64,000 nt of DNA from Candidatus Daviesbacteria bacterium. GTDB lineage: Bacteria; Patescibacteriota; Microgenomatia; Daviesbacterales; UBA10151. Location of the stretch: contig JACOXD010000011.1 in the NCBI GenBank assembly GCA_016176465.1, positions 12,318 to 76,317 of the forward strand. Reading direction: 5' to 3'. The notes under the pieces are model-generated. The model worked only from the letters and a program-made list of their open reading frames with translations, ran no database searches and was not told the origin of the DNA. Position 1 is the stretch's first letter. Each line of letters opens with the position of its first letter. This document shows, piece after piece, positions 1-64,000 of the stretch. The translations under genes were made by a program, and so were the position numbers.

Positions 1-137
1 CAGGTTGTGTTAACATTTCTACTCCTTATCAGCTCCCTCTTCATCCGATTGTCTTTCCAAAAGCTCCTGTTCGTCATCCTGGCTGCTACAAACCTCACAC
101 GGACATTTACCCGATTCGACCATTTCATCAACTGTGA

Positions 138-1580
138 TCATGCTTCTACCTCCTCTGTGTAGGAAAGTTCGGTTTGCGTTAGTTTAGAAGGTGACACTTG
201 TGACTCATGTGACTCTGCTTCTGATATACCGCTATCTTCTGAAGGGTCTGAATCTTTATTAGGTATATCTGTTTCAGTGTCAGAAGTGTCATTAGAGGTA
301 TCCAAACCATAATTGAGTTTGAGTTTCTCAATTAGATCCAGATCGTAGAAAATCCCTCGCTTACCAGCTGTCCTCTTCTTTACGAACCCTAACCCTCTTA
401 ATATTCTGCCGATGACATCTTCTGCTAGAGTAAATCGTTCTTCCTTACCAGTGTTAATTTTTTTAGTAACAGCCTCTATAGATAGGAATCCTTTTTCTAC
501 TTCGTAATTCAGGTCAATTACCATCTCTAAAACCTTGGCTTCTAGGGAATCAGTTGCATCTTCTTTTTTCCTCTCGGAAATAATGTTTAACAGTCGGGCA
601 AAAGAAGCTTCTTTTTCTGGGAAATAAGTGGTAACTATTTTATATAGTGAGCCAGCAATATCACCCAAACGCCCAGAAGCGGGTTTATCTACCTCTTTCA
701 GCTCATCCTGATAGTGTAAAATCCTAAAAGCAGTTAACCTGGCCTTTAGCTCCCATGCATCCTTAGGCGTTACTGGGTTATTGAATACCTTGCCTGTAGG
801 CTTCATATCAACTGAAATAGCTCTTGACTCTAAAATATCGTCAACAGGTCTATTTGTGGCAATTATGGTTGGACCAAATAAATTAAAGGTTTTGGTATCC
901 CTAAAGGCTCCTTTCTCAGGCCACAGGGTGCGTGATGAACTAGATCCTTCCTCGAACCGTGCCAAAATAAGATCATCACAATTAGCTCTTTGAAACTTCT
1001 TAGGTGCATCCTTAACATCAAAGCCTAAAGCAGCCTTATGGTCGTTACCCCAGCGGATAATATCAGCTTCCCGTACAGTCTCCGTCCATACTCCTCGGCG
1101 AGATACATAGATACATCCCTTACCGGTTCTACTTTTACCCCTCTCCTTAACTGCATAAAGATAAATAATGGGTGAAAAGTGCAGCTTATCCAATAGGTAG
1201 GTATGGAAATCCCACAAGGCTAAAAGGTCGTAATAGGCTTCATGGGGAAGATCTGATATATTCTTATGGTAAGTGAGCAACTCCTCATACAGATCTAAGC
1301 TGTGTCGTAGATTAGCCTTGTATTCAGCTAGATAATGGAAGACTTTGTCAGCATCGGCTATAAAGTAGGGTATTGAACTTTTAGGGGGTGGTGCAAAAAC
1401 CTTATCTTCAACCCTTATGGTGTCTACAAGATTCAGTCCTTCGGTTAGATAAACTAGTTTCTCTTCAACAACTAAGACATCAATGGTTCCTGGAGCATCT
1501 AGGGAGTATGTTACTCTGTCTTCTTTATTACTATCTTTTTTGGCTTTTAGCTTTTCATCAATCCCTTCAAAATTATCCAT
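138..1580 (-). CDS. Replication-associated protein (partner of Prim-Pol; primase C-terminal/helicase-like?), acidic Ser/Asp-rich tail
   Basis: 480 aa ORF overlapping the Prim-Pol stop by 8 bp (operon); no clear Walker A found; function inferred from context only. Confidence 0.3.
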   Translation of the reverse strand: MDNFEGIDEKLKAKKDSNKEDRVTYSLDAPGTIDVLVVEEKLVYLTEGLNLVDTIRVEDKVFAPPPKSSIPYFIADADKVFHYLAEYKANLRHSLDLYEELLTYHKNISDLPHEAYYDLLALWDFHTYLLDKLHFSPIIYLYAVKERGKSRTGKGCIYVSRRGVWTETVREADIIRWGNDHKAALGFDVKDAPKKFQRANCDDLILARFEEGSSSSRTLWPEKGAFRDTKTFNLFGPTIIATNRPVDDILESRAISVDMKPTGKVFNNPVTPKDAWELKARLTAFRILHYQDELKEVDKPASGRLGDIAGSLYKIVTTYFPEKEASFARLLNIISERKKEDATDSLEAKVLEMVIDLNYEVEKGFLSIEAVTKKINTGKEERFTLAEDVIGRILRGLGFVKKRTAGKRGIFYDLDLIEKLKLNYGLDTSNDTSDTETDIPNKDSDPSEDSGISEAESHESQVSPSKLTQTELSYTEEVEA

Positions 1581-2370
1581 TTTTTGTCCTTTCCCTAGTC
1601 AGAAAATTGACAGCACTTTCAAATTTCCGATTGACTTCTTTGGTTGCTAGTGGAGGCTGAAAGGTGGAATTTATAAAGAGCAGAAATTGATAGACTAGTT
1701 TTGATGGGATACCACGAGCCAATAAGCTACAAGCAGCTCTGTAGAGATTAATATCTCTAGCACCCTCTGTTTGCCCTAGAATTGACTTCCAATCCAAATT
1801 AGTTGAACTTTTGTTTGTACCCTGAAGATCAATTATCCATTGAGGCATTTCATGAAATTCATTAACAAATGGTGGAGTAATCCAAGTATATTGATTACCA
1901 GAGGCATGAATTGATGGTGGTAGAATTACGTAACCGCCATCGGATTTTAGATCAATTCCATCTTTTATCCCATTCTGGCTATGAACATTAGGATTATACT
2001 GGTAGAAATGGTGTGATCCACCCCCACCAGTTTGTGACTTAACTGTATCTGTTAGGTTATCAGTAGTACCAGCATGTCTTGGGTCAACATCAATTACACT
2101 AACACCGGATAGTTTTCCTGTAACAAGGCCAATATTTGCCCAGGGCCACTTTGACCACCAATCGTTTATCTCATCAATAGTTGGTAATTTCTTTTGGTAT
2201 TCAAACCAAGACTCAAGACAAGGTTTTTTATTGGACGGGTTAATAGGGATAACTGACCAACCTTTTGAAAGATATTTTAAAGCAGCCTCTAGATTAGTCA
2301 TTCTGTGCTTCCTCCGCTGCAACAAGTACGTATCCCTTTCCCTCACAGCCCTGACAAACTTTCGCTCCAT
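1573..2370 (-). CDS. Bifunctional DNA primase/polymerase (AEP-superfamily Prim-Pol) N-terminal domain protein
   Basis: Motifs KGWSVIP, GLVTG, VIDVDPRHAG (hhDhD), GGGSHHFY (sxH), IDLKSDGGYVILPPSIHASGNQYTW typical of pfam Prim-Pol. Confidence 0.75.
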   Translation of the reverse strand: MERKFVRAVRERDTYLLQRRKHRMTNLEAALKYLSKGWSVIPINPSNKKPCLESWFEYQKKLPTIDEINDWWSKWPWANIGLVTGKLSGVSVIDVDPRHAGTTDNLTDTVKSQTGGGGSHHFYQYNPNVHSQNGIKDGIDLKSDGGYVILPPSIHASGNQYTWITPPFVNEFHEMPQWIIDLQGTNKSSTNLDWKSILGQTEGARDINLYRAACSLLARGIPSKLVYQFLLFINSTFQPPLATKEVNRKFESAVNFLTRERTKNG

Positions 2371-2515
2371 ATTTCAAAGTTCCAAAACCACGACAAACCG
2401 GACACTCAATCGGTAAGTGCTTAGCTTTTACTTTAATTACTCTGATTTTTGTTTCTTTTTGAAAGTCGTCCATGCCATCCAAACCCAATCCTTTGAGATC
2501 ATAATGGCACATCAA
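2294..2515 (-). CDS. Small DnaJ-type zinc-finger protein (CxxCxGxG x2)
   Basis: 73 aa; CPVCRGFG ... CQGCEGKG repeats. Confidence 0.4.
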   Translation of the reverse strand: MMCHYDLKGLGLDGMDDFQKETKIRVIKVKAKHLPIECPVCRGFGTLKYGAKVCQGCEGKGYVLVAAEEAQND

Positions 2516-2603
2516 TTAAGGCTTCTCAAAAGGATTGTGTGAGAATTTTGATCCTGAAACAGACCAAAAAAGTTTTTATTAAAGCCGTATAAAGTAATGG
2601 GGC

Positions 2604-2993
2604 TTAAGTAGGTTTAAGATGATAAAACCACTTTCTACCTCGCCTGAACTTATCTATACCCATGTTCATATTTCTTAAGGGTTCATAAGATTTTATTGTC
2701 TTTCTGGTATCAGTTACCAAACGTCCTGGTGCCTTGCTATTTGTCTCTTCTGCAATCCCATTAATATCAAGGGAACCTTTTATAATAAGCGCTTCAAGTA
2801 GTTTTTGTTGTTTTTCTGGAAAATGAAAATTCTTTATGATAGTTTTGAACAAGCTGGTACGCTGTCTTCTGGCACTCTTTGGGTATTTTGGTTCATCAAT
2901 TTCTCTGATTTCATGACCCTCATCAGCCAAAAAAAGCCGCATTGCTGCTTGGGCAATAGGGGGCATTGATAGTTTTTTCTTCCTTCCATCCAT
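2604..2993 (-). CDS. Hypothetical protein (mobile-element accessory); starts with MDGRKK shared 19-nt start sequence
   Basis: 129 aa ORF; first 19 nt identical to start of ORF at 5262. Confidence 0.35.
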   Translation of the reverse strand: MDGRKKKLSMPPIAQAAMRLFLADEGHEIREIDEPKYPKSARRQRTSLFKTIIKNFHFPEKQQKLLEALIIKGSLDINGIAEETNSKAPGRLVTDTRKTIKSYEPLRNMNMGIDKFRRGRKWFYHLKPT

Positions 2994-3217
2994 CCTTCAA
3001 TAATTCCTTATATTGCGTGCATGGATTAACAGATTTTTCCAAGCTCACTACGCAGGGTAATTATACCTTAAAAAGTAGTATAATTGAATCTGAGCAGGCG
3101 TGGAGATAATTTTACCCCTAAGGATATTAAATTTTAACTATTTTTCACTTATTCTGGAAGCTAATGTAAGATTGTAGTGGGGGTATACATTTTTGATATG
3201 TGCTGTTAACCAGCTTC

Positions 3218-4081
3218 CTAAGGCTGAGCCATAATTTGTATCTTTTCCCGTTCCAATGCACTTTTTTCAGCTTGCAGCAAGTCAATTCTGTATCTCATGT
3301 CAGCTATAGTGTTGTTAATCATTTGTGTACAGATGTAATTATCACACCCTTGATCAAATTGTTGAACTTGGGCCTGTATATTGTTCTGCCAAAAAGCAAT
3401 GTCCTTATTGATCTTATTAATTTTTCCATCAATCATTTTTAGAGCTTGTTCTTTTCCTGTATTGGGGCTGGGAGTTGGTGAGGGGGTGGGTGTTGGAGTA
3501 CTTGTGGGCTTTGGGGTAGGAGAGCTTGTTTTAGGAACTTGAACGGGTTTAGGTGTAGGAGATACGTCCTTCAAAATTATATCTGATGAATCAAGTTTCC
3601 ATTTTCCGTCTTCTAATACCAGCTTCCAGATTCCTTCAAAAGTTTTGGTTTGAACTTGTCCCTTTAAATCATCTTTAGCTTCTATCTGAACATAAACTAT
3701 CTTGTTTGATAAATCCTGGACATAGACATCTTTAGTTACTACATTTAATGTGTTTTTGTAACCACTGACAAAATTATCATAATTCTGGGCATAATTTTGA
3801 AAATTTTTACTTAATAGATTCCAGGCAGAATCAAATTCTTTGGAAGATATTGCGGCATAGAAATCTTTTACAGGTATTAATAGATCAGATTCAACCATGG
3901 GAACAGGAGTTGGAGAAGGTTCTTGTTGCTCGGTTAGATTTTTTATCTGTAACAATCCACCTTCTCCGCTTAGGTTTAATTTAACTAAACCTGTTTCCCT
4001 AACCACCGCTACTGTAAATAATCCTACTACAGCCCAGATTATAATTGGAATTACCACAAATCCTTTTTGAGAGTTTGTCAT
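3218..4081 (-). CDS. Membrane-anchored protein with Pro/Thr-rich linker and C-terminal coiled coil
   Basis: N-terminal TM helix, PTPKPTSTPTPTPSPTPSP linker, Q-rich coiled-coil tail. Confidence 0.45.
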   Translation of the reverse strand: MTNSQKGFVVIPIIIWAVVGLFTVAVVRETGLVKLNLSGEGGLLQIKNLTEQQEPSPTPVPMVESDLLIPVKDFYAAISSKEFDSAWNLLSKNFQNYAQNYDNFVSGYKNTLNVVTKDVYVQDLSNKIVYVQIEAKDDLKGQVQTKTFEGIWKLVLEDGKWKLDSSDIILKDVSPTPKPVQVPKTSSPTPKPTSTPTPTPSPTPSPNTGKEQALKMIDGKINKINKDIAFWQNNIQAQVQQFDQGCDNYICTQMINNTIADMRYRIDLLQAEKSALEREKIQIMAQP

Positions 4082-4126
4082 ATTATTTACTCCTACTTTA
4101 TGTTAACACACCCAAAACCACTACAT

Positions 4127-4309
4127 TCACGGCTGCCACCAAGGTTTTTGACATTCTTCCCAAGCATCAAAACTCGTAATTTTACCCGCCATACGATCAG
4201 CAAATTCCTTTTGGCAATGATTATAGTACACATCACTTCTCCAGAAGTAAAAAAATAGAAGCCCAAACCCTATTAAGGCAACAATTAATACTTTTTGAAA
4301 GGTTGTCAT
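4127..4309 (-). CDS. Small single-pass membrane peptide, MTTFQK family (2 Cys in tail)
   Basis: 60 aa; MTTFQKVLIVALIGFGLLFFYFW... paralogous to 4333-4505 and 4972-5235. Confidence 0.4.
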   Translation of the reverse strand: MTTFQKVLIVALIGFGLLFFYFWRSDVYYNHCQKEFADRMAGKITSFDAWEECQKPWWQP

Positions 4310-4332
4310 TGTTTAATATATATGTTTATTTT

Positions 4333-4505
4333 TTATCAGGAATGAATCCAAAACCTTGCTTCGAATATTGATCGCAAATAGTAAAACGTTGTGGCGTTTC
4401 TGCTGTAGCACAAGCATAAAATTCAAAACCTGTTTTAAAAAAATATAAAAAGAGGGCTCCAAAAACTATTAAAATTGAAATAAGCCATTTTTGAAAAGTT
4501 GTCAT
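4333..4505 (-). CDS. Small single-pass membrane peptide, MTTFQK family paralog (57 aa, not in ORF track)
   Basis: Manual translation of minus strand: MTTFQKWLISILIVFGALFLYFFKTGFEFYACATAETPQRFTICDQYSKQGFGFIPDKK. Confidence 0.35.
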
Positions 4506-4952
4506 TTATCCTTTTCTATCTTTCTTCCTAATATGATCAATAAATATACTAACTATGGCATACAAAAAACCCAGAGCCAAAAAAGCACCCATTAATATTA
4601 GCAGAGATCCTGAGATAGCTCCTCCTATTTTTACTAAAATAGGATTACCCATATACCAACCTAGAAACATGAAAAGTGCGATAATAGATAATATAACAAT
4701 GCCAGTACGCCACACGTTACCTACAACCCACCAAAGTGTCACTTTCAGTCCGTCTTGCTCAATTCTTTTATCAACTTTCTTCCATAGTTTTTGAACAAGT
4801 AGAACTCCAAAGAAAAATAAAAGGACCTTGAAAGTATTCGTGTAGGTTTCTTCTGCAATAAAAGATATAAAAATGATCAAACCCAAGAGGGTAATTATGA
4901 CTGTATTATTTGATTCATCGTTATTGCTGTAATCTCCAATTTTATGTATCAT
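4506..4952 (-). CDS. Multi-pass membrane protein (4 TM), hypothetical
   Basis: 148 aa hydrophobic ORF. Confidence 0.4.
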   Translation of the reverse strand: MIHKIGDYSNNDESNNTVIITLLGLIIFISFIAEETYTNTFKVLLFFFGVLLVQKLWKKVDKRIEQDGLKVTLWWVVGNVWRTGIVILSIIALFMFLGWYMGNPILVKIGGAISGSLLILMGAFLALGFLYAIVSIFIDHIRKKDRKG

Positions 4953-4971
4953 TATTTTCCCTCTAAAAGAT

Positions 4972-5262
4972 TTAGGTTAACCAGAAAAAAATCAAAATTA
5001 CCAGGAAGAAAATAATATAGATTAATGTTATTTTCTTATAAAATTTCTGTTCAGATTTTTGCTCTATAACTAAATCCCATAGACTTAAACCTGTATGAAT
5101 TCCAGTTTTTAAGTTGAATGTAGAAATAGTAACTAGAATTGCCAAAAAAAACATCACTGGCGCAACAGCTGCTATAACTAAAATTTGAATAGGAAAAAAA
5201 AGAATTGCAACAAGCAATTTTTGAAAAGCTGTCATACTATTTGTTTTCTTCCTTCCATCCAT
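4972..5262 (-). CDS. Small membrane protein, MTAFQK family paralog with MDGRKK N-extension
   Basis: ORF track 4972-5301; likely start at 5262 (ATGGATGGAAGGAAG) or 5235 (MTAFQK). Confidence 0.35.
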   Translation of the reverse strand: MDGRKKTNSMTAFQKLLVAILFFPIQILVIAAVAPVMFFLAILVTISTFNLKTGIHTGLSLWDLVIEQKSEQKFYKKITLIYIIFFLVILIFFWLT

Positions 5263-5449
5263 ACCAGTATGAAAGTAGGAAAATTCCAATGATAACCACA
5301 ATTACTACTACCTGTTGTGAGTCTCCTCTTTCAAGAACTGGGGAAAGAAGCTGAAGCCCAAGAATTAAAGTTATTACAAAAAGAACTGCATAGGCATATT
5401 TTCTAAATCTCTTTGGAAACAGCAATAAAAGCCAAAGAATAGGATTCAT
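5237..5449 (-). CDS. Small 2-TM membrane protein, hypothetical
   Basis: 70 aa hydrophobic ORF. Confidence 0.3.
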   Translation of the reverse strand: MNPILWLLLLFPKRFRKYAYAVLFVITLILGLQLLSPVLERGDSQQVVVIVVIIGIFLLSYWYGWKEENK

Positions 5450-5531
5450 GTTCGTTTAACCTCAATTCATGCGTAAAACTGGAATATATTTCCTGTTCAT
5501 ATTCTGGCATATATTCCAGAATTTAGTCAAT

Positions 5532-5741
5532 ATGACCAAATATAAAAAACTTGGAGAGAAAGTTAAGAAATTGAGGAAAGCTCGAGATTGGACGCAAGAA
5601 AAATTGGCAGAAGCTGCAAATGTTGACCCAAAGACAATTATAGAGTTAGAAGCTGGTAAAAGAGCAAACCCTACCCTCCAAACTCTTAATAAACTTGCAA
5701 GAGCCTTAAAAACTTCTCTTGAAGAGTTACTCTCTACCTAA
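5532..5741 (+). CDS. XRE-family helix-turn-helix transcriptional regulator
   Basis: LGEKVKKLRKARDWTQEKLAEAANVDPKTIIELEAGKRANPTLQTLNKLARAL; start moved to internal ATG 5532. Confidence 0.7.
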   Translation: MTKYKKLGEKVKKLRKARDWTQEKLAEAANVDPKTIIELEAGKRANPTLQTLNKLARALKTSLEELLST

Positions 5742-5976
5742 AAATCCTGAGATGGTACCAATTTGAAGAAATTTATCCAGCTGGGGTTTTAAGGACCCTT
5801 AGAATAAGGACAGGGGACGTGAGAACCTATATATATTTTCCCACAGTTCCTATCTATGCTGTAAGCACAAAGTCACACACCACCTTCTGTATCAGAGAAA
5901 CCCCTTTTCTTTCTACTTCCTGTAATGTTAGTTATCGGAACAAAAATTGTCTGTCCTCCTATCTTAGCCTCAGCGT

Positions 5977-6699
5977 TCAGTTAATGGTCGTATACTGAAC
6001 ACCTGTGGGCAAATAATCCTTATAAAATGGGTTGTCCAAGATATATTTTATGCTTGATTTACCCATTCCAAACTTATCCCCAATAGCTTGCAAGGTTAGC
6101 TTCTCTTTTATTCTGAAGTTAAAGATTGCTTTTACCTTTTCAAACTCATTCTTATCAATGACCAAATCACTCTTTTGTGCCATATTACGCTTCTTTAACT
6201 TAAAGCCAAGCGGTAACATATCAGGTGATCCAAGTCTTCTACCCTGCCTTGTAAGTTCCTGTAGTGCATCAATTGTACGTTCTGCTATCAGATCCCGCTC
6301 CATCTGTGCCATAGCTCCCATGACTGTAAGAAAAAACTTACCAGAAGCAGAACTTGTATCTATATTCTCGTTTAGACTTATAAATTGAATATCATTTTTT
6401 GCAAAAACATCTTCAATAAGATAGAGGAGGTCCCGAGTTTTACGGGTTAATCGGTCTAATTTGTAGCAAATAACACCATCTATTTTCTTTTCCTTGACTA
6501 AATTTATGATTTTTTGAAGTCCTGGTCTATTCATGGTCTTACCAGATTTACCCTCCTCAATAATCATTTCCACTAAATCCATGTCCTTTAAATCCGCATA
6601 AGCCATAATTTTATGCTCCTGATTATCTAAGCTAACACCATCACGGCTCTGCTCAAGAGTTGATACCCTGGTATATCCAATTACTCTAAGCTTTTTCAT
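5977..6699 (-). CDS. Serine recombinase (resolvase/invertase type, N-terminal catalytic domain)
   Basis: VIGYTRVSTLEQ ... DGVICYKLDRLTR ... catalytic-Ser resolvase motifs. Confidence 0.85.
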   Translation of the reverse strand: MKKLRVIGYTRVSTLEQSRDGVSLDNQEHKIMAYADLKDMDLVEMIIEEGKSGKTMNRPGLQKIINLVKEKKIDGVICYKLDRLTRKTRDLLYLIEDVFAKNDIQFISLNENIDTSSASGKFFLTVMGAMAQMERDLIAERTIDALQELTRQGRRLGSPDMLPLGFKLKKRNMAQKSDLVIDKNEFEKVKAIFNFRIKEKLTLQAIGDKFGMGKSSIKYILDNPFYKDYLPTGVQYTTIN

Positions 6700-7241
6700 T
6701 TTTCTTCCTCATCAACAATTTTTATCCTTCTGTATCCCTTAATTGGTTTGCCATATGCGTAATGCGTTGGTGAACCTAAGATAGATTGCGGACGTCCTTT
6801 GTATTCTGGTTGATCTAATTTCTTAGTGAAATGTTTAACATCCGCTGTGAGTTTTCTGATGTCCTCGTTACAGGTATATAGATTTATTGCTTGGTGTAAG
6901 AAAACCGCCATAGAACCGCCAGGTTGGGCAGTTAATACTGGAGATAGCTTTTCAATAGCCTCATTAAACTGTTGTACTAATTTCGATCTTTCTTCTGATT
7001 TATCCGGTAAAGGAAGTCCAGCATATACTAATAACTCGGTACCATTTATCCTGTACCATTTACCTCCAAATTTATTAGCCTGTAACCTTCCTGATTTGAT
7101 AGCTCGATGAATAGTGGCTACTGAAACATGAAGCAATTCAGCTGCTTCCTCTGCTGTATAGGTCGTGAAATGTAATATTGGATCGCTCATAATGTTTAAG
7201 TCTACATCAACGATGATGTATTTGTCAATATTAAGATTCAT
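6696..7241 (-). CDS. Excisionase-family HTH DNA-binding protein (Xis/MerR-like) with C-terminal extension
   Basis: TAEEAAELLHVSVATIHRAIKSGRLQANKFGGKWYRING; 4-bp overlap with recombinase start. Confidence 0.55.
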   Translation of the reverse strand: MNLNIDKYIIVDVDLNIMSDPILHFTTYTAEEAAELLHVSVATIHRAIKSGRLQANKFGGKWYRINGTELLVYAGLPLPDKSEERSKLVQQFNEAIEKLSPVLTAQPGGSMAVFLHQAINLYTCNEDIRKLTADVKHFTKKLDQPEYKGRPQSILGSPTHYAYGKPIKGYRRIKIVDEEEK

Positions 7242-7286
7242 AATTAGATCATTTGCATGTGCTCTTGATAATCTTGAAAGGGGTAA

Positions 7287-7832
7287 CTAGTCTAATGAAA
7301 GGTTAATGGTCTTAACTTTCTCGATAGCCACCTTAAAGGCAGTGATACCATCGACTAAATCGGCATAGGCTCTATGTAATTGCCTAAAAGATACATACTT
7401 ACCAAGGCTATTCCAAGAAGGATGTGCAAAATCATTCCTTATATCATTTACTCTTGTCATTAATCTAAATAAGTCAACATCGAATTCGTATGTTTCATTA
7501 AGCTTTCTAAAAACCTCTAAGCGGCGAGCAAAACCTAATCTTTCTATAAAATTATCATAAAGAAACCTTGCTCTAGCTAATTGCGGTCCAGTTAGAGGTT
7601 TATCCCGAATTAAAATCCCTTTTGGATAAAAGTAATGTAGGATTGTAGTCGTCATCCCATCATCCATTTCAGCGTGAACAAAAATGGCCCAGTGCCTCAG
7701 CTCTTTTAAATCTTCTTTGGTTATATCTCCAAATGGTGGAGTCCTTCGATCAAAAACAGTTTCTAATCCCTCTAATATTTGTTTAAGAGTTGTAATCTGT
7801 TGCTTGTAGTTATTCACCCAGAAATTATACAA
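7287..7832 (-). CDS. Hypothetical protein
   Basis: 181 aa ORF, no recognised motif. Confidence 0.3.
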   Translation of the reverse strand: MYNFWVNNYKQQITTLKQILEGLETVFDRRTPPFGDITKEDLKELRHWAIFVHAEMDDGMTTTILHYFYPKGILIRDKPLTGPQLARARFLYDNFIERLGFARRLEVFRKLNETYEFDVDLFRLMTRVNDIRNDFAHPSWNSLGKYVSFRQLHRAYADLVDGITAFKVAIEKVKTINLSLD

Positions 7833-8089
7833 TAGAAGAACATATACTACCGTATGAACTCAAAGAGATCTGTAAATTTGTAGTTCCTGAAATGACAGGT
7901 TTGGTATTAGGGCCAGACTAACGTCTACCAGGTGGACACCAGAGCCCTAATTAAACCGCAAAAGTAGCTATTTTTAAATGATTCTTAAGTTGAGATAATT
8001 GAGCAAATAGTAATTGTGTTTCACTTGAGTTACTATCTAACAGTTGCGTTATAGGTTCGAGTACAGAACCGACTCCCGCTCCAAGATGG

Positions 8090-8860
8090 AACACCTTCGA
8101 GGTGGTCTAGGCAGGCACCTCTTCTCTATTCTAAAACCAAGTGCTTGATCTTATCTAATTCTCTAGCATAGCTTACTTGATCCAAAACAAATTTTTTATA
8201 TTCATTTATAGATTTAAAAAAACCTAAAACCTCCTCAGAGCTTGTAATCTTCTCTGCTTTTGGTACCAAATACTCAAAGTAAGAAGACCATTGGTAGTTT
8301 TCCAAATCCTCCGTCTTAATTAAGTAGGAAGTTACTGGGTTTAGATGAATATATCTTGATAGATGAATAAACTGTTCATCAGAATCAACAAACACTGCCT
8401 TGAATAACCCCTGAAGAAGTGGACCCACTCTTTTATTTTTGGTGTTAAAGTATTTGGTATAAGAGTTAGAAAAGTTAGATATAAATTTAGATATACCATT
8501 TTCTTTCTTCTGCTTTAGTAGGAAGTGAAAATGGTTGGGCATTAAACAAAAAGCAATAATTTCTACTAATACATTCTCATCATCTAAGTTTTTCCATAAT
8601 TCATCTTTTTTGTCATTTGCGAGATCTAAAAACTTGGAAAATTTCAAAGGCAGACTTCCGTAGCGGTAAAACTTTAAAGTTTCTAAAGCTCTTGAATATT
8701 CCCTGCTTTTGGTAAAAATTGGACGCTTCTCTACACCTCGATTAAAAACATGATAGATGATCTGCTCATTTGCAAAAACAAACTTTCTATTTGTGGGCAT
8801 CTATTTAAAGTATGGACTAAAAAAGGACAGGTGTCAACCCAGACCACCTTTCAGGTGGTT
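8090..8860 (-). mobile_element. IS200/IS605-like element (HUH Y1 transposase flanked by CACCT-N3-AGGTG hairpins; TTGACA in left end)
   Basis: Hairpins at 8092-8104 (caccttcgaggtg) and 8844-8858 (ccacctttcaggtgg) flank tnpA-like ORF; same motif flanks second copy at 42.5 kb. Confidence 0.6.
8126..8800 (-). CDS. tnpA: IS200-like / REP-associated tyrosine (HUH, Y1) transposase
   Basis: HuH motif LMPNHFHFLL and catalytic Tyr in SRYIHLNPV; ~70% identical paralog at 42589-43233. Confidence 0.75.
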   Translation of the reverse strand: MPTNRKFVFANEQIIYHVFNRGVEKRPIFTKSREYSRALETLKFYRYGSLPLKFSKFLDLANDKKDELWKNLDDENVLVEIIAFCLMPNHFHFLLKQKKENGISKFISNFSNSYTKYFNTKNKRVGPLLQGLFKAVFVDSDEQFIHLSRYIHLNPVTSYLIKTEDLENYQWSSYFEYLVPKAEKITSSEEVLGFFKSINEYKKFVLDQVSYARELDKIKHLVLE

Positions 8861-8906
8861 CTTTGCTCTTTGCTATGTGATTATCGAGGTCTGCTAAGCT
8901 CTTAAT

Positions 8907-11762
8907 TTAATTTTTCCTAATTATGTTTTCTCCTAAAATATTTACACTGCCTTTATCTAACTTTTCATAAATTTCCTGTTTTTTATTATTAACTATCTTA
9001 TTATCTGCAATTTCATTATTTGATGCGCTCTCAAGTAAATATAATCCTATTTGATTTAAATCTATTGTATTTCCTAAAATTTTATTCATCTTTGATTTTA
9101 TGTAAATACCGCTATTATTATTGCTTAATGAATTCTTGCTTATAAAATTATTATTAGCTTCCCCATACAGATAAACCCCATATTGTGAATTTTTGCTAAT
9201 TTCATTATTTGTAAGTAAGTTCTCAGAAGAATTCTCATTTAGCCTTATACCTCTTTGGTTATCGTAGACTTTATTATTTTTTATTACGTTACTGCTTGAG
9301 TCATATAAAGCTATACCATCTCTATTCCCATAAACTGTATTACTTTCAACAATATTATTATTAGATTTTTTATCAAGCATTATTCCGTGGAGTTTATTAT
9401 TGTAAGAAAGATTATTCTTAATTGTGTTATTAATACACCTTTTAGAAAAAATTATTCCGTGATTTCCATTGTTGTAAGCTCTATTTCCTTCAACCAAAAA
9501 GTAATTTGAATCATCATGAGGATCAAAACCATACTGAATATTTGAGTAAAAATCATTATTTTTCCAAACCATTCCTGTTGCCCCAAAAGTATAGGCTCCA
9601 AAATAGTTATGATGGAATTTAGAATTTTTTACCTCTCCTGTGAGCAGATATTTTTCCCCATCAGCTACTGAGGCTCTCCAGGATATTCCATAAGTAGGAG
9701 CTAGTCTCTCAGGAGGTGCATGATATCCTAAATAAGAAACTTCAGAATCATAAACATCCATTTGAGAGGAAGCTCTTGCTACTATGAAACTTCTTCCATT
9801 TTTATAATTTAAATCTACATCTTTCAAATTTTGATCCCATGAAGTAATTTTTACTCCATTAATTACTACATTTGCGTTGTGAGCTTTTATCCAGACAAAA
9901 TCATTATCAGTACTTAAAAGCTTAAGCCAGCTAACTTCACCCTTATCCACTATTAATCTCGTACCTGTTCCTAAGTACAAGTTTTTCTTAAGCAACCAAA
10001 CTTTAGGCTCAACCTCTTCTATATATTCATCACCTAAGTGGGCTTTGAGTACTGATAAAGTAAGTATATTTCCTCTGCCCGCAACATTTATAGTTTGCTT
10101 TTTTTCATCAAAACTTACCTGGAGAGTAGGAGGGGTCTTTTGTATGAAATTATAATCTTCACTCAAAGAAAAGCTAAAATTAGGCGAAGGGATACTTAGT
10201 CTAATTCCAGAATCCAGAGTATTCCAATTTGGGAAAAACTGTGCGTTTGCAGTATATAAGTCAGCTAATGCAACATTAAATTTTTCAGCTATTGTTGAAA
10301 GAGTCTCCCCACTTTTTACCTCATAGATTTCTATACTGTTTCCCAAATGGCCTGAAGATGTAGAAGTGCCTAAGACTGAGGGACGGGAGGTAAATTTATC
10401 AGATTTATTTTTAGAATAGGCAAGAGTTGAACCAGAACTATTTAAACAACAAGAATTTTTAAACCCGAAGACTAAACTTGTCATAACAAAAATTACCATA
10501 CAAGTAAGAGCGTATGCAGGTAGTTGTTGCAAAAACCTAAATTGAGGTAATCTTGATTTATCCCATCTTGTTATCCAGCTGTGAGTATTTAAAGTAAAAA
10601 AAGCATATATTTTTAAAGATGCACTTATAAAAGTATATAAAATATAAAAAGGTAAGATTAAAATATCATTTGGCCTTCTTTTTAAATGCGGGTAAATTTT
10701 GAGAGCACGTGAGAGAAACCACCAAACAACAATGAGCCCTGCGGCTAAATAAAGTCCAAAATATAAAGATACTAAAAAGTAAATAGGACTTAAAATTATC
10801 ACAAAAGCCTGAATAAATTTATCAATCTGAAAAAAAGCAAATGCTGGGTGCTTGAATGGCCACCCTTGCAAAAGTGCTTTAATATCTGATCTTAGACTAT
10901 TTCTTGTCCATCTCAACCTTTGCTTTAAATAAGATAACATATCCTTCATTCCAGGGGTATAAATCCTGGCATTACTTTGGTATGCAACTTTCCATCCTGC
11001 TTTCAAAACTAAATTAGTAAGTCTCTTATCATCTCCTGATATAACTTTTCTCCCAAAAAAAGTTTCATTCAAAAGGTCATCACACAAAGTTAAAACTACC
11101 TTTTTTCTATAAAAGCCTGTTCTTCCACAAATGCAGGCTATGGCGTCTCCTGCTGCAGCTAAAAATGGAAGCTCATCAAAACATCTAAGATCAAGTTGGA
11201 TGTCAAAAATCCTCTGGGCTAAAGTGCTTGGAGTAAGTACATTTTGTCTGGGACATACACCTGCTACTTTTGGGTCTGCAAAGGGCGAAAGACCGTTTCT
11301 TATAACATCTTTATCCCATAAAGTATCAGAATCAACCAGAGCAATTATTTCCCCTTTTGCTACTCTTATACCATCTACTAAAGCTGCTCTTTTACCTGGA
11401 GTTTTTGTGATTCTTAACTTTGCTTTTTTAAAACTTCTAGCAAATTCTCTAAATACTTTTATTGCTTTTAAGTCTGTATAATCAATTACAGCAATTATCT
11501 CATTAGGATTATTCTCTCTCCATGATAGTAGGGCAGCGCGAAAAGTAACAGGATGCTCATTATACACAGGAGTAACAATTGAAACAGTTGTTTTAAAATA
11601 ATTGGTTTTAGGAATGTAGTATCTACCTACTCCTTTTTTAAAAACCCAAGTTGTCCAGCGCCAAATACCAATTATTCCTAAAGGTAGATAAAAAGAAATT
11701 AAATTTTTATAGCTTTCTAAACTAGATTTAAGATCAGGAATTGAAACTTGAGAGTAGTCCAT
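8907..11762 (-). CDS. Processive GT2 polysaccharide synthase (Alg8/BcsA-like, QRLRW) fused to LysM and AlgG-like right-handed beta-helix C5-epimerase domain
   Basis: VSIVTPVYNEHP, DSDTLWDKD, QRLRWTRN; multiple TM; LysM YEVKSGETLSTIAEKFNVALADLY; beta-helix repeats with DPHD and NNLSYNN motifs. Confidence 0.7.
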   Translation of the reverse strand: MDYSQVSIPDLKSSLESYKNLISFYLPLGIIGIWRWTTWVFKKGVGRYYIPKTNYFKTTVSIVTPVYNEHPVTFRAALLSWRENNPNEIIAVIDYTDLKAIKVFREFARSFKKAKLRITKTPGKRAALVDGIRVAKGEIIALVDSDTLWDKDVIRNGLSPFADPKVAGVCPRQNVLTPSTLAQRIFDIQLDLRCFDELPFLAAAGDAIACICGRTGFYRKKVVLTLCDDLLNETFFGRKVISGDDKRLTNLVLKAGWKVAYQSNARIYTPGMKDMLSYLKQRLRWTRNSLRSDIKALLQGWPFKHPAFAFFQIDKFIQAFVIILSPIYFLVSLYFGLYLAAGLIVVWWFLSRALKIYPHLKRRPNDILILPFYILYTFISASLKIYAFFTLNTHSWITRWDKSRLPQFRFLQQLPAYALTCMVIFVMTSLVFGFKNSCCLNSSGSTLAYSKNKSDKFTSRPSVLGTSTSSGHLGNSIEIYEVKSGETLSTIAEKFNVALADLYTANAQFFPNWNTLDSGIRLSIPSPNFSFSLSEDYNFIQKTPPTLQVSFDEKKQTINVAGRGNILTLSVLKAHLGDEYIEEVEPKVWLLKKNLYLGTGTRLIVDKGEVSWLKLLSTDNDFVWIKAHNANVVINGVKITSWDQNLKDVDLNYKNGRSFIVARASSQMDVYDSEVSYLGYHAPPERLAPTYGISWRASVADGEKYLLTGEVKNSKFHHNYFGAYTFGATGMVWKNNDFYSNIQYGFDPHDDSNYFLVEGNRAYNNGNHGIIFSKRCINNTIKNNLSYNNKLHGIMLDKKSNNNIVESNTVYGNRDGIALYDSSSNVIKNNKVYDNQRGIRLNENSSENLLTNNEISKNSQYGVYLYGEANNNFISKNSLSNNNSGIYIKSKMNKILGNTIDLNQIGLYLLESASNNEIADNKIVNNKKQEIYEKLDKGSVNILGENIIRKN

Positions 11763-12681
11763 TTTGAGAAAGATTTAAGTTTTCTTCTTTAGGAATTTCA
11801 AGAACTACTTCCTCCTCCTTAGTACTCAGTGATTCGTTAATTTTAACAGTTTCTTTAAGTAAAGGAGTTTTTAAATTTAGGTTGGAGGCCCAAGCTAAAA
11901 AAGCCTGAATATCTTTTGGCAAACAAGCTCCATCAAAAGCTCCTAAATCCTTGATTCCATAGTTTGGATTCCACATCCCTTCTGCACTCTTTGCAACTAA
12001 AGGAAAGATGTTTTCAGGATTTAAGCCAAGTTGCTTGCAGATAATTCTCATCTCATTAAAAAAAGTGATTTTTGTGGCATTAAAGATATTGTGGACATAT
12101 TTTTGAATTTCAGCTTCCACTATAGGTATTCTATAAATAGGACAATCGAAGTCTTTATAAATTTCCCTTAGAGTCTCGCCTGATTTTATGTCAAACTCTC
12201 CAATAACTATAACCCAAGGCTTCAGCGTGTCATCTAAAGATGTTTTCTGTCTTAAATATTCAGGGTTCATGCATAAACCTAAGTCCTTTCCAAATTTTTT
12301 GCCTGAATGTTCTTCAATTGTTTTTAAGACAAGACTTTCAGTTGTACCTGGGATAACAGTGCTTCTTACAACTACTAAATGATACTTGGATATTTTTGAT
12401 AACCATTTCCCTAAATCTTTACAGACTGACTTCATTATCCTTAAATCGCTTTTTCCATCTACTGTAGGCGTTGGTACACAAAAAAAAGTTGCATCAAAAT
12501 CGTACTTTTCTGAGGATAATTTATTTACTATTAAAGCTTTATATCCTTCTTTTTTTAAGGTGGAAATAATAGTTGGATTAATATCTGTAAAAACCACACT
12601 TAATCCTTTAGATTGAAGAGCTTTTCCTGTCGCCTGTCCTACTACACCTGAACCTATAATGCAAATCTTAGTATTTTTCAT
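11734..12681 (-). CDS. UDP-glucose/GDP-mannose 6-dehydrogenase family protein (short form lacking canonical C-terminal domain)
   Basis: Rossmann KICIIGSGVVGQATG, VPTP, catalytic Cys motif GACLPKD; only ~75 aa after Cys. Confidence 0.7.
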   Translation of the reverse strand: MKNTKICIIGSGVVGQATGKALQSKGLSVVFTDINPTIISTLKKEGYKALIVNKLSSEKYDFDATFFCVPTPTVDGKSDLRIMKSVCKDLGKWLSKISKYHLVVVRSTVIPGTTESLVLKTIEEHSGKKFGKDLGLCMNPEYLRQKTSLDDTLKPWVIVIGEFDIKSGETLREIYKDFDCPIYRIPIVEAEIQKYVHNIFNATKITFFNEMRIICKQLGLNPENIFPLVAKSAEGMWNPNYGIKDLGAFDGACLPKDIQAFLAWASNLNLKTPLLKETVKINESLSTKEEEVVLEIPKEENLNLSQNGLLSSFNS

Positions 12682-12857
12682 TCTTTATAAATTAAGACTG
12701 GTAAAAAATCCCTATAAACATTCTTATAATGGCTCCTACTAAATGTCAATAGTCCTTTTAAGTATTTATATAAATTCAAAAGTTTTTACCTCTCAAAGAA
12801 AAGCTAATTGACATAGTAGTTTAAATTAAGTTATTTTAGATTTAAGGGATTCCTTTT

Positions 12858-14675
12858 ATGGGATTTATAAGAAAGAATATAATTTATCCTTCTCTCTTAA
12901 GTTTAATAATTATTTTTTTTGCAGTTCAATCTAAAGAAGTGAGAGCAGCAGACTGTGCCTTAAGTAATATCCGCTTTGCAAGCTCTTCAAATACAATTTA
13001 TCTGTCTGGTCCCATAACTTGCAGCCTTTCTCAACTTAAAGCTTTAAAATCCTCTCTACCTTTATATTTAGTAGATGCCAGTAGTAAAACATGGTTGCTT
13101 AAAGCTAATTTAAAACTTGAAGATGGGGCAACTTTAAACCTTTATGGAACAAGTATAGGAGGCGACGTTAATTATTTGCGTTTAAAAAGTAACAATAGTT
13201 CAAGTGCTAACTCCATAGTATGGATTAGAGCTGATTGGGGCAATATAAATATTAAAAATACTAAAATCACCTCTTGGGATGAAGCTAAAAAGTCTCCAGA
13301 TACTGAGTACGGTAAATATAAACGCTCATTTATTCATGTTAGATCATTTCTTGCATCTGATGGTATTACCCCTAAAGAGTCTCGAATGGATATTATTGAC
13401 AGTGAGGTTGGATATTTAGGCTACTACGCGGCTGAATCATATGGTCTTGCATGGAAAGTTTCGGGAAGTGGACCTAATTTATATGACAAGGTTAATGTTT
13501 ATGGGGATGTTATAAATTCTCACATTCACCATAATTACTTTGGTATGTACACATTTGGTGCAGATGCAATGAAGATACAAAATAATGAAGTAGACACTAA
13601 TGTAATGTACGGAATAGACCCTCACGATGATTCTGATAATTTATTAATTGAAGGAAACAGAACTCACCACAATGGTACTCATGGAATAATTTGTTCACAA
13701 AGGTGTAACAATTTAACGATCAGAAACAATAAATCCTACGAAAATAAGGGTACAGGTATAATGCTTCATCGCAACACTAATGATTCTTTGGTAGAAAACA
13801 ATGATCTTTTTGGTAATTCAGATAGTGGTATTGCTATTTTTGATAGTCACGAAAACATAATCCGAGGAAATATTTCCCATGATAATAAAAATGGAATTAG
13901 ATTTAGTGTAGGCAGTTCTGGAAATACAACTGAACTAAATGAGTTTAGCGAAAATGACGGTTATGGCTTATATTTTTATAAAGGGAGCGATGCCCCGACA
14001 AGTGGAACTGGAAGAATAACTGGCAACAAGTTTATAAAAAATAAAGTTATAGATAATGGGGACTACGCTGTTAAATTAAAAGAAGCAGACTTGAATATTT
14101 TTGAGCAAAATGAATTTAAGGGCAATTCAAGAGAGATTAACATTTCAGACAGCAATCAAAATATATTTTTAGGCAATTTATCAGACAGTTTTTACAATGC
14201 TAGCCTTAAAGCTAAAAATACTATTAAAGATACGGATTCAGCTTTAGTAAAAGTCTCAGATTCAGCAAGCAGCATGGAAGTTTTAAGCAGTAGCAATTTT
14301 ATTTTTCAAAATGACAAAAGTCTTCCTACTAGCGCTGAAAATTCTAAAACTTACATAAATTTAACTCGTGCGCTAACCTCTTCAACAGTTAACTTCAAAA
14401 GACTTAATTTTAAAGTAAAGCCCGCTGCCGATAAAGTTGACGTAACAGTATTAACTTGGGAAACATCAAATTCTTTTGGTAAAAAATGGAAGGAAAAAGC
14501 AACTTCTTCTGTTACAGTAGATTATGAAGTTTCAGATTTAAAACCTGATACTAAGGTAGATGTTTTAATAAATGGGAATGTTTTTAACTCCTTTACTTCT
14601 GATTCATCAGGAAAAATTAACTTCACATATGATGGTAATGTACTGGAGCGAACTTTTGAAGTAAAGGAATCTTAA
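12858..14675 (+). CDS. Secreted right-handed beta-helix protein, AlgG-like C5-epimerase paralog
   Basis: Signal peptide; YGIDPHDDSDN and RNNKSYENKGTGIMLH motifs; paralog of C-terminus of 8907-11762. Confidence 0.6.
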   Translation: MGFIRKNIIYPSLLSLIIIFFAVQSKEVRAADCALSNIRFASSSNTIYLSGPITCSLSQLKALKSSLPLYLVDASSKTWLLKANLKLEDGATLNLYGTSIGGDVNYLRLKSNNSSSANSIVWIRADWGNINIKNTKITSWDEAKKSPDTEYGKYKRSFIHVRSFLASDGITPKESRMDIIDSEVGYLGYYAAESYGLAWKVSGSGPNLYDKVNVYGDVINSHIHHNYFGMYTFGADAMKIQNNEVDTNVMYGIDPHDDSDNLLIEGNRTHHNGTHGIICSQRCNNLTIRNNKSYENKGTGIMLHRNTNDSLVENNDLFGNSDSGIAIFDSHENIIRGNISHDNKNGIRFSVGSSGNTTELNEFSENDGYGLYFYKGSDAPTSGTGRITGNKFIKNKVIDNGDYAVKLKEADLNIFEQNEFKGNSREINISDSNQNIFLGNLSDSFYNASLKAKNTIKDTDSALVKVSDSASSMEVLSSSNFIFQNDKSLPTSAENSKTYINLTRALTSSTVNFKRLNFKVKPAADKVDVTVLTWETSNSFGKKWKEKATSSVTVDYEVSDLKPDTKVDVLINGNVFNSFTSDSSGKINFTYDGNVLERTFEVKES

Positions 14676-15700
14676 AGTGAAACTTTAAAAAACTCCAGCG
14701 TTCTTTGTAAAAAAAGATCATGGTTATTAGATAAACCATGATCATCTCCAGGATACCTAAAAAATTCTACTTGTTTCCCCTTTTCCTGTAGTATTTTTAA
14801 AAGCTTTTCTGAAAACTCAATAGGTACTACCTGATCTTTCTCTCCATGGTGAATTTGGATGGGAGCAGTCACAAAATCTACATAATTAATAGCTGATACC
14901 TTATCCCAAAACAGTGGGTTTTCTTTAGGAGTACCAAATTCTTGGGGTAATCTTTGCCTACCAGAATCGCTAGCCCAGATGGGTTTAGTAAACCTCTCTG
15001 GCCAGGAGTAATATAAGTCATAAGCAGATGCTACTACTCCTGCAAATAACACTGCTGCTTTAATATCGCTAGATATAACTAGGGATCGCAGTGTTATTTG
15101 TCCACCCATTGAATGGCCCCACATACCTATTTTTTCTGGGTTGATCAGCGTTAAGGGTGAAGATTGGGTCTTTAACGCTAATTTCTTAATTGAGGCTACC
15201 AAGTTTAAAACATCGTATGTATAGTAAGGTGAATAATGGCCACTTTCATCTCTACCTTCACTATTATCATGACCCCTATAATCTGGCTTTATAACAACAA
15301 ATCCATTTTGTGCATAAAATTTAGCATCATCTTTGTAAGAATTTATTGTTGAATAAGATCTTGGACTGATAAATCCATGGTTTAAAATTATAATAGGAAA
15401 ACCTCCTTCCGGAACCTCTCTCGTGGGAACATTCATTAAAGCAAATAGCCTTAAGTTCTCTGAAGGATAAGCTATTATATAGCTTTTAAACCCATCATAA
15501 TCCCCTACTTTTTCTACTAAATCTATCGCTCCTCCCTCGTAATGCTTTTTTCTCATCTCTTCAATCATTAAAGGGTGAGAGTTAACAGGAAGATTAGAAG
15601 ATGAAGACTTTGAAGTATATAGGCTTTTGCCTATAATTAGGGCGACTAAAATAAATATAACTACTGCTCCCAAAATTAAAATTCCAGACAAGACTTTCAT
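14672..15700 (-). CDS. Alpha/beta hydrolase (prolyl oligopeptidase/esterase-like), membrane anchored
   Basis: GHSMGG nucleophile elbow, C-terminal Asp/His; N-terminal TM. Confidence 0.6.
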   Translation of the reverse strand: MKVLSGILILGAVVIFILVALIIGKSLYTSKSSSSNLPVNSHPLMIEEMRKKHYEGGAIDLVEKVGDYDGFKSYIIAYPSENLRLFALMNVPTREVPEGGFPIIILNHGFISPRSYSTINSYKDDAKFYAQNGFVVIKPDYRGHDNSEGRDESGHYSPYYTYDVLNLVASIKKLALKTQSSPLTLINPEKIGMWGHSMGGQITLRSLVISSDIKAAVLFAGVVASAYDLYYSWPERFTKPIWASDSGRQRLPQEFGTPKENPLFWDKVSAINYVDFVTAPIQIHHGEKDQVVPIEFSEKLLKILQEKGKQVEFFRYPGDDHGLSNNHDLFLQRTLEFFKVSL

Positions 15701-15745
15701 TAAAAAGGGATGTTAGGCTAAAGTGGGAGTAGTTGCAAGCTTACT

Positions 15746-16120
15746 TTAGAGTTCTTGAAGATCTTTATCAACTTCGGTAAACTCTTTATCTACATCTTCG
15801 ATCTCCATGGAAGTTAGCTCATTGATCGTGTCATCACCGTTGCTTTCTGTTTGATTTGTTTGGGAGGGCTTTAAAGTGCCAATATTGGCCATGCTATTAA
15901 TATAAAAATAAGCTCCTCCAGCAATAATCAGTATTAGGGCTAAAAATGCCCCGATAAAAATTAATAGTTTAGTATTTTTGGAGGAACCTCCCCCACTTGC
16001 AATTACTGTTGCTTCAGCGCTGGAGGGACTTTGGGTGGCGGGAGCAACTGGAGTTGGTGGAACTTCTACTTCAGTGGAGGGCTTAACTGGTTGTGGTGGC
16101 GGATTTGTTGATTGCTCCAT
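15746..16120 (-). CDS. Pro-rich single-pass membrane protein, hypothetical
   Basis: 124 aa ORF. Confidence 0.3.
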   Translation of the reverse strand: MEQSTNPPPQPVKPSTEVEVPPTPVAPATQSPSSAEATVIASGGGSSKNTKLLIFIGAFLALILIIAGGAYFYINSMANIGTLKPSQTNQTESNGDDTINELTSMEIEDVDKEFTEVDKDLQEL

Positions 16121-16123
16121 TTT

Positions 16124-16750
16124 TTATTTTTCTGCAGCTATCTTTAACCCCAATCTAATCGCATCTATAATAGCTCTTCTCGCTGCTGTTATTTTTTCTC
16201 TAACTTCCTTTAAATCAGCGCGCAAAGTATTTTTAGCATCAAGCGCATCTTTATTTACAGCACTTTCTGAGGAAACAGTAATAGTATATTCCTCTGCTGC
16301 TTGGCTGGCAACAGCTACTCTAGCATCTGCTATTAAAGTTTCGGCGCTGTCAAAGGATTGTTTTACTTCAAAGTTAGATGTAAGGAGAGGGGCAATTCTT
16401 GGTTTTGCTTCAAACCTTTTAAGCAAGTTTTCCATTGTGGTTAGGTGGCGAGTATAAGCTTTAGTGAGTTTTTGGTTTATCATATTTAGGTTTCTGTTGA
16501 TATTTTCTACTCTTTTGGCCTTGACTTGATCTTTAAAAGTTTTCAATTTGGCTAATAATTTGGCTTCTCTAGAGGCTATATTTTCAATTTTGGTGTTTAG
16601 TTTCTCCTTAAGGTTTTCCTTTTGCTCTATTAATCTATCTATAGCTCTAATCTTATCTCCACTAGGAGTTGAATCTTTTGCATAAACTGGGTACAAAGGG
16701 GTTAAATAAAGAATGGTTGCAGCGGTTAACAGGGCAAGCTTAAATTTCAT
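16124..16750 (-). CDS. Secreted coiled-coil protein, hypothetical
   Basis: Signal peptide MKFKLALLTAATILYLTPLYPVYA, K/E-rich heptads. Confidence 0.35.
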   Translation of the reverse strand: MKFKLALLTAATILYLTPLYPVYAKDSTPSGDKIRAIDRLIEQKENLKEKLNTKIENIASREAKLLAKLKTFKDQVKAKRVENINRNLNMINQKLTKAYTRHLTTMENLLKRFEAKPRIAPLLTSNFEVKQSFDSAETLIADARVAVASQAAEEYTITVSSESAVNKDALDAKNTLRADLKEVREKITAARRAIIDAIRLGLKIAAEK

Positions 16751-16788
16751 TACTAAGTTACTACTTTAAAGAAAAAGATGTAGTTTTG

Positions 16789-17121
16789 TCAACTTTTGCT
16801 TGTAGATAGGATCTCTCTTTTAAAACAGTAAGCACCTATCCAACCACATTCGAAGGCAATTCTACCTACTTCCCTATCAGGGTTACTAAGTAAAAAAAAT
16901 CTGGCTCCTTCTATTCCAGCTTCTGCAGTTATTATTTCATCAGGAGAATATCTATTAGTGTAAAGTCGAGTAGTTAGATCTATCAGTAAGTCTACATGCC
17001 CTTTAATAACGGGATTCTCTAAAAAGGGTGCAGCAAATTCCAATACTTCCTCAGCAAACCAGCCTGCTCTTTCCTGAGCAGGTACTCCCTCCCATTCTTT
17101 ACTGGTATAACCATGAGGCAT
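16789..17121 (-). CDS. Hypothetical protein
   Basis: 110 aa ORF. Confidence 0.3.
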   Translation of the reverse strand: MPHGYTSKEWEGVPAQERAGWFAEEVLEFAAPFLENPVIKGHVDLLIDLTTRLYTNRYSPDEIITAEAGIEGARFFLLSNPDREVGRIAFECGWIGAYCFKREILSTSKS

Positions 17122-17165
17122 AGGCGAAAATATAACACATTTTTGGTAAAATAGGTAGGTGCACT

Positions 17166-17239
17166 GCCCCCATAGCTCAGTGGATTAGAGCAGGGCGGTT
17201 CTAACGCCAAGGTCGGGGGTTCGAATCCCTCTGGGGGTG
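17166..17239 (+). tRNA. tRNA-Arg (anticodon TCT, tentative)
   Basis: D-arm TAGCTCAGTGGATTAGAGC, T-arm GGGGGTTCGAATCCCTC, anticodon loop GTTCTAA; G1-U72 wobble and one stem mismatch. Confidence 0.65.
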
Positions 17240-17297
17240 CTACAAAAAAATTAGTTGGGAAAACTATTACTGTTTGGTTTAGATATGCCTTCACTTT

Positions 17298-17327
17298 AGC
17301 TTTCAACCCCCGGGGTTTCCACATAAA
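17298..17327. repeat. 30-bp GC-core repeat, left copy of inverted pair (partner 23384-23413)
   Basis: agctttcaacccccggggtttccacataaa is the reverse complement of the 23384-23413 copy except for a one-base shift in the C/G core. Confidence 0.6.
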
Positions 17328-17899
17328 TGGGGTTGTGCAGCACATTGAAGCAACCTAGCATCAAAACTATTAATTCCTGATTCTACAAAATTAATACTAC
17401 CTTCTTGTTTCGGTACTCTATTATCATAAATATCTTCTGGCAAACTAATTACTTTTTTAGCAACTAATTTACCCTTATCATTTAACCCAAATATATAAAT
17501 TGTTTGTGGATGGAATGGTCTATCTGAAGTGTCCTCTCTAGCTCTTACTAAATCTCTCTTTCTTGCTCTATCAGTAACCGGTCCTCTTACTTCTAAACTC
17601 AGAATTGGGCTAAGTCCTAACTTTTCATATGCATAAAAAGACCTAGTTGGTTCTCCCAGGAAAGTTAACTTAGGATAATGTTGAAACGCAAGTGATCTTC
17701 TCCCCAAAAATACAGCTTGTTTAGCAAAACCCAGCAGTTCTTCTGGATCATATTCACGTTTATGGTATAAACTGTGCCAAAGGGCTCCAAAAAAGTAAGT
17801 AGCTCTGTTTACTAAAAATGGACGACCTTGGTTAGGTATCTCAATAGCTTGTTCAGTCCTCATAAAATTATTATAGCTCAATAGACTATAGTTGTGCAA
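17303..17899 (-). CDS. Hypothetical protein downstream of dinB
   Basis: 198 aa ORF co-oriented with dinB. Confidence 0.35.
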   Translation of the reverse strand: MHNYSLLSYNNFMRTEQAIEIPNQGRPFLVNRATYFFGALWHSLYHKREYDPEELLGFAKQAVFLGRRSLAFQHYPKLTFLGEPTRSFYAYEKLGLSPILSLEVRGPVTDRARKRDLVRAREDTSDRPFHPQTIYIFGLNDKGKLVAKKVISLPEDIYDNRVPKQEGSINFVESGINSFDARLLQCAAQPHLCGNPGG

Positions 17900-17907
17900 C
17901 TATAGGG

Positions 17908-19278
17908 TTAGAGCTTAAATCTTCTGTCTGCTAAAAAAGGATTTGCTTTCCTATAAACTTTAACTGAGTTAAGTAAAACCCCTCTTTGCAAAGTAAACTC
18001 TCCAAACTTATCATTAATTTTATCTAAAGCTTTAGTTATAACTTCTTTTACTTTTACTTCTGGAAGAAGATTTAAGTTTTCAGGAGTTGTTGGTTTTAAA
18101 TTAGAAATAGAAATACCTATCATTCTTATAGCTTTCTCATCCCAAAGGCTCATGAATATCCCCCACCCTGTTTTAAATATTTCCAAACCGTCACTAGTAA
18201 AAGAAACTGTGCTTTGCGCTCCATCTCCTAAGAATCCAATCCCGGTTTGGAATTGAGGCGACAAACCGGGATTGTAGGTTTGTTTAAATGCATATCTAAA
18301 CCAAAGGGAAACAGTTTTACCTACTAGTTTTTTGGCTCGCATTCTTCTTGCAACTAATTCTGAAAGCTTAAGCAAGATTTGTTTAATTTCTTCATAAGAG
18401 TCTGCGTCATGATCTATTGTGTGTCTATGACCAATTGATTTTACTTCTTCTTTCTCATAAAAAGGGCTGACAGGAGAATCATCCAATCCCCTGCTCATGT
18501 TATATAAAGTTTGTCCATAACTTTTAAAAGAGGCTAATAAATACTCCAAGTTTACTCTTCTTAAATCAGAAAAATTAAAAATCCCCATATTATTTAACCT
18601 CCTTTTAATCCTAAACCCTATCCCACAAACCTCATTTAGCTCAATTTGGTCTAAAATTCTCATTGCTGCCTGCTCATCTGCTATTACCAGCAACCCATCG
18701 GGTTTGTATAAAGACCCAGCTAATTTAGCTAAAAATTTGTTATAAGAAATCCCAATAGAACATGTAATCCACTCCCCAATCTTAGCTCTTATTTGGGATT
18801 TAATATCTATAGCCATTTCAATAACGTCATTCCCGACCCGCTTCGCCGGAGCGAGAGCGAGGCGAGCCTGATCGGGAATCTGAATAGATCTCCCAATCGA
18901 GTTGGAAGATGACATTTTTAATTTGGGTGATGACTTCTTGGGCTGAGGCAGTTCTATAAATGCCTCATCGATAGAGAAAAGCTCTATATAGGGGGAATAG
19001 CTTTTTAGAATATTTAAAAATTTTTTAGTAGTAGATAAGTATTTATCAGAATCCCCTTTTACTAAAATTAATTGTGGACAAAGTTTTCTAGCTTCATATA
19101 AATTCATCCCAGTTTTTACCCCAAACTTTTTAGCCTCCACTGATGCAGCACCAACTACAGTCCTCTTCATTCTATCTCCACCAGTTACCCCAATAGGTTT
19201 ACCTCTAAGTCTTGGGTTAGCTTGCTGTTCAACCCTGGCAAAGTAGCTATTAAAATCTATATGTAATATTGTTCTCAT
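17908..19278 (-). CDS. dinB: DNA polymerase IV (Y-family, DinB) carrying two in-frame palindromic insertions
   Basis: ILHIDFNSYFARVEQ, SIDEAFIEL, YNKFLAKLAG; insertions at 18237-18274 and 18829-18879. Confidence 0.8.
   Translation of the reverse strand: MRTILHIDFNSYFARVEQQANPRLRGKPIGVTGGDRMKRTVVGAASVEAKKFGVKTGMNLYEARKLCPQLILVKGDSDKYLSTTKKFLNILKSYSPYIELFSIDEAFIELPQPKKSSPKLKMSSSNSIGRSIQIPDQARLALAPAKRVGNDVIEMAIDIKSQIRAKIGEWITCSIGISYNKFLAKLAGSLYKPDGLLVIADEQAAMRILDQIELNEVCGIGFRIKRRLNNMGIFNFSDLRRVNLEYLLASFKSYGQTLYNMSRGLDDSPVSPFYEKEEVKSIGHRHTIDHDADSYEEIKQILLKLSELVARRMRAKKLVGKTVSLWFRYAFKQTYNPGLSPQFQTGIGFLGDGAQSTVSFTSDGLEIFKTGWGIFMSLWDEKAIRMIGISISNLKPTTPENLNLLPEVKVKEVITKALDKINDKFGEFTLQRGVLLNSVKVYRKANPFLADRRFKL
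18237..18274. repeat. RPE-like palindromic element (perfect 13-bp stem CAATCCCGGTTTG/CAAACCGGGATTG) in frame within dinB
   Basis: Encodes YNPGLSPQFQTGIG; near-identical copies in uvrB and uvrC. Confidence 0.7.
18829..18879. repeat. GC-rich palindromic in-frame insertion in dinB (ATTCCCGA-35 nt-TCGGGAAT)
   Basis: ~70% GC segment in AT-rich gene; encodes extra loop IPDQARLALAPAKRVGNDV absent from canonical DinB. Confidence 0.5.
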
Positions 19279-19301
19279 CTGTGTTCGACCGTAGTGGAGA
19301 A

Positions 19302-19568
19302 CTACAACTTAAAGTTGTTTATTAAGATCTTTCTCTTTTTATCTTGACTCCAACCTTTAATCTGTTTTTCTCTTATCCTAGCTTGTTCATAATCATTATG
19401 TTGCTCAAAGTACACTAATCTCTTAACTCCATGCTTAGCAGTATATTTACCGCCTAACCCGCTTAAATGTTGTTCAAATCTTAGCTCTGGTTTCCATGTT
19501 AAGCCGGTATAATATGTTCCATCTCTACACTCAATGATATAGACATACCAGCTCCATTGATTTTTCAT
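19302..19568 (-). CDS. GIY-YIG nuclease family protein (UPF0213-like)
   Basis: WYVYIIECRDGTYYTGLT ... RFEQH ... GWSQDKK. Confidence 0.7.
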   Translation of the reverse strand: MKNQWSWYVYIIECRDGTYYTGLTWKPELRFEQHLSGLGGKYTAKHGVKRLVYFEQHNDYEQARIREKQIKGWSQDKKRKILINNFKL

Positions 19569-19606
19569 AGGTACTTCTCCATGCGCTTCGCTTAGTCGAA
19601 GATAAA

Positions 19607-19855
19607 CTACTCAGACTCCTCTACAGCCTCCAGAAACCACTTAAGAGACTTAAGTTCAAATTTTAATCTATAAAAATTTCCATCTTTACTTGAAACTGAG
19701 AAAAAATAAACCAAGTTACCCTCCTCTTTAGCTGTATGAACTAAATTTATTTTATCTATCTGAATTTTTCTATCTTTCCAGAAAAAAATATAAGGGTGGA
19801 CTTTAACTCCTTTAAAAAATACCCAAACATTGATAGGTTCAGATAGTTCAAGCAT
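19607..19855 (-). CDS. Hypothetical protein
   Basis: 82 aa ORF. Confidence 0.3.
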   Translation of the reverse strand: MLELSEPINVWVFFKGVKVHPYIFFWKDRKIQIDKINLVHTAKEEGNLVYFFSVSSKDGNFYRLKFELKSLKWFLEAVEESE

Positions 19856-19986
19856 AAAAGGTGATAAGTAACTTTTCGTATCTCGTATTACGTATCTCTT
19901 ATCACTATCTGTTATATACCCAAAGAAAATCCAAAGTCAATATAGAAAATTGTAAATAAAATTCATGGTAAAATTAAGCCTCTATT

Positions 19987-21684
19987 ATGAAGTTTTTGCT
20001 CTGTTTGCTATTTTCTCTGTTGTTTCTTTTTTTTGCTCAACCTACCCAAGCCATTGTTAACCCAAACTCTGTTCCTAATAATAAATTTGGAATTCATATT
20101 ATCTCTGCAAGTATTGATGAGGCTTCCCCTGCAGGAAGTTTAGTTAACTCATCTGGTGGTGATTGGGGCTATATCACAGTCTTAATTGAGAGTAAAGACA
20201 GAGATAAAAATAAATGGCAGGCCTTTTTTGATGATTTAAGAAAAAGGCATTTAATTCCAATTGTACGGCTAGCCACACAACCAGATCCTGCTGGGTTTTG
20301 GAAAAGACCATACCAAAGGGAGGAAGAAGCTTGGGCTAATTTTTTGGATGAGTTAAACTGGCCTACAAAAAACAGGTATGTAATTATTTATAACGAGCCA
20401 AACCATGCAACAGAGTGGGGAAATAGTGTGGATGCTAAGGACTATGCTCAAACTCTCAATAAAACTATTGATGAACTTAAGAAAAAATCAGAGAATTTTT
20501 TTATCTTAAACGCAGGATTTGACGCCTCTGCTCCTGAGAAATTGCCTAATTACTCTGATCAATTTGAGTTTATGAGACAAATGAATGATGAAGTACCAGG
20601 CATTTTTAATAAACTTGACGGCTTTGCCTCTCACTCTTACCCTAACCCCGGCTTTGTTTCCTCACCTGATGATTTTGGAAGAGGTAGCGTACGTACTTTT
20701 GCCTGGGAGATGGGTGTTTTAAGAGAACTTGCAGTTAATAAAGATTTACCTATTTTTATTACTGAAACTGGCTGGAAACACTCAGATGGCCAAAAGTTTG
20801 ATCCATCTTTGCCTTCTCCTGAAAAGATAGCCCAAAATTATAAGATAGCTTTTGAGGGTGCTTGGAACAGTAATAGAATTGTGGCAGTTACCCCCTTTTT
20901 ATTAAATTATCAAGAGACTCCATTTGACCATTTTTCTTTCCAAAAAAATGGTGAGAAAAACTATCATCCTCAGTTTGTAGAAATTAAAAAAATGCCTAAA
21001 TTAAAAGGCAGACCTATTCAAGAAGACCAAGCTAATTTAGTAAAAGGAAAAATATTTAGCTCTCTAGTTGCAGGAGAAAATTATGCTATCGCACTAACTT
21101 TTAAAAATATCGGGCAATCTATTTGGAATGAGTATGAAACTGTTACCCTGCAAGCTGTCTTGGGCGGTGGAGAGCTGGAATTTAAGGGCGTGCCTATACC
21201 TAAAGGAGTTAAGGTAGAACCGGGCCAAGATCATACTTTTTTAGTGAAAATTAAAGCTCCTGGTGATGGAAAATATAAAATTGCCTTAAATTTATTTAGG
21301 GGGAATGAACAGTTTAGTTCAAAATCTGTTGAGTTTGAAACAGAAGTTAAATCTCCTGTTATCTTACAAGTTAAAGCTAAATTAAGGTGGAAAGAAAATT
21401 CATCCGGAGATTATATCTTAGGGGTAACAGGGGTAATTCAAGACAGCTTTAAAAAAATAGCTCTAAATTCAGGTGGGGAATCGGAAAATATAGAGATGAG
21501 GCAGTTGTTGCCTGAGTATACTTTTGAGTTTAGCTTAAGAAAACCTTACTATAAATCTAAATCTTTAATTCAAAATGTTAAATCTGGGATAAATACACTA
21601 GATTTTGGAATTTTGGAGCCAGACTTCCCAGCAGCAATTTTAAACCCCAAAGAATTATGGAAGTTATTACCTTTTAGTAATTAA
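19987..21684 (+). CDS. Secreted glycoside hydrolase, clan GH-A (GH5-like) with C-terminal beta-sandwich region
   Basis: Signal peptide; NEPN acid/base and ITETGW nucleophile motifs. Confidence 0.5.
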   Translation: MKFLLCLLFSLLFLFFAQPTQAIVNPNSVPNNKFGIHIISASIDEASPAGSLVNSSGGDWGYITVLIESKDRDKNKWQAFFDDLRKRHLIPIVRLATQPDPAGFWKRPYQREEEAWANFLDELNWPTKNRYVIIYNEPNHATEWGNSVDAKDYAQTLNKTIDELKKKSENFFILNAGFDASAPEKLPNYSDQFEFMRQMNDEVPGIFNKLDGFASHSYPNPGFVSSPDDFGRGSVRTFAWEMGVLRELAVNKDLPIFITETGWKHSDGQKFDPSLPSPEKIAQNYKIAFEGAWNSNRIVAVTPFLLNYQETPFDHFSFQKNGEKNYHPQFVEIKKMPKLKGRPIQEDQANLVKGKIFSSLVAGENYAIALTFKNIGQSIWNEYETVTLQAVLGGGELEFKGVPIPKGVKVEPGQDHTFLVKIKAPGDGKYKIALNLFRGNEQFSSKSVEFETEVKSPVILQVKAKLRWKENSSGDYILGVTGVIQDSFKKIALNSGGESENIEMRQLLPEYTFEFSLRKPYYKSKSLIQNVKSGINTLDFGILEPDFPAAILNPKELWKLLPFSN

Positions 21685-22160
21685 GCGGCTAACGCTCCTG
21701 TAACGATAGCTATTTTATCAGCATATCCTTCTTTAGGAAATGCTAGAGTAAACGGGATGTGCATTACCCTAAGCTTATAGACATCCTCGACCTCTTCTCC
21801 TATTGCCTTATTTGCTTTATAAAGCCTGTCTCTAAGTCTGGGTGCCAGTACTAACTTACTTGAATCAGTAAATATAAATCTTGGATCGCGCTCTCGCCAA
21901 ATAACTACCCCATTATCAATTATAGGGATGTGAACGGGCCGTGGCGCGTGGAATGTAAGATTAAAACTCCAAGCCTGTAATTCAACAGGTCTAGAAGTCT
22001 CTCCTCTGACAGCAGGCAGTATATCTTCTAAAGCAAACTTTACCCACTGACTAGTGCCCAAAACAGCTAGGGCTTGGGCGTAAAATCCAATTACTGCTAA
22101 CGCAGCCTCTTCAATTTTAGATCTATTCCATTCAACTAACTCCACAGCTTCATTTTTCAT
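21681..22160 (-). CDS. Hypothetical protein
   Basis: 159 aa ORF. Confidence 0.3.
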   Translation of the reverse strand: MKNEAVELVEWNRSKIEEAALAVIGFYAQALAVLGTSQWVKFALEDILPAVRGETSRPVELQAWSFNLTFHAPRPVHIPIIDNGVVIWRERDPRFIFTDSSKLVLAPRLRDRLYKANKAIGEEVEDVYKLRVMHIPFTLAFPKEGYADKIAIVTGALAA

Positions 22161-22229
22161 AGCAAATGCCTGTTACCTATAGGATAACTGGAAGTAGGAT
22201 CAAAAATCAAGTACAATATAAGCCTAAAT

Positions 22230-22302
22230 GGTGGCTGTAGCTCAGTGGTAGAGCGCTGGTTTGTGGAACCGGATGTCGCGGGTTCGAATCCCGTCAGTCA
22301 CC
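22230..22302 (+). tRNA. tRNA-His (anticodon GTG) with genome-encoded G-1
   Basis: G-1 + GTGGCTG acceptor, anticodon loop TTGTGGA, T-arm GCGGGTTCGAATCCCGT, discriminator C73. Confidence 0.8.
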
Positions 22303-22337
22303 CAAAAGAAGTAAAAAGTTGAAGGTGTGAACGTAGT

Positions 22338-22823
22338 TCACCCTGAGGGTGGAAATACATTTGCATTTATCTTTAGCGCTTCAATATCACGTTGCTTAGC
22401 GTTAATTACCCGCTCACCAACAATTATATCTTGCTGGGTTTTAGAGGCAAATAGAAGTTTTAAGGTTTCATCAAACCGAATCCAGACAGGGATATAGTCT
22501 TTTAAAGGAGAAAAGTTTAGCGCTTTGCCAACCTCAGCGTAGAATACATAGTTAATTTTATCTAATCCTTCATGGAAATAGTCATAAATTGGCAAAATAC
22601 GCTTTATTTTAAGATCTATTTTTAGAAATTCAAGCACTACTCTTTGAAATGTAATCATTGCATCTTCTCCTTCCCTACCTTCTCCTCCCAACATAGACCA
22701 TGCTGGACTAGAGTCATCTGTTGGTTGGGACTGAAGCAAGAGAATTTGCCCGGTCTTTTGGTTGTAAAGGAATCCGCTTGCATAAAAGGGTTTATGCATG
22801 GGAGTAGTATAACACAATTGCAT
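22338..22823 (-). CDS. Possible divergent NUDIX hydrolase
   Basis: GGEGREGEDAMITFQRVVLEFL weakly matches Nudix box. Confidence 0.3.
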   Translation of the reverse strand: MQLCYTTPMHKPFYASGFLYNQKTGQILLLQSQPTDDSSPAWSMLGGEGREGEDAMITFQRVVLEFLKIDLKIKRILPIYDYFHEGLDKINYVFYAEVGKALNFSPLKDYIPVWIRFDETLKLLFASKTQQDIIVGERVINAKQRDIEALKINANVFPPSG

Positions 22824-22904
22824 AAATTTATTCTCTTGCTTCTCCTCAGGAGATAATTAAACTATAGGTTGATATATTTCCCCTAAAATCCTATAATTCT
22901 TTAT

Positions 22905-23372
22905 ATGCAGTCTCGATTAGAAATTAGGCATGCTCGCTTCGGGAAGCTGATGACAATTAGAGCATTTAGAGAAGGTGAACCGGTGGGCGGATTGGAGTAT
23001 TTCCCCGCCGAAACTCCAGGTGGTCCTATCACGCTTGAGGGGGTCAACTGTGATCCAGCTGAACCCTACTTAGGTAGAAAGCTACTTAGAAGGTTTGTTG
23101 AAACAGTAGGTCCTAATAAGTTAATAGTTGGATATATTGCCAATGATTCAACAAAAAGATACCTTCTGCGTAGCGGATTCATGGAAGGAGTAGATGAACA
23201 AAGTCCCAAAGATATTACAGAATTAATTGATTTGGAAAAAATTCCTCTGACAAGAGTATTAAGAACTGGTAATTTAAACTTAACCAGATTGCGCATTGTT
23301 TATAGCGCGGAGGTATTAGAAGCAGATCCAGAATTCCCTTATGCGATCCATTTTGAAGCTGTTACTAAATAA
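22905..23372 (+). CDS. Hypothetical protein (possible GNAT-fold acetyltransferase)
   Basis: PYLGRKLLRRFVE resembles GNAT motif A. Confidence 0.3.
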   Translation: MQSRLEIRHARFGKLMTIRAFREGEPVGGLEYFPAETPGGPITLEGVNCDPAEPYLGRKLLRRFVETVGPNKLIVGYIANDSTKRYLLRSGFMEGVDEQSPKDITELIDLEKIPLTRVLRTGNLNLTRLRIVYSAEVLEADPEFPYAIHFEAVTK

Positions 23373-23383
23373 ATTTTACAGAG

Positions 23384-23413
23384 TTTATGTGGAAACCCCC
23401 GGGGTTGAAAGCT
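23384..23413. repeat. 30-bp GC-core repeat, right copy of inverted pair (partner 17298-17327)
   Basis: tttatgtggaaacccccggggttgaaagct. Confidence 0.6.
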
Positions 23414-23481
23414 AATATGTTAAGAGATTATACAGCCCTATAGTTTGATTAATATCCTCAAATACCTTATAATTATAAATC

Positions 23482-24225
23482 ATGGTTGAAGAAAATGGAA
23501 GCGGTAAAGGGGAAGATTTATCAAAATACCAATTTATGTATAGAGTTGCTGAGCCAATAACAACTGTACTTAAGCAAAGCGCGCGCATGCGTAAAACAAA
23601 CAGGGATATAGTATATACTTCCAGAAAGTATCTGGATTATGGAGACCCCCCAAAACCCTTTTGTCTTGCTGTTAGTCCTGAAGGGACAAAGCTTTTAAAA
23701 GAGTCTGACAGGTTATTAAAAATACTAGCTCTTACCCTAGAAGATGAAGAAATAGCTACACACTTACAAAATTTAAATTTACCAAATTTTAATGCCCATA
23801 TTGCCGGGCTTCCTTTAGGGGTTTCTTCCAGAATAGCTTTTGCCTGGATACAGGTTATCGAAAAGTCTCGTGCAGATTTTCAGGGAGAATTTCACCCACT
23901 TTCTGGCTTAGAAAGATTTGATGCTACTAGGGCTTTGGAAGATGAGGGTTTTGAATGCTTCCATCCTTACGTGGCTACTAACTGGAAATATGTGGTTGAG
24001 TTTCCAACAGGGGTTAGAGTTAAACAAGAGCAGTCTAACCTGGTTAGAAAAGCTTTTGAGGGATATTTAGAGGTAGCAGATAGAAGACTAAAGCGATTGA
24101 AGAGAAGAGGATTTTGGCAGCCTCACTGGAAACTAAGAACAGATCCTGAGTATTACTACATTGTTGATTTGAGACACAAAAGAGCTTTAAAAAGATTTAA
24201 AGCGTTTGATCCAGTAACAAGTTAG
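23482..24225 (+). CDS. Hypothetical protein
   Basis: 247 aa ORF. Confidence 0.35.
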   Translation: MVEENGSGKGEDLSKYQFMYRVAEPITTVLKQSARMRKTNRDIVYTSRKYLDYGDPPKPFCLAVSPEGTKLLKESDRLLKILALTLEDEEIATHLQNLNLPNFNAHIAGLPLGVSSRIAFAWIQVIEKSRADFQGEFHPLSGLERFDATRALEDEGFECFHPYVATNWKYVVEFPTGVRVKQEQSNLVRKAFEGYLEVADRRLKRLKRRGFWQPHWKLRTDPEYYYIVDLRHKRALKRFKAFDPVTS

Positions 24226-24242
24226 GATAAAATAGATCTCGT

Positions 24243-24797
24243 ATGAGTAAAGAAAATGGCTTAGAAATTATTAATAGTATCCGTTTTGATACTGAGGTTG
24301 AGAGAACACTAGCTTTGGAAGATTATGAAGGTGGACACTTTACCGAGGCAGATTTAAACCCTCCCAGACTAATCCAAAGGATGAGAATGCGGATGGTCGC
24401 CTTTCATGAAATTGGCCATAAAAAACTAGTTTCAGCTTTTGGTTATGCACTGAAAGCAATATCTGTTATCCCTAGAGGCATAACTTTGGGTTATACAAGT
24501 TATGCAACTACTAATGAGGATCCAGAAACAGCTGCAGAACATGGAATAGCTTTAGCTTTAGGCTCAGTTGCTGCTCAAGAAAGAGTAGGATTAAACCCAT
24601 GGGAAGGAACTGGTTCAGATTACCCTAAAGCTAAAAGATTATCAGAAGGGTTATCTGAACTAACAGGAGGTTTGGTTCACGCCAGTGAGTATTTCTCTAG
24701 AGGTTTATCTTTAGCTAAAGCTTGTTTAGCTTCCATTCCTATTTCCCAACTAAAAGTGGAAGCAAGAAGTTTAGAACAAGCAGGCACAGTTGCTTAA
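24243..24797 (+). CDS. Stand-alone FtsH-like (peptidase M41) metalloprotease domain protein
   Basis: VAFHEIGHKKL (HExxH) followed by ISVIPRGITLGYT, matching the FtsH protease-domain motifs; no AAA domain. Confidence 0.45.
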   Translation: MSKENGLEIINSIRFDTEVERTLALEDYEGGHFTEADLNPPRLIQRMRMRMVAFHEIGHKKLVSAFGYALKAISVIPRGITLGYTSYATTNEDPETAAEHGIALALGSVAAQERVGLNPWEGTGSDYPKAKRLSEGLSELTGGLVHASEYFSRGLSLAKACLASIPISQLKVEARSLEQAGTVA

Positions 24798-24976
24798 GCA
24801 CCCTTAAGTGACGCCCCAGCTCTTGATGTGTCTAGTCTTCGACCCTGAGGACTTCGACGGTGAGCTCAGTCGAACCGCTCAGACCGAAGGGCTAACCCAC
24901 ACCGGGTGTGGGGTGTGTAGGAATTGTTAAATTACCTACTTGCATAAATAAAAAATATCCTGGTATACTCGGCTAT

Positions 24977-25675
24977 ATGTTTTGGAAAATTTTATTTTTC
25001 CTTCTTATAGTAATTGTTAGCCCTCCTTCTTTAGTATTTGCCTCCCACAATAATCAACTCCAAACTAATATTGATATAGATATAAGAAATCGCTCTAGGG
25101 TAACTGAAAGTATTAAAATAACAATTTCTAACCCTAATGTTTTTGAGGTAACTAAAGTTAACCCAAGCAAGGCTGATTTTTTACAAGATGTATCTTTAAC
25201 AGGAAGCAATTTTGGAAGTACTCCTGGTTTTGTTAATTTTTATAATAGAAATAGCAGTCTTGTAGCTGGAGCAGTAATTAGTAATTGGACAAATTCAGAG
25301 GCAAAGTTTAAGGTTCCAGCCATTTTAGGTCACTCCAGATATTATTTAGAACTTCAAAAATCAGATGGGACTAGAAGTAACAAAATTAAGTTTTATGTTG
25401 ACGATGGCCAGCCAAAAATAAATTTATTGGAATCAAGTAACGCTAGAGTTGGAGAATTATTAACAATTAGGGGTGAGGAGTTAGGGAGAAGAGGAAAGGT
25501 AATCTTTTCCCAAAATGGGGTTAATGTTGCTGAGGGAGCAGTTAGGTCATGGACATCTTCCAGGATAAGAGTATACGTACCAGCTGGATTAAACTCAGGG
25601 CAAGAATATGGAATTCAAATTATTACCAATGATAACCGCCCCACCTCCTTGGTCTTTTATATCTTAGGGTTTTAG
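24977..25675 (+). CDS. Secreted protein with Ig/TIG-like repeats, hypothetical
   Basis: Signal peptide MFWKILFFLLIVIVSPPSLVFA; start moved from 24908. Confidence 0.35.
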   Translation: MFWKILFFLLIVIVSPPSLVFASHNNQLQTNIDIDIRNRSRVTESIKITISNPNVFEVTKVNPSKADFLQDVSLTGSNFGSTPGFVNFYNRNSSLVAGAVISNWTNSEAKFKVPAILGHSRYYLELQKSDGTRSNKIKFYVDDGQPKINLLESSNARVGELLTIRGEELGRRGKVIFSQNGVNVAEGAVRSWTSSRIRVYVPAGLNSGQEYGIQIITNDNRPTSLVFYILGF

Positions 25676-27088
25676 AACAAAAAATCTCCAGATAAAGGGA
25701 AAGTGGATTGTTGAAAGGGAAGTTGATGGTCCTATTGGACAAGAGAGGCTTTCACAGACAATTTCAAACTGGTTATAAATATAAATACTATTAAAGTAAA
25801 CTCCCACAACAATAACAACTACTAAAATAATCTTACAGATTTTTTCCAAGAATTCTTTGCGATAAAGTTCATAAAATAAAGAAGGTAGTGTTAGTAGAGA
25901 AAATAGCACTCTAAAAGTATTAGATGGTATCCCTGATCTAAAAGGGTTTATTAAGTAGTACCTGGTTGCCAAAAGCAGACCTACTAACAATACACTTTTG
26001 AAAAAAGTAATTTTATTAAATATAACTTGTATTCCCCATGCACCCATAATTGCCATCATGGGATATATTGGGTATCTATACCAAGGCAATAAATCTTGTT
26101 CTCCACCAGATAATAAAACTATTACTACCCAATACAAAAAGGCAAAGGGGACAACTTTTTTTAATCCTTCCGGAGGATTGATTAAAAAATAAATAGAAAA
26201 TAATAAACAAAAAACAAACCATCCATCAAAAAAAGTAAAAATATCATAAGCTGGTGTTTGCAGCAAGAAAGCAAGTCCTGAAAATCCTGCCGGTCTACTT
26301 CCCTGAATAGAAACTATCTTTAAAAAAATATCCTTGTCAAAATAAAACCCATATAAAATAAAGATAATTACAAATGGGATTGTTGCTAAAAATAGATAGA
26401 AAAAAAGTTTAGGTTTTTTTTGGGCAAATGCAAAGTACATAGCAAAAAAAGTTATAAAATAGCCGGTAGGTTTGGCAAGTCCGCCAAGTCCTGCAAGTAA
26501 TGGAACAATTAAAAGATAAGCGATATTTTTAGTTTCATTAAACTTAATTATTAAATAAACAGCCAGAGTAAAAAGTAGGGCAATCAAATTTTCTGGAACA
26601 GAAAGCCTTGAAGAAAAAACAAAGATGGGGGTTACACCATAAATTAGTAGACTCAATATCCCCATCCAATAGCCACTAAGAATTTTGGCAATTAGAAAAA
26701 TTAAAATAGAGGTTAAAGCGGCAAAAATTATTGCCGGAGCCCTTATATAAGAGGCGGGTAAAAGGTAGTTTTTATCCGCACCATATAAATGGGCCGCTCC
26801 TCCAGAGATTAACGAATATAAGGGAGGTTCATCTAGCCATGGTTTATATAAAGTTACACTTTGAATAGGAGGCCCACCATTTAAACTTTTTGGCCCTAGA
26901 TAGACTTGGTTTTTTTTAGGATAATCAAGCGCTGACCAAGAGACCGGAACTCCCTCTTCTATTAAATAAATCCCGGCCCAACCAAATAAGTGTTCTTCTA
27001 AATGTCCCTCACCCGGAACTTTATCAAAATTGTGAGTTCTTAAAATAAAAGTAAATAAAAAAACAAGAATAAATAGAACTAATTTCAT
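25664..27088 (-). CDS. GT-C family membrane glycosyltransferase (PMT/ArnT-like, GT39/GT83)
   Basis: ~12 predicted TM helices, periplasmic loop architecture typical of GT-C. Confidence 0.45.
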   Translation of the reverse strand: MKLVLFILVFLFTFILRTHNFDKVPGEGHLEEHLFGWAGIYLIEEGVPVSWSALDYPKKNQVYLGPKSLNGGPPIQSVTLYKPWLDEPPLYSLISGGAAHLYGADKNYLLPASYIRAPAIIFAALTSILIFLIAKILSGYWMGILSLLIYGVTPIFVFSSRLSVPENLIALLFTLAVYLIIKFNETKNIAYLLIVPLLAGLGGLAKPTGYFITFFAMYFAFAQKKPKLFFYLFLATIPFVIIFILYGFYFDKDIFLKIVSIQGSRPAGFSGLAFLLQTPAYDIFTFFDGWFVFCLLFSIYFLINPPEGLKKVVPFAFLYWVVIVLLSGGEQDLLPWYRYPIYPMMAIMGAWGIQVIFNKITFFKSVLLVGLLLATRYYLINPFRSGIPSNTFRVLFSLLTLPSLFYELYRKEFLEKICKIILVVVIVVGVYFNSIYIYNQFEIVCESLSCPIGPSTSLSTIHFPFIWRFFVLKP

Positions 27089-27100
27089 ATATAATTATTT

Positions 27101-30100
27101 ATGATGGCTATTAAATTATTCTTAAATCTTTTTTTTACATTAGCGTTTTTTTTAAATTTTGTCACTACCTCATTTGCCCAAAATTCTCAAAATAATTTCG
27201 TAAATATTGTAAATCCCATAAGAGGAAGTGATTTTTGGGAACAAAATTTTAAACCAACTGATTCTATTTCTAAACAATACCAAGCTATAGAAAAAGAAAA
27301 GCTGTCTGCAACTTGGCTCCTAAGATACGACGCGCTTAAAAATAAAGAGATTTCAGATCTTCTAAAAACATTTAATCAAAATCAAGAGTTTGGAATTTTA
27401 TTTGAAGTTACTCCTACTTTAACTAAAGAATCAGGGGTCGAATATAGAAAATCGCCGTCTTGGCACCATGCTGCCAGTGTGTTCCTAACAGGCTATTCCC
27501 AAGAAGAAAGAGTTAAATTAATTGACCAAGCATTTGAGGAGTTTAGAAAAACTTTTAAGGTTTACCCTAAATCAGTTGGGGCTTGGTGGATAGATTCGTA
27601 TTCTCTAAATTACATGCGGGATAAGTATAAAATTGATGCCAGTTTAGATGTAGCCGATCAGTTTTCAACTGACGGTTATCAAGTCTGGGGACAATATTTT
27701 TCAACTCCTTTTTACCCATCTAAAGATGATGCCCTAATCACACCAAAATCAAAGGAGCGAAAAATTGATGTTGTTGTAAGTCAGTGGGCGGCTAGGGATC
27801 CATATAACGGCTATGGCGAGAGAGTTGAAGATTCAACCTATTCTGTCCAAAGCAATGATTATCTTAAGTTTCACAATTTAGATATTAATTATTTTGACAA
27901 GCTTTTGGATATTTACACCAACCAACCTCTAAATGATTTTGGGCAATTAGTAATAGGTTTAGAAAATGATTTTGATTTTAATGATTTTGGGATAGAATAT
28001 CAAAAACAACTGGAATTAATTTCACAGAAACGAAGTGAGGGAAAACTGAGAGTTTCTAAACTTGCTGATTTTGCTATTTGGTATAAAAAAAATTTTCCTG
28101 ATATATCCCCAACACAGCTGGTAAATGCAGATGATCCATTAGGTAGTGGAGGGAAAGTTTTATGGTATCAATCCCCTTTTTATCGATTAGGATTTTTTGC
28201 CAACAAAAGCGGAGCTTTTATTAGAGACTTAAGGGTTTATAACGACTCATCAAAAGAACCCTGTTTGCTAAATCCTTGTAGTGAATTAAATTTCGCATTT
28301 ACAATAGCTAAAGCGCTTGATGATGTGACCCATCGCCAAAAGTATACTCTTGATGAGGGAGAAATTAAAAACTTTCGAGTAAGCAAAAACGGAACTGATG
28401 TTATTTTAAACTATACCAATGCTGCCAATGAAAATAAAAGTATCAGGTTATTACAACAAGATTTAGAAATTGATGGTAAAATTCACACCGTTTCTGGGTT
28501 AATTATTAATGCCACATCACAAGTTCCTACTGGTCCCTCCTCAAAAAATGATCTTTCTTTTCCTAAAATACCTATTTTAAACTTATTTTTTGACTTTGTT
28601 AAAACAATATTACTTTTAACTTTATTAATTTATTTCCCGGGAAGGTTACTTGTTAAAAAATTTGTCCCCAAAATTGGAGGTTTAAACCTAGTTCCATCAT
28701 CTATAATAAGTGGATTTAGTTTGTTTCTTTTGGGGGGTCTACTTTTTACCTTTTTAAAAGTTCCCTACCTTAACTTAATAATTTTTTCCACTTTAGGAAT
28801 AATTTCTCTTTACAAATACCGTTTAAGTTTTTTACAAATCCCCAAATATTTTTTCCCTCTTCTTTTGCTTTTGAGTCTAGGCAGTTTAACTCAAAGTTCG
28901 TTTTTATTTAGAAATGGTCTTGATTATCAAGGTTTACTATTCTTTTTTTCTGAGGAGGGCATCAATGGTTTAGTACATTTATCTCAAGCAGTTAATTTAA
29001 ACTCCCTTTCTCCTAATGCTTCGTTTTTTAGCGGAGAAATTTATAATAGACCTTTTTTGTTGGATTTATTCTTGTCACAAATAAAATTTTTGGACTTGTT
29101 AGATTTATATTTTAGATTTTTGCCACTGATTTTTTCCTTTTTAGCTGGTACCTTAATATTTTATATAACAACCCGTCTTTCCAATCGCAAAGCAGGAATC
29201 TTGGCAGTATTTTTTTACTATTTTGCTTTTGATTTTGCTGCTAAAAATATTTTCTGGGTCAAACAAGCAACTTTAGTAAATACTCAGTTAAATACTACTT
29301 TTAATATTATTTTAATTTTATCAGCCATTTATTTATTTTTGCTCTACATTGGCATTAGAAATAAATTTCTAATTTGGCTTTCAATTTTAAGCACTAGCTT
29401 TTTTCTAATTGACCAACTAGGGACTCTTCTTTCTTTTAACTTCACCCCCTTTTGGTTTGTTAAAACACTTCTTGATTCACCTGATCATTTAGGAAATTTT
29501 CCCAAAGCAACAGCCAGGTTTGTTTATGAGACTAAAGGAGAAAGTTTAAAGCTTGCTGGAATTACATTAATGGGACTGGTAATCTTTTACCTGGGAATTT
29601 TGGGAGTAAGAGTTTTAGGATTATTAGCATTGCTTAGAAAGAATCATTTTCCAAAATTAACTTTTACACTTTTACTAACTTCTTTAATATTTTTTTTAAT
29701 ACCTCAATTTTTTACATACAAACTTTTTCCTGAAGAGGTAAAACAGTATTTTTATTTTAGTATAGTATTAAACAATATATTACTTGGGATGTTTTTAGGA
29801 TCTTTCTTACATTTGCGTTTGCAAAAGTTAAGTTTTGCGGTTATTGGCTTCTTAATTATTATCTCTTTACTTGGCTCTTATATAAATTTATCGCAAAAGT
29901 TTGAGGAATCCCCCACTATTAAGATATCAAGTGAAGAGCTGAGCGCATTTAATTTTTTAAAAGAACAAAAGAAGGGTGGTGTAATCTCCCTATCAGATAA
30001 TAATGACTTTCCTTTTATGCCTTATTTTAGTAGCAATCCTTATTTTCTAAATGGAGAAAAATACATCCCCCTATACTTTGAAAATTATTCACAGAGGGTT

Positions 30101-30283
30101 AATATCACCCGTGAGTTTTTTTACAATCAAAGTCCTAAAGTAGCGAAAGTATTGAAGGAAAAATACAACATTAAATATATATATTTAGAAAGGGAAAAAC
30201 TTCCAGCGTTAAATGAGCGAAAATTAAATCTTAAAAAAATATCTGAGAACGAGGAGTTTGTAATTTATCAATTGCTCTATTAA
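27101..30283 (+). CDS. Large envelope protein: secreted N-terminal domain fused to polytopic GT-C-like membrane domain
   Basis: 1060 aa; signal peptide, then >12 TM segments. Confidence 0.4.
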   Translation: MMAIKLFLNLFFTLAFFLNFVTTSFAQNSQNNFVNIVNPIRGSDFWEQNFKPTDSISKQYQAIEKEKLSATWLLRYDALKNKEISDLLKTFNQNQEFGILFEVTPTLTKESGVEYRKSPSWHHAASVFLTGYSQEERVKLIDQAFEEFRKTFKVYPKSVGAWWIDSYSLNYMRDKYKIDASLDVADQFSTDGYQVWGQYFSTPFYPSKDDALITPKSKERKIDVVVSQWAARDPYNGYGERVEDSTYSVQSNDYLKFHNLDINYFDKLLDIYTNQPLNDFGQLVIGLENDFDFNDFGIEYQKQLELISQKRSEGKLRVSKLADFAIWYKKNFPDISPTQLVNADDPLGSGGKVLWYQSPFYRLGFFANKSGAFIRDLRVYNDSSKEPCLLNPCSELNFAFTIAKALDDVTHRQKYTLDEGEIKNFRVSKNGTDVILNYTNAANENKSIRLLQQDLEIDGKIHTVSGLIINATSQVPTGPSSKNDLSFPKIPILNLFFDFVKTILLLTLLIYFPGRLLVKKFVPKIGGLNLVPSSIISGFSLFLLGGLLFTFLKVPYLNLIIFSTLGIISLYKYRLSFLQIPKYFFPLLLLLSLGSLTQSSFLFRNGLDYQGLLFFFSEEGINGLVHLSQAVNLNSLSPNASFFSGEIYNRPFLLDLFLSQIKFLDLLDLYFRFLPLIFSFLAGTLIFYITTRLSNRKAGILAVFFYYFAFDFAAKNIFWVKQATLVNTQLNTTFNIILILSAIYLFLLYIGIRNKFLIWLSILSTSFFLIDQLGTLLSFNFTPFWFVKTLLDSPDHLGNFPKATARFVYETKGESLKLAGITLMGLVIFYLGILGVRVLGLLALLRKNHFPKLTFTLLLTSLIFFLIPQFFTYKLFPEEVKQYFYFSIVLNNILLGMFLGSFLHLRLQKLSFAVIGFLIIISLLGSYINLSQKFEESPTIKISSEELSAFNFLKEQKKGGVISLSDNNDFPFMPYFSSNPYFLNGEKYIPLYFENYSQRVNITREFFYNQSPKVAKVLKEKYNIKYIYLEREKLPALNERKLNLKKISENEEFVIYQLLY

Positions 30284-30307
30284 GCTTGCTAGAATAAATT
30301 TCTGCCC

Positions 30308-31468
30308 ATGAAGTTATTTTATTTAAAGAATTTGATTATTAAAAAAGGCTTTTATTTCATCCTGGCTTTGACCTTTTCTCTTGCTGGAAGCTCTATCTAT
30401 TACTACTTTCAGGCCAAGCAAGTTAAGGAAGAGCAAATTGCATTAAGTTCCAGATTAACGAGTCTAACTTCTGATTTTGAAAAAATAAAAAATGAGGACC
30501 AGGTAAAAAGAAATGAAATCTTATCTGATGAGATTAAAAATATCCAAAGCACCTATCAAAAATCATCTAATATTTATGAAAAATTGCTAGATTATCAAGG
30601 AAAAGATATAAAAGTTAAAACTCTTTATGCAAATGCTATTTTTGATTTATCCAAAAAAAACTATGCATCTGCTTCTGCCAAATTGGTAGAAATAGAAAAA
30701 ATCTTATCAAGTGAGCAGATCAAGATAGCCGCAGAATTTAAAATTCCAGCCAATGTTCCCGAAAATAATACTGCTCCCTCTTCCGGCTATGCCAAACAAT
30801 CTGTTAAAACAGATATTGGCACTTTTTTAGTTGACATTATATCAGCAGATTTGGGTTCCACTAGAGTAATAGTAGACAGCGCCTCTGACTCTGACTGCAG
30901 TAATGATTGCCCGGTTTTATCACTTAGTGATTATGTTTCCAGAAATGGTGCATTTGCAGGAGTGAATGGTTCATATTTTTGTCCTGCCGATTATCCAAGC
31001 TGCGCTGATAAGAAAAATTCATATGACACGCTAATTATGAATAAAAACAAGAAATATATTAACTCCGATAATAATGTTTACTCTAAAGTTCCGGCAGTAA
31101 TATTTCTGGAAGGATCTGTGCGATTTGTTGGACAATCACTTGAGTGGGGACGAGATACATCTGTTAATGGAGTTTTGGCAAACTATCCTTTGCTTTTATC
31201 AGGAGGAAATATTGCTTTTGGAGGAGGTTCTGATCCCAAGCAGGGTTCTAAAGGCTCAAGGAGCTTTGTTGGAACTAAAGGTTCGACCATATATATAGGA
31301 GTTGTCCATAACGCCACAGTAGCAGAGGTGGCCCACGTACTTAAAGCTTTAGGAATAGATTATGCTCTAAATTTAGACAGTGGTGGTTCAACTGCACTCT
31401 GGAGTGGTAGCTATAAAGTAGGACCTGGTAGAAATATCCCTAGTGCTATTTTGTTTGTCCATAAGTAG
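30308..31468 (+). CDS. Phosphodiester glycosidase (NAGPA-like) family protein, membrane anchored
   Basis: C-terminal NLDSGGSTALW, GVNGSYF, RSFVGT motifs; N-terminal TM + coiled coil. Confidence 0.5.
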   Translation: MKLFYLKNLIIKKGFYFILALTFSLAGSSIYYYFQAKQVKEEQIALSSRLTSLTSDFEKIKNEDQVKRNEILSDEIKNIQSTYQKSSNIYEKLLDYQGKDIKVKTLYANAIFDLSKKNYASASAKLVEIEKILSSEQIKIAAEFKIPANVPENNTAPSSGYAKQSVKTDIGTFLVDIISADLGSTRVIVDSASDSDCSNDCPVLSLSDYVSRNGAFAGVNGSYFCPADYPSCADKKNSYDTLIMNKNKKYINSDNNVYSKVPAVIFLEGSVRFVGQSLEWGRDTSVNGVLANYPLLLSGGNIAFGGGSDPKQGSKGSRSFVGTKGSTIYIGVVHNATVAEVAHVLKALGIDYALNLDSGGSTALWSGSYKVGPGRNIPSAILFVHK

Positions 31469-31617
31469 TGTGTAATTCTGGCTTTTAATTTCTAATACAT
31501 TATATCCACTTAGAATAATCCCTAGGTGTCGGCACATTCCACCTCCCAGGTGATTGTTCTTGTTTATGCAGGTGATTGTTCTTGTTTATGTAAATTAAGT
31601 AAGAGTTTAGCAAGGAA

Positions 31618-32031
31618 TTGACTAAAAGCTTAATATCCTCTTTAATTAAAAATATGAAAAAGCATTTATGGGTTAGAAATGTTGCAACTTTATTAATATT
31701 GGTTCTCTTTTTGTATGGCTACTATAACTTCGTGACAGGAGCTTTTAGCCAAAAAACATCTGATGAGAAAATAAGTTTTAAGATAAATGAACAAGAGAAG
31801 GCTGAGGAACGTTTGGGAACTGTACTGTGGCATAGTGATAACAAAGAGGGAAATTATTCTTATTATTGCTACTTTCCCAAAGCAGGTTATGCCCACAACG
31901 GATTAAAGCAAGAAATTTTAGTTAAAAAGGTAGAAAAATTGAGTGATTGTGATGGGTGGTATGGCATAATTGAGGGAAGGGACGGGAGTTGGCTCTCCCG
32001 CAGTAAAAAATTTTTAATGCCTCATCTATAA
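31618..32031 (+). CDS. Hypothetical membrane-anchored protein
   Basis: 137 aa ORF. Confidence 0.3.
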   Translation: MTKSLISSLIKNMKKHLWVRNVATLLILVLFLYGYYNFVTGAFSQKTSDEKISFKINEQEKAEERLGTVLWHSDNKEGNYSYYCYFPKAGYAHNGLKQEILVKKVEKLSDCDGWYGIIEGRDGSWLSRSKKFLMPHL

Positions 32032-32068
32032 GCTTAATATAGATTTAAATTAAGATATAATAAAATAG

Positions 32069-32728
32069 ATGCTCACTAAAAAATTTCTCCTTTTTTTATC
32101 AATACTTTTATTTATAACCTTTATTCTTTTTTCTTATTTAGTGGCAAAAGAAAAATTTACCCAAATTGATTTTGATACAACAGTTAAGTTTCAGGATAAA
32201 ATAGCCAGAAGGCTTGACGGGCCTCTTTCGATTTTTTCTTTAGTTGGTATGGCAGAGATTACTGGCTTCATTTGGTTTATATTAATTATTTTTTTACTTT
32301 TAAAAAAACATTTTTTATCAGCATTTAGCTTTGGATTATTTCTTTTGGGTCTGATTATAGAACTTTTTGGCAAGCTATTTGTACATCACCCCTCACCTCC
32401 CTTTCTTTTTTATAGAGGAGTTTTTGACTTTGAATTTCCCAGTAACTTTGTCCACACTGATTATTCTTATCCATCAGGTCATGTTTATAGAGCAACTTTT
32501 TTACTGACTTTCTTATTTCTTTATTTTTATTTTAGATTCAAAAGTCCTTATAAGTACTTTTTTTTATCTACGTTTACACTTTTGTTTTTTGGGATGATAG
32601 TTTCCAGAATCTATTTGGGAGAACACTGGACAACAGATGTAGTAGGAGGGGCATTACTTGGTACCTCCCTTGGAATAGTTCCACTTCTTTTTATTCCACT
32701 AAAAACTAAAGTTACTGAGGTAGCTTAA
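32069..32728 (+). CDS. PAP2-family phosphatase (undecaprenyl-diphosphatase-like)
   Basis: PSGH and SRIYLGEHWTTDVVGG motifs; multiple TM. Confidence 0.6.
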   Translation: MLTKKFLLFLSILLFITFILFSYLVAKEKFTQIDFDTTVKFQDKIARRLDGPLSIFSLVGMAEITGFIWFILIIFLLLKKHFLSAFSFGLFLLGLIIELFGKLFVHHPSPPFLFYRGVFDFEFPSNFVHTDYSYPSGHVYRATFLLTFLFLYFYFRFKSPYKYFFLSTFTLLFFGMIVSRIYLGEHWTTDVVGGALLGTSLGIVPLLFIPLKTKVTEVA

Positions 32729-33024
32729 ATTCTGGCAGCCTGTAAAGCTGAATAGGTAAATACTATAGCTAATCCTGCGTTACCCAAGTCTCTAAGGAGG
32801 TTCTGGTTTGTTCCTACTCCCTCTACAGAAACCCCAAAAAAATAAGCAGCCGCGGCCGCCAAAGTTGTTACCAGGACAAAACGGACACCATTGTTTAGTG
32901 TTTGTCCATTTCTCCAACCTTGAATTTTCTCTCTTATAAAATTTAAAGGGTAGTCTGCAATCTTAAGCATAGGTTCTAGTCTTCTAATATCAGGCTCTAG
33001 TCTATCCATAACAGATGTAGCCAT
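32725..33024 (-). CDS. Small membrane protein, hypothetical
   Basis: 99 aa ORF. Confidence 0.3.
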   Translation of the reverse strand: MATSVMDRLEPDIRRLEPMLKIADYPLNFIREKIQGWRNGQTLNNGVRFVLVTTLAAAAAYFFGVSVEGVGTNQNLLRDLGNAGLAIVFTYSALQAARI

Positions 33025-33143
33025 ACAAAGATTTTATCACTTCAAGCAATCAATATCCACATTTACCTCTATACTTAGCGGAAGAGCGTGCATTGCTTCG
33101 GAAAATTAATTGACTTCAAAGTCAATTTAGATTAAACTTAGCT

Positions 33144-33578
33144 ATGAGAAAGTGTACACGTTGCCAAAAAGAAAAGTCGTTAGAGGAGTTTAATTATAAA
33201 GTTAAGTCCAAAGATTTGAGGCAATATCATTGCAAAGATTGCAGCCGCCTATATGTACGTTCACATTATGAAAGAAATAGAGAATACTATTTAGTAAAAG
33301 CACATCGTAGGAACCAAAAAATTAGGAGAGAAATTCGAAATTACGTTTGGCGTTATTTAACAAATCATCCATGCATTGATTGTGGCGAAACAGATCCAAT
33401 AGTATTAGAATTTGATCACATAAAAGATAAAAGTTTTACAATTTCCTCAGTAGGAAGAGATAAGCGATTGGCGGAAGTTCAAAATGAGATAGAAAAGTGT
33501 GAAGTTAGATGCGCAAATTGTCACCGCCGAAAAACAGCATTACAATTTAGTTGGAATAAAAATTATTTGCCTCTGTAG
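33144..33578 (+). CDS. HNH endonuclease
   Basis: Zn-finger Cys pairs, EFDHIKDK ... CANCHRRKT; stop overlaps tRNA 5' end. Confidence 0.6.
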   Translation: MRKCTRCQKEKSLEEFNYKVKSKDLRQYHCKDCSRLYVRSHYERNREYYLVKAHRRNQKIRREIRNYVWRYLTNHPCIDCGETDPIVLEFDHIKDKSFTISSVGRDKRLAEVQNEIEKCEVRCANCHRRKTALQFSWNKNYLPL

Positions 33579-33643
33579 CTTAACGGATAGAGCACTGGTC
33601 TTCGGAACCAGGTTTTGTGCGGGTTCGATTCCTGCCAGAGGCG
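33569..33643 (+). tRNA. tRNA-Arg (anticodon TCG)
   Basis: Acceptor GCCTCTG/CAGAGGC, anticodon stem-loop CTGGT-CTTCGGA-ACCAG, T-loop TTCGATT. Confidence 0.75.
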
Positions 33644-34516
33644 CTAAACAAGGGCAACCACTCTAAGAGGCTTTTCTGATCTTGTTACTATTATCTCATC
33701 CCTATTTTCTCTAATTAGATCCCCATCTAAAAATAAGTGATTATTGGCATTCCTTGCTGAAAACTCTTTTGATGTTTCAAAGTTAAGCACTCCAGGACTT
33801 GGGGCTCTCCCTAGGCTAAACGCTGCTAATGTTCTAAATAATTTAGCAATTCTTTCCCATTTTGAACCTTCTTTAATACTAACCCTGGTTAACTCTTCCC
33901 CAAAAGGATCTTGCCATGGTGCAATGGGAACGAACCCAAAAAAAGGAGTAGTTAAAAACATCTCCATTAATGGCAAACCTTCATTTGCTTTGAACAAAGA
34001 TTCAACTAATCCCCCAAAATAGGAAGCTCCTAACCGCAGTTTTCCAGGTACTAAAGGTATTGCTCTAACAATACTATTTACCTTTGCAACAGTTCCATCA
34101 TATTGGCTAAAGCTTGCAGTGTTACCAAAAGTCCTATCCCCAGCTATTCCTACCCTGAATTTTGGAAAGTAAGTTAGCTCACTTAGATCATATCCAATAA
34201 AATCATCCGCTGTCATAGCTATACACTCATTATAAAGGGCTTGAAATAAAACATTATTGGTTCCCATAGGTTTGATGCCTACAAAAGGAGGGGCTTCTGA
34301 ATTTGCCCATTGTTGCAAACAATCCCTAATAGTTTCATTTCCTCCTATAATTAAAGCTCGATTTGGTATTCCGTTAGGGTAGGCATTTGCTGAAAATTGC
34401 AGTTGGACAGAAGATGGGTTAGCGCTACTTTCTCTGGCAATCTCTAAATATCTAGCTGCCATTTTTGCAACTTCATAACCTGCACCGGCACTTATATATA
34501 TTCCTAGCTCAATCAT
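33644..34516 (-). CDS. Hypothetical protein (between two tRNA genes)
   Basis: 290 aa ORF, higher GC than flanks. Confidence 0.35.
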   Translation of the reverse strand: MIELGIYISAGAGYEVAKMAARYLEIARESSANPSSVQLQFSANAYPNGIPNRALIIGGNETIRDCLQQWANSEAPPFVGIKPMGTNNVLFQALYNECIAMTADDFIGYDLSELTYFPKFRVGIAGDRTFGNTASFSQYDGTVAKVNSIVRAIPLVPGKLRLGASYFGGLVESLFKANEGLPLMEMFLTTPFFGFVPIAPWQDPFGEELTRVSIKEGSKWERIAKLFRTLAAFSLGRAPSPGVLNFETSKEFSARNANNHLFLDGDLIRENRDEIIVTRSEKPLRVVALV

Positions 34517-34609
34517 AGAAGAAAGTATAACAAATTCTTACGCGAACAGATAAAAGTAATAAGTTTTTGATAAAATTAACAAATATAGGTTAAAGTGGTT
34601 TGCTACGAT

Positions 34610-34682
34610 GGGCCGCTAGCTCAATTGGCAGAGCAACTCCCTCTTAAGGAGTAGGTTCTCGGTTCAATCCCGAGGCGGCTCA
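34610..34682 (+). tRNA. tRNA-Lys (anticodon CTT)
   Basis: Acceptor GGGCCGC/GCGGCTC, anticodon stem-loop ACTCC-CTCTTAA-GGAGT, T-loop TTCAATC. Confidence 0.8.
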
Positions 34683-34768
34683 CACTTCACCATTTTCTCG
34701 AGGTGTTATACCTGTATAGCCTCCAAGGAATGTTACTCAAATTTACACAAAAACCTCTAACTTAGTTC

Positions 34769-35497
34769 TTATTCGTTTTCGTGGAGAGTCTTTGTTAGGT
34801 CGTTCGGATAACCTAAATGAATCCAAGGAGATGTATAACGCTCTCCAATCAATGGGTACTGTGCTTCAAATGCCTTCCTGACAACAGGAGAGATGCCACC
34901 TTGTGGCGGTGTAGGGAATTTTCTTATAAAGTCGAACATTCTTTTATCGCTTGCATAGAAATTTAAGTCGCGGAGGAAGGGATAGAGAGGTGTGTTCGGT
35001 GGAGGATGGAGAAACTCGATAACATCAATTCCTCGTAGCCTAGCTACCGCATGAGTATCAATAACCTCAAGACGGGGTGAGAGTGCCATGGCAATACTTG
35101 CTTTTGACGTCTCAAAAAGTGAGAGTGTGCGTTCATACGCACCAGGATAGGCAATAACATCTCCAGGTAATGAAATATAATTACCTTTTGTATATTCTTC
35201 CATATTCAGATATGCACCACAAATACCTTTTGTCGTATCATCAGGTACATATGTAACAGTTATCTTATTCGGTTTGTTTTTATCAACGTATTCTTTGACC
35301 TGGCTTGCTTTATAGGCAACAGCTATTTTTACGTCAACTGACCCAAATGCTGCTACAAGCGATTCAAGAATATGACCAAGCACTGCCTTCTCCTCTATAG
35401 GGAGAAGGCATTTTTGAGTTTCCCTTGCAGCTTCACCCATGCGCTTTCCATAGCCGCCAGCCATAATAAGTGCTTCAGCTTCATGTAACATAATCAT
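34769..35497 (-). CDS. Sugar-phosphate nucleotidyltransferase
   Basis: ALIMAGGYGKRM ... KCLLPI ... KAVLGHIL N-terminal NTP_transferase motifs; GC-richer region. Confidence 0.55.
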   Translation of the reverse strand: MIMLHEAEALIMAGGYGKRMGEAARETQKCLLPIEEKAVLGHILESLVAAFGSVDVKIAVAYKASQVKEYVDKNKPNKITVTYVPDDTTKGICGAYLNMEEYTKGNYISLPGDVIAYPGAYERTLSLFETSKASIAMALSPRLEVIDTHAVARLRGIDVIEFLHPPPNTPLYPFLRDLNFYASDKRMFDFIRKFPTPPQGGISPVVRKAFEAQYPLIGERYTSPWIHLGYPNDLTKTLHENE

Positions 35498-35587
35498 GCA
35501 TTATAGTCTTGCTAACCATACTAGTTAATCACACTCTAGGATTATTAGGTAACACCATATCTATGTTGGAATACCTAGTTTTATTGT

Positions 35588-36064
35588 ATGAAATATGCTA
35601 TTAAGAATGGTATGAGGTGTCTTTCATGCGATTCGCTTTCAGGGAAAACCCCGATTCTTATGGGGTCGCGAATTTATGATGGAAACTACTGGGTCATCGA
35701 GCATGCTTACCCTGTGCGCTTGAAGGGATGGCTTGTTATTGTGTTAAAGCGTCATGCGGAAGCCTTACATGAGTTAACAAAAGAAGAATTTGAAGAGCTG
35801 GCCGCGCTTCAGGAAAAAGTAACAAAGACACTTTTTGCTGTTTTAGGGGTTGAAAAAGAGTACTCATTGTGTCTTGCAGAAGGAAATTATTTTCACCATA
35901 TCCATTTTCATCAGATTGGCATACCAAAAAATTTGCCTGATAAATACAAGGGGCCGAAGGTTTTTGGATTGATGCACGAGAAACCCATTGCAGAAAAAGA
36001 AATTATTGCTTTTTGCAGAAAATTGCAAAAGATCATAGCAGAAAATATTGTTTCTAACAAATAG
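35588..36064 (+). CDS. HIT-family hydrolase
   Basis: Histidine triad FHHIHFHQI. Confidence 0.5.
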   Translation: MKYAIKNGMRCLSCDSLSGKTPILMGSRIYDGNYWVIEHAYPVRLKGWLVIVLKRHAEALHELTKEEFEELAALQEKVTKTLFAVLGVEKEYSLCLAEGNYFHHIHFHQIGIPKNLPDKYKGPKVFGLMHEKPIAEKEIIAFCRKLQKIIAENIVSNK

Positions 36065-36256
36065 CCCCGCAATATTTTGTTTGCAAAAAGGCATCTTGGG
36101 AGTATTTATGGCAATTTATGCGCTTGTATCCTTATGGAATGAAGACTTAAAAGTAAAGCGTCTGTCTCCAATTCAATTGTTGGAGGAGGACTGTCAGGTT
36201 TCCTAAATGATCAGAAAAGAAAATTATCTTGCACACACCAGGTGTGTGATTGAATT

Positions 36257-36544
36257 ATGAGAAAGCACTTTATTATATTTTTCTTGGATGATTTTCATCG
36301 TGGTGCAGTTAACCATGTAGTTCATTTTATTGGATTTACTATTTTAGGGTATGGGTTAGGTAAGCCAAGTTTGTTTTTGATAATTGTCTCTCCATTTATT
36401 ATGGAGTTGGGACATCTTTATAATTATTTTAGAGGAATACATAAAGAACATGCTTTAAAAATCATTCCCTTACAGCTCATCGCCTGGATAATATTTGTTT
36501 TAGTGGGTTATTGGATTGCAAAATCTTTTGATAATTTATTATGA
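36257..36544 (+). CDS. Small membrane protein, hypothetical
   Basis: 95 aa ORF. Confidence 0.3.
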   Translation: MRKHFIIFFLDDFHRGAVNHVVHFIGFTILGYGLGKPSLFLIIVSPFIMELGHLYNYFRGIHKEHALKIIPLQLIAWIIFVLVGYWIAKSFDNLL

Positions 36545-36560
36545 AATTAACAATTCACTT

Positions 36561-36908
36561 GGAGGATTAAATGGAAAAGTTGCTGAGAACGGCAAAAATT
36601 TAAGCGGTGGACAAGCACAAAGAATAGCAGTAGCAAGGTTGATATTAAAATCTCCAGAACTTTTTATTTTTGATGAGGCAACATCAGCACTAGATAATAC
36701 TAGTGAAGTTTTAATCCAGAAAAATATAGAACAATTATTTAAAAATAAAACTATGATTACTATCGCTCATAGATTAACTACTTTAAAAAATAGTGATCGG
36801 ATTTTAGTATTTGATAAAGGAAAAATTGTCCAGGAAGGAAACTTTAACGAACTTGCAAATAAAGAAGGGTTATTCCAAAATTTCTTAAAACAAAAGGCAA
36901 CTAGCTAA
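36561..36908 (+). pseudogene. ABC exporter ATPase C-terminal fragment (signature, Walker B, H-loop only)
   Basis: LSGGQAQRIAVARL, LFIFDEATSALD, IAHRL present; Walker A and transmembrane domain absent. Confidence 0.6.
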
Positions 36909-36911
36909 GTT

Positions 36912-37280
36912 ATGAAAGTAAAAAGTATTAGTTGGTTAGGAGTAAGAACAAATAAATTTAATGAGATGTGTAAATTTTATGAGGAGGTTTTTAAACTTCC
37001 TAAAGTTTTCTCTGAACCTGGTTTTGCTGCTTATAAATTTCCAAATGGAGATTTAATAGAAATATTTGCGGAAAGTTATGAATCTCATAAGCTCTTTAAT
37101 ACTGGACCTGTTCCTGGCTTTGAAGTGGAAAATATAGAGCAAGCTAGGGAAGAGATGGAAAAATTAGGAATAGAATTTATTGGGCCAATTGAGGAGGATA
37201 AAGATAATGGCAATAAATGGAGCCACTTTAGGCATTTAGATGGAAATATTTATGAGCTTTCACAAAGGGGAAAAAGTTAA
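36912..37280 (+). CDS. VOC/glyoxalase-bleomycin resistance family protein
   Basis: ISWLGVRTNKFNEMCKFYEEVF ... typical VOC fold sequence. Confidence 0.55.
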   Translation: MKVKSISWLGVRTNKFNEMCKFYEEVFKLPKVFSEPGFAAYKFPNGDLIEIFAESYESHKLFNTGPVPGFEVENIEQAREEMEKLGIEFIGPIEEDKDNGNKWSHFRHLDGNIYELSQRGKS

Positions 37281-38677
37281 TTTAATTCTGGGAACTGCAG
37301 TGGCAAAATTTTATTTAAACTATCCTCTACTTTTTTAAGATATACTATATTAAATTTGGGGAAATATAAAAAAGTTGCAGGAGCATCATCTTGCAGTATT
37401 TTTTGAAAATCATAATACCTTAATTTTCTTTCCTTCTGATCTGTAATTTTTCTACCGTCCTCTAAATTTTTGTCTACTCTGGCTGAAAAGTTAGATGTTT
37501 TGCTGTTATACCTTGAGATATTAGTTTGGCTTTGGGTTGAGTGCCAAAGTGAATATTGGTCAGGATCAGAAGGTATATTTTGGGCAATTAATAATGCTTG
37601 GTAGTTTTGGGGTATACCACTTTCTACTTGTAACCTTGCCTTTATTCCTTGTTTCTTCCACTCTTTAATTACCTGCTCTCCCACTTCTTTTAAATTAGTT
37701 GTTACTGTCAAAGTTATTGTGGAGGAAGCCCCGTTTTTTACTTTCTCCAATGCTTCGTCAGATTCCTTTGGTTTGCTTAAAAATTCTCTTACTTCATCAT
37801 TGTATGCCCAAGAGGATTGAGGGATAGAAGTTTTTGCTGCTGTCTCTCCCTTAATTTTTGGAGCAGCATAACTTAAGGCCAACCTAAAATTTTTATCAGA
37901 CAAAACTTCGTCTTGAGTGTTATAAAAAATCGCTACAATCCTTTGAAAGTTTGTTTTTGACCAAGAGGTAAAAGGTTTTTGATCGTTAAAATCGGAGGTA
38001 GAATTTACTGCGATCAAACTTTGGATTTCTCCCATCTGCAGGGCATTTTTAGCAATTTTTTCATTAGGATAAAATCTAATGACTACGTTTGGTAAACTAT
38101 AGTCATCGTTTGTTAAAACAATTTTATTTATAAAAACTTTATTACGGGGATCTTTATATAGATTGGCCACTTTATAGGGCCCAATACCCACTAGAGAGCC
38201 TTCCTTTAGTATTGGTCTTGTAAGTAAAGATGGAAGTGGGCTAAAAGAGTCCAAAAGTTCAAATTTAATGGTTAAATCATTAGGATAGGTTATTTTGACA
38301 TCTTCTATTGCTACCCCTAGCTGGGATGATTTTACTGAGTTTCCATCACTCCATTTCAAATCCTTTTTCAAATTAAATGTGTATACCTTAGCATCTTCGC
38401 TTACCTGCCAATTATTTACCAAATTTGCTTTTGGGGACCCTTTATCATCCATAATAACCAAACCCTTAGATAAAAGGTTGGTTACAGCTTGGGGGATATC
38501 ATTTTCAGTATATGTTCCAACAATCCCTTGGGTAATTGTTTTTCTAAATACTTTTTCCTTAAAGTACCAAAAAGCACCGGTCGCGACAGTAATTACAATT
38601 ATTACAAGTAAAAGTGTGCGAAAATGCCGTTTTAAATATCTAAAGAAAAGGTAGAGAAAAAAATTAATATTCCTCAC
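37277..38677 (-). CDS. ABC transporter substrate-binding protein, family 5 (peptide/nickel)
   Basis: YTFNLKKDLKWSDGNSV SBP_bac_5 signature; N-terminal TM anchor. Confidence 0.6.
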   Translation of the reverse strand: MRNINFFLYLFFRYLKRHFRTLLLVIIVITVATGAFWYFKEKVFRKTITQGIVGTYTENDIPQAVTNLLSKGLVIMDDKGSPKANLVNNWQVSEDAKVYTFNLKKDLKWSDGNSVKSSQLGVAIEDVKITYPNDLTIKFELLDSFSPLPSLLTRPILKEGSLVGIGPYKVANLYKDPRNKVFINKIVLTNDDYSLPNVVIRFYPNEKIAKNALQMGEIQSLIAVNSTSDFNDQKPFTSWSKTNFQRIVAIFYNTQDEVLSDKNFRLALSYAAPKIKGETAAKTSIPQSSWAYNDEVREFLSKPKESDEALEKVKNGASSTITLTVTTNLKEVGEQVIKEWKKQGIKARLQVESGIPQNYQALLIAQNIPSDPDQYSLWHSTQSQTNISRYNSKTSNFSARVDKNLEDGRKITDQKERKLRYYDFQKILQDDAPATFLYFPKFNIVYLKKVEDSLNKILPLQFPELN

Positions 38678-38892
38678 AGTATTACTGAAATTGTGGAAAC
38701 TATTAAAAAGACTGATGCAATTATAATAGTCAAAATAAAAAGAAGTTTTTCTGCACCCCTTTTAGTTCCATAAAAGCCCATATCCCCTCCAAAGGTGGTG
38801 CCAATTCCTGAACCTCTTGATTGTAAAAGGATTAAAGCAACCAGAATTATTGCTAATATTATTTGGATTAAATAAAAAAATTGTTTAACCAT
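38674..38892 (-). CDS. secG: Preprotein translocase subunit SecG
   Basis: LILLQSRGSGIGTTFGG ... FYGTKRGAEKLL pattern typical of SecG. Confidence 0.65.
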   Translation of the reverse strand: MVKQFFYLIQIILAIILVALILLQSRGSGIGTTFGGDMGFYGTKRGAEKLLFILTIIIASVFLIVSTISVIL

Positions 38893-38893
38893 T

Positions 38894-39298
38894 TTACTTT
38901 TTTACTAGCCAGTAAATAAAATGCGTTGTTAATCCTATCACGAATGAAGCCAAAATTGCTACATGCAACGTGTTTAGATCCAAAGGAGGGATTAAAATCC
39001 CATTTAAGCTTACTCCTTCAAAATGAAAAGGAACTATTTTAAACTCAGAAACTATAGCAGTTAAAAAATACAAGGCTAATACATTTACTGCCCAAGAAAA
39101 AAGTCCCAAAGTTAGCAAGTTAAGCGGTAAAAACATTAATCTTAAAACAGGAACCACAAAAAAATTAATTCCCATAAAAACTATAGATGCTAGAAGCAAG
39201 GTCTGAAACCCACCCTCTAAAACTAATCCAGGAAGTATTTTAGTAGCTAAAAGTAGAGCAACTAAATTAATGAGTAAATGGCGAAGTATTCCTTTCAC
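38894..39298 (-). CDS. DUF360/phage-holin-4_2 family membrane protein (YvlD-like)
   Basis: 4 TM; LLINLVALLLATKILPGLVLEGGFQTLL pattern. Confidence 0.5.
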   Translation of the reverse strand: MKGILRHLLINLVALLLATKILPGLVLEGGFQTLLLASIVFMGINFFVVPVLRLMFLPLNLLTLGLFSWAVNVLALYFLTAIVSEFKIVPFHFEGVSLNGILIPPLDLNTLHVAILASFVIGLTTHFIYWLVKK

Positions 39299-39305
39299 AA
39301 ATTAA

Positions 39306-40619
39306 TTATATACCTACTCTGCTAAACATTTTTTTACTTCTTAACTTAAGGTGATAGTTAAGTGCAAAACGGTGGGATTCATCTCTGATTTTTTGCAATA
39401 AACGAAGAGACATTCTTCTTTTAGGGATCTTTACAATTTCTCCCTCAATTGGATATAACCTCTCCATTTTTTTTGCCAATCCAAATATAGGAATACTTAC
39501 TTCTCGTTTCTCTAAGATAGCGGCCACCCCTCTAACCTGACCTCTCCCTCCATCGATTATAATTAAATCTGGAAAGGGCCACTCAGGATGATTTAGTCTC
39601 CTCCTCATCATCTCAGATAGCATTGCTACATCATTAGGTTTTCCAGTAATTTTTATTTTAAACTTTCGATACTGCGATTTATCTATTTCTCCATTTGCTA
39701 AAACTACAAGTGATCCTGAAGCTTCCCCCCCTTGAATATTAGAAATATCATAACCTTCAATCCTCTTAGGCAAATTAGGCAATTTCAAATCCGTCATTAG
39801 CTGCTTTAATCCCAACTTATTTTGGTCTTCCAAAAAATTAGGATTATCTAAATACATTGAAATCTCAGTTGGTTGGGTAATATATTCAATCCCAGAAATT
39901 GTTTTCTTTAAAGTTTCTGCCTTTTCAAATTGCAAGTTTTTTGCAAGATCTTTCATTTCAACTTGCAACTCACTTAACAAAACTTCTTTTTCTCCACCTA
40001 TAAATTTAATAAAGCGGTTAATAATTTTTCGGTACTCTTTTGCATCTATCAAACCTATACAGGCTCCGGGACAAAGTCTTAGATGATAGTAAAAACATGG
40101 TCTAGCTTTCCAATCCCGGATTGGATTTGAATTGACAATCCGGGATTGGATGGTTATTTTCGATGGATTAGAACACCAAGGGAAGACTCTCCTTATTTTT
40201 TTTAAAGTTTGATTAACAGTACGGGATGAAGGAAAAGGACCAAAATATTTCAATGCATCGCTTAGTTCCTGCTTTCTGGAAGTTATTATCCTTGGGAACT
40301 TTTCCTTAGTGACTTTAATATAAAGATAATCTTTATTATCAGTTAAGCGGACGTTAAAGGTGGGCAAATTTTTTTTAATTAAATTGGCTTCCAAAATAAG
40401 TGCTTCTAATTCCGATTCCACCACAAAAAAAACAATGTCGGCAATACTTTCTACTAATTGGGCTGTTTTTAAAGATGATCTATCTCTAAAATAGGAGGCA
40501 ACCCTGGACTTTAAATCTACTGCTTTGCCCACATATAAAATGTCACCTTTTAAATCTTTAAATATGTAAACGCCACTTTTGTGAGGAATATCCTCTTTCG
40601 ATAAATTCTTGGGAATCAT
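39306..40619 (-). CDS. uvrC: Excinuclease ABC subunit C (short form lacking C-terminal HhH2) with in-frame palindromic insertion
   Basis: GIY-YIG SGVYIFKDLKGDILYVGKA, UVR domain, RDESHRFAL; 437 aa. Confidence 0.8.
   Translation of the reverse strand: MIPKNLSKEDIPHKSGVYIFKDLKGDILYVGKAVDLKSRVASYFRDRSSLKTAQLVESIADIVFFVVESELEALILEANLIKKNLPTFNVRLTDNKDYLYIKVTKEKFPRIITSRKQELSDALKYFGPFPSSRTVNQTLKKIRRVFPWCSNPSKITIQSRIVNSNPIRDWKARPCFYYHLRLCPGACIGLIDAKEYRKIINRFIKFIGGEKEVLLSELQVEMKDLAKNLQFEKAETLKKTISGIEYITQPTEISMYLDNPNFLEDQNKLGLKQLMTDLKLPNLPKRIEGYDISNIQGGEASGSLVVLANGEIDKSQYRKFKIKITGKPNDVAMLSEMMRRRLNHPEWPFPDLIIIDGGRGQVRGVAAILEKREVSIPIFGLAKKMERLYPIEGEIVKIPKRRMSLRLLQKIRDESHRFALNYHLKLRSKKMFSRVGI
40110..40149. 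repeat. RPE-like palindromic element (15-bp stem CCAATCCCGGATTGG/CCAATCCGGGATTGG) in frame within uvrC
   Basis: Encodes IQSRIVNSNPIRDW; read in a different frame from the dinB/uvrB copies. Confidence 0.7.
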
Positions 40620-40641
40620 TTAAGGAATTATTATAACCCAA

Positions 40642-42486
40642 TTATCTTCTTTTTTTTCTTTTATTTCTGGTGGGCTGATTATTAGTTTTTAAATGGAAAA
40701 TTAGAGTTAATAAATATATTAAAATCATGCTACCGATAATTCCAGATACTAAAAGAGGCAGTAAACTTAGTGAGAAAAAGGGATTTACTTTAATAGGTCT
40801 ATTAAAGAGCTCCTCATTAATTTTTATTTGTAAAACATCATCAGTTTTTTTCCAAAAAGGATTTGCTGAAATACTAAATCGATATTCAAAAAGACCAAAG
40901 GGAGCAATAGCATCTACGTTTACAACTTTCAAAGGATTAATTTCTAAATCTTTAGCTAAAAAAGAAACGGTTGCGGGTTTTGAATAAGCAAAACCGTTAT
41001 TGGCTATCTTAACTTTCCCTTTAGATGGAAAACCTGCCAAAATTTCTGCGGGAATATCTATAGAGTACTCCAGTTTTGCATCCGCTATAAGAGTTTTATC
41101 AGTAAGAGTTTGATCCCTGGGTGCAATTTTTACTTGGGTTGGCCAGATTAAATCTTTCATAATTCCCTGGTGGGAAACTTTTAAATGACTTAAATCCAAT
41201 TTATTAAAATAATCCTGCCCAGAAATTGATTGCATCGTTGGGTCAATCATTATCCAACCTCTAGCCGGATCATAAAACTCCACTAAAAAGTTAGGTGTCT
41301 GAGTATTTAAGGTAGCCCCAACTACCAATCTGGTAGGAATTTTAGCTCCTCTTGAGAGGGCAATGAATAAATCTGCATATTCTAGACTCAAAGCATCCTC
41401 CGGATTATTTAATACAGTTAGAGCTCCAAGACGATAGTCATTATTGCTTAAATACCTTTCTTGGTTAAATTGCAAATGATTACCTACAAAATTTTGAATT
41501 AACTCTGCCTTTTGGTGATTTGTAAGCTTGTCCTTATCTTTTAAAATTTCTAAAAGTTTTTGTTTAACTGCTGGATCATCTTTCTGCCAAAAAGTGCTTG
41601 ATCCCAAATATTTATTAAGATTTGCCTCTTCTTCAATTTGAGGTTTTACTCTAGGATTAAGAGAAATTGAAGCAGTACCATTTATTATTACATCTCTTGT
41701 TCCCCTGATTGGAAGTTTAAATAAAGCTAGAAAATTGCCATCAGTGTCTAAAACTACATTTTCCGGTTGCGGACTTATTTTTTCTATATTAATTTCCTGT
41801 AGGGTAGTATTTGAAGGAAGCGCAACAGAGGCTATTGATGGTAGCAGTGAATTATTTTGCAATTTATATACAATTTCAAAAGTAGTGGTTTGTTTCTCCC
41901 CAAAAATCATTTTTACACCCTTTCCTTGGATTTGATCTTTGGAAAAGTTAAATACTAGATTTCCTCCAATCTCAGAAATTGTTTCTGGCTCCGGTAAGAT
42001 TAAGGTGGGATCTCCCCAAGAAGTAGGAGTTATTAAACTTAAGTTAATATTTTCCACCTCTTCTGCCAAGGCAAGTTTAGGAATAAAGATTTGGACATTT
42101 TTCCCAAACTTTTGGGAAAAATCATTGGATTCGTAAGATACATTAAATATATTTTCTTTATCAACTCCGGTAATTTGTTGGTTTAAATTTATCTCTAAGT
42201 TAGTAAGATTATTTTCTCTTTTAGTGTTTACAGTTAGCGGTACCTGATTATCAGATGCTTTAATGTTTACTAAATTGGTTGATGGGACTAATATATTAAA
42301 TTTAGTTGCATAAAAAGTGGGTGTTAAATTTTTTAAAGTAACCTTTTGTTCAACTAGTGCTTTTCCATCATTTTCGATTTTATAGGTAATGTCATATGAA
42401 GTTTTGAACTCATTAGCAGCCAAAACAGTCGATGTAAAAAAGAAGAAGCCGATGATGTAAAAAAGGAAAATAATCAATTTGTTCAT
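40642..42486 (-). CDS. Secreted surface protein with C-terminal TM anchor and basic tail
   Basis: Signal peptide; C-terminus LLPLLVSGIIGSMILIYLLTLIF...RNKRKKRR. Confidence 0.4.
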   Translation of the reverse strand: MNKLIIFLFYIIGFFFFTSTVLAANEFKTSYDITYKIENDGKALVEQKVTLKNLTPTFYATKFNILVPSTNLVNIKASDNQVPLTVNTKRENNLTNLEINLNQQITGVDKENIFNVSYESNDFSQKFGKNVQIFIPKLALAEEVENINLSLITPTSWGDPTLILPEPETISEIGGNLVFNFSKDQIQGKGVKMIFGEKQTTTFEIVYKLQNNSLLPSIASVALPSNTTLQEINIEKISPQPENVVLDTDGNFLALFKLPIRGTRDVIINGTASISLNPRVKPQIEEEANLNKYLGSSTFWQKDDPAVKQKLLEILKDKDKLTNHQKAELIQNFVGNHLQFNQERYLSNNDYRLGALTVLNNPEDALSLEYADLFIALSRGAKIPTRLVVGATLNTQTPNFLVEFYDPARGWIMIDPTMQSISGQDYFNKLDLSHLKVSHQGIMKDLIWPTQVKIAPRDQTLTDKTLIADAKLEYSIDIPAEILAGFPSKGKVKIANNGFAYSKPATVSFLAKDLEINPLKVVNVDAIAPFGLFEYRFSISANPFWKKTDDVLQIKINEELFNRPIKVNPFFSLSLLPLLVSGIIGSMILIYLLTLIFHLKTNNQPTRNKRKKRR

Positions 42487-42534
42487 AATGCAATTTTAAC
42501 ATTTAAACAAGCATTTCTTAAGGTTTAGAGCAAT

Positions 42535-43265
42535 TAGCTTGACACTAGCTTGACACCTGAAAGGTGTACGCATAAACTTTACTAGTATATGCCTGGTAGA
42601 CTTGTACCCCTAGTTAATGGAGAGTTTTATCATATTTATAATCGTGGTAGTGATAAGCGCAATATTTTTTTGCAAAATAGAGATTACATCAGATTTCAAA
42701 AAACTTTTTATTATTACCAATTTTTAGGTCCGAAGGTAAGATTTTCTAAATTTGCTAAATCTACCTTAAACCTCTTTAATCCAACACTAAATGAAAAATT
42801 AGTAGAAATTCTCTGCTTTTGTTTAATGCCTAATCATTTCCACCTACTTTTGGTTCAACAAAAAGAAAACGGCATTTCTTCCTTTATTAGTCAACTTGCT
42901 AATAGCTACACCAAGTACTTTAATACGAAATATTCTAGGGTAGGTGCATTATTTCAAGGAGTTTTTAAGTCTGTGCGGATTTCATCAGATGAGCAGCTAA
43001 TTCATATATCACGCTACATACATATTAACCCAATAGTATCTGGTTTAACAAAGAACCTCAAAAACTATAAGTGGTCATCATATTCTGAATACTTACGAAA
43101 TAGAGAAACTTTTTGCCAGATCAGCACTATTTTAAATCTTTTCCCTTCTTCCAAAAAATACTCTGAGTTTATTGAAAATCAAATTAGCTATGGAACCACT
43201 CTCGAAATGATTAAACATCAAAAAATTGATTAATTAAATTCGTGCGGACACCTGAAAGGTGCAAA
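42535..43265 (+). mobile_element. IS200/IS605-like element, second copy
   Basis: LE tagcttgaca-tagcttgacacctgaaaggtgtac (42535-42568) with TTGACA/TAAACT promoter; RE hairpin cacctgaaaggtg 43249-43261. Confidence 0.6.
42589..43233 (+). CDS. tnpA: IS200-like / REP-associated tyrosine (HUH, Y1) transposase
   Basis: LMPNHFHLLL and SRYIHINPI; paralog of 8126-8800. Confidence 0.75.
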   Translation: MPGRLVPLVNGEFYHIYNRGSDKRNIFLQNRDYIRFQKTFYYYQFLGPKVRFSKFAKSTLNLFNPTLNEKLVEILCFCLMPNHFHLLLVQQKENGISSFISQLANSYTKYFNTKYSRVGALFQGVFKSVRISSDEQLIHISRYIHINPIVSGLTKNLKNYKWSSYSEYLRNRETFCQISTILNLFPSSKKYSEFIENQISYGTTLEMIKHQKID

Positions 43266-43266
43266 G

Positions 43267-46170
43267 TTAAATAACTTTTGCTAAATATTGACCTGTGTAA
43301 GAGGATTTATTCTTTGCAATGTCTTTTGGAGTACCTTCTGCTATTACTTTTCCACCTAAATCTCCACCTTCAGGTCCTAAATCTATTACCCAGTCTGCGT
43401 TTTTAATTACATCTAAGTTGTGTTCAATAATCAAAACAGTATTTCCCAGGTTAACTAACTTTGTCAAAATTGTCAGTAACCTTTCTATATCTGCAAAGTG
43501 CAAACCAGTTGTAGGCTCATCCAGAATATACAAAGTAAGTCCTGTTTGTCTTTTGGATAATTCCGTTGCTAGTTTTATTCTTTGGGCTTCTCCACCTGAT
43601 AAAGTTGGCGCAGGTTGACCCAAGTGAATATAACCTAATCCTACCTCATTTAAAACTTGTAATTTATTTTTAGCTTGTGGGATATTGGCAAAAAATTCCA
43701 GTGCCTCCTCAACTGTCATATCTAGCACATCAGCAATATTTTTATCCTTAAAGTGAATTTCCAAAGCTTCTCTGTTATAACGTTTCCCATTACATGCCTC
43801 ACAAGTTACATAAATATCAGGCAAAAATTGCATCTCTATTTTAATTTGTCCTTCTCCCTCGCAAACTTCACACCTACCTCCTTTTACATTAAAAGAAAAC
43901 CTACCTGGCTTATATCCTTTAATTTTTGCCTCAGGGGAGGTTGCAAATAACTCTCTAATAAAAGTAAAAAGTCCTGTATAAGTTGCTGGATTAGATCTAG
44001 GCGTTCTGCCAATAGGTGATTGATCAACTAAAATTACTTTATCAATATTCTCATCCCCCTCCAATCTTTCAAATTTGCCCGGACGTTCTTTAGAGTGATA
44101 AAACTTAGAAGCTAGGGATTTAAACAAAATATCATGGATTAAAGTAGATTTACCCGATCCAGAAACCCCTGTTATAGCTATGAAATTACCCAAAGGGAAC
44201 TCTACATCAACATTTTTTAAGTTATGTTCCGAGGCTCCCAAAACTTTTAAAATGGTGGTATTTTCTTTAATTAATCCGTTAGTCTTGACTTCCACCTTTT
44301 TTCTACCTGCCAAATAAGCACCGGTCAAGCTCTGCTTATTTTTCATTAACTCCAAAGGAGTCCCAGTAGCAACAATTTTTCCGCCGTGTTCTCCAGCTCC
44401 CGGGCCGATTTCATAAAGAATGTCGGCGTTTTCCATTGTTTCACTATCATGCTCACTAACAATAACTGTATTTCCCAAGTCTCTTAACTTTTTTAGGGTT
44501 GTAATTAATCTTCTATTATCTCGCTGGTGCAATCCAATTGATGGTTCATCTAAAACATATAAAACCCCTGATAAACCTGAACCTATCTGGGAAGCAAGCC
44601 TAATTCTTTGTGCTTCTCCTCCTGCCAAAGTCATAGAAGAGCGATCTAGCGTTAAATAATTTAAACCAACGTCCATTAAAAACTGTAATCTTGATTCAAT
44701 CTCTTTAACTACAGGTTTAGCAATTGTTAATTCCCGTTCACTAAGCAATGGGGTTTTTAACTCCTTAACCCAATCCAAACCCTGAGCTATGGATTGAGAA
44801 GTAACTTCGGAAATGTTGGAATCATTAATAGTGATGGATAAAACTTCATCTTTTAACCTTGCGCCGTTACACTTGGGACAAATCTCCCGCAGCATGTATT
44901 TTTCAATTTCACCCTTAACATAATCAGACTCGGTTTCAGAGTAGCGCTCTTTTAAATAAGGCACGATCCCCTGGAAAGTTGAGTAAAAATGAGTCCATCG
45001 TCCTTGCCTATTTTTACCTTCAACTTTAAACTGCTTGTCTCCATCCCCAAATAATAATACTTTTCTGGCCTGCGCGGATAGCTGGCCAAGTCTGGTACTC
45101 AGATCAAAACCATACTCTGCCCCGACAGCTTCAATAAGCCTGGAAAACCAGGTTTCCGATCCAGCTAAACGCTGCCAGGGCAAAATGCCTCCTTCTCTAA
45201 TAGATAAAATAGGATTTAAGATTGCATCAGCATCTATTTCTAAAAGTGACCCAAGTCCCGCGCAAGTAGGACAAGCTCCATGAGGAGAGTTAAAAGAAAA
45301 AGTTCTTGGTTCTATTTCAGGCAAAGCAATGTTATCTACTGGACAAGCAAACCGCTCTGAATATAAATGATCCTCCATTTTTTTGGGGTTAGTAGGGAAT
45401 TCTAAAGAGGCATCCAAGACTTCCGAAACAATTAATGTTCCCTCCCCCAACTTTAGCGCTGTTTCAACTGATTGATTGAGTCTGGATTTAACTTGTGAAT
45501 CTTTAATAGATTTAGCGTCTAAACTCAATCTATCAACCAGCGCATCAATACTATGTTTATTAGTTTTAATTAACATTAAATCCTCTGATAAATCCCTAAT
45601 CTGCCTATCAATTCTGGCTCTTGAAAATCCTTTTTTCGCAAGATCATCTAAAAGAGAGCTATACTCCCCCTTTCTATCTTTAACAATAGGGGCTAAAATC
45701 ATTATCCTTTTTATCTTTCTATTTGATCCTTCGACTACGCTTTGGATAACGCTCTGTGTTATTTGCTCAACACTCATTCTGGATATTTCCCTGCCACAAA
45801 TAGGACAATGCGGGTGACCAACTCTGGCAAAAAGTAATCTTAAATAATCATAAACTTCTGTTGTAGTGCCTACTGTAGAGCGAGGATTGTGAGAGGCGCT
45901 CTTTTGGTCAATTGAAATAGCCGGAGATAACCCTTCTATATAATCTACATCTGGCTTATCCATTACTCCTAAAAACTGTCTAGCATAAGCACTCAAAGAT
46001 TCTACATATCTTCTTTGCCCTTCAGCATATAAGGTATCAAAAGCTAAGGAAGATTTCCCCGAACCAGAGATACCTGTAAAAACTACTAATTTATTTTTCG
46101 GTATAACTAAATCTATATTCTTAAGATTATGCTGCCTGGCTCCTTTTATAATAATTTTATCTGTTGACAA
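43267..46170 (-). CDS. uvrA: Excinuclease ABC subunit A
   Basis: Two ABC ATPase modules, [33 protein letters not shown], Zn-finger Cys; TTG start. Confidence 0.95.
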
Positions 46171-46254
46171 GGATTCGGGTTCCTTTCGCCCTAAAAAGCA
46201 ATCTATTTTAACATAAAAAATTAACTTTTTAAAGACTAAGTTAGTAGCTAAAGA

Positions 46255-47874
46255 CTATTTAGGGATTTGCAGGCTATAAACTGGAATTTTTAAATCTATT
46301 TTTTTCATCCCCTCTAAAATTTCTGAATTGGTTAGTAAAATTGAAGTAGCGGGAACTTTAGTTCCGGGAGTCCACTTAAGTATTTTTCTATCAAAGTAAG
46401 AGCTTTCAAAAAATTTGGCGGCGTATCCATCACTTCTATAAATATCTGACTCTATGAAAGGTTCCAATTTATTTTTTTTAGCCTCCTTTGACAACATAAA
46501 ATAAGAATCATGGGAATTGTTGCTAAAATGCGCTCTAACTTCTACAGGATACTTAAAGTAGTAAAATCCTAAAAAATCTACATAATTCAAAGTTAATAAG
46601 ATCGCTCCTGTTAAGAAAGATGCGCTAAGAGCTTTCTTTTTCCACAAGCTTCTTGCCCTATTTCTCAATTCCCACAGACGATATCCTCCATATGAGGCTA
46701 CCACAATATATGGTGGAAGCATCGCCAATAATCTATTGGCACGATGGAAAGAACCTACGAGTCCAAAAAACAAAGGAGCAAATAGAAAGCAGGCTAAACA
46801 AAAAACGACAAAGGAATTTTTTCTAATTGCCTGATATGCTCCTATTAAAAATAAAGGCAAACTTGTCAAAAGGAGTGCCCCGTGTTTGCCTGTTGAATGA
46901 TAAGGAGTGGCATCCCCGCTAACGTATAAAAATGCAGGGTCAAAATTAGATAAATAGTAATAAAAAAAGTTTTGATAGGAATCTATTGAAGGATTACTTC
47001 CACCAGCAATTGCTCCAGCGTATTTTAACTCAAGGATAGGAATTATGGCAAAAAAAGGGAGTAAAGCTATAGAAAAAACTAAAATTGCTTTAAAAGATTT
47101 AATTATGGTTTGTTTAGAGAAATCAAATTTAGAGTTTAAATAAACAATGTATAGGTAAGTAAGAACAGCCCAGACAGGTACAAAAAGCCTAAGTGCTTTA
47201 TAACTGTAAAAACTAATCCCTAAAGAGAGAGCTGACAAAGTTAAATAGCGCCACTTGCCTTTTCTTTGGTATAAAAGTATACCCAGTAAAAAAATAATTA
47301 TAAAAGGAACTGGTGCAATGTTTTCATGGGCTAAATGGGCCTGGATCATTAAAATTGGGGTAGTTGCAAGTAAAGTTACTCCTAAAACTGCTAATTTCCA
47401 GCCTTCAAATTTATAAAGCAGAAAAAAAATTAAAACAATACTCAAAAGAGCAAAAATTACACTAACTAACCTTAGATTGTAATAGGAGGCACCCAAGACC
47501 TTAAAAATTAGAACCATTGTATATTGATAAACTGGATTGCGCCAGTCTTTTCCATCAAGAGTCAAAACAAAAAAAGGGAGGAATCTATTATTTTCATCCC
47601 TTAAATTTTTAGAAAGTAATACACCATTAAAACCTGATGATGCTTCATCAGAGTTTATTCCTGGTGGAACATCTAGGAGCTTAAATGAAAATAAAAAATA
47701 AAAAATGACTAGTATTATTAAGCTAATAAAAAAGACAAAAACCTTATTTTTAAGAGAAAGAGTAGGCATATTTTGAGTGTAACACAATTTTAATTCTTTC
47801 TTGACAAGTGGCTTATCTAATCTTATAGTTTCAAAATATGTACAGAGAATCTTTAAGATATACACCCATTTCAC
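46255..47874 (-). CDS. GT-C family membrane glycosyltransferase (PMT/ArnT-like)
   Basis: 539 aa, ~12 TM. Confidence 0.45.
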   Translation of the reverse strand: MKWVYILKILCTYFETIRLDKPLVKKELKLCYTQNMPTLSLKNKVFVFFISLIILVIFYFLFSFKLLDVPPGINSDEASSGFNGVLLSKNLRDENNRFLPFFVLTLDGKDWRNPVYQYTMVLIFKVLGASYYNLRLVSVIFALLSIVLIFFLLYKFEGWKLAVLGVTLLATTPILMIQAHLAHENIAPVPFIIIFLLGILLYQRKGKWRYLTLSALSLGISFYSYKALRLFVPVWAVLTYLYIVYLNSKFDFSKQTIIKSFKAILVFSIALLPFFAIIPILELKYAGAIAGGSNPSIDSYQNFFYYYLSNFDPAFLYVSGDATPYHSTGKHGALLLTSLPLFLIGAYQAIRKNSFVVFCLACFLFAPLFFGLVGSFHRANRLLAMLPPYIVVASYGGYRLWELRNRARSLWKKKALSASFLTGAILLTLNYVDFLGFYYFKYPVEVRAHFSNNSHDSYFMLSKEAKKNKLEPFIESDIYRSDGYAAKFFESSYFDRKILKWTPGTKVPATSILLTNSEILEGMKKIDLKIPVYSLQIPK

Positions 47875-48437
47875 TTAGACTGTTAGCCTTGGGAGGCTTA
47901 AGCCTGGCACTCGGAGCGGCAACTGCTTACTATGATGCTCACTTTAATCCTTTGCAAACTTTTACAATTGATTCGGACGCTTCACGAACTTCAAAGTTAA
48001 GCCGTATAAAAGTTGAACGAAGCAGACTAACTGTCACTTTAGACAAGCCAGGGGATTTTAGCAGTGCTAGAGGGATAATTGATCTGGGTAGTGGTCCAGA
48101 ATACATACTTCCAAAAAAAACTCCTTTTCCACTAGATCCTTATGAGGAGGATTTTAACTCTAGATTTCCACCAAGTTGTAGCTCATATTCTCAAATGGGA
48201 GATATGCGTTTGGAACTTTGTATGAAGTACGGTATTCCAAATGATGAAATTGAAATCAACCTCGGGAAATCCCTTAGCGAAGGGCCAAAAAGTCGAAGTT
48301 TATTTTTTCATCGTAGCCTTATTGGATTAAAAAAAATTTTAGTTCGTTGGACAAACTGGAGGCTAGGACAGGTTTTACTTATTAAAGACTCAGTTGATAT
48401 TCCAGTTTCAGTAGAAACCAAATCCCAAGCTTATTAA
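47838..48437 (+). CDS. Secreted hypothetical protein (GC-richer)
   Basis: Signal peptide LRLLALGGLSLALGAATA. Confidence 0.3.
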   Translation: MYRESLRYTPISLRLLALGGLSLALGAATAYYDAHFNPLQTFTIDSDASRTSKLSRIKVERSRLTVTLDKPGDFSSARGIIDLGSGPEYILPKKTPFPLDPYEEDFNSRFPPSCSSYSQMGDMRLELCMKYGIPNDEIEINLGKSLSEGPKSRSLFFHRSLIGLKKILVRWTNWRLGQVLLIKDSVDIPVSVETKSQAY

Positions 48438-48503
48438 TCAAGCTTAACGTAATTCCCTTTTTATTTGCATTATTTTGTAAACAAGTTTAAAATCACGGGC
48501 ACT

Positions 48504-49115
48504 ATGTCTGATATTAGATGGGCAACATTGCTGGAACAACACACAGATAGACGTAAAGCTCTTGGAGCTATGTTGGCTGGGGCAGCAGTGAGTTTGCTTT
48601 CAGCTTGTGGTGGGGGAACTTCGGAAGATACTCCAGCACAAACTCCAATTCCAATAATGACTCCAGTTACCATACCTATTTCAACAAACACTCCCAACAG
48701 GGCTGCAGAGGCTAGGCCAGAAATTAAGTTTGTTCGTGATGATGAAGTTTGGAGTGTAGACATGAGAGCATGGGATGGTGGTATACATGGAAGGTGTATT
48801 TATATTTTAAAAGCAGGCGCATTAGCTAAAAATAATTACCCTACTGAAATTACTCCAGGGGCAGTTCAACTAGAGACAACTTTTGATAATAGAGACCCTC
48901 GCTTTTTAGTAGTCTCACAGTATGTATATAGGCCTGGTGGACGAGGAAATGCTGATGGCATAATGTTTCCAGAACAAATTGATCCAAATAGACCTCAAAT
49001 TTTATACTCTCAATGGGAAGATTTAAAACTTTTTGTAGTTACTTTTAATCATATAGTGAAGTGGTATGCTCCTATCCCTCCTCCCAGACTGCCAATAACC
49101 CCAGCTGCTTTTTAA
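48504..49115 (+). CDS. Putative Tat-signal lipoprotein (GC-rich, likely horizontally acquired)
   Basis: DRRKALGAMLAGAAVSLLSAC Tat-like RR motif + lipobox; ~50% GC vs ~30% background. Confidence 0.45.
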   Translation: MSDIRWATLLEQHTDRRKALGAMLAGAAVSLLSACGGGTSEDTPAQTPIPIMTPVTIPISTNTPNRAAEARPEIKFVRDDEVWSVDMRAWDGGIHGRCIYILKAGALAKNNYPTEITPGAVQLETTFDNRDPRFLVVSQYVYRPGGRGNADGIMFPEQIDPNRPQILYSQWEDLKLFVVTFNHIVKWYAPIPPPRLPITPAAF

Positions 49116-51134
49116 TTAACTGCTTAATTCTCTTATTTGATCCCTTAATCTTGCTGCTGTTTCAAAATCTAAAAGTGCTGCAGCATCTCTCATCTGTTTT
49201 TCTAATTCTTTAATAATTCTTCCTCTCTCTTTTAATGGTATATCTTCAACTGTTAATACATCCTTCCCTAATTTTTCCTCAACTTTTTCTATTAACCTTT
49301 CCCTTAATGCTTTTTCTATCGAGCGTGGTTTAATTTTATGTTTTTTATTAAATTCTATTTGATAATTCCTTCTTCTTGAAACCTCATCTATTGCTCCTTG
49401 TATTGATTTAGTAATGGTGTCTGCATACATGATTACTGCTCCATCAACGTGTCTGGCAGCACGACCCATTGTTTGGATTAAAGATGTTTTTGACCTTAAA
49501 AATCCTTCTTTATCTGCATCCAAAATAATAACCAAAGATACTTCAGGTAAATCTAACCCTTCCCTTAAAAGATTAATTCCTACAATTACATCAAATTCCC
49601 CTAATCTTAAACTTTGTAAAATATCAGAACGCTCTAAAGTAGCAATATCTGAGTGTAAATAATTGACTCTAATCCCCTTTTCTTTAAGGTAATCAGTTAA
49701 ATCCTCAGCCATCCTTTTAGTTAAAGTGGTTATTAAAACTCTCTCACCTTTACTTACCCTTTTTTCTACTTCCTTAATTACATCTTCAATTTGCCCCTCT
49801 GTTTTTCTAACAGATACTTGCGGATCAACAATACCTGTGGGTCTTACTAATTGCTGGGCTACATTGTTTGGGCTTCCAATCCCGGTTTGGAACTGAGTTG
49901 ACAAACCGGGATTGTAGCCTGCAAGTGAAAACTCATATTCATCAGGAGTAGCAGAAACATAGACAGCTTGATTAACCCTCCTCATAAACTCCTCAAACTT
50001 TAAGGGCCTATTATCTAGTGCGCTAGGCAACCTAAAACCAAATTCAACTAAAGTCTCCTTCCTGGAGCGATCGCCGTTATACATTCCTCTAATTTGAGGG
50101 ATGGTAATGTGGGATTCATCAATAATTATTAAATAATCTTTAGGAAAAAAATCTAAAAGAGTATAGGGTGGTTCACCTGGATCTCTACCATCAAAATATC
50201 TTGAGTAATTCTCAATCCCATTACAAAAACCAAACTCCTTTATCATCTCCAAATCATAATAAGTGCGCTGTTCTAACCTTTGAGACTCAAGTAATTTTCC
50301 TTGAGATTTTAAATCTTTCAATCTTAACCTTAAATCATCTTCAATTTGAAAAGTTGCTGGTTTAATTAATTGTTGAGGTGTTATATAGTGTTTTGCAGGA
50401 TACAAAGTTAAAGTTTCTAGAGTAGGAATTGACTTGCCAGTAAGAGGATCCAAATGGGAAACTCTTTCAATTTTATCTTCCAAAAACTCAATCCTTAATG
50501 CAAAGTCAGAGTAAGCTGGGAAGATATCTAAAGTGTCTCCTTTTAATCTATACGTTCCTCTTTCAAAGTCAAAATCATTTCGGACGTAAAACATTTTATT
50601 AAGCATCTTTAAGATAGATTCCATTCCTGATTTAACTCCATTTTTTAGTTGCAGTATTGCCCCTCCATATTCCTTCGGTGAACCTAAGTTATAAATACAA
50701 GAAACAGAGGCTACAACTACAACATCAGACCTAGTCATTAAAGAAGTAGTTGTTGAGAGTCGCAGTTTTTCAATCTCCTCGTTAATGGATGCATCTTTTT
50801 CAATATAGGTATCAGATGAAGGAACATAAGCCTCAGGCTGGTAATAATCATAGTAAGAAACAAAATACTCAACGGCATTTTCAGGAAATAAGGACTTAAA
50901 TTCTTGTGCCAATTGCCCGGCTAATGTTTTATTATGAGAGATAACTAGTGTTGGTCTATTTACAGCTTGGATGACATTAGCCACAGTAAAAGTTTTACCA
51001 GAACCTGTTACACCAAGCAAAACTTGATGTTTCTCATTATCCTTAATCCCCCTTACTAATTTCTCAATAGCTTGGGGCTGATCACCAGTAGGCTTAAAAT
51101 CTGAAATTATTTTAAACTTAGACATAAAGTTCAT
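49116..51134 (-). CDS. uvrB: Excinuclease ABC subunit B with in-frame palindromic insertion
   Basis: [10 protein letters not shown], helicase motifs, C-terminal UVR domain; insertion at 49877-49914. Confidence 0.95.
49877..49914. repeat. RPE-like palindromic element (perfect 13-bp stem, same arms as the dinB copy) in frame within uvrB
   Basis: caatcccggtttgg-aactgagttga-caaaccgggattg encodes [14 protein letters not shown]. Confidence 0.7.
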
Positions 51135-51187
51135 TATAGCACTTAAGCGAATATTCCCCGAATAGTAGATTTAAAGATTATGATAGA

Positions 51188-51221
51188 TTAGCTTGACACC
51201 TGAAAGGTGTACTCGTAAATT
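51188..51221 (+). promoter_or_regulatory. Solo IS200-like left-end/REP-like hairpin carrying outward TTGACA-17-TAAATT promoter
   Basis: tagcttgacacctgaaaggtgtac identical to LE of the 42.5 kb IS copy; no transposase adjacent. Confidence 0.4.
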
Positions 51222-51253
51222 CAGAACCAAATAATTGCTAAGTTTTACCTATA

Positions 51254-51640
51254 GTGCTAAAATCCTCTCTTAATATGGGCCTGGAAGCTTCAATTCACAG
51301 TTTATATGGAGAGTCTGGCGGGGAATTAGACTATCTAGCCTGTCTTACATTAAATCCCAATGATTTATATCTATTAACAAGTCAAATCGATTTAAGATTA
51401 CTTAAAAAGAGAAATCAAGACTTTAATCCGATTACTGTGATCCGACCTAGTATTGTAGTAACTGGCATAGGTGTAGATGGCATCAGACATTACAAAAGCG
51501 CCGTAATAGAAAGAAAAGAAGTGGTAATTCTAGATATTAAAGACTCTCGAACATATCTTTTTAGTGATCAATATGGTTTGTATTTAAAACCTAAAGAAGA
51601 GTTTCAAGTTTGTATGGGAGATAGATTTGAACTTTCCTAG
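51254..51640 (+). CDS. Hypothetical protein
   Basis: 128 aa ORF. Confidence 0.3.
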   Translation: MLKSSLNMGLEASIHSLYGESGGELDYLACLTLNPNDLYLLTSQIDLRLLKKRNQDFNPITVIRPSIVVTGIGVDGIRHYKSAVIERKEVVILDIKDSRTYLFSDQYGLYLKPKEEFQVCMGDRFELS

Positions 51641-51660
51641 TTTATTGTTAAACTTAAAAT

Positions 51661-52389
51661 ATGTTTGATGATTTAGCTGCCATAATTTTAGCTGCAGGTA
51701 AAGGCACAAGATTAAATTCCAAAGATATAAACAAAGTAACTTTAGAGGTTGGGGGTATTCCCATAATTATCCGTATAATTAATATTCTTAGAGAAACAGG
51801 AACAAAAAATATTTTAGTAGTGGTGGGTTTTGCTAAAGATTCTGTAGAAAAACTGCTGGATAAGGACGTTAAAACTGTGGAACAGGCAAATCAGCTTGGT
51901 ACTGGAGATGCAGTTAAAATTGCTTTGGATAAGATCTCAGCCAATACAAAAAATATTTTAATTTTAATGGGTGATGATGCTTATTTATATTCCCCAGCAA
52001 TTTTTAATAATTTTTATAAATTTCACTTAGAGCAAAAATCCGATCTTACTTTTTTAACCACTGTTTTAGAAAACACTAAAGGCTTGGGGAGAGTAATAAG
52101 AAATGAGAATGGAAATCCAGTGAGAATTGTAGAGGATAACGATGCCTCAGATGAAATAAAAAAAATAAATGAGGTAAATTTAGGTTGTTATATATTTAAG
52201 ATGGATTTTTTAAGAAAATACATTGATCAAATTCAAAAAAGTCCTATTACTGGTGAGTATTATTTAGTTGATCTAATTGAAATAGCTATTAAAAACGCTA
52301 GAATAGTAAGAGTCTATACTTTAGAAAACTTTAGCTGGAGAGGGATAAATACCAAAGAGGAGTTAGAGGAAGCTCAAAAATTAATATGA
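51661..52389 (+). CDS. Sugar nucleotidyltransferase (GlmU N-terminal-like)
   Basis: AAIILAAGKGTRLNS ... GDAV ... pyrophosphorylase fold. Confidence 0.6.
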   Translation: MFDDLAAIILAAGKGTRLNSKDINKVTLEVGGIPIIIRIINILRETGTKNILVVVGFAKDSVEKLLDKDVKTVEQANQLGTGDAVKIALDKISANTKNILILMGDDAYLYSPAIFNNFYKFHLEQKSDLTFLTTVLENTKGLGRVIRNENGNPVRIVEDNDASDEIKKINEVNLGCYIFKMDFLRKYIDQIQKSPITGEYYLVDLIEIAIKNARIVRVYTLENFSWRGINTKEELEEAQKLI

Positions 52390-52973
52390 ATTTTAAACCA
52401 ACTAACTATTTTGATTTAACAAACTTTACCCAAGCAGATATATTTGAAGGAGTTGAAAATATTTGGGAAGTATTAAAAAAACTTAGTTCTTATTTAAATG
52501 GGATTGTTATTGACCCTACTGCTAAGGTAGATCCTACAGCTAAAATTTTAGGCCCAGCTATAATTGGAGCTAATACTGTCATCGGATTTAATGCATTAAT
52601 CAGGGAGAATGTAATTACTGGAAGTGATTGCATAATAGGTCACGGAACCGAGGTTAAAAATTCTATAATTTTAAATAACAGCTTCTTTTCTCATATGAGC
52701 TATATTGGGGATAGTGTTATAGGGAATAATATCAATTTTGGGGGTGGAGCAAAAACAGGCAATTTAAGACTAGATAAAGCTCCTGTAACTGTAAAGATAG
52801 GAGAGGAAATTATTGAGACTGGTTTAGAAAAATTTGGTGCAGTTGTAGGAGATAATACAAAGATAGGAATAAATGCTGTTTTAAATCCCGGGACAATTTT
52901 AGGAAAAAATTGTATAGTTTATCCTCTAGTTTCAGTTAATGGAGTTTTTGCAGAAAATTCCAAAATTAAATAA
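52386..52973 (+). CDS. Left-handed beta-helix (hexapeptide repeat) acyltransferase (GlmU C-terminal-like)
   Basis: Hexapeptide repeats IGANTVIG / IGHGTEV / IGDSVIGNN; ATGA overlap with upstream gene. Confidence 0.6.
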   Translation: MNFKPTNYFDLTNFTQADIFEGVENIWEVLKKLSSYLNGIVIDPTAKVDPTAKILGPAIIGANTVIGFNALIRENVITGSDCIIGHGTEVKNSIILNNSFFSHMSYIGDSVIGNNINFGGGAKTGNLRLDKAPVTVKIGEEIIETGLEKFGAVVGDNTKIGINAVLNPGTILGKNCIVYPLVSVNGVFAENSKIK

Positions 52974-53038
52974 AAACCTTTAAAAAAACTTTGCCTTTTT
53001 GTTTTACAAAAAGGTATGTTTGATATATTTTGTCCTAC

Positions 53039-53069
53039 TTGACAGTTTCGGGAACTGTTTGGTATTGTT
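53039..53069 (+). promoter_or_regulatory. lexA promoter (-35 TTGACA) with overlapping palindrome ACAGTTTCGGGAACTGT, candidate LexA operator
   Basis: TTGACA 53039-44, palindrome 53042-58, -10-like TATTGT ~53064-69, 80 bp upstream of lexA. Confidence 0.4.
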
Positions 53070-53148
53070 ATCAGTAACCTTTGGATTAAACCAAAGACTT
53101 GGATAAGTTGGCAGGTAGACGGAACTGCCAGATTTATCCACCAAATAT

Positions 53149-53766
53149 ATGCCAGTTACCCTTTATCGAAGACAGCGACAAATTTTAACTTTTATTAGAG
53201 ACTATATTGATAAATATGGTTATTCCCCTACTTTAGGGGAAATTGCAGAAGCCATGGGAGTTTCCTCGCTTGCTACAGTCCACGAGCATGTTCAAACTTT
53301 AGCAAGAAAAGGGGTAATAAAAAAGTTTGAAGGTTCTGTAAGAGGAATTGAAGTTTTGGATTACAATTACGGGAACGCTCTAAAAACAGTAGAACTCAAA
53401 GTTTTAGGTTTTATAGCTGCTGGACAACCAATTATGCCCTACACTGATCCAGATGCTACGATTGGAGTATCTTCCAGTTTGGTTAACCAGCATCGAAAAT
53501 CCTTTGTATTACAAGTAAAAGGAGATTCCATGATTGAAGATGGAATCTTAGATGGGGATTTTGTCATTATTGAGGAGCAAAATTTTGCTTATGATGGGGA
53601 TATTGTGGTAGCTCTTTTAGAAAATGGCTTGGCTACTTTAAAAAGATATTTCAAAGAAAAAGATAGAATCAGACTCGAGCCTGCTAATGCTACAATGGAA
53701 CCCATTTATTCAACAGATGTTCAAATCCAAGGAAGATGTGTGGGGGTAATCCGCAGATTTAGGTAA
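53149..53766 (+). CDS. lexA: LexA repressor (S24 peptidase)
   Basis: N-terminal wHTH; AAGQP cleavage site, GDSM Ser, TLKR Lys. Confidence 0.9.
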   Translation: MPVTLYRRQRQILTFIRDYIDKYGYSPTLGEIAEAMGVSSLATVHEHVQTLARKGVIKKFEGSVRGIEVLDYNYGNALKTVELKVLGFIAAGQPIMPYTDPDATIGVSSSLVNQHRKSFVLQVKGDSMIEDGILDGDFVIIEEQNFAYDGDIVVALLENGLATLKRYFKEKDRIRLEPANATMEPIYSTDVQIQGRCVGVIRRFR

Positions 53767-54549
53767 CTAACCCATGATTTCTCTAACTTTTTCCGCTTGT
53801 CCGTTTTCCTGTAAAAGCATTGCAGTGTGAAAAATGACTTTATTAATTGCTTTTAAGCGAAGATCATTTGGGTCATAATCATGAGCTAAAAGTTCATCTC
53901 TCCAAATAATACGATTTGATAATCTTTCGAAATAAAAGTCTAATTCTGCTTCAGTGCCTAACCTAACACCTCTGGGTTCAGTGACTCCCTCATCACTAAC
54001 AAAGCCGTTGTGCGCTTGTTCCCCAGGAAGTGTTTGTTGTTTTTTAAAAAGCATTTGCTCCCTTTCACCTCTCCAATAATTAAGCAGCGCGTGAGCCCGG
54101 GAGGCCAGTCCTCCTCTAATCAATCTTGTAGCAGATGTAGCAATCATGCCATCTAAATAATTTTGGTACCCCTTTTTACTAATCTCTTTCCCATTGAGGA
54201 GAATCTCTCTATCATATATGATCAAACTTGCGCTACTTTTACAACTATCCCAAAGTATTCTTAACCAACCCACTTCCTCTTCCTTAGTCGTTGGTAGTGG
54301 CAAAGAAGGACCATCCATTTGAGTTTTTGCAGCTTCTAAAACCTTCTCTCCCTCTTCTCTTTTACCAAACTCACCCAATGTTTGAATACTTTCTCTTTCT
54401 ACAAATCGAAGGAAGAAAATCCATTTGTTTGGAGATGGATTGAGACCTTTAGGTATTTCTAACTCCCCTTCTATCAGACGGTGTTCAATTTCTACTGCTC
54501 TTTTAATTCTTCCCTTTAAAGTATCAGCTAAAGCCTCTATATAACTCAT
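53767..54549 (-). CDS. Hypothetical protein
   Basis: 260 aa ORF, no recognised motif. Confidence 0.35.
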   Translation of the reverse strand: MSYIEALADTLKGRIKRAVEIEHRLIEGELEIPKGLNPSPNKWIFFLRFVERESIQTLGEFGKREEGEKVLEAAKTQMDGPSLPLPTTKEEEVGWLRILWDSCKSSASLIIYDREILLNGKEISKKGYQNYLDGMIATSATRLIRGGLASRAHALLNYWRGEREQMLFKKQQTLPGEQAHNGFVSDEGVTEPRGVRLGTEAELDFYFERLSNRIIWRDELLAHDYDPNDLRLKAINKVIFHTAMLLQENGQAEKVREIMG

Positions 54550-54668
54550 ATTTATATTAAAAAACCTCCCTTTAGGGAGGCCTCATTAATTTTCTAAAAT
54601 TAGCCTTCCCTCAATTGCTTGATTTAACAAGCATGTGAGGGAGAACTTTATTAAAAATATTTACTAAA

Positions 54669-55283
54669 TCAAAAGTGACCATACATATCTAATTCTATAC
54701 CTAACCCCAAAAGTAAAACTATTATCACCAAAATAACTGCATCAAGTGAGTGAAAGTAAGGCCCAAGTGTATCCCAGTTTTCCCCCATAACAAACCCTAT
54801 GTAAGCTAAAAGATAGGACCAGATTAAAGATCCTACAAACGTAAGGACAATAAAGCGATAAATCGGTAACCTTGCAATCCCAGCTGGCAAGGAAATAATT
54901 GTCCTAATACCAGGCACCACTCTTGATAATAAGACAACCCCATCTTTGTATCGATGCATCAGTTTTTCTGCTAAATCCAGTTCATCTTCACTTACTAAAA
55001 TCCATTTACCATAATTTCTAATAAATCTTCTAACTATTTTTTCATGCCCAAGGTAACCTAAGTAATATGCTCCCAGTGAACCTATCAAATTTCCTAAAGC
55101 CCCTGAAAGTGCAACAAGATGAATATTAAATTTTCCCTGCGAAACTAAATATCCGGAAAAAGGCATGATAATTTCTGAGGGTAGTGGAACTAACGCTGAC
55201 TCAATAGCCATGGTTATTACTATTCCTGGGTAACCTAGGCTAGATATGATATTAATTATCCAATTTGCTATACTTTCCAGCAT
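54669..55283 (-). CDS. DedA-family membrane protein
   Basis: GYPGIVITMAIESALVPLPSEIIMPFSGYLV signature. Confidence 0.7.
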   Translation of the reverse strand: MLESIANWIINIISSLGYPGIVITMAIESALVPLPSEIIMPFSGYLVSQGKFNIHLVALSGALGNLIGSLGAYYLGYLGHEKIVRRFIRNYGKWILVSEDELDLAEKLMHRYKDGVVLLSRVVPGIRTIISLPAGIARLPIYRFIVLTFVGSLIWSYLLAYIGFVMGENWDTLGPYFHSLDAVILVIIVLLLGLGIELDMYGHF

Positions 55284-55953
55284 GCTTTACATTGTAGCAA
55301 CACCAATAGGAAATTTGGAAGACATAACTTTGCGAGCCTTAAAAATTCTAAACCAGGTTGATGGAGTAATTTGTGAAGACAGTAGAAGGACCTCAATCTT
55401 ACTAAATCATTTCCATATAAATAAACATTTATTTGTTTTAAATGACTATAATGAGGCGAGAAATATTCCTTATTTGATTGACAAATTAAAAAAAGGAGAA
55501 AACTTAAGCTTAGTTTCTGATGCAGGAACACCTTTAATTTCTGATCCAGGTTATAAATTAGTCAGAGAAGCCATCCGACAAAATGTTCCCATTGATTCTT
55601 TACCTGGACCTTCATCTTTAATTACTGCTCTTACTTTATCAGGACTTCCTCCTGATAAGTTTTTTTTTCTAGGATATTTGCCGGAAAAACCTATGGCTAG
55701 AGTAAATACTCTAAAAGCCTTAATAGAAATAGATAAAAAGTTGAAATCCACCTTTATAATTTTTCTCCCTCCACATAAGTTGCTTAAAACTTTTATTGAA
55801 ATCAAAGAAACTTTAGGAGATATAAATTTATCCTTGGCAAAGGAGTTAACTAAACTGCATCAAAAAATAGAAACAAAAAAAGCCTCTTTGTGGATCGAGG
55901 ATTTCACTGCTACTATTCCAAAGGGAGAATTTGTTTGCCTTTTTAGAATTTAA
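55282..55953 (+). CDS. rsmI: 16S rRNA (cytidine1402-2'-O)-methyltransferase RsmI
   Basis: LYIVATPIGNLEDITLRALKIL ... tetrapyrrole-methylase fold; start moved to 55282. Confidence 0.75.
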   Translation: MLYIVATPIGNLEDITLRALKILNQVDGVICEDSRRTSILLNHFHINKHLFVLNDYNEARNIPYLIDKLKKGENLSLVSDAGTPLISDPGYKLVREAIRQNVPIDSLPGPSSLITALTLSGLPPDKFFFLGYLPEKPMARVNTLKALIEIDKKLKSTFIIFLPPHKLLKTFIEIKETLGDINLSLAKELTKLHQKIETKKASLWIEDFTATIPKGEFVCLFRI

Positions 55954-57383
55954 GTGAGGATCTTTGGTTGATGGAAAAATACTTCCTCTTTTAACGCCTC
56001 CATTTTATTTAAGTTTACTCCAATCCCATATACACCAACGTCTATAAGAAATTTTAATACATCACTATTTTGGATTAAGCTTCCTTTAGTGATTATTTTA
56101 ATTTTATTTTTTTGCATTAGTTTAATTGGTGATTTAAGGAATTCGACTAGATATTTTGAATTACTTTTATATCCGCTCAACTCTTCTTCACTCAGACTAA
56201 ATCCCCCCAAATTTTCTGCTAAAAAGTCTAAATTAATAATTGCTCCATCAAATCCGGCAGTAAGATAATCCTCCAGGTTAATTAAATTTTCAGGCACAGC
56301 AATTTCCAACCAAAATTTTAGGCTTCCTTTTCTAGATATACCTGCTACAGCCAAATCTCTTTTCATCTCTAAAAATTCATCAACAGAGCGAACGTAAGGG
56401 ATTGCAACAGAAACATTAAACAACCTTTTTTTATTTCTAACAAAGTTAAATACATCGATCTCTTTTTTCAATAAAGAGATGCTATCTATTAATCTAAAAG
56501 TTCCTCTTATTCCCAATTTAGTATCAATGTAATCTCCTAGTTTAAAAATAATCTCTGCATGTTTTAAAGAAGTGGCCAGCTCACTAAGTAAAACAATTTT
56601 TCTCTCTACATCTTTTATATTTTCACTATTAAAAATTACACCCTGAGCGTTTCCATCTATGGAAAAATTATCTTCTTGTTCAAAAAAGAATTTAAGATGA
56701 ATTTTAGGTAAGTCAATTTGATCATTCTTGATAAGCGTCGATAAGCTTATCTCGTCTTTTACTTGCAAATCATCAAAAATGTGAGATTCTTTTATTTTGT
56801 AAATTTTTAACTTATATGTATTTTCTTCTTGGTCCAAAATCCAATAATAAATATGGGGGAAAATTAATTTTTCTTCTAATTCAAATACTAATTTATCTAA
56901 TTCCTTAAGCTGTTTGGGAGTTAGAATCCCATGATCAATTAAAATTTCACTATCTTTTTTAATTTCCGGATGAGGTTTTATATAGGCTCTACCTTTAGCA
57001 ACAACTTTTTCTGCAAACACAATTGCTTGAGGCCTTAAGCTATCAATGCTACCAATAAGGGTCTTATTTTTAGCTAACTCTTTTTTAAATTCATTTATCC
57101 AAGTATTAATTAATTCTTTCCAGATATTTATTTTTAAATTAAAATCCTCAGGTAGAACTAAATTTTCCATTTTTTCCCAGAGTTTTTCCAGATGATCCCT
57201 ATTTAAGTTATTAGAGTAAATATTATGATTAAGCAAGTGTTTAATTTCCGATTTAGGCGGATAAATAATTATTATTTCCGCAACCGGAAAGCCTAGATGG
57301 TAAAGTTTGCTTAAATTAAAAAGATCACTTCCTATTAAATGTTTATCACTTGGATGTATAAATTTTATAGGCAGTATATTCAT
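55950..57383 (-). CDS. Hypothetical protein (weak PEP-utilising-enzyme-like N-terminus)
   Basis: IGSDLFNLSKLYHLGFPVAEIIII resembles PPDK_N ATP-grasp start. Confidence 0.3.
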   Translation of the reverse strand: MNILPIKFIHPSDKHLIGSDLFNLSKLYHLGFPVAEIIIIYPPKSEIKHLLNHNIYSNNLNRDHLEKLWEKMENLVLPEDFNLKINIWKELINTWINEFKKELAKNKTLIGSIDSLRPQAIVFAEKVVAKGRAYIKPHPEIKKDSEILIDHGILTPKQLKELDKLVFELEEKLIFPHIYYWILDQEENTYKLKIYKIKESHIFDDLQVKDEISLSTLIKNDQIDLPKIHLKFFFEQEDNFSIDGNAQGVIFNSENIKDVERKIVLLSELATSLKHAEIIFKLGDYIDTKLGIRGTFRLIDSISLLKKEIDVFNFVRNKKRLFNVSVAIPYVRSVDEFLEMKRDLAVAGISRKGSLKFWLEIAVPENLINLEDYLTAGFDGAIINLDFLAENLGGFSLSEEELSGYKSNSKYLVEFLKSPIKLMQKNKIKIITKGSLIQNSDVLKFLIDVGVYGIGVNLNKMEALKEEVFFHQPKILT

Positions 57384-57866
57384 TTATTTAAAAATCTCTA
57401 CTCTATCATCTATCTTAATATTATACTTTTTAGCAAAACCTCCATTAACTTCTAAAACTTTGTCAGCGGGTAAAGATGGGGAAAAAGTAGGCAAATTAGC
57501 GTCTATCTCTCCCTCTTTGGGTGGTGGAACATCGGATATTATATCAACAACTTTATCTTCATCAATCCAAATTAAATCTATAGAAAACTTTAAATTTTTC
57601 ATCCAAAAAGTGTGTCTTTTTTTCTCATCCATAATAAAAAGCATACCACTACCTTGATCTAAACTTTTTCTTCCTCCCAAGCCTTGTCTTCTTTTTTCAG
57701 GAGAGTCAGCAACTTCTGCCTGGATTGAAACCTCGTTTATTTTAACTGTTACTCCTTGAAATTTTGTTGGGATGATAGAACTTAGCGCTTGCGGATTTTT
57801 ATAAAAAAACAGAGCTAAAAACAAAACAGCAATCAATAAAACTGCTTGGATAACAAATTTCTTCAT
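57384..57866 (-). CDS. DUF192 family protein (COG1430)
   Basis: GLGGRKSLDQGSGMLF ... FWMKNLKFSIDLIWID. Confidence 0.5.
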   Translation of the reverse strand: MKKFVIQAVLLIAVLFLALFFYKNPQALSSIIPTKFQGVTVKINEVSIQAEVADSPEKRRQGLGGRKSLDQGSGMLFIMDEKKRHTFWMKNLKFSIDLIWIDEDKVVDIISDVPPPKEGEIDANLPTFSPSLPADKVLEVNGGFAKKYNIKIDDRVEIFK

Positions 57867-58037
57867 TTTAGTTTGGACAATTTGGAATAACTTAATTCTA
57901 TTCTATCAGTTTCTATAATCAAATTGTCCAGTACAAGCGTTAAACTGTTTAAGGATTTTTTTAGTAGGAAGGTTGTAATGGCTTTTCGCTCCTCATAGCA
58001 CGCTTAAAGTAAAGCTCTGGTGCGAAAATGCCAAATC

Positions 58038-58994
58038 TTAGTTAGAAAAAACTTGAGTTATCATTAATCCATAAACCCCTCCATCCATTATCCCTATAGC
58101 AATCCTATTGAAATCACTTGATAAAATATTAGCTTTATGTCCTTCTGAGCGCATTAATCCTAAATGAGCAGAATCTAGTGTTGGAGCATAAGCTAGATTC
58201 TCTCCTATAATTAGATAATTTATATTATATTTTTTTACCCTATCTGCTACACTTTCTCCTTCAGGGGAGTAGTGAGAGAAGTAACCTCTTTTTAACATAT
58301 CTCCACTGTGATCTCTTGCAGGAGGTAATAATTGCGGAGCAAATTCATAAGGCTTTAGTCCTATTGAAGTTCTCTCTTTAGTCACTCTTTCCAACATCAA
58401 AACTTCTAACTGTTCATTTGGTGAAAATTCATCTGTTTGAAACCCTAGAGTAATACTTTGATTGCTTTGCGGCTTAACAGTCAGAAACGTCAAAGTATCC
58501 GAACTTATGCCACCAAAAACATTTTTTAAAGGAGCTTCCAGACTTTGAGCCCTAACTAAAATAAACGAACCAATTTTTGATTCATTAACTGCTTTTTTAA
58601 CTTTTGGCTGGATGGGGAAACTACCAATTAAAACAAGCAAAATAGCAATAAATATTAAGCCTCGAAGTAGGGATGGAATAAATGAAAAAGGTCTTAAAAA
58701 ATTATCCATTTCTTTAACAAGATAATTTCTGGATATTAGAAGGGTAATTATAAGTAAAAGTATTGACTCAACAATAAACCAAACACCTACAAATCCCAAT
58801 ACAGCGCTTAGAGAGTGTGGAACTGCAAATTGTTGTTCAAAAAAATTTCCCAAAAGGTTATAGAAACGAAGAGAAAGAAAAAAAGAAATTAAAAATGAAA
58901 AAAAATTAAAAACTTCATTTAAAAAACTTTTTCCCAAACCCTCCAGTAAAAATAGCAATAAAATTCCTAAAATAATTAAATCAATCCAATTCAT
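58038..58994 (-). CDS. CvpA-like membrane protein fused to CAP/SCP (YkwD-like) domain
   Basis: N-terminal 4 TM; C-terminal GENLAY ... HLGLMRSEGHKANIL. Confidence 0.5.
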   Translation of the reverse strand: MNWIDLIILGILLLFLLEGLGKSFLNEVFNFFSFLISFFLSLRFYNLLGNFFEQQFAVPHSLSAVLGFVGVWFIVESILLLIITLLISRNYLVKEMDNFLRPFSFIPSLLRGLIFIAILLVLIGSFPIQPKVKKAVNESKIGSFILVRAQSLEAPLKNVFGGISSDTLTFLTVKPQSNQSITLGFQTDEFSPNEQLEVLMLERVTKERTSIGLKPYEFAPQLLPPARDHSGDMLKRGYFSHYSPEGESVADRVKKYNINYLIIGENLAYAPTLDSAHLGLMRSEGHKANILSSDFNRIAIGIMDGGVYGLMITQVFSN

Positions 58995-59105
58995 AATTTT
59001 TTTTGGACTAAATCGGTCAAAATCATACTATTTAAATAGTCTTTACTGCCGATTTGTCCATTACAAGCTTACTCGATTTTACAATTATGGTTACCTGAAG
59101 GCTGA

Positions 59106-59948
59106 CTACTTTCGCTTAACTGAAGTTGCGAATGGTATCTCCAACCAGTCTTTTACTTTTCTTATTTTTTTATTTATCCTCCAAACTTCCTCCATCAAAC
59201 TCAAATCAACTCCTTTTTCTTTTGCAAAACCTAGGAGTGCAGTAACATCTTTAGGAAAACATTTTCCTCCAAAACCGCCAACTGTTGTAACATCCAAATG
59301 AGTATCTTCAATCCTTTTATCAGCAACCACTAACTTTTTAACCTCTTCATATTTAATCCCTAAAGCTTCGCATAATTTTTGCATCTGATTGGCGAAAATC
59401 ACTTTCATAGAAAGGTAAGCATTTGCCATATATTTAACCATTTCCGCGCTTGTTGGATCTGTTTGGAAAATAGGAATTTGTGGAAAGCGACTTTTATATA
59501 AAACTACAAGTCTCCTTGAAACTAAATCATTGCTGGCACCAATGATAGTCCTATCCGGATTCATAAAATCTTCCATGTAGGTTGCTTCTCTTAAAAATTC
59601 AGGATTAAAAGCAAAATGAGTTTTAGGATATTTTTTTTCATAACTTGCAGTAGTTCCGGGAACTACTGTGGATTTTATTACCACAATTTTATCACTGTTA
59701 GCCGCTAAGGGAGCAATTTTACTGATATTTTCATCAATAATAGAAAGGTCAATTCCAGACTCATCATCAAACATTGGGGTAGGTAACGTTATGAAGATAA
59801 ATTCAGATTTTTTTACAACCTCATCTAAAAAATCACTGTCTTTAAATTTATCATAAAAGTAAATTTCATCTCCTTTAAATCCATTTGCCAAAGCTTGTCC
59901 AACAATACCATAACCAATTATGCCAATTTTTGCTTTAGGTAAATCCAT
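59106..59948 (-). CDS. UDP-glucose/GDP-mannose dehydrogenase family protein (second short form)
   Basis: KIGIIGYGIVGQA, LPTP, GGKCFPKD; 280 aa, no C-terminal domain. Confidence 0.6.
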   Translation of the reverse strand: MDLPKAKIGIIGYGIVGQALANGFKGDEIYFYDKFKDSDFLDEVVKKSEFIFITLPTPMFDDESGIDLSIIDENISKIAPLAANSDKIVVIKSTVVPGTTASYEKKYPKTHFAFNPEFLREATYMEDFMNPDRTIIGASNDLVSRRLVVLYKSRFPQIPIFQTDPTSAEMVKYMANAYLSMKVIFANQMQKLCEALGIKYEEVKKLVVADKRIEDTHLDVTTVGGFGGKCFPKDVTALLGFAKEKGVDLSLMEEVWRINKKIRKVKDWLEIPFATSVKRK

Positions 59949-60108
59949 TTTTAGCTACTTTAATTTACACTTTTTTTCCTATTATTACAATAATCTAAGA
60001 TTAAATCTAATGCTTGACTAAAATTAGTAAATAAGCAATATTAAGGTAACTTTTTTAAGGGGGTGAGAAATTATAAGTAGAAATCTTTGGATAATTATAG
60101 CTGTTGTT

Positions 60109-60492
60109 GTGGTTTTACTTTTGGGAGGATACATCTATACTCAAAGAGGTGCAAAGTATCAAGCCCCATCCCCTGTAACTTCTCCAGAAATAAATAGTGC
60201 AGAAGAGGCAACATCAGAGGCATCTTCGAATCAAGAGGGATCAGAGGTCATGGTGGAAATAAGCAACTTTACCTTTGTGCCTAAAACAATAACTGTTAAG
60301 GTGGGCACAACTGTTACCTTTACAAATAAGGATTCCGTAGGACACAGCGCTACTGCAGATGATGGTAGTTTTGATACAGGAGTACTTTCTCAAAATGAGT
60401 CTGGATCAGTTACTTTTAGTAAAGCTGGTACCTTTGCATATCACTGTACCCCTCATCCTAATATGCAGGCAACTGTGGTGGTTGAGGAGTAG
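60109..60492 (+). CDS. Cupredoxin (plastocyanin/pseudoazurin-like type-1 copper protein)
   Basis: GHSATADDG ... YHCTPHPNMQ (H, C, H, M ligands); GTG start in track, N-terminal TM continues upstream without ATG. Confidence 0.7.
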   Translation: MVLLLGGYIYTQRGAKYQAPSPVTSPEINSAEEATSEASSNQEGSEVMVEISNFTFVPKTITVKVGTTVTFTNKDSVGHSATADDGSFDTGVLSQNESGSVTFSKAGTFAYHCTPHPNMQATVVVEE

Positions 60493-60675
60493 TTGTTTCT
60501 CGGTTTTTAGGCTATAGGATGTGAGAAATATAGTAGGCTTTGTGATAAAATACCAGCCAATGGAAGAAAGACCCCATCTTTATATTATCCCTATTGTCCA
60601 TACCTATGCTGACATGAGGAGTCTGAGAGACAGAACTCCTTTTGATGAGCGATATGAAGTCGCGACAACACGATA

Positions 60676-61041
60676 TTGGGTGGGAACGGAGGGAAGATGA
60701 GCCATCGTTATGAAAGTGATCCGGGAATAACATCTGACGAACAGTTAGATAGAGGAGAGCAGTACAAAGTTAGAGACATACTGATGGCTATAGTGGTGCT
60801 CCCGTTAACTTTGATGAGGTTGGCTAGAGCTTTAGAGAGACTAAATAGTGAGCTAGCCCACTACAATCGGCTACCGAAAACTTTGGAAGGTGTAGTTGAA
60901 GTCGGGCAGGATTTTAATGAAGGGTTTTATCGACTTTTTGATGGTAGAGTAAAATATAATCGTGATAATCCAGGAATCCCTCAAGATAATATATCTGAGG
61001 GAGTCTCTTCCAAGGCTAATTCTACTTATATTCCAGAATAG
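60676..61041 (+). CDS. Hypothetical protein (GC-rich island)
   Basis: 121 aa ORF. Confidence 0.25.
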   Translation: MGGNGGKMSHRYESDPGITSDEQLDRGEQYKVRDILMAIVVLPLTLMRLARALERLNSELAHYNRLPKTLEGVVEVGQDFNEGFYRLFDGRVKYNRDNPGIPQDNISEGVSSKANSTYIPE

Positions 61042-61081
61042 CTAATCAAGAAATACTTTCCAAATTGCACTGTCGTCTTAC

Positions 61082-62344
61082 CTATAAGCTATCCGCCTTA
61101 ACAACAGGTTCTGGATGGAGTCCAGAAGGATCTGTATGACCTGCATTGAGAGCTTCTGCAGCAGCTACCAATCCATCTCGTATCTGTGACCAGGTTAATC
61201 CGGGATTAGATTTAATATATAAGGCGGCTGATCCTGCTACATGAGGAGAGGCCATGCTGGTGCCGCTGATTGTGTTGTATCCGCCCCCTTTCCAGGTTGA
61301 GAGGATGCTCACACCTGGCGCCCCCAGATCAACAACACTACCATAGTTGCTGAAAGTAGCAAAAGTGTCATCCGCGCCGTAAGAAGTGGCTGGACCCAGT
61401 CCTCCTGGTTGACCATCAGAATCAGCCAAAGCTGAGACAGCGATGACGGTATCATCATAGGCAGCAGGGACAAACTTGCTTGCATCATCGCTGCTATTGC
61501 CAGCTGCTACTGCATAGGTGACACCCGCATTTGTTGAGTTACAAATTGCTTTATGCAAGGCATCACCATTAGTATTTCCGCAATTATTATCACTACTACC
61601 ACTGCCACCTAAACTCATATTAGCAACCTTGATGTTGAACGTTGCCGCGTTTGCTGTTACCCAATCAACCCCGCAGATAACTGATGACCAAGTACCTGAC
61701 CCTATTCTATTAAGCACTTTGACAGCAATAAGCTTTGCCTCAGGTGCAACCCCGACAACCCCAATATCGTTATTAACCGCGGCAATAGTTCCCGCAACAT
61801 GACTGCCATGCCCGTTATCATCATTCCCTGTCTTTGCTCCTCGAATACAGCTTTTGTTTGCGACGATGTTATTCTTTAAATCAGGATGTGCTAAATCAAT
61901 ACCAGTATCAATAACAGCCACACCAATACCCGTTCCTTTATTGGGATTTACCAGTGCATTTACCCGACTGATCCCTGTTGGGGTAGTTTGGGCAAATGCC
62001 TCAACAACTCTATCCTCCGAGACAAATTGAACACGAGAGTCACCTTTTACCTTGTCAAGTCTTGCTTGAGGGATTGTGGCGGAAAAACCTTTAAGAGCAG
62101 TAGAATACACATGTTCAACAGAAAGACCATGGGTGCGTGCCATTTCATTGGCAACATCTTGGGGGCTTCCAATATCATCTTTCAACACCACAATAAAGTT
62201 ATTGGGGATAACATTAGACTTTCCCTGAGCTTCTACCTTGAGACCTGCTTGGGATAAAAGAACACCCCCTAAGACGAATAAAAGTAACAGAGAAGCAATG
62301 AATATATGTCTAAATCTACCACTAAACATAGTTGATGTTATCAC
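61082..62344 (-). CDS. Subtilisin-like serine protease (peptidase S8) with signal peptide and I9 propeptide
   Basis: VAVIDTGIDLAHPDL (Asp), HGSHVAGTIAA (His), GTSMASPHVAGSAALY (Ser). Confidence 0.85.
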   Translation of the reverse strand: MITSTMFSGRFRHIFIASLLLLFVLGGVLLSQAGLKVEAQGKSNVIPNNFIVVLKDDIGSPQDVANEMARTHGLSVEHVYSTALKGFSATIPQARLDKVKGDSRVQFVSEDRVVEAFAQTTPTGISRVNALVNPNKGTGIGVAVIDTGIDLAHPDLKNNIVANKSCIRGAKTGNDDNGHGSHVAGTIAAVNNDIGVVGVAPEAKLIAVKVLNRIGSGTWSSVICGVDWVTANAATFNIKVANMSLGGSGSSDNNCGNTNGDALHKAICNSTNAGVTYAVAAGNSSDDASKFVPAAYDDTVIAVSALADSDGQPGGLGPATSYGADDTFATFSNYGSVVDLGAPGVSILSTWKGGGYNTISGTSMASPHVAGSAALYIKSNPGLTWSQIRDGLVAAAEALNAGHTDPSGLHPEPVVKADSL

Positions 62345-62632
62345 TATATGCTACTAGAGAGTAAAAGTCAAGTTCTACCGGATCTACCATTAAGTTTGTG
62401 ACCTACGATTTGGTTCTTACGAACTCCACTATAGAAGAATTCGTACAGACTCTCAAGGAATGGAGGATCGTATTTGAGTCTTGTCCCAAGAAATTTAATT
62501 ATGCAACCACCTAATAATCCTGGCACTAGTTGATTATGTTGGAAATTATTATCAATCAATAAACCTTTATCCCTCATCTATTTTAAGATAGGCAATTCAT
62601 TATTTGCCCGACATTAAACAGACAAGGTTACG

Positions 62633-62869
62633 TTATGGAAGTGGCTCACAAAAAGTATGGAAGAAAGCCACCTCATCATTTACTGGATTGAGGACACTTG
62701 CAAATTCTCCCAAACCTTTTGTACCATTACCGTCTAAATCTTGAGCAAAAGCTGCCTCTGTTATACCAAATAGTTGGCAACTCGCATGTCCTTCATGAGC
62801 AAAAACTGGTATTGCGGAACTTGCAAACAGTTTTGCGCTTGCAGCTGCTCCGATTAAAAATTTTTTCAA
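62633..62869 (-). CDS. Small secreted 2-Cys protein upstream of S8 protease
   Basis: Signal peptide MKKFLIGAAASAKLFASSAIPVFA then HEGHASCQ...FHTFCEPLP. Confidence 0.35.
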   Translation of the reverse strand: MKKFLIGAAASAKLFASSAIPVFAHEGHASCQLFGITEAAFAQDLDGNGTKGLGEFASVLNPVNDEVAFFHTFCEPLP

Positions 62870-62985
62870 TGTATCTCACCCCCTTTCATATGTAGGTAAT
62901 CTTTACATATGCCTTGTACCCAATGCCAAATGCATTATCCTCTAGTACACCCTCCGGGTGATTTAGCTTTACACCCTTTCTTGTG

Positions 62986-63059
62986 TGACCCGCCTCGGAC
63001 TCGAACCGAGAACCAACAGCTTAAAAGGCTGCTGCTCTTACCATTGAGCTAGCGGGCCA
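62986..63059 (-). tRNA. tRNA-Lys (anticodon TTT)
   Basis: Reverse complement: GGCCCGC-TA-GCTCAATGGTAAGAGC-A-GCAGC-CTTTTAA-GCTGT...TTCGAGT...GCGGGTC-A. Confidence 0.8.
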
Positions 63060-63213
63060 TTAATTTAGTTTTTAACCAATCCCATCCACTATACGATCTA
63101 GATACTTTAAGCCTCAATATTTTAACATTCAAGGAGGGTAATAGTCTATCTAAACTTGTAGCAATTAGTGCTGGATATGTTCCCAGAGTGAATTTGGAGT
63201 AAAATGGAAGAAA

Positions 63214-63864
63214 GTGGATACTAAAGTTAAACAAAAGCTTGATGATTTTTTCAAGCAGTACAAATATCAAAAGTTTGAAAAAGGTAAAATATTGGTGAGA
63301 GCAGATGCTAATCCAAAAGGCATTTTCTATCTTACAGAGGGTGTGGTTAGAAGATATTCAATTTCTCAACTTGGGAAGGAACTAACTCTTAATATCTATC
63401 GACCCATATCTTTCTTCCCCATGGATTTTGCAATAAATAAAACTTCTAGTTCTCATTTTTATGAGGCCATGAGTGATGTTGAGGTTTTCAGGGCTCCCAA
63501 AAAGCAGCTTTTGGAGTTTTTTAAAGAAAATAATGATGTTATGTTTGATCTAATTAGTAGAATATATAAAGGTTTAGAAGGCTATATGATGAGGATGGAG
63601 TATCTAATGGCTGGAAATGCTCAAGCTAGGCTAATCACAGAGTTTCTAATTTATGCCAGACGTTTTGGACAGTTAAAGGGCAGTAAAATAATAGTGAATT
63701 TAAAAGTAACTGAGAAAGACCTAGCTTCACAATCTGGCATGACTCGGGAAACTGTTAGTAGAGAGATCCAAAAGCTCAAACAATTGGGGATAATAGATTT
63801 TAAGAAAAATAAATTAAAATTTAATAAATTAGAGAAATTAGAACAAATGTTGTTTGGAATTTAG
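63214..63864 (+). CDS. Crp/Fnr-family transcriptional regulator
   Basis: cNMP-binding beta-roll then C-terminal HTH RETVSREIQKLKQLGII. Confidence 0.75.
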   Translation: MDTKVKQKLDDFFKQYKYQKFEKGKILVRADANPKGIFYLTEGVVRRYSISQLGKELTLNIYRPISFFPMDFAINKTSSSHFYEAMSDVEVFRAPKKQLLEFFKENNDVMFDLISRIYKGLEGYMMRMEYLMAGNAQARLITEFLIYARRFGQLKGSKIIVNLKVTEKDLASQSGMTRETVSREIQKLKQLGIIDFKKNKLKFNKLEKLEQMLFGI

Positions 63865-64000
63865 AATTTGATATAACTTAACTATTATAGGGTTGAAGTT
63901 TAGTTTTACTCAGTAAGTACCAAAAAAAAGCTATCTTCCTCTTTTATTTAAGCTTATGTGGATTATATTTTTAAATCCAAAATAGGTTAGGTTAATAACA

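Follow-up and report, generated by a model that had tools for sequence, protein, structure and literature searches.

The palindrome in uvrB

The window analysed here, a 64-kb stretch of a Candidatus Daviesbacteria genome, carries an intact uvrB gene (49116-51134, minus strand) encoding the full UvrB domain set; its product is 100% identical to a UvrB annotated in Candidatus Daviesbacteria and matches solved UvrB structures with E = 1e-249. Within this gene lies an in-frame palindromic insertion (49872-49916, minus strand), interpreted below as a REPIN-like REP doublet, the sense strand of which, TACAATCCCGGTTTGTCAACTCAGTTCCAAACCGGGATTGGAAGC, encodes 15 amino acids. Codon alignment with empty orthologues (L069 and L149) sets its size at exactly 45 nt or 15 codons, one residue more than the 14 originally predicted, and the empty site in L069 reads ...GCT GGT|CCA AAC AAT.... 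Helicase motif III, the SAT motif, immediately precedes the insertion, which sits where helicase domain 1 meets domain 3, hits the sole variable codons of the linker that runs from motif III to domain 3 and leaves the frame open. It had been placed between motif VI and the UVR domain, a position that proved wrong, as motif VI (QTMGRAARH) lies about 130 residues downstream of the insertion. At the insertion point, solved UvrB structures have a gap of 17 residues, in agreement with the claim that the in-frame insertion adds a peptide absent from canonical UvrB. The possibility that this segment is UvrB sequence conserved in taxa that lack the palindrome was not upheld, as the segment, too, is missing from relatives that have no palindrome. 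Residues 405-419 of the UvrB model, which make up the insert, are coil with pLDDT < 50, and the peptide is predicted to form a disordered surface loop.

The palindrome itself occupies 49877-49914, as the original prediction had it, and is made up, in plus-strand letters, of a left arm (CAATCCCGGTTTG, 49877-49889), a 12-nt spacer that forms the hairpin loop (GAACTGAGTTGA, 49890-49901) and a right arm (CAAACCGGGATTG, 49902-49914). The arms are 100% complementary and measure 13 nt each; the 14-nt arms first proposed included an extra, unpaired g, and the proposed loop, aactgagttga, gives way to the 12-nt spacer. Each arm is in turn a self-palindromic 13-nt unit, CAAWCC(C/G)GGWTTG, and the doublet consists of two such units in inverted orientation, separated by the 12-nt gap and bordered by short asymmetric flanks (consensus cgaaCCTA-...-GGAAAGCTA). 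Other copies have the spacer in the opposite orientation with respect to their outer flanks. RNA folding of the three elements found in the window gave energies of -20.8 to -27.5 kcal/mol (z = -5.1 to -7.4), with the uvrB doublet at -27.5 kcal/mol (z = -5.6). Directly after the right arm, the plus strand reads TAG, creating a GTAG tag (GGGATTGTAGCC). This tag adjoins the hairpin in the uvrB copy and in 14 of 29 family copies overall and is missing from the uvrC copy; it is located 3' of the hairpin on the strand that reads GTAG, a placement unlike that in E. coli REPs.

No target-site duplication was detected at the uvrB insertion, where GGC|TAC...AGC|CCA in the window corresponds to GGT|CCA at the empty site, and the edges of the insertion share at most a 2-nt GC coincidence. 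A MITE, by contrast, combines terminal inverted repeats with a direct target-site duplication. Nor does the element have the form of an intrinsic terminator, a GC-rich hairpin with a T-run behind it at the end of a gene: it lies in the middle of the gene and is followed on the sense strand by GGAAGCCCAAAC. A search of the whole window against Rfam 15 at the gathering score returned five tRNAs only and no match to the element.

Palindromes can yield chimeric assemblies, and the source of this sequence is a metagenome-assembled genome, which raises the question of whether the insertion is an assembly or sequencing artefact. This can be set aside as exceedingly improbable, given that the insertion is in frame, has clean boundaries and recurs at that codon in assemblies made independently from separate samples (L148, a Logan run; L007, JAQUSJ01; and L151). 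Between the window and L148 the element is identical at 41 of 45 positions, as against 72.6% for the rest of uvrB and 47% for its third codon positions.

Copies in other genes and at the UvrB site

Exactly three copies of the element are present in the 64-kb window, in dinB, uvrC and uvrB. The arm pattern, allowing up to two mismatches, gave eight matches against 0.91 expected, a number reached in none of 100 shuffles. The copy in dinB (18237-18274, minus strand; gene at 17908-19278) has arms identical to those in uvrB, as had been noted at the outset, and is translated in frame within the little-finger domain as YNPGLSPQFQTGIG. The copy in uvrC (40109-40150, minus strand; gene at 39306-40619) is a compensated T/A variant with 15-nt arms (TCCAATCCCGGATTG / CAATCCGGGATTGGA) that is read in another frame (IQSRIVNSNPIRDWKA), between FPWCSN and RPCFYYH. 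Both sites are also occupied in other genomes, that in dinB in L043 and that in uvrC in L003, L004, L047 and L060. The points of insertion in uvrB and uvrC showed no common target motif.

A genome scan identified about 26 further family copies in genomes of Daviesbacteria and Microgenomates; about 38 of its 64 matches were unrelated, terminator-like hairpins from other phyla. By the strict pattern, copy number is low, at 1-7 per species-representative genome. All three doublets in the window, and about 15 of the 29 family copies, are intragenic and in frame, and elsewhere the family occurs in tsaB, def and prmC, in intergenic DNA or short ORFs, and beside RAYT genes. Translation in one frame yields the peptide YNPGLS..QTGIG in uvrB, dinB, tsaB and prmC, and translation in another yields QSRFV..PNRDWK in uvrC and def. 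Because the family is translated in two frames, the peptide is not the conserved entity. This bears on the proposal that the 15-residue peptide is an adaptive UvrB module under protein-level selection, for which the maintenance of an open frame and the retention of the insert in several lineages might be cited. That the same DNA is translated differently in uvrC and def, that the insert is predicted to be disordered, that most relatives lack it and that the inserts found at the site are mutually unrelated make this proposal very improbable. The most fitting view of the element is that of a passenger that UvrB tolerates rather than a functional module of the protein.

The history of the site was traced in 120 close UvrB homologues (72-100% identity), 70 of which have only 2-5 residues at this position and 50 of which carry inserts; insert-bearing and empty forms are interleaved in the UvrB tree. 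The 50 insert-bearing homologues hold at least six different classes of palindromic element at the same codons, and some homologues carry decayed remnants. Classes other than that of the window occur in other lineages and include CACACACCCGGTGTG, CACCTCCGAGGTG doublets, a CACCC unit and two long palindromes with a CGTC tag. Because other phyla hold non-palindromic inserts at this site, the loop is permissive. Most UvrBs recovered in a metagenome scan that was seeded with UvrB were distant (53-64% identity) and had empty sites, and only two were close relatives; the scan served as a control for the permissiveness of the loop.

An alternative of a different kind is that the hairpins constitute a functional cis-element, acting as RNA or single-stranded DNA, that co-regulates uvrB, uvrC and dinB, for example as a site for an RNase or RNA-binding protein or as a damage-responsive structure. 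Several observations fit such a role: repair genes account for 11.9% of the window and contain all three of its copies (p ~1.7e-3 by length); these copies share a single orientation relative to transcription; the element is conserved above its flanks; its arms have stayed complementary across lineages through compensated changes; and lexA is present in the window, indicating that an SOS system exists. Nevertheless, this explanation appears improbable. The family has the further locations listed above, from tsaB, def and prmC to the surroundings of RAYT genes, the uvrA gene of the window has no copy, and the close UvrB homologues either lack an insert (70 of 120) or hold palindromes that are unrelated, or else decayed remnants. 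Arm covariation was rejected as decisive proof of function, since template-switch correction, which requires no selection, and master-copy turnover give the same pattern. The orientation bias, which extends to all of the roughly 15 intragenic copies, was likewise dismissed as evidence: in the sense orientation the element is open in all three frames, while the reverse strand has TAG in two of three, so that a bias is expected from stop codons, and with about six independent sites it is not significant (0.75^6 = 0.18). Classical LexA boxes (CTGT-N8-ACAG or GAAC-N4-GTTC) were sought upstream of uvrB, dinB, uvrA and lexA, and as nothing convincing was found, a reading of the element as an SOS operator was dropped.

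RAYT-like genes and their flanking units

Between the transglutaminase/uvrC genes and uvrA, and thus inside the uvrC-uvrA-uvrB cluster, lies a gene for a RAYT-like Y1/HUH transposase of 214 aa (RAYT2; 42589-43233, plus strand). The protein matches the Pfam family Y1_Tnp (PF01797) with E = 1.4e-10 and 41.8 bits, above the cutoff of 23, and the NCBIfam REP-associated tyrosine transposase (NF047646, REP_Tyr_transpos) with E = 5.4e-16 and 58.8 bits, below the curated cutoff of 80; relative to NF047646, RAYT2 is a divergent subfamily. A Foldseek search with its AF2 model gave as the best PDB match 4er8_A (E = 6.4e-7), which is E. coli TnpA-REP bound to a REP hairpin, followed by IS608 and ISDra2, and the HUH (pnHfH) and YIxINP (rYIhINP) motifs align with 4er8. 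With its HUH motif and catalytic Tyr, the predicted Y1_Tnp fold of RAYT2 lies nearer to TnpA-REP than to IS200 TnpA. An orthologue of RAYT2 is present at the matching position in L149. A second RAYT-like gene (RAYT1; 8126-8800, minus strand) encodes 224 aa and is 52% identical to RAYT2.

Both genes have a CACCT-NNN-AGGTG unit on either side. RAYT2 is preceded by CACCTGAAAGGTG at 42554-42566 and followed by the same unit at 43249-43261, the outer flanks of which are inverted relative to those upstream, while RAYT1 is flanked by CACCTTCGAGGTG (8092-8104) and CACCTTTCAGGTG (8845-8857). The window contains six such units against 0.75 expected. A solitary REP unit is found at 51197-51209, 63 nt upstream of the start of uvrB, with the same flanks (AGCTTGA...TAC) as the unit at 42554. 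Over its 64 kb, the window has no RAYT gene with the CAAWCC(C/G)GGWTTG unit at its sides, the flanking units being of the CACCT type in both cases. In two related Daviesbacteria (L032 and L062), a RAYT homologue is preceded at 20 nt by a full doublet and closely followed by one unit that has the same outer flanks. Three RAYT subfamilies were distinguished, each with its own unit type, and subfamily correlates with unit.

These associations weigh against the idea of a selfish palindrome that is independent of RAYTs, either MITE- or RPE-like and moved by another transposase, or produced and made perfect in situ, at a site that tolerates it, when replication switches template. The absence of a cognate RAYT from the window, the missing target-site duplication, the extreme shortness of the element and the many distinct palindromes at one site are compatible with this idea. 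It is nonetheless considered unlikely. In two genomes, RAYT genes have the doublet on one side and a single unit on the other, and unit type goes with RAYT subfamily; formation in situ cannot account for 45-nt sequences that are nearly identical at loci as unrelated as dinB, uvrB and tsaB; and Y1 transposition (IS200/IS605 type) itself typically leaves no target-site duplication.

Relation to known repeat systems and to repair genes

Taken with the recurrence of the element in other genes, the arrangement around the RAYT genes indicates that the uvrB palindrome is probably a REPIN-like REP doublet that belongs to a REP/RAYT system of Daviesbacteria and that a permissive loop of UvrB accommodates in frame. 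The repeat family is specific to Candidatus Daviesbacteria and related Microgenomates and is associated with RAYT-type Y1/HUH transposases of single-stranded DNA. By analogy with what has been proposed for REPINs, a RAYT would bind the hairpin in single-stranded DNA and move or copy the doublet; genic copies would persist only if they are in frame within a permissive loop; and perfect complementarity of the arms would be held by master-copy turnover, by template-switch correction inside the palindrome, or by both. That close relatives have the element, lack it or have another in its place lends such movement indirect support. The location of a RAYT gene within the uvrC-uvrA-uvrB cluster may help to explain the clustering of copies in uvrB, uvrC and dinB. 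Because the RAYTs of the window carry the CACCT-type unit instead, its three doublets could be relics.

Known REP/REPIN-RAYT systems include E. coli TnpA-REP (PDB 4ER8), the Pseudomonas REPINs and the 'REPtrons'. The Daviesbacteria elements resemble them in that the genome contains multiple copies of a short palindromic unit, which forms a larger hairpin as an inverted doublet, units flank a non-duplicated Y1/HUH transposase gene with each subfamily having its own unit, and no target site is duplicated. GTAG stands beside many copies, if in a placement unlike that in E. coli REPs. They differ from classical REPs and REPINs in that the units are only 13 nt long and self-palindromic, the doublets span only 38-54 nt, copy number is low, and about half of the doublets are intragenic and in frame instead of extragenic; the RAYTs of the window, at 214-224 aa, score below the curated NCBIfam cutoff. 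No description of REP/RAYT systems in the Candidate Phyla Radiation (CPR) was found in the literature searched, and the present findings extend these systems to that group. They also suggest that, in gene-dense CPR genomes, repeats survive largely within genes, in frame and in permissive protein loops.

Intragenic REPs are known, and many of them reside in genes for excinuclease ABC and error-prone polymerases (PMC3733652). Moreover, different REPs have been observed at about one site of a single gene, recB in Xanthomonas (Di Nocera et al., 2013, PMC3733652). The Daviesbacteria elements share with those GTAG- and CGTC-tagged intragenic REPs the occurrence of different repeats at one gene site, but they belong to another phylum, have another unit sequence and occupy another host-gene site, with at least six classes at one UvrB codon position in a single candidate lineage. 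The clustering in uvrB, uvrC and dinB accords with the preference for repair genes published for intragenic REPs. Intragenic elements in excision-repair and polymerase genes have thus already been published (Di Nocera et al., 2013; also the Rickettsia RPEs), and the Daviesbacteria element adds a new case, in which the bias toward excision-repair and error-prone polymerase genes recurs independently in a lineage that is very distant and has repeats of unrelated sequence, and one UvrB linker position has been colonised repeatedly. A further possibility, more speculative and rather unlikely, is that RAYT-mediated single-strand transposition is coupled, mechanistically or selectively, to the DNA-damage response, such that uvrA, uvrB, uvrC and dinB would be preferred sites of landing or retention at defined codons and the in-frame hairpins would modulate expression. 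Were this the case, the uvrB linker together with the RAYT gene in the uvr cluster would provide a tractable system for the repair-gene bias noted in 2013.

Two other systems invite comparison. Like Rickettsia palindromic elements (RPEs), the uvrB element is an in-frame palindromic insertion in a conserved protein gene, at a permissive surface position, that leaves the host protein intact. RPE-1 is reportedly about 100-150 bp long and restricted to Rickettsia, and no transposase is known to be associated with RPEs; compared with this description of RPE-1, the Daviesbacteria insertion differs in its length of 45 nt and its CPR lineage. In IS200/IS605 elements, a Y1 HUH transposase recognises subterminal DNA hairpins. 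The Daviesbacteria system resembles these elements (IS608 and ISDra2, the next-best fold matches of RAYT2) in the type of transposase and in insertion without duplication, but its transposase gene lies outside the mobile unit and has no adjacent tnpB. As they are only 52% identical, RAYT1 and RAYT2 are not copies of one IS.

For annotation, these results imply that peptides like YNPGLSxQxQTGIG, QSRFVxxxPNRDWK, HLRGE...HLGG or VIPANAGIQ...RLRGND in CPR proteins are translated repeats and not protein motifs, and that assembly errors are not the cause of the length variation of UvrB, UvrC and DinB in these metagenome-assembled genomes.

The in-frame palindrome of uvrB

The uvrB gene (49116-51134, minus strand; 672 codons) encloses a palindrome whose perfectly complementary 13-nt arms, read on the plus strand, are CAATCCCGGTTTG (49877-49889) and CAAACCGGGATTG (49902-49914), separated by the 12-nt spacer GAACTGAGTTGA. 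The gene product has a 100% identical counterpart in Candidatus Daviesbacteria, annotated as UvrB, and matches solved UvrB structures with E = 1e-249; in the public annotation the protein is 669 aa long, its start lying three codons inside the longest ORF (672 aa). A second element, with identical arms, lies in a DinB-type polymerase gene (element 18237-18274; gene 17908-19278), and a third in uvrC (element 40109-40150; gene 39306-40619), where the arms are 15 nt long and a T-to-A change is compensated on the opposite arm. The original prediction had recognized both the palindrome and its sharing of arms with the dinB copy, although not the correct lengths of arm and spacer. Allowing up to two mismatches, the arm pattern matched eight times in the window, which corresponds to these three elements counted on both strands, against a mean of 0.91 in shuffled sequence, and eight matches were reached in none of 100 shuffles. 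The predicted RNA folds of the three elements range from -20.8 to -27.5 kcal/mol (z = -5.1 to -7.4).

Codon alignment with an orthologue that has an empty site (locus L069, from a relative) delimits the insertion. The empty site reads ...TTG GCT GGT/CCA AAC AAT GTG..., and the window reads ...CTT GCA GGC/TAC AAT CCC GGT TTG TCA ACT CAG TTC CAA ACC GGG ATT GGA AGC/CCA AAC AAT GTA..., so that exactly 45 nt (15 codons) have been added, occupying 49872-49916. The codon alignment with orthologues shows no convincing duplication of the target site. These 15 added codons agree with the proposal of an in-frame palindromic element, for which no identity had been offered, and alignment with solved UvrBs opens a 17-residue gap here. 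Its placement between helicase motif VI and the UVR domain was mistaken: the insertion lies 10 residues past the SAT motif (helicase motif III), directly ahead of the strand ...QQLVRPTG that enters domain 3. In an AlphaFold model built with 43 homologues in the alignment and of only moderate confidence (mean pLDDT 70.9), residues 405-419 are coil with pLDDT below 50, flanked by a helix (396-401) and a strand (422-424).

Repeated occupation of one UvrB site

In 70 of 120 UvrB homologues (72-100% identity), SLA(G) is separated from N(V/I)A(E/Q)Q by just 2-5 residues; the remaining 50 have inserts there, 9-60 residues long and highly dissimilar in sequence. Insert-bearing and empty proteins are intermixed in a neighbour-joining tree from which the insert region was left out, which implies that inserts were gained and/or lost many times. 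Of the inserts examined as DNA, almost all are palindromes. Two relatives, L148 (UvrB 80% identical) and L007, carry the window's own element. Elsewhere the site holds arms AAACCCGGTTTG / CAAACCGGGTTT (L151), CACACACCCGGTGTG-12-CACACCGGGTGTGTG with a spacer nearly identical to the window's (L065), a CACCTCCGAGGTG doublet (L067, which has another copy in frame in uvrA at 13814-13862), a CACCCGGAGGGTG unit with a TCAAGCTA flank (L150), CACCTTCCAGG-48-CCTGGAAGGTG (L068), or two long CGTC-tagged palindromes of -44 and -73 kcal/mol (L152 and L153). A single UvrB codon position is colonized by at least six element classes. In more distant UvrBs (53-64% identity) the site is mostly empty, with a few non-palindromic, low-complexity inserts at the same place. 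The recurrence of inserts marks this site as a permissive loop that gathers insertions, which in Daviesbacteria are palindromic repeats.

Two further observations concern these variants. A single unit, CACACCGGGTGTG, identical to the variant that makes up the arms of the uvrB element in L065, another Daviesbacteria genome, occupies an intergenic gap in the window (24898-24910). In two Daviesbacteria assemblies uvrA is split into two ORFs (L067 12464-15260; L153 13608-16678), the in-frame doublet of L067 lying within the upstream ORF; a pseudogene, a frameshift error or some other cause could account for the split.

Run against a single genome for each GTDB species, the pattern ATCCCGGNTTG-N10-14-CAANCCGGGAT matched 64 loci, about 26 of which are true family members, confined to Daviesbacteria/Microgenomates MAGs, including three labelled 'uncultured Gammaproteobacteria'. 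The remaining loci were rejected as chance terminator-like hairpins in other phyla. The three MAGs, CAYWKL01 (L032, L041, L052, L058, L060 and L150), CAYLXC01 (L004, L029, L034, L048 and L062) and CAYHYM01 (L005), have Daviesbacteria-type uvrB, uvrC, tsaB and RAYT genes, with a UvrB (P0003) 78% identical to the window's; judged by these sequences, their label is probably wrong.

The consensus of the aligned copies spans about 54 nt, (c/t)gaaCCTA-CAATCCCGGWTTG-12 nt-CAAWCCGGGATTG-GAAAGCTA, and in several the spacer is flipped relative to the outer flanks. Copies recur at orthologous host positions, in uvrC (five genomes), tsaB (four), uvrB and dinB (two each) and def and prmC (one each), with about ten more in short ORFs or intergenic DNA. 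What they have in common is nucleotide sequence rather than peptide: one frame yields YNPGLS.Q.Q(T/S)GIG in uvrB, dinB, tsaB and prmC, and another QSR(F/I)V...P(N/I)RDWK in uvrC and def. All three frames are open in the sense orientation, while TAG occurs in two of the three reverse frames, which sufficiently explains why all intragenic copies are sense-oriented.

RAYT-like transposases and their flanking units

In the empty-site relative L149, the interval between uvrA and the transglutaminase/uvrC genes encodes a 214-aa protein that matches Y1_Tnp weakly. Its window orthologue, RAYT2 (42589-43233), exceeds the Pfam Y1_Tnp cutoff of 23 (41.8 bits, E = 1.4e-10) and matches the NCBIfam model 'REP-associated tyrosine transposase' with E = 5.4e-16, although its 58.8 bits fall short of that model's curated cutoff (80). 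Its HUH (pnHfH) and tyrosine (rYIhINP) motifs align with those of E. coli TnpA-REP (PDB 4er8), and the top PDB match of its AlphaFold model (pLDDT 85.9) is 4er8_A, a 'REP associated tyrosine transposase bound to a REP hairpin' (E = 6.4e-7, TM 0.65), with the IS608 and ISDra2 transposases ranking lower. A paralogue, RAYT1 (8126-8800; 224 aa), is 52% identical, and no tnpB adjoins either gene. Homologues of RAYT2 number over 7,900 in the protein collection, the named ones being 'transposase' from Daviesbacteria, Gottesmanbacteria or Patescibacteria.

Both genes are bracketed on either side by a 13-nt self-palindromic CACCT-NNN-AGGTG unit (8092 and 8845 for RAYT1; 42554 and 43249 for RAYT2). Solitary units occur at 31540 and, as CACCTGAAAGGTG, at 51197-51209, making six in the window against 0.75 expected. 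The 51197-51209 unit precedes the uvrB start codon by 63 nt, has nearly the same flanks as the RAYT2 upstream unit, and might influence either transcription of uvrB or the 5' end of its mRNA. This CACCT-type unit is the one doubled at the UvrB site of L067. Intergenic clusters of two or three CACCT(T/G)..AGGTG units in a row, just downstream of uvrB or near uvrC (L070 3160-3218; L153 18849-18908), resemble the REP arrays of classical systems (BIME-like). RAYT1 also adjoins a mobile-element-like block (1573-7241) encoding a Prim-Pol/PriCT primase (1573-2370), a serine resolvase (5977-6699) and an HTH_17 excisionase-like protein (6696-7241).

Within the 64-kb window no RAYT is flanked by the uvrB-type unit. 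The decisive observation for a transposase link comes from L032 and L062, in two MAGs with 5-7 copies of the uvrB-type element. Their RAYT homologues (50% identical to RAYT2, 71% to each other) have a full uvrB-type doublet 20 nt upstream of the start and a single unit, CAATCCGGGATTG or CAAACCGGGTTTG, directly downstream of the stop, with the same outer flanks as the doublet. The uvrB palindrome's arms are therefore two copies of a 13-nt REP-like unit, a REPIN architecture. Three RAYT subfamilies, each with its own unit type, can be distinguished: RAYT1 with L028, RAYT2 with L149, and L032 with L062.

Origin of the element and the repair-gene bias

The palindrome in uvrB is probably a REP doublet that belongs to a REP/RAYT system of Daviesbacteria and is tolerated in UvrB as a 15-residue loop. 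TnpA-REP and IS200/IS605 enzymes recognize hairpins in single-stranded DNA and generate no target duplication. By analogy, a RAYT would act on the element in the same way, recognizing its single-stranded hairpin and then excising or copying the doublet, with no duplication of the target. Where about 90% of a genome is coding, an insertion would persist only if in frame in a tolerant loop, a filter that would produce recurrent insertion sites.

The element does not evolve as a free loop, being better kept than the rest of uvrB: between the window and L148 it is identical at 41 of 45 positions, versus 72.6% for uvrB outside the element (p = 0.002) and 47% at third codon positions (p = 5e-10). 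Any of three processes would give this pattern: turnover from conserved master copies, template-switch correction within the hairpin, and selection on its structure.

The repair genes of the window are dinB, uvrC, uvrA, uvrB and lexA (53149-53766); the first four make up 11.9% of its length and contain all three doublets (p ~1.7e-3 by length). A regulatory or damage-coupled role for the element is judged improbable. Searches upstream of uvrB, dinB, uvrA and lexA in the window gave no classical LexA box. Relaxed constraint on non-essential repair proteins, the location of RAYT2 inside the uvrC-uvrA-uvrB cluster and a real coupling to DNA damage are all possible contributors to the clustering. 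As a side observation, lexA lies about 2 kb from uvrB, and adjoins or is near it in L065, L148, L149 and L150.

A repair-gene bias of intragenic REPs is already known. Di Nocera et al. list among REP-bearing genes excinuclease ABC subunits, uvrA genes that have two REP inserts, R. conorii uvrB and the error-prone DnaE2, and describe two Xanthomonas species with different REPs near the same recB site (PMC3733652); Rickettsia RPEs, among other repeats, are likewise known as palindromes in frame within proteins (PMC3184786). For the Candidate Phyla Radiation, the literature search turned up no description of REP/RAYT systems or in-frame palindromes. The points of note here are the new lineage, the very short self-palindromic units, their mostly intragenic habit and the repeated colonization of one UvrB codon position.

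An unrelated perfect 13-nt inverted repeat, CAAATAACACTGC / GCAGTGTTATTTG with a 32-nt spacer (15043-15100), is located in a peptidase S9/alpha-beta hydrolase gene (14672-15700).

Follow-up and report, generated by a model that had tools for sequence, protein, structure and literature searches.

Four elements in a Candidatus Daviesbacteria genome, each composed of TTYGG(G)T repeats arranged head-to-tail, are very probably operators for the SOS repressor LexA of this organism. They were identified by computational analysis of a 64,000-nt stretch of DNA, hereafter the window (Candidatus Daviesbacteria, Patescibacteria, Microgenomates; assembly GCA_016176465.1, contig JACOXD010000011.1, positions 12,318-76,317), where they precede lexA, uvrB, uvrA and an operon that ends with dinB. 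A preliminary description of the window, made from its letters, had proposed a LexA operator in the form of palindromes sharing a TTCGGG core upstream of the first three genes, and each string that it quoted is present where it had been placed. At the sequence level, the operator assignment is supported by the set of genes concerned and by a conserved cis-element in the lexA, uvrB and uvrA promoters. Reading the raw sequence had hence picked up a genuine regulatory signal from an uncultured lineage, the architecture of which is easily misread without comparative data.

The window has a GC content of 35%, and Pfam searches confirmed the identity of LexA, UvrB, UvrA, the Y-family polymerase DinB and the GIY-YIG protein among its products, while NCBIfam annotation of 20 window proteins was little informative. 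For comparison, 129 related loci totalling 836 kb were assembled, namely 80 lexA loci, with one genome per species, and 49 dinB loci from metagenomes. After removal of redundancy, 76 lexA upstream regions were used for motif discovery.

The lexA gene (53149-53766, plus strand) encodes a protein of 205 amino acids matching Pfam PF01726 (E 1e-18) and PF00717 (E 5e-28), with an N-terminal winged-helix DNA-binding domain and a C-terminal S24 self-cleaving peptidase domain. It aligns over its full length with solved LexA structures, its cleavage and catalytic motifs being in register: AAG at residues 90-92 (cleavage between Ala91 and Gly92), GDSM at 125-128 (Ser127) and TLKRY at 163-167 (Lys165). 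Judged by its sequence, this LexA is complete, with its domains, Ala-Gly cleavage site and Ser/Lys dyad intact. It is 100% identical to one Ca. Daviesbacteria LexA, and its 120 closest listed relatives, at 75-86% identity, belong to Daviesbacteria or to further Patescibacteria. Residues 40-51 (SLATVHEHVQTL), the region of the recognition helix, seem to resemble the Gram-positive type.

Upstream of this gene, the lexA promoter (53039-53068, plus strand) features a -35 hexamer TTGACA (53039-53044), a spacer of 18 nt and an extended -10 TGgTATTGT (53060-53068), scoring 10 of 12 matches plus the TG in a promoter scan, and its layout is kept in most of the 76 related upstream regions. The predicted lexA operator (53047-53068, plus strand; TTCGGGAACTG TTTGGTATTGT) consists of two head-to-tail half-sites placed 11 bp apart; it fills the spacer, overlaps the -10, and reaches 19.7 bits with a matrix derived from lexA sites and 20.3 bits with a tandem half-site model. 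Between promoter and gene lies a leader of about 80 nt (53072-53148, plus strand) predicted to form two stable hairpins (-25.9 kcal/mol, a stability equalled by no shuffle out of 200; z = -4.4), which occurs once in the window and matched no Rfam family. Most relatives have their lexA -10 just 6-8 nt before the ATG, so that their lexA is apparently leaderless, and a few carry different inserts at this place. Short GC-rich repeats, such as CCTTCGACAAGCTCAGGG and GGTTCGACTTCGCTCACC, are found between promoter and start codon in the lexA or uvrA leaders of loci L019, L026, L036, L039 and L071, and these inserted segments look like small dispersed repeat elements.

Motif discovery on the lexA upstream regions of relatives, as the preliminary description had suggested, recovered the TTCGGG core. 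Run on the 76 regions with no prior pattern, a Gibbs sampler converged on TTGACA-NN-TTCGGGTWnTnTTTGGTAWnGT, and the core is therefore conserved far beyond this genome: the motif ranges over Daviesbacteria, Curtissbacteria, Shapirobacteria, Levybacteria, other Microgenomates and one Paceibacterota (Parcubacteria) genome. TTCGG stands at position 1 of the repeat and TTTGG at position 12, giving TTYGG(G)T units in head-to-tail orientation with an 11-bp period and an operator consensus of TTCGGGTWnTn-TTYGGKW, while the base preceding TTC (column 12 of the Gibbs motif) is not conserved. Distant lexA promoters display the repeat plainly, as in TTCGGGTAATC-TTCGTGTAATA and TTCGGTTAATC-TTCGGTTAATA. Among 24 dinB-operon sites, the columns of the two half-sites correlate at an offset of 11 with coefficients of 1.0, 1.0, 0.93, 1.0, 1.0, 0.69, 0.87, 0.73 and so on, a calculation that also takes in columns outside the scanning matrix. 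Since 11 bp is about one helical turn, both half-sites are turned to one side of the double helix.

Two simpler accounts of the shared core were weighed against this repeat. One is that a short GC-rich word happens to co-occur in three AT-rich intergenic regions, and the word by itself is indeed not over-represented, with 9 copies of TTCGGG in the whole window against 12.9 ± 3.7 expected from dinucleotide shuffles; given this count and the GC content, the earlier remark that the hexamer is rare in DNA of about 30% GC does not hold. Its placement, on the other hand, exceeds chance, as the sharing of the core by lexA, uvrB and uvrA upstream DNA had suggested: three of the nine copies fall inside the 378 nt that lie upstream of the three SOS genes (binomial P ~1.7e-5, computed post hoc). 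In all three cases TTYG begins exactly 11 bp after the start of TTCGGG, and the extended pattern TTCGGG-N5-TTYG has exactly three matches in the window, found only at these genes, against 0.13 expected, with none of 100 shuffles attaining three. The element is kept, moreover, at orthologous promoters across dozens of species, so that coincidence is already refuted by the comparative sequence data and retains practically no probability. The other account is the one originally put forward, in which LexA binds short palindromes formed on the core (ACAGTT-N5-AACTGT at lexA, TATTC-GGG-GAATA at uvrB, GGA-N7-TCC at uvrA). All three truly exist in the window: ACAGTT-TCGGG-AACTGT at 53042-53058, overlapping the -35 TTGACA of lexA; TATTCGGGGAATA on the minus strand at 51152-51164, upstream of uvrB; and GGATTCGGGTTCC at 46171-46183, adjoining the TTG start of uvrA. 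Most characterized LexA boxes are palindromic as well, according to PMC8565304. However, arm sequence and spacing vary among the three, the frequency matrix lacks any reverse-complement symmetry, and a further conserved half-site in direct orientation follows 11 bp downstream. Full pairing of the ACAGTT/AACTGT arms (6/6) is confined to this genome; the 62 related lexA sites average 2.29/6, versus 2.23 ± 0.08 in shuffled columns, hence the arms show no covariation. A palindromic operator is thus already contradicted by the comparative sequences, and we regard it as extremely improbable.

The uvrB gene of the window has a predicted LexA operator of its own (51141-51162, minus strand; TTCGGGGAATA TTCGCTTAAGT), an exact match to the extended pattern that ends right at the extended -10 TGC-TATAAT (TATAAT at 51138-51133), its second half-site (TTCG) being upstream of and separate from the -10. 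It scores 12.5 bits with the lexA-derived matrix and 14.9 bits with the tandem model, and equivalent uvrB sites occur in relatives L008, L021, L024, L031, L042 and L046. The promoter also bears on the start codon of uvrB (minus strand, with Pfam UvrB domains), whose open reading frame covers 49116-51134 when read from the first ATG. This ATG (51134) falls inside the -10 hexamer, and the true start is therefore likely the ATG at 51125, which places the gene at 49116-51125 and probably makes the protein 669 and not 672 amino acids long. UvrB proteins of relatives start with MSK..., 7-8 nt after their -10, and the uvrB mRNA of the window, which has TATAAT-N7-ATG, is probably leaderless like theirs. 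In many relatives (loci L020, L026, L032, L035, L071 and L077), uvrB and lexA are divergent neighbours with one intergenic region and operator in common. In the window the two genes are separated by three others (51254-52973, plus strand), encoding a 128-aa protein of unknown function, a nucleotidyl transferase and a hexapeptide transferase, two of the three being sugar-nucleotide enzymes.

The predicted uvrA operator (46174-46195, plus strand; TTCGGGTTCCT TTCGCCCTAAA) also matches the extended pattern exactly and runs antisense to uvrA (43267-46170, minus strand, TTG start, with Pfam UvrA domains); it scores 11.2 bits with the lexA-derived matrix. According to the promoter scan, it lies between an extended -10 (TAAAAT, 46210-46205, minus strand) and the TTG at 46170, and thus within the first ~25 nt of the transcript, over the ribosome-binding region. 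Relatives L019, L034, L033, L077 and L032 harbor the uvrA motif at the same place, between -10 and start codon, in sense orientation, relative to which the site of the window is inverted; the match in L032 belongs to uvrA, from which an insertion separates it. Both the uvrA and the uvrB sites of the window are weak (11-15 bits), with TTCG instead of TTYGG as second half-site, and sites of this kind at the two genes are present in only a minority of relatives. A plus-strand TTGACA at 46164-46169, considered as part of a divergent promoter, has no -10 at the proper distance and overlaps the uvrA start codon; it was set aside as a coincidence. An IS200-like Y1 transposase gene directly adjoins uvrA, and the mobile-element genes of the window (5977-7241, 8126-8800 and 42589-43233) comprise, besides this one, a serine recombinase with an excisionase-like gene and a REP-associated tyrosine transposase.

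The fourth predicted operator, overlooked in the preliminary description, precedes the orf82–GIY-YIG–dinB operon (19914-19935, minus strand; TTGAC-TTTGGATTTTC TTTGGGTATAT). It fills the promoter from the -35 (19940-19936) to the -10 (TATATA, 19918-19913) and was found by the lexA-only matrix, at 16.6 bits (19920-19935, minus strand), reaching 19.6 bits with the tandem model. All three genes of the operon are on the minus strand: orf82 (19607-19855), which comes first and encodes a conserved protein of about 80 amino acids of unknown function; a GIY-YIG nuclease gene (19302-19568; Pfam PF01541); and dinB (17908-19278), encoding a Y-family translesion DNA polymerase (Pfam IMS, IMS_C and IMS_HHH). 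In about 30 of the 49 dinB loci, TTGAC-TTYGGGTTnnn-TTYGGrT-TATAT stands upstream of an orf82 homologue with dinB as the very next gene. Of 38 orf82 homologues detected in related dinB loci, 25 show a match of 15 bits or more with identical position and orientation. The best-conserved target other than lexA is the two-gene operon orf82-dinB and not dinB alone. As orf82 abuts dinB in most dinB loci, while tblastn detected the start of a GIY-YIG gene in just 2 of all 129 loci, the GIY-YIG gene looks like an insertion into the operon, which may include the hairpin ACAACTT-A-AAGTTGT located at the 3' end of the gene. The palindromes noted earlier at the dinB/GIY-YIG junction (19283-19318), together with CTTCG-N6-CGAAG (19586-19601), do exist as strings, but neither matrix gives them any score; they are unsupported as operators, the predicted operator of this operon being the one at 19914-19935.

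Members of the orf82 family, 642 in number, are all unnamed or labelled 'hypothetical', and those with a named organism belong to Daviesbacteria or Patescibacteria. Homologues are found immediately upstream of dinB in 36 metagenomic loci. No Pfam family was assigned to the protein, the only similarity, to DUF6504, being below threshold; its predicted structure is a confident six-strand all-beta fold (pLDDT 88.5), for which a search of structural neighbours returned nothing informative. Elsewhere, Y-family polymerases are accompanied by UmuD or YolD, and by analogy orf82 could encode an accessory factor of translesion synthesis. This small protein, as yet unstudied, deserves to be flagged, its gene being predicted to share both regulation and transcript with dinB throughout the group.

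To evaluate how specific the element is for SOS genes, the related loci were scanned with a matrix of 16 columns built from lexA sites only. Among its 108 matches of at least 15 bits in the 836 kb, 101 lie upstream of lexA, uvrB, uvrA or orf82/dinB. A site of at least 11 bits is present in 87% of 83 lexA, 81% of 37 orf82, 38% of 21 uvrA and 23% of 22 uvrB upstream regions, versus 1% of 450 control genes (Mann-Whitney P against controls of 6e-41 for lexA, 9e-6 for uvrB and 0.018 for uvrA), the uvrA and uvrB counts leaving out 21 uvrA/uvrB genes that share their intergenic region with lexA. One of the seven other strong matches (L023, 3551-3566, plus strand) is located in a lexA promoter, an ORF for a 122-aa four-helix-bundle-like protein being inserted before lexA. 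Good operator matches to which no SOS target could be assigned were also seen in L003 (29-44, minus strand), where the downstream gene is off the locus, and in L014 (5667-5682, plus strand), beside a tRNA gene. In the window itself, allowing one mismatch in TTCGGG-N5-TTYG added five sites, all intragenic, for a total of 8 found against 4.95 expected, a number compatible with chance, and these were rejected as operators, as were the lower-scoring matrix matches at 6068, 26408, 61660, 2867, 14942, 168, 48984, 34362 and 49517, likewise all intragenic.

Granting that the element is real, it could still be a feature of the promoters themselves, such as an unusual spacer or -16 element, or a site for an alternative sigma factor serving only the genes of the DNA-damage response. 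Its position at lexA and at the dinB operon, exactly between -35 and -10 with the second half overlapping the extended -10, fits such a view, and part of the conservation of that second half-site could indeed come from the promoter. Canonical TTGAC(A) and TAnnnT hexamers nevertheless flank the element, which means that the genes already possess a promoter of the housekeeping type. At uvrB the second half-site is detached from the -10, and at uvrA, in the window as in L019, L034 and L033, the element is downstream of the -10 near the start codon, where in the window it is moreover inverted. Finally, 93 promoter-like sites upstream of non-SOS genes served as controls, and not one of them shows TTYGG beside the -10, TTYGGG within the spacer or a tandem layout. 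Because of these control sites and of the uvrB and uvrA positions, an operator provides the unifying explanation, and we hold a promoter feature to be very improbable. A true operator might also be bound by a DNA-damage regulator other than LexA, since the binder is named from the genes that possess the site and from published work. In view of the gene set (lexA, uvrB, uvrA), LexA is nonetheless by far the likeliest binder: conservation of the element is highest at the lexA promoter itself (87% of the 83 loci), and the remaining targets, dinB, uvrA and uvrB, are standard SOS genes. A site in its own promoter is the classic signature of LexA autoregulation. Patescibacteria LexA proteins have, in addition, been experimentally validated and the motif of the group reported as a direct repeat, as stated in PMC8565304 and PMC7739468, and another regulator appears very improbable.

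With LexA as the binder, a course of events can be proposed in which RNA polymerase occlusion, RecA-triggered cleavage and derepression follow established SOS knowledge. Two LexA DNA-binding domains would dock head-to-tail on the repeat, and the bound dimer would exclude or block RNA polymerase, the lexA and dinB-operon sites occupying the interval between -35 and -10, the uvrB site the -35/spacer region up to the extended -10, and the uvrA site a position just after the predicted transcription start. Upon DNA damage, RecA filaments would trigger self-cleavage of LexA at Ala91-Gly92 by Ser127/Lys165, and this would release the expression of lexA, of nucleotide-excision repair (uvrA and uvrB) and of translesion synthesis (dinB). 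We know of no structure that explains the reading of a head-to-tail repeat by a symmetric LexA dimer, and the compact tandem sites reported here would make a good test case for this question. The usual core SOS target recA was detected neither in the window nor in the 129 related loci by tblastn with an E. coli RecA query. The uvrC gene (39306-40619, minus strand) encodes a short protein of 437 amino acids in which Pfam recognized a GIY-YIG domain and an RNase H-like endonuclease domain only, neither a UVR nor a helix-hairpin-helix domain being detected; in contrast to uvrA and uvrB, its upstream region has no LexA-type site.

The LexA regulon and binding motif of Patescibacteria were reportedly characterized in 2017 by Sánchez-Osuna, Barbé and Erill. 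This work (Environ Microbiol 19:3465, PMID 28618189) is cited in PMC7739468 for a direct-repeat LexA motif, Patescibacteria LexA being said there to have evolved direct-repeat recognition, which arose several times independently. Table S2 of PMC8565304 further names it as the source for two LexA proteins with experimental validation, one from Ca. Collierbacteria GW2011_GWB2_45_17 (Microgenomates), the other from a member of Parcubacteria. In view of a regulon and direct-repeat motif published in 2017, as conveyed by these two papers, the earlier suggestion of a novel or distinct motif has to be abandoned. A direct repeat extending across Microgenomates into Parcubacteria matches the published description, and we accordingly count the finding among those already made. 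The 2017 regulon concerns the same superphylum, with one validated protein also from Microgenomates, and in both cases a DNA-damage network is under LexA control; the motifs are both direct repeats, and the match between them is one of architecture and lineage. From this match, the four sites of the window would be new instances and not a new kind, their consensus being presumably that of 2017. That either the Microgenomates consensus TTCGGGT-N4-TTYGG differs materially from the 2017 one, and so represents a new variant, or orf82 is a new accessory factor of translesion synthesis, is a tentative idea that we consider rather unlikely when the two are taken jointly. Knowledge of Patescibacteria LexA is unchanged by these results, which provide for this genome a small predicted SOS regulon (lexA, uvrA, uvrB and orf82–GIY-YIG–dinB) and a corrected uvrB start codon.

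Among better-known systems, the classical SOS boxes of E. coli (CTGT-N8-ACAG) and Gram-positive bacteria (GAAC-N4-GTTC) share with the present sites the repressor family, the autoregulatory logic and the overlap with promoter elements, but they are palindromic whereas the sites described here have no dyad symmetry; neither string is present in the four predicted operators, in agreement with the earlier observation that the core matches neither box. The Balneolaeota LexA direct repeat TTACACATATTTTWTACATA, as presented in PMC7739468, was reached by the same route, that is, motif discovery on lexA promoters and then comparative genomics, in a different phylum and with a half-site sequence unrelated to TTYGGGT. 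In architecture, the closest counterpart is the alphaproteobacterial box GTTC-N7-GTTC (quoted in PMC8565304), likewise a head-to-tail repeat of 11-bp period that is recognized by an otherwise ordinary LexA. Its GTTC overlaps in sequence with the TTCG found here, although the half-site TTYGGGT is longer and different, and the two lineages are unrelated.
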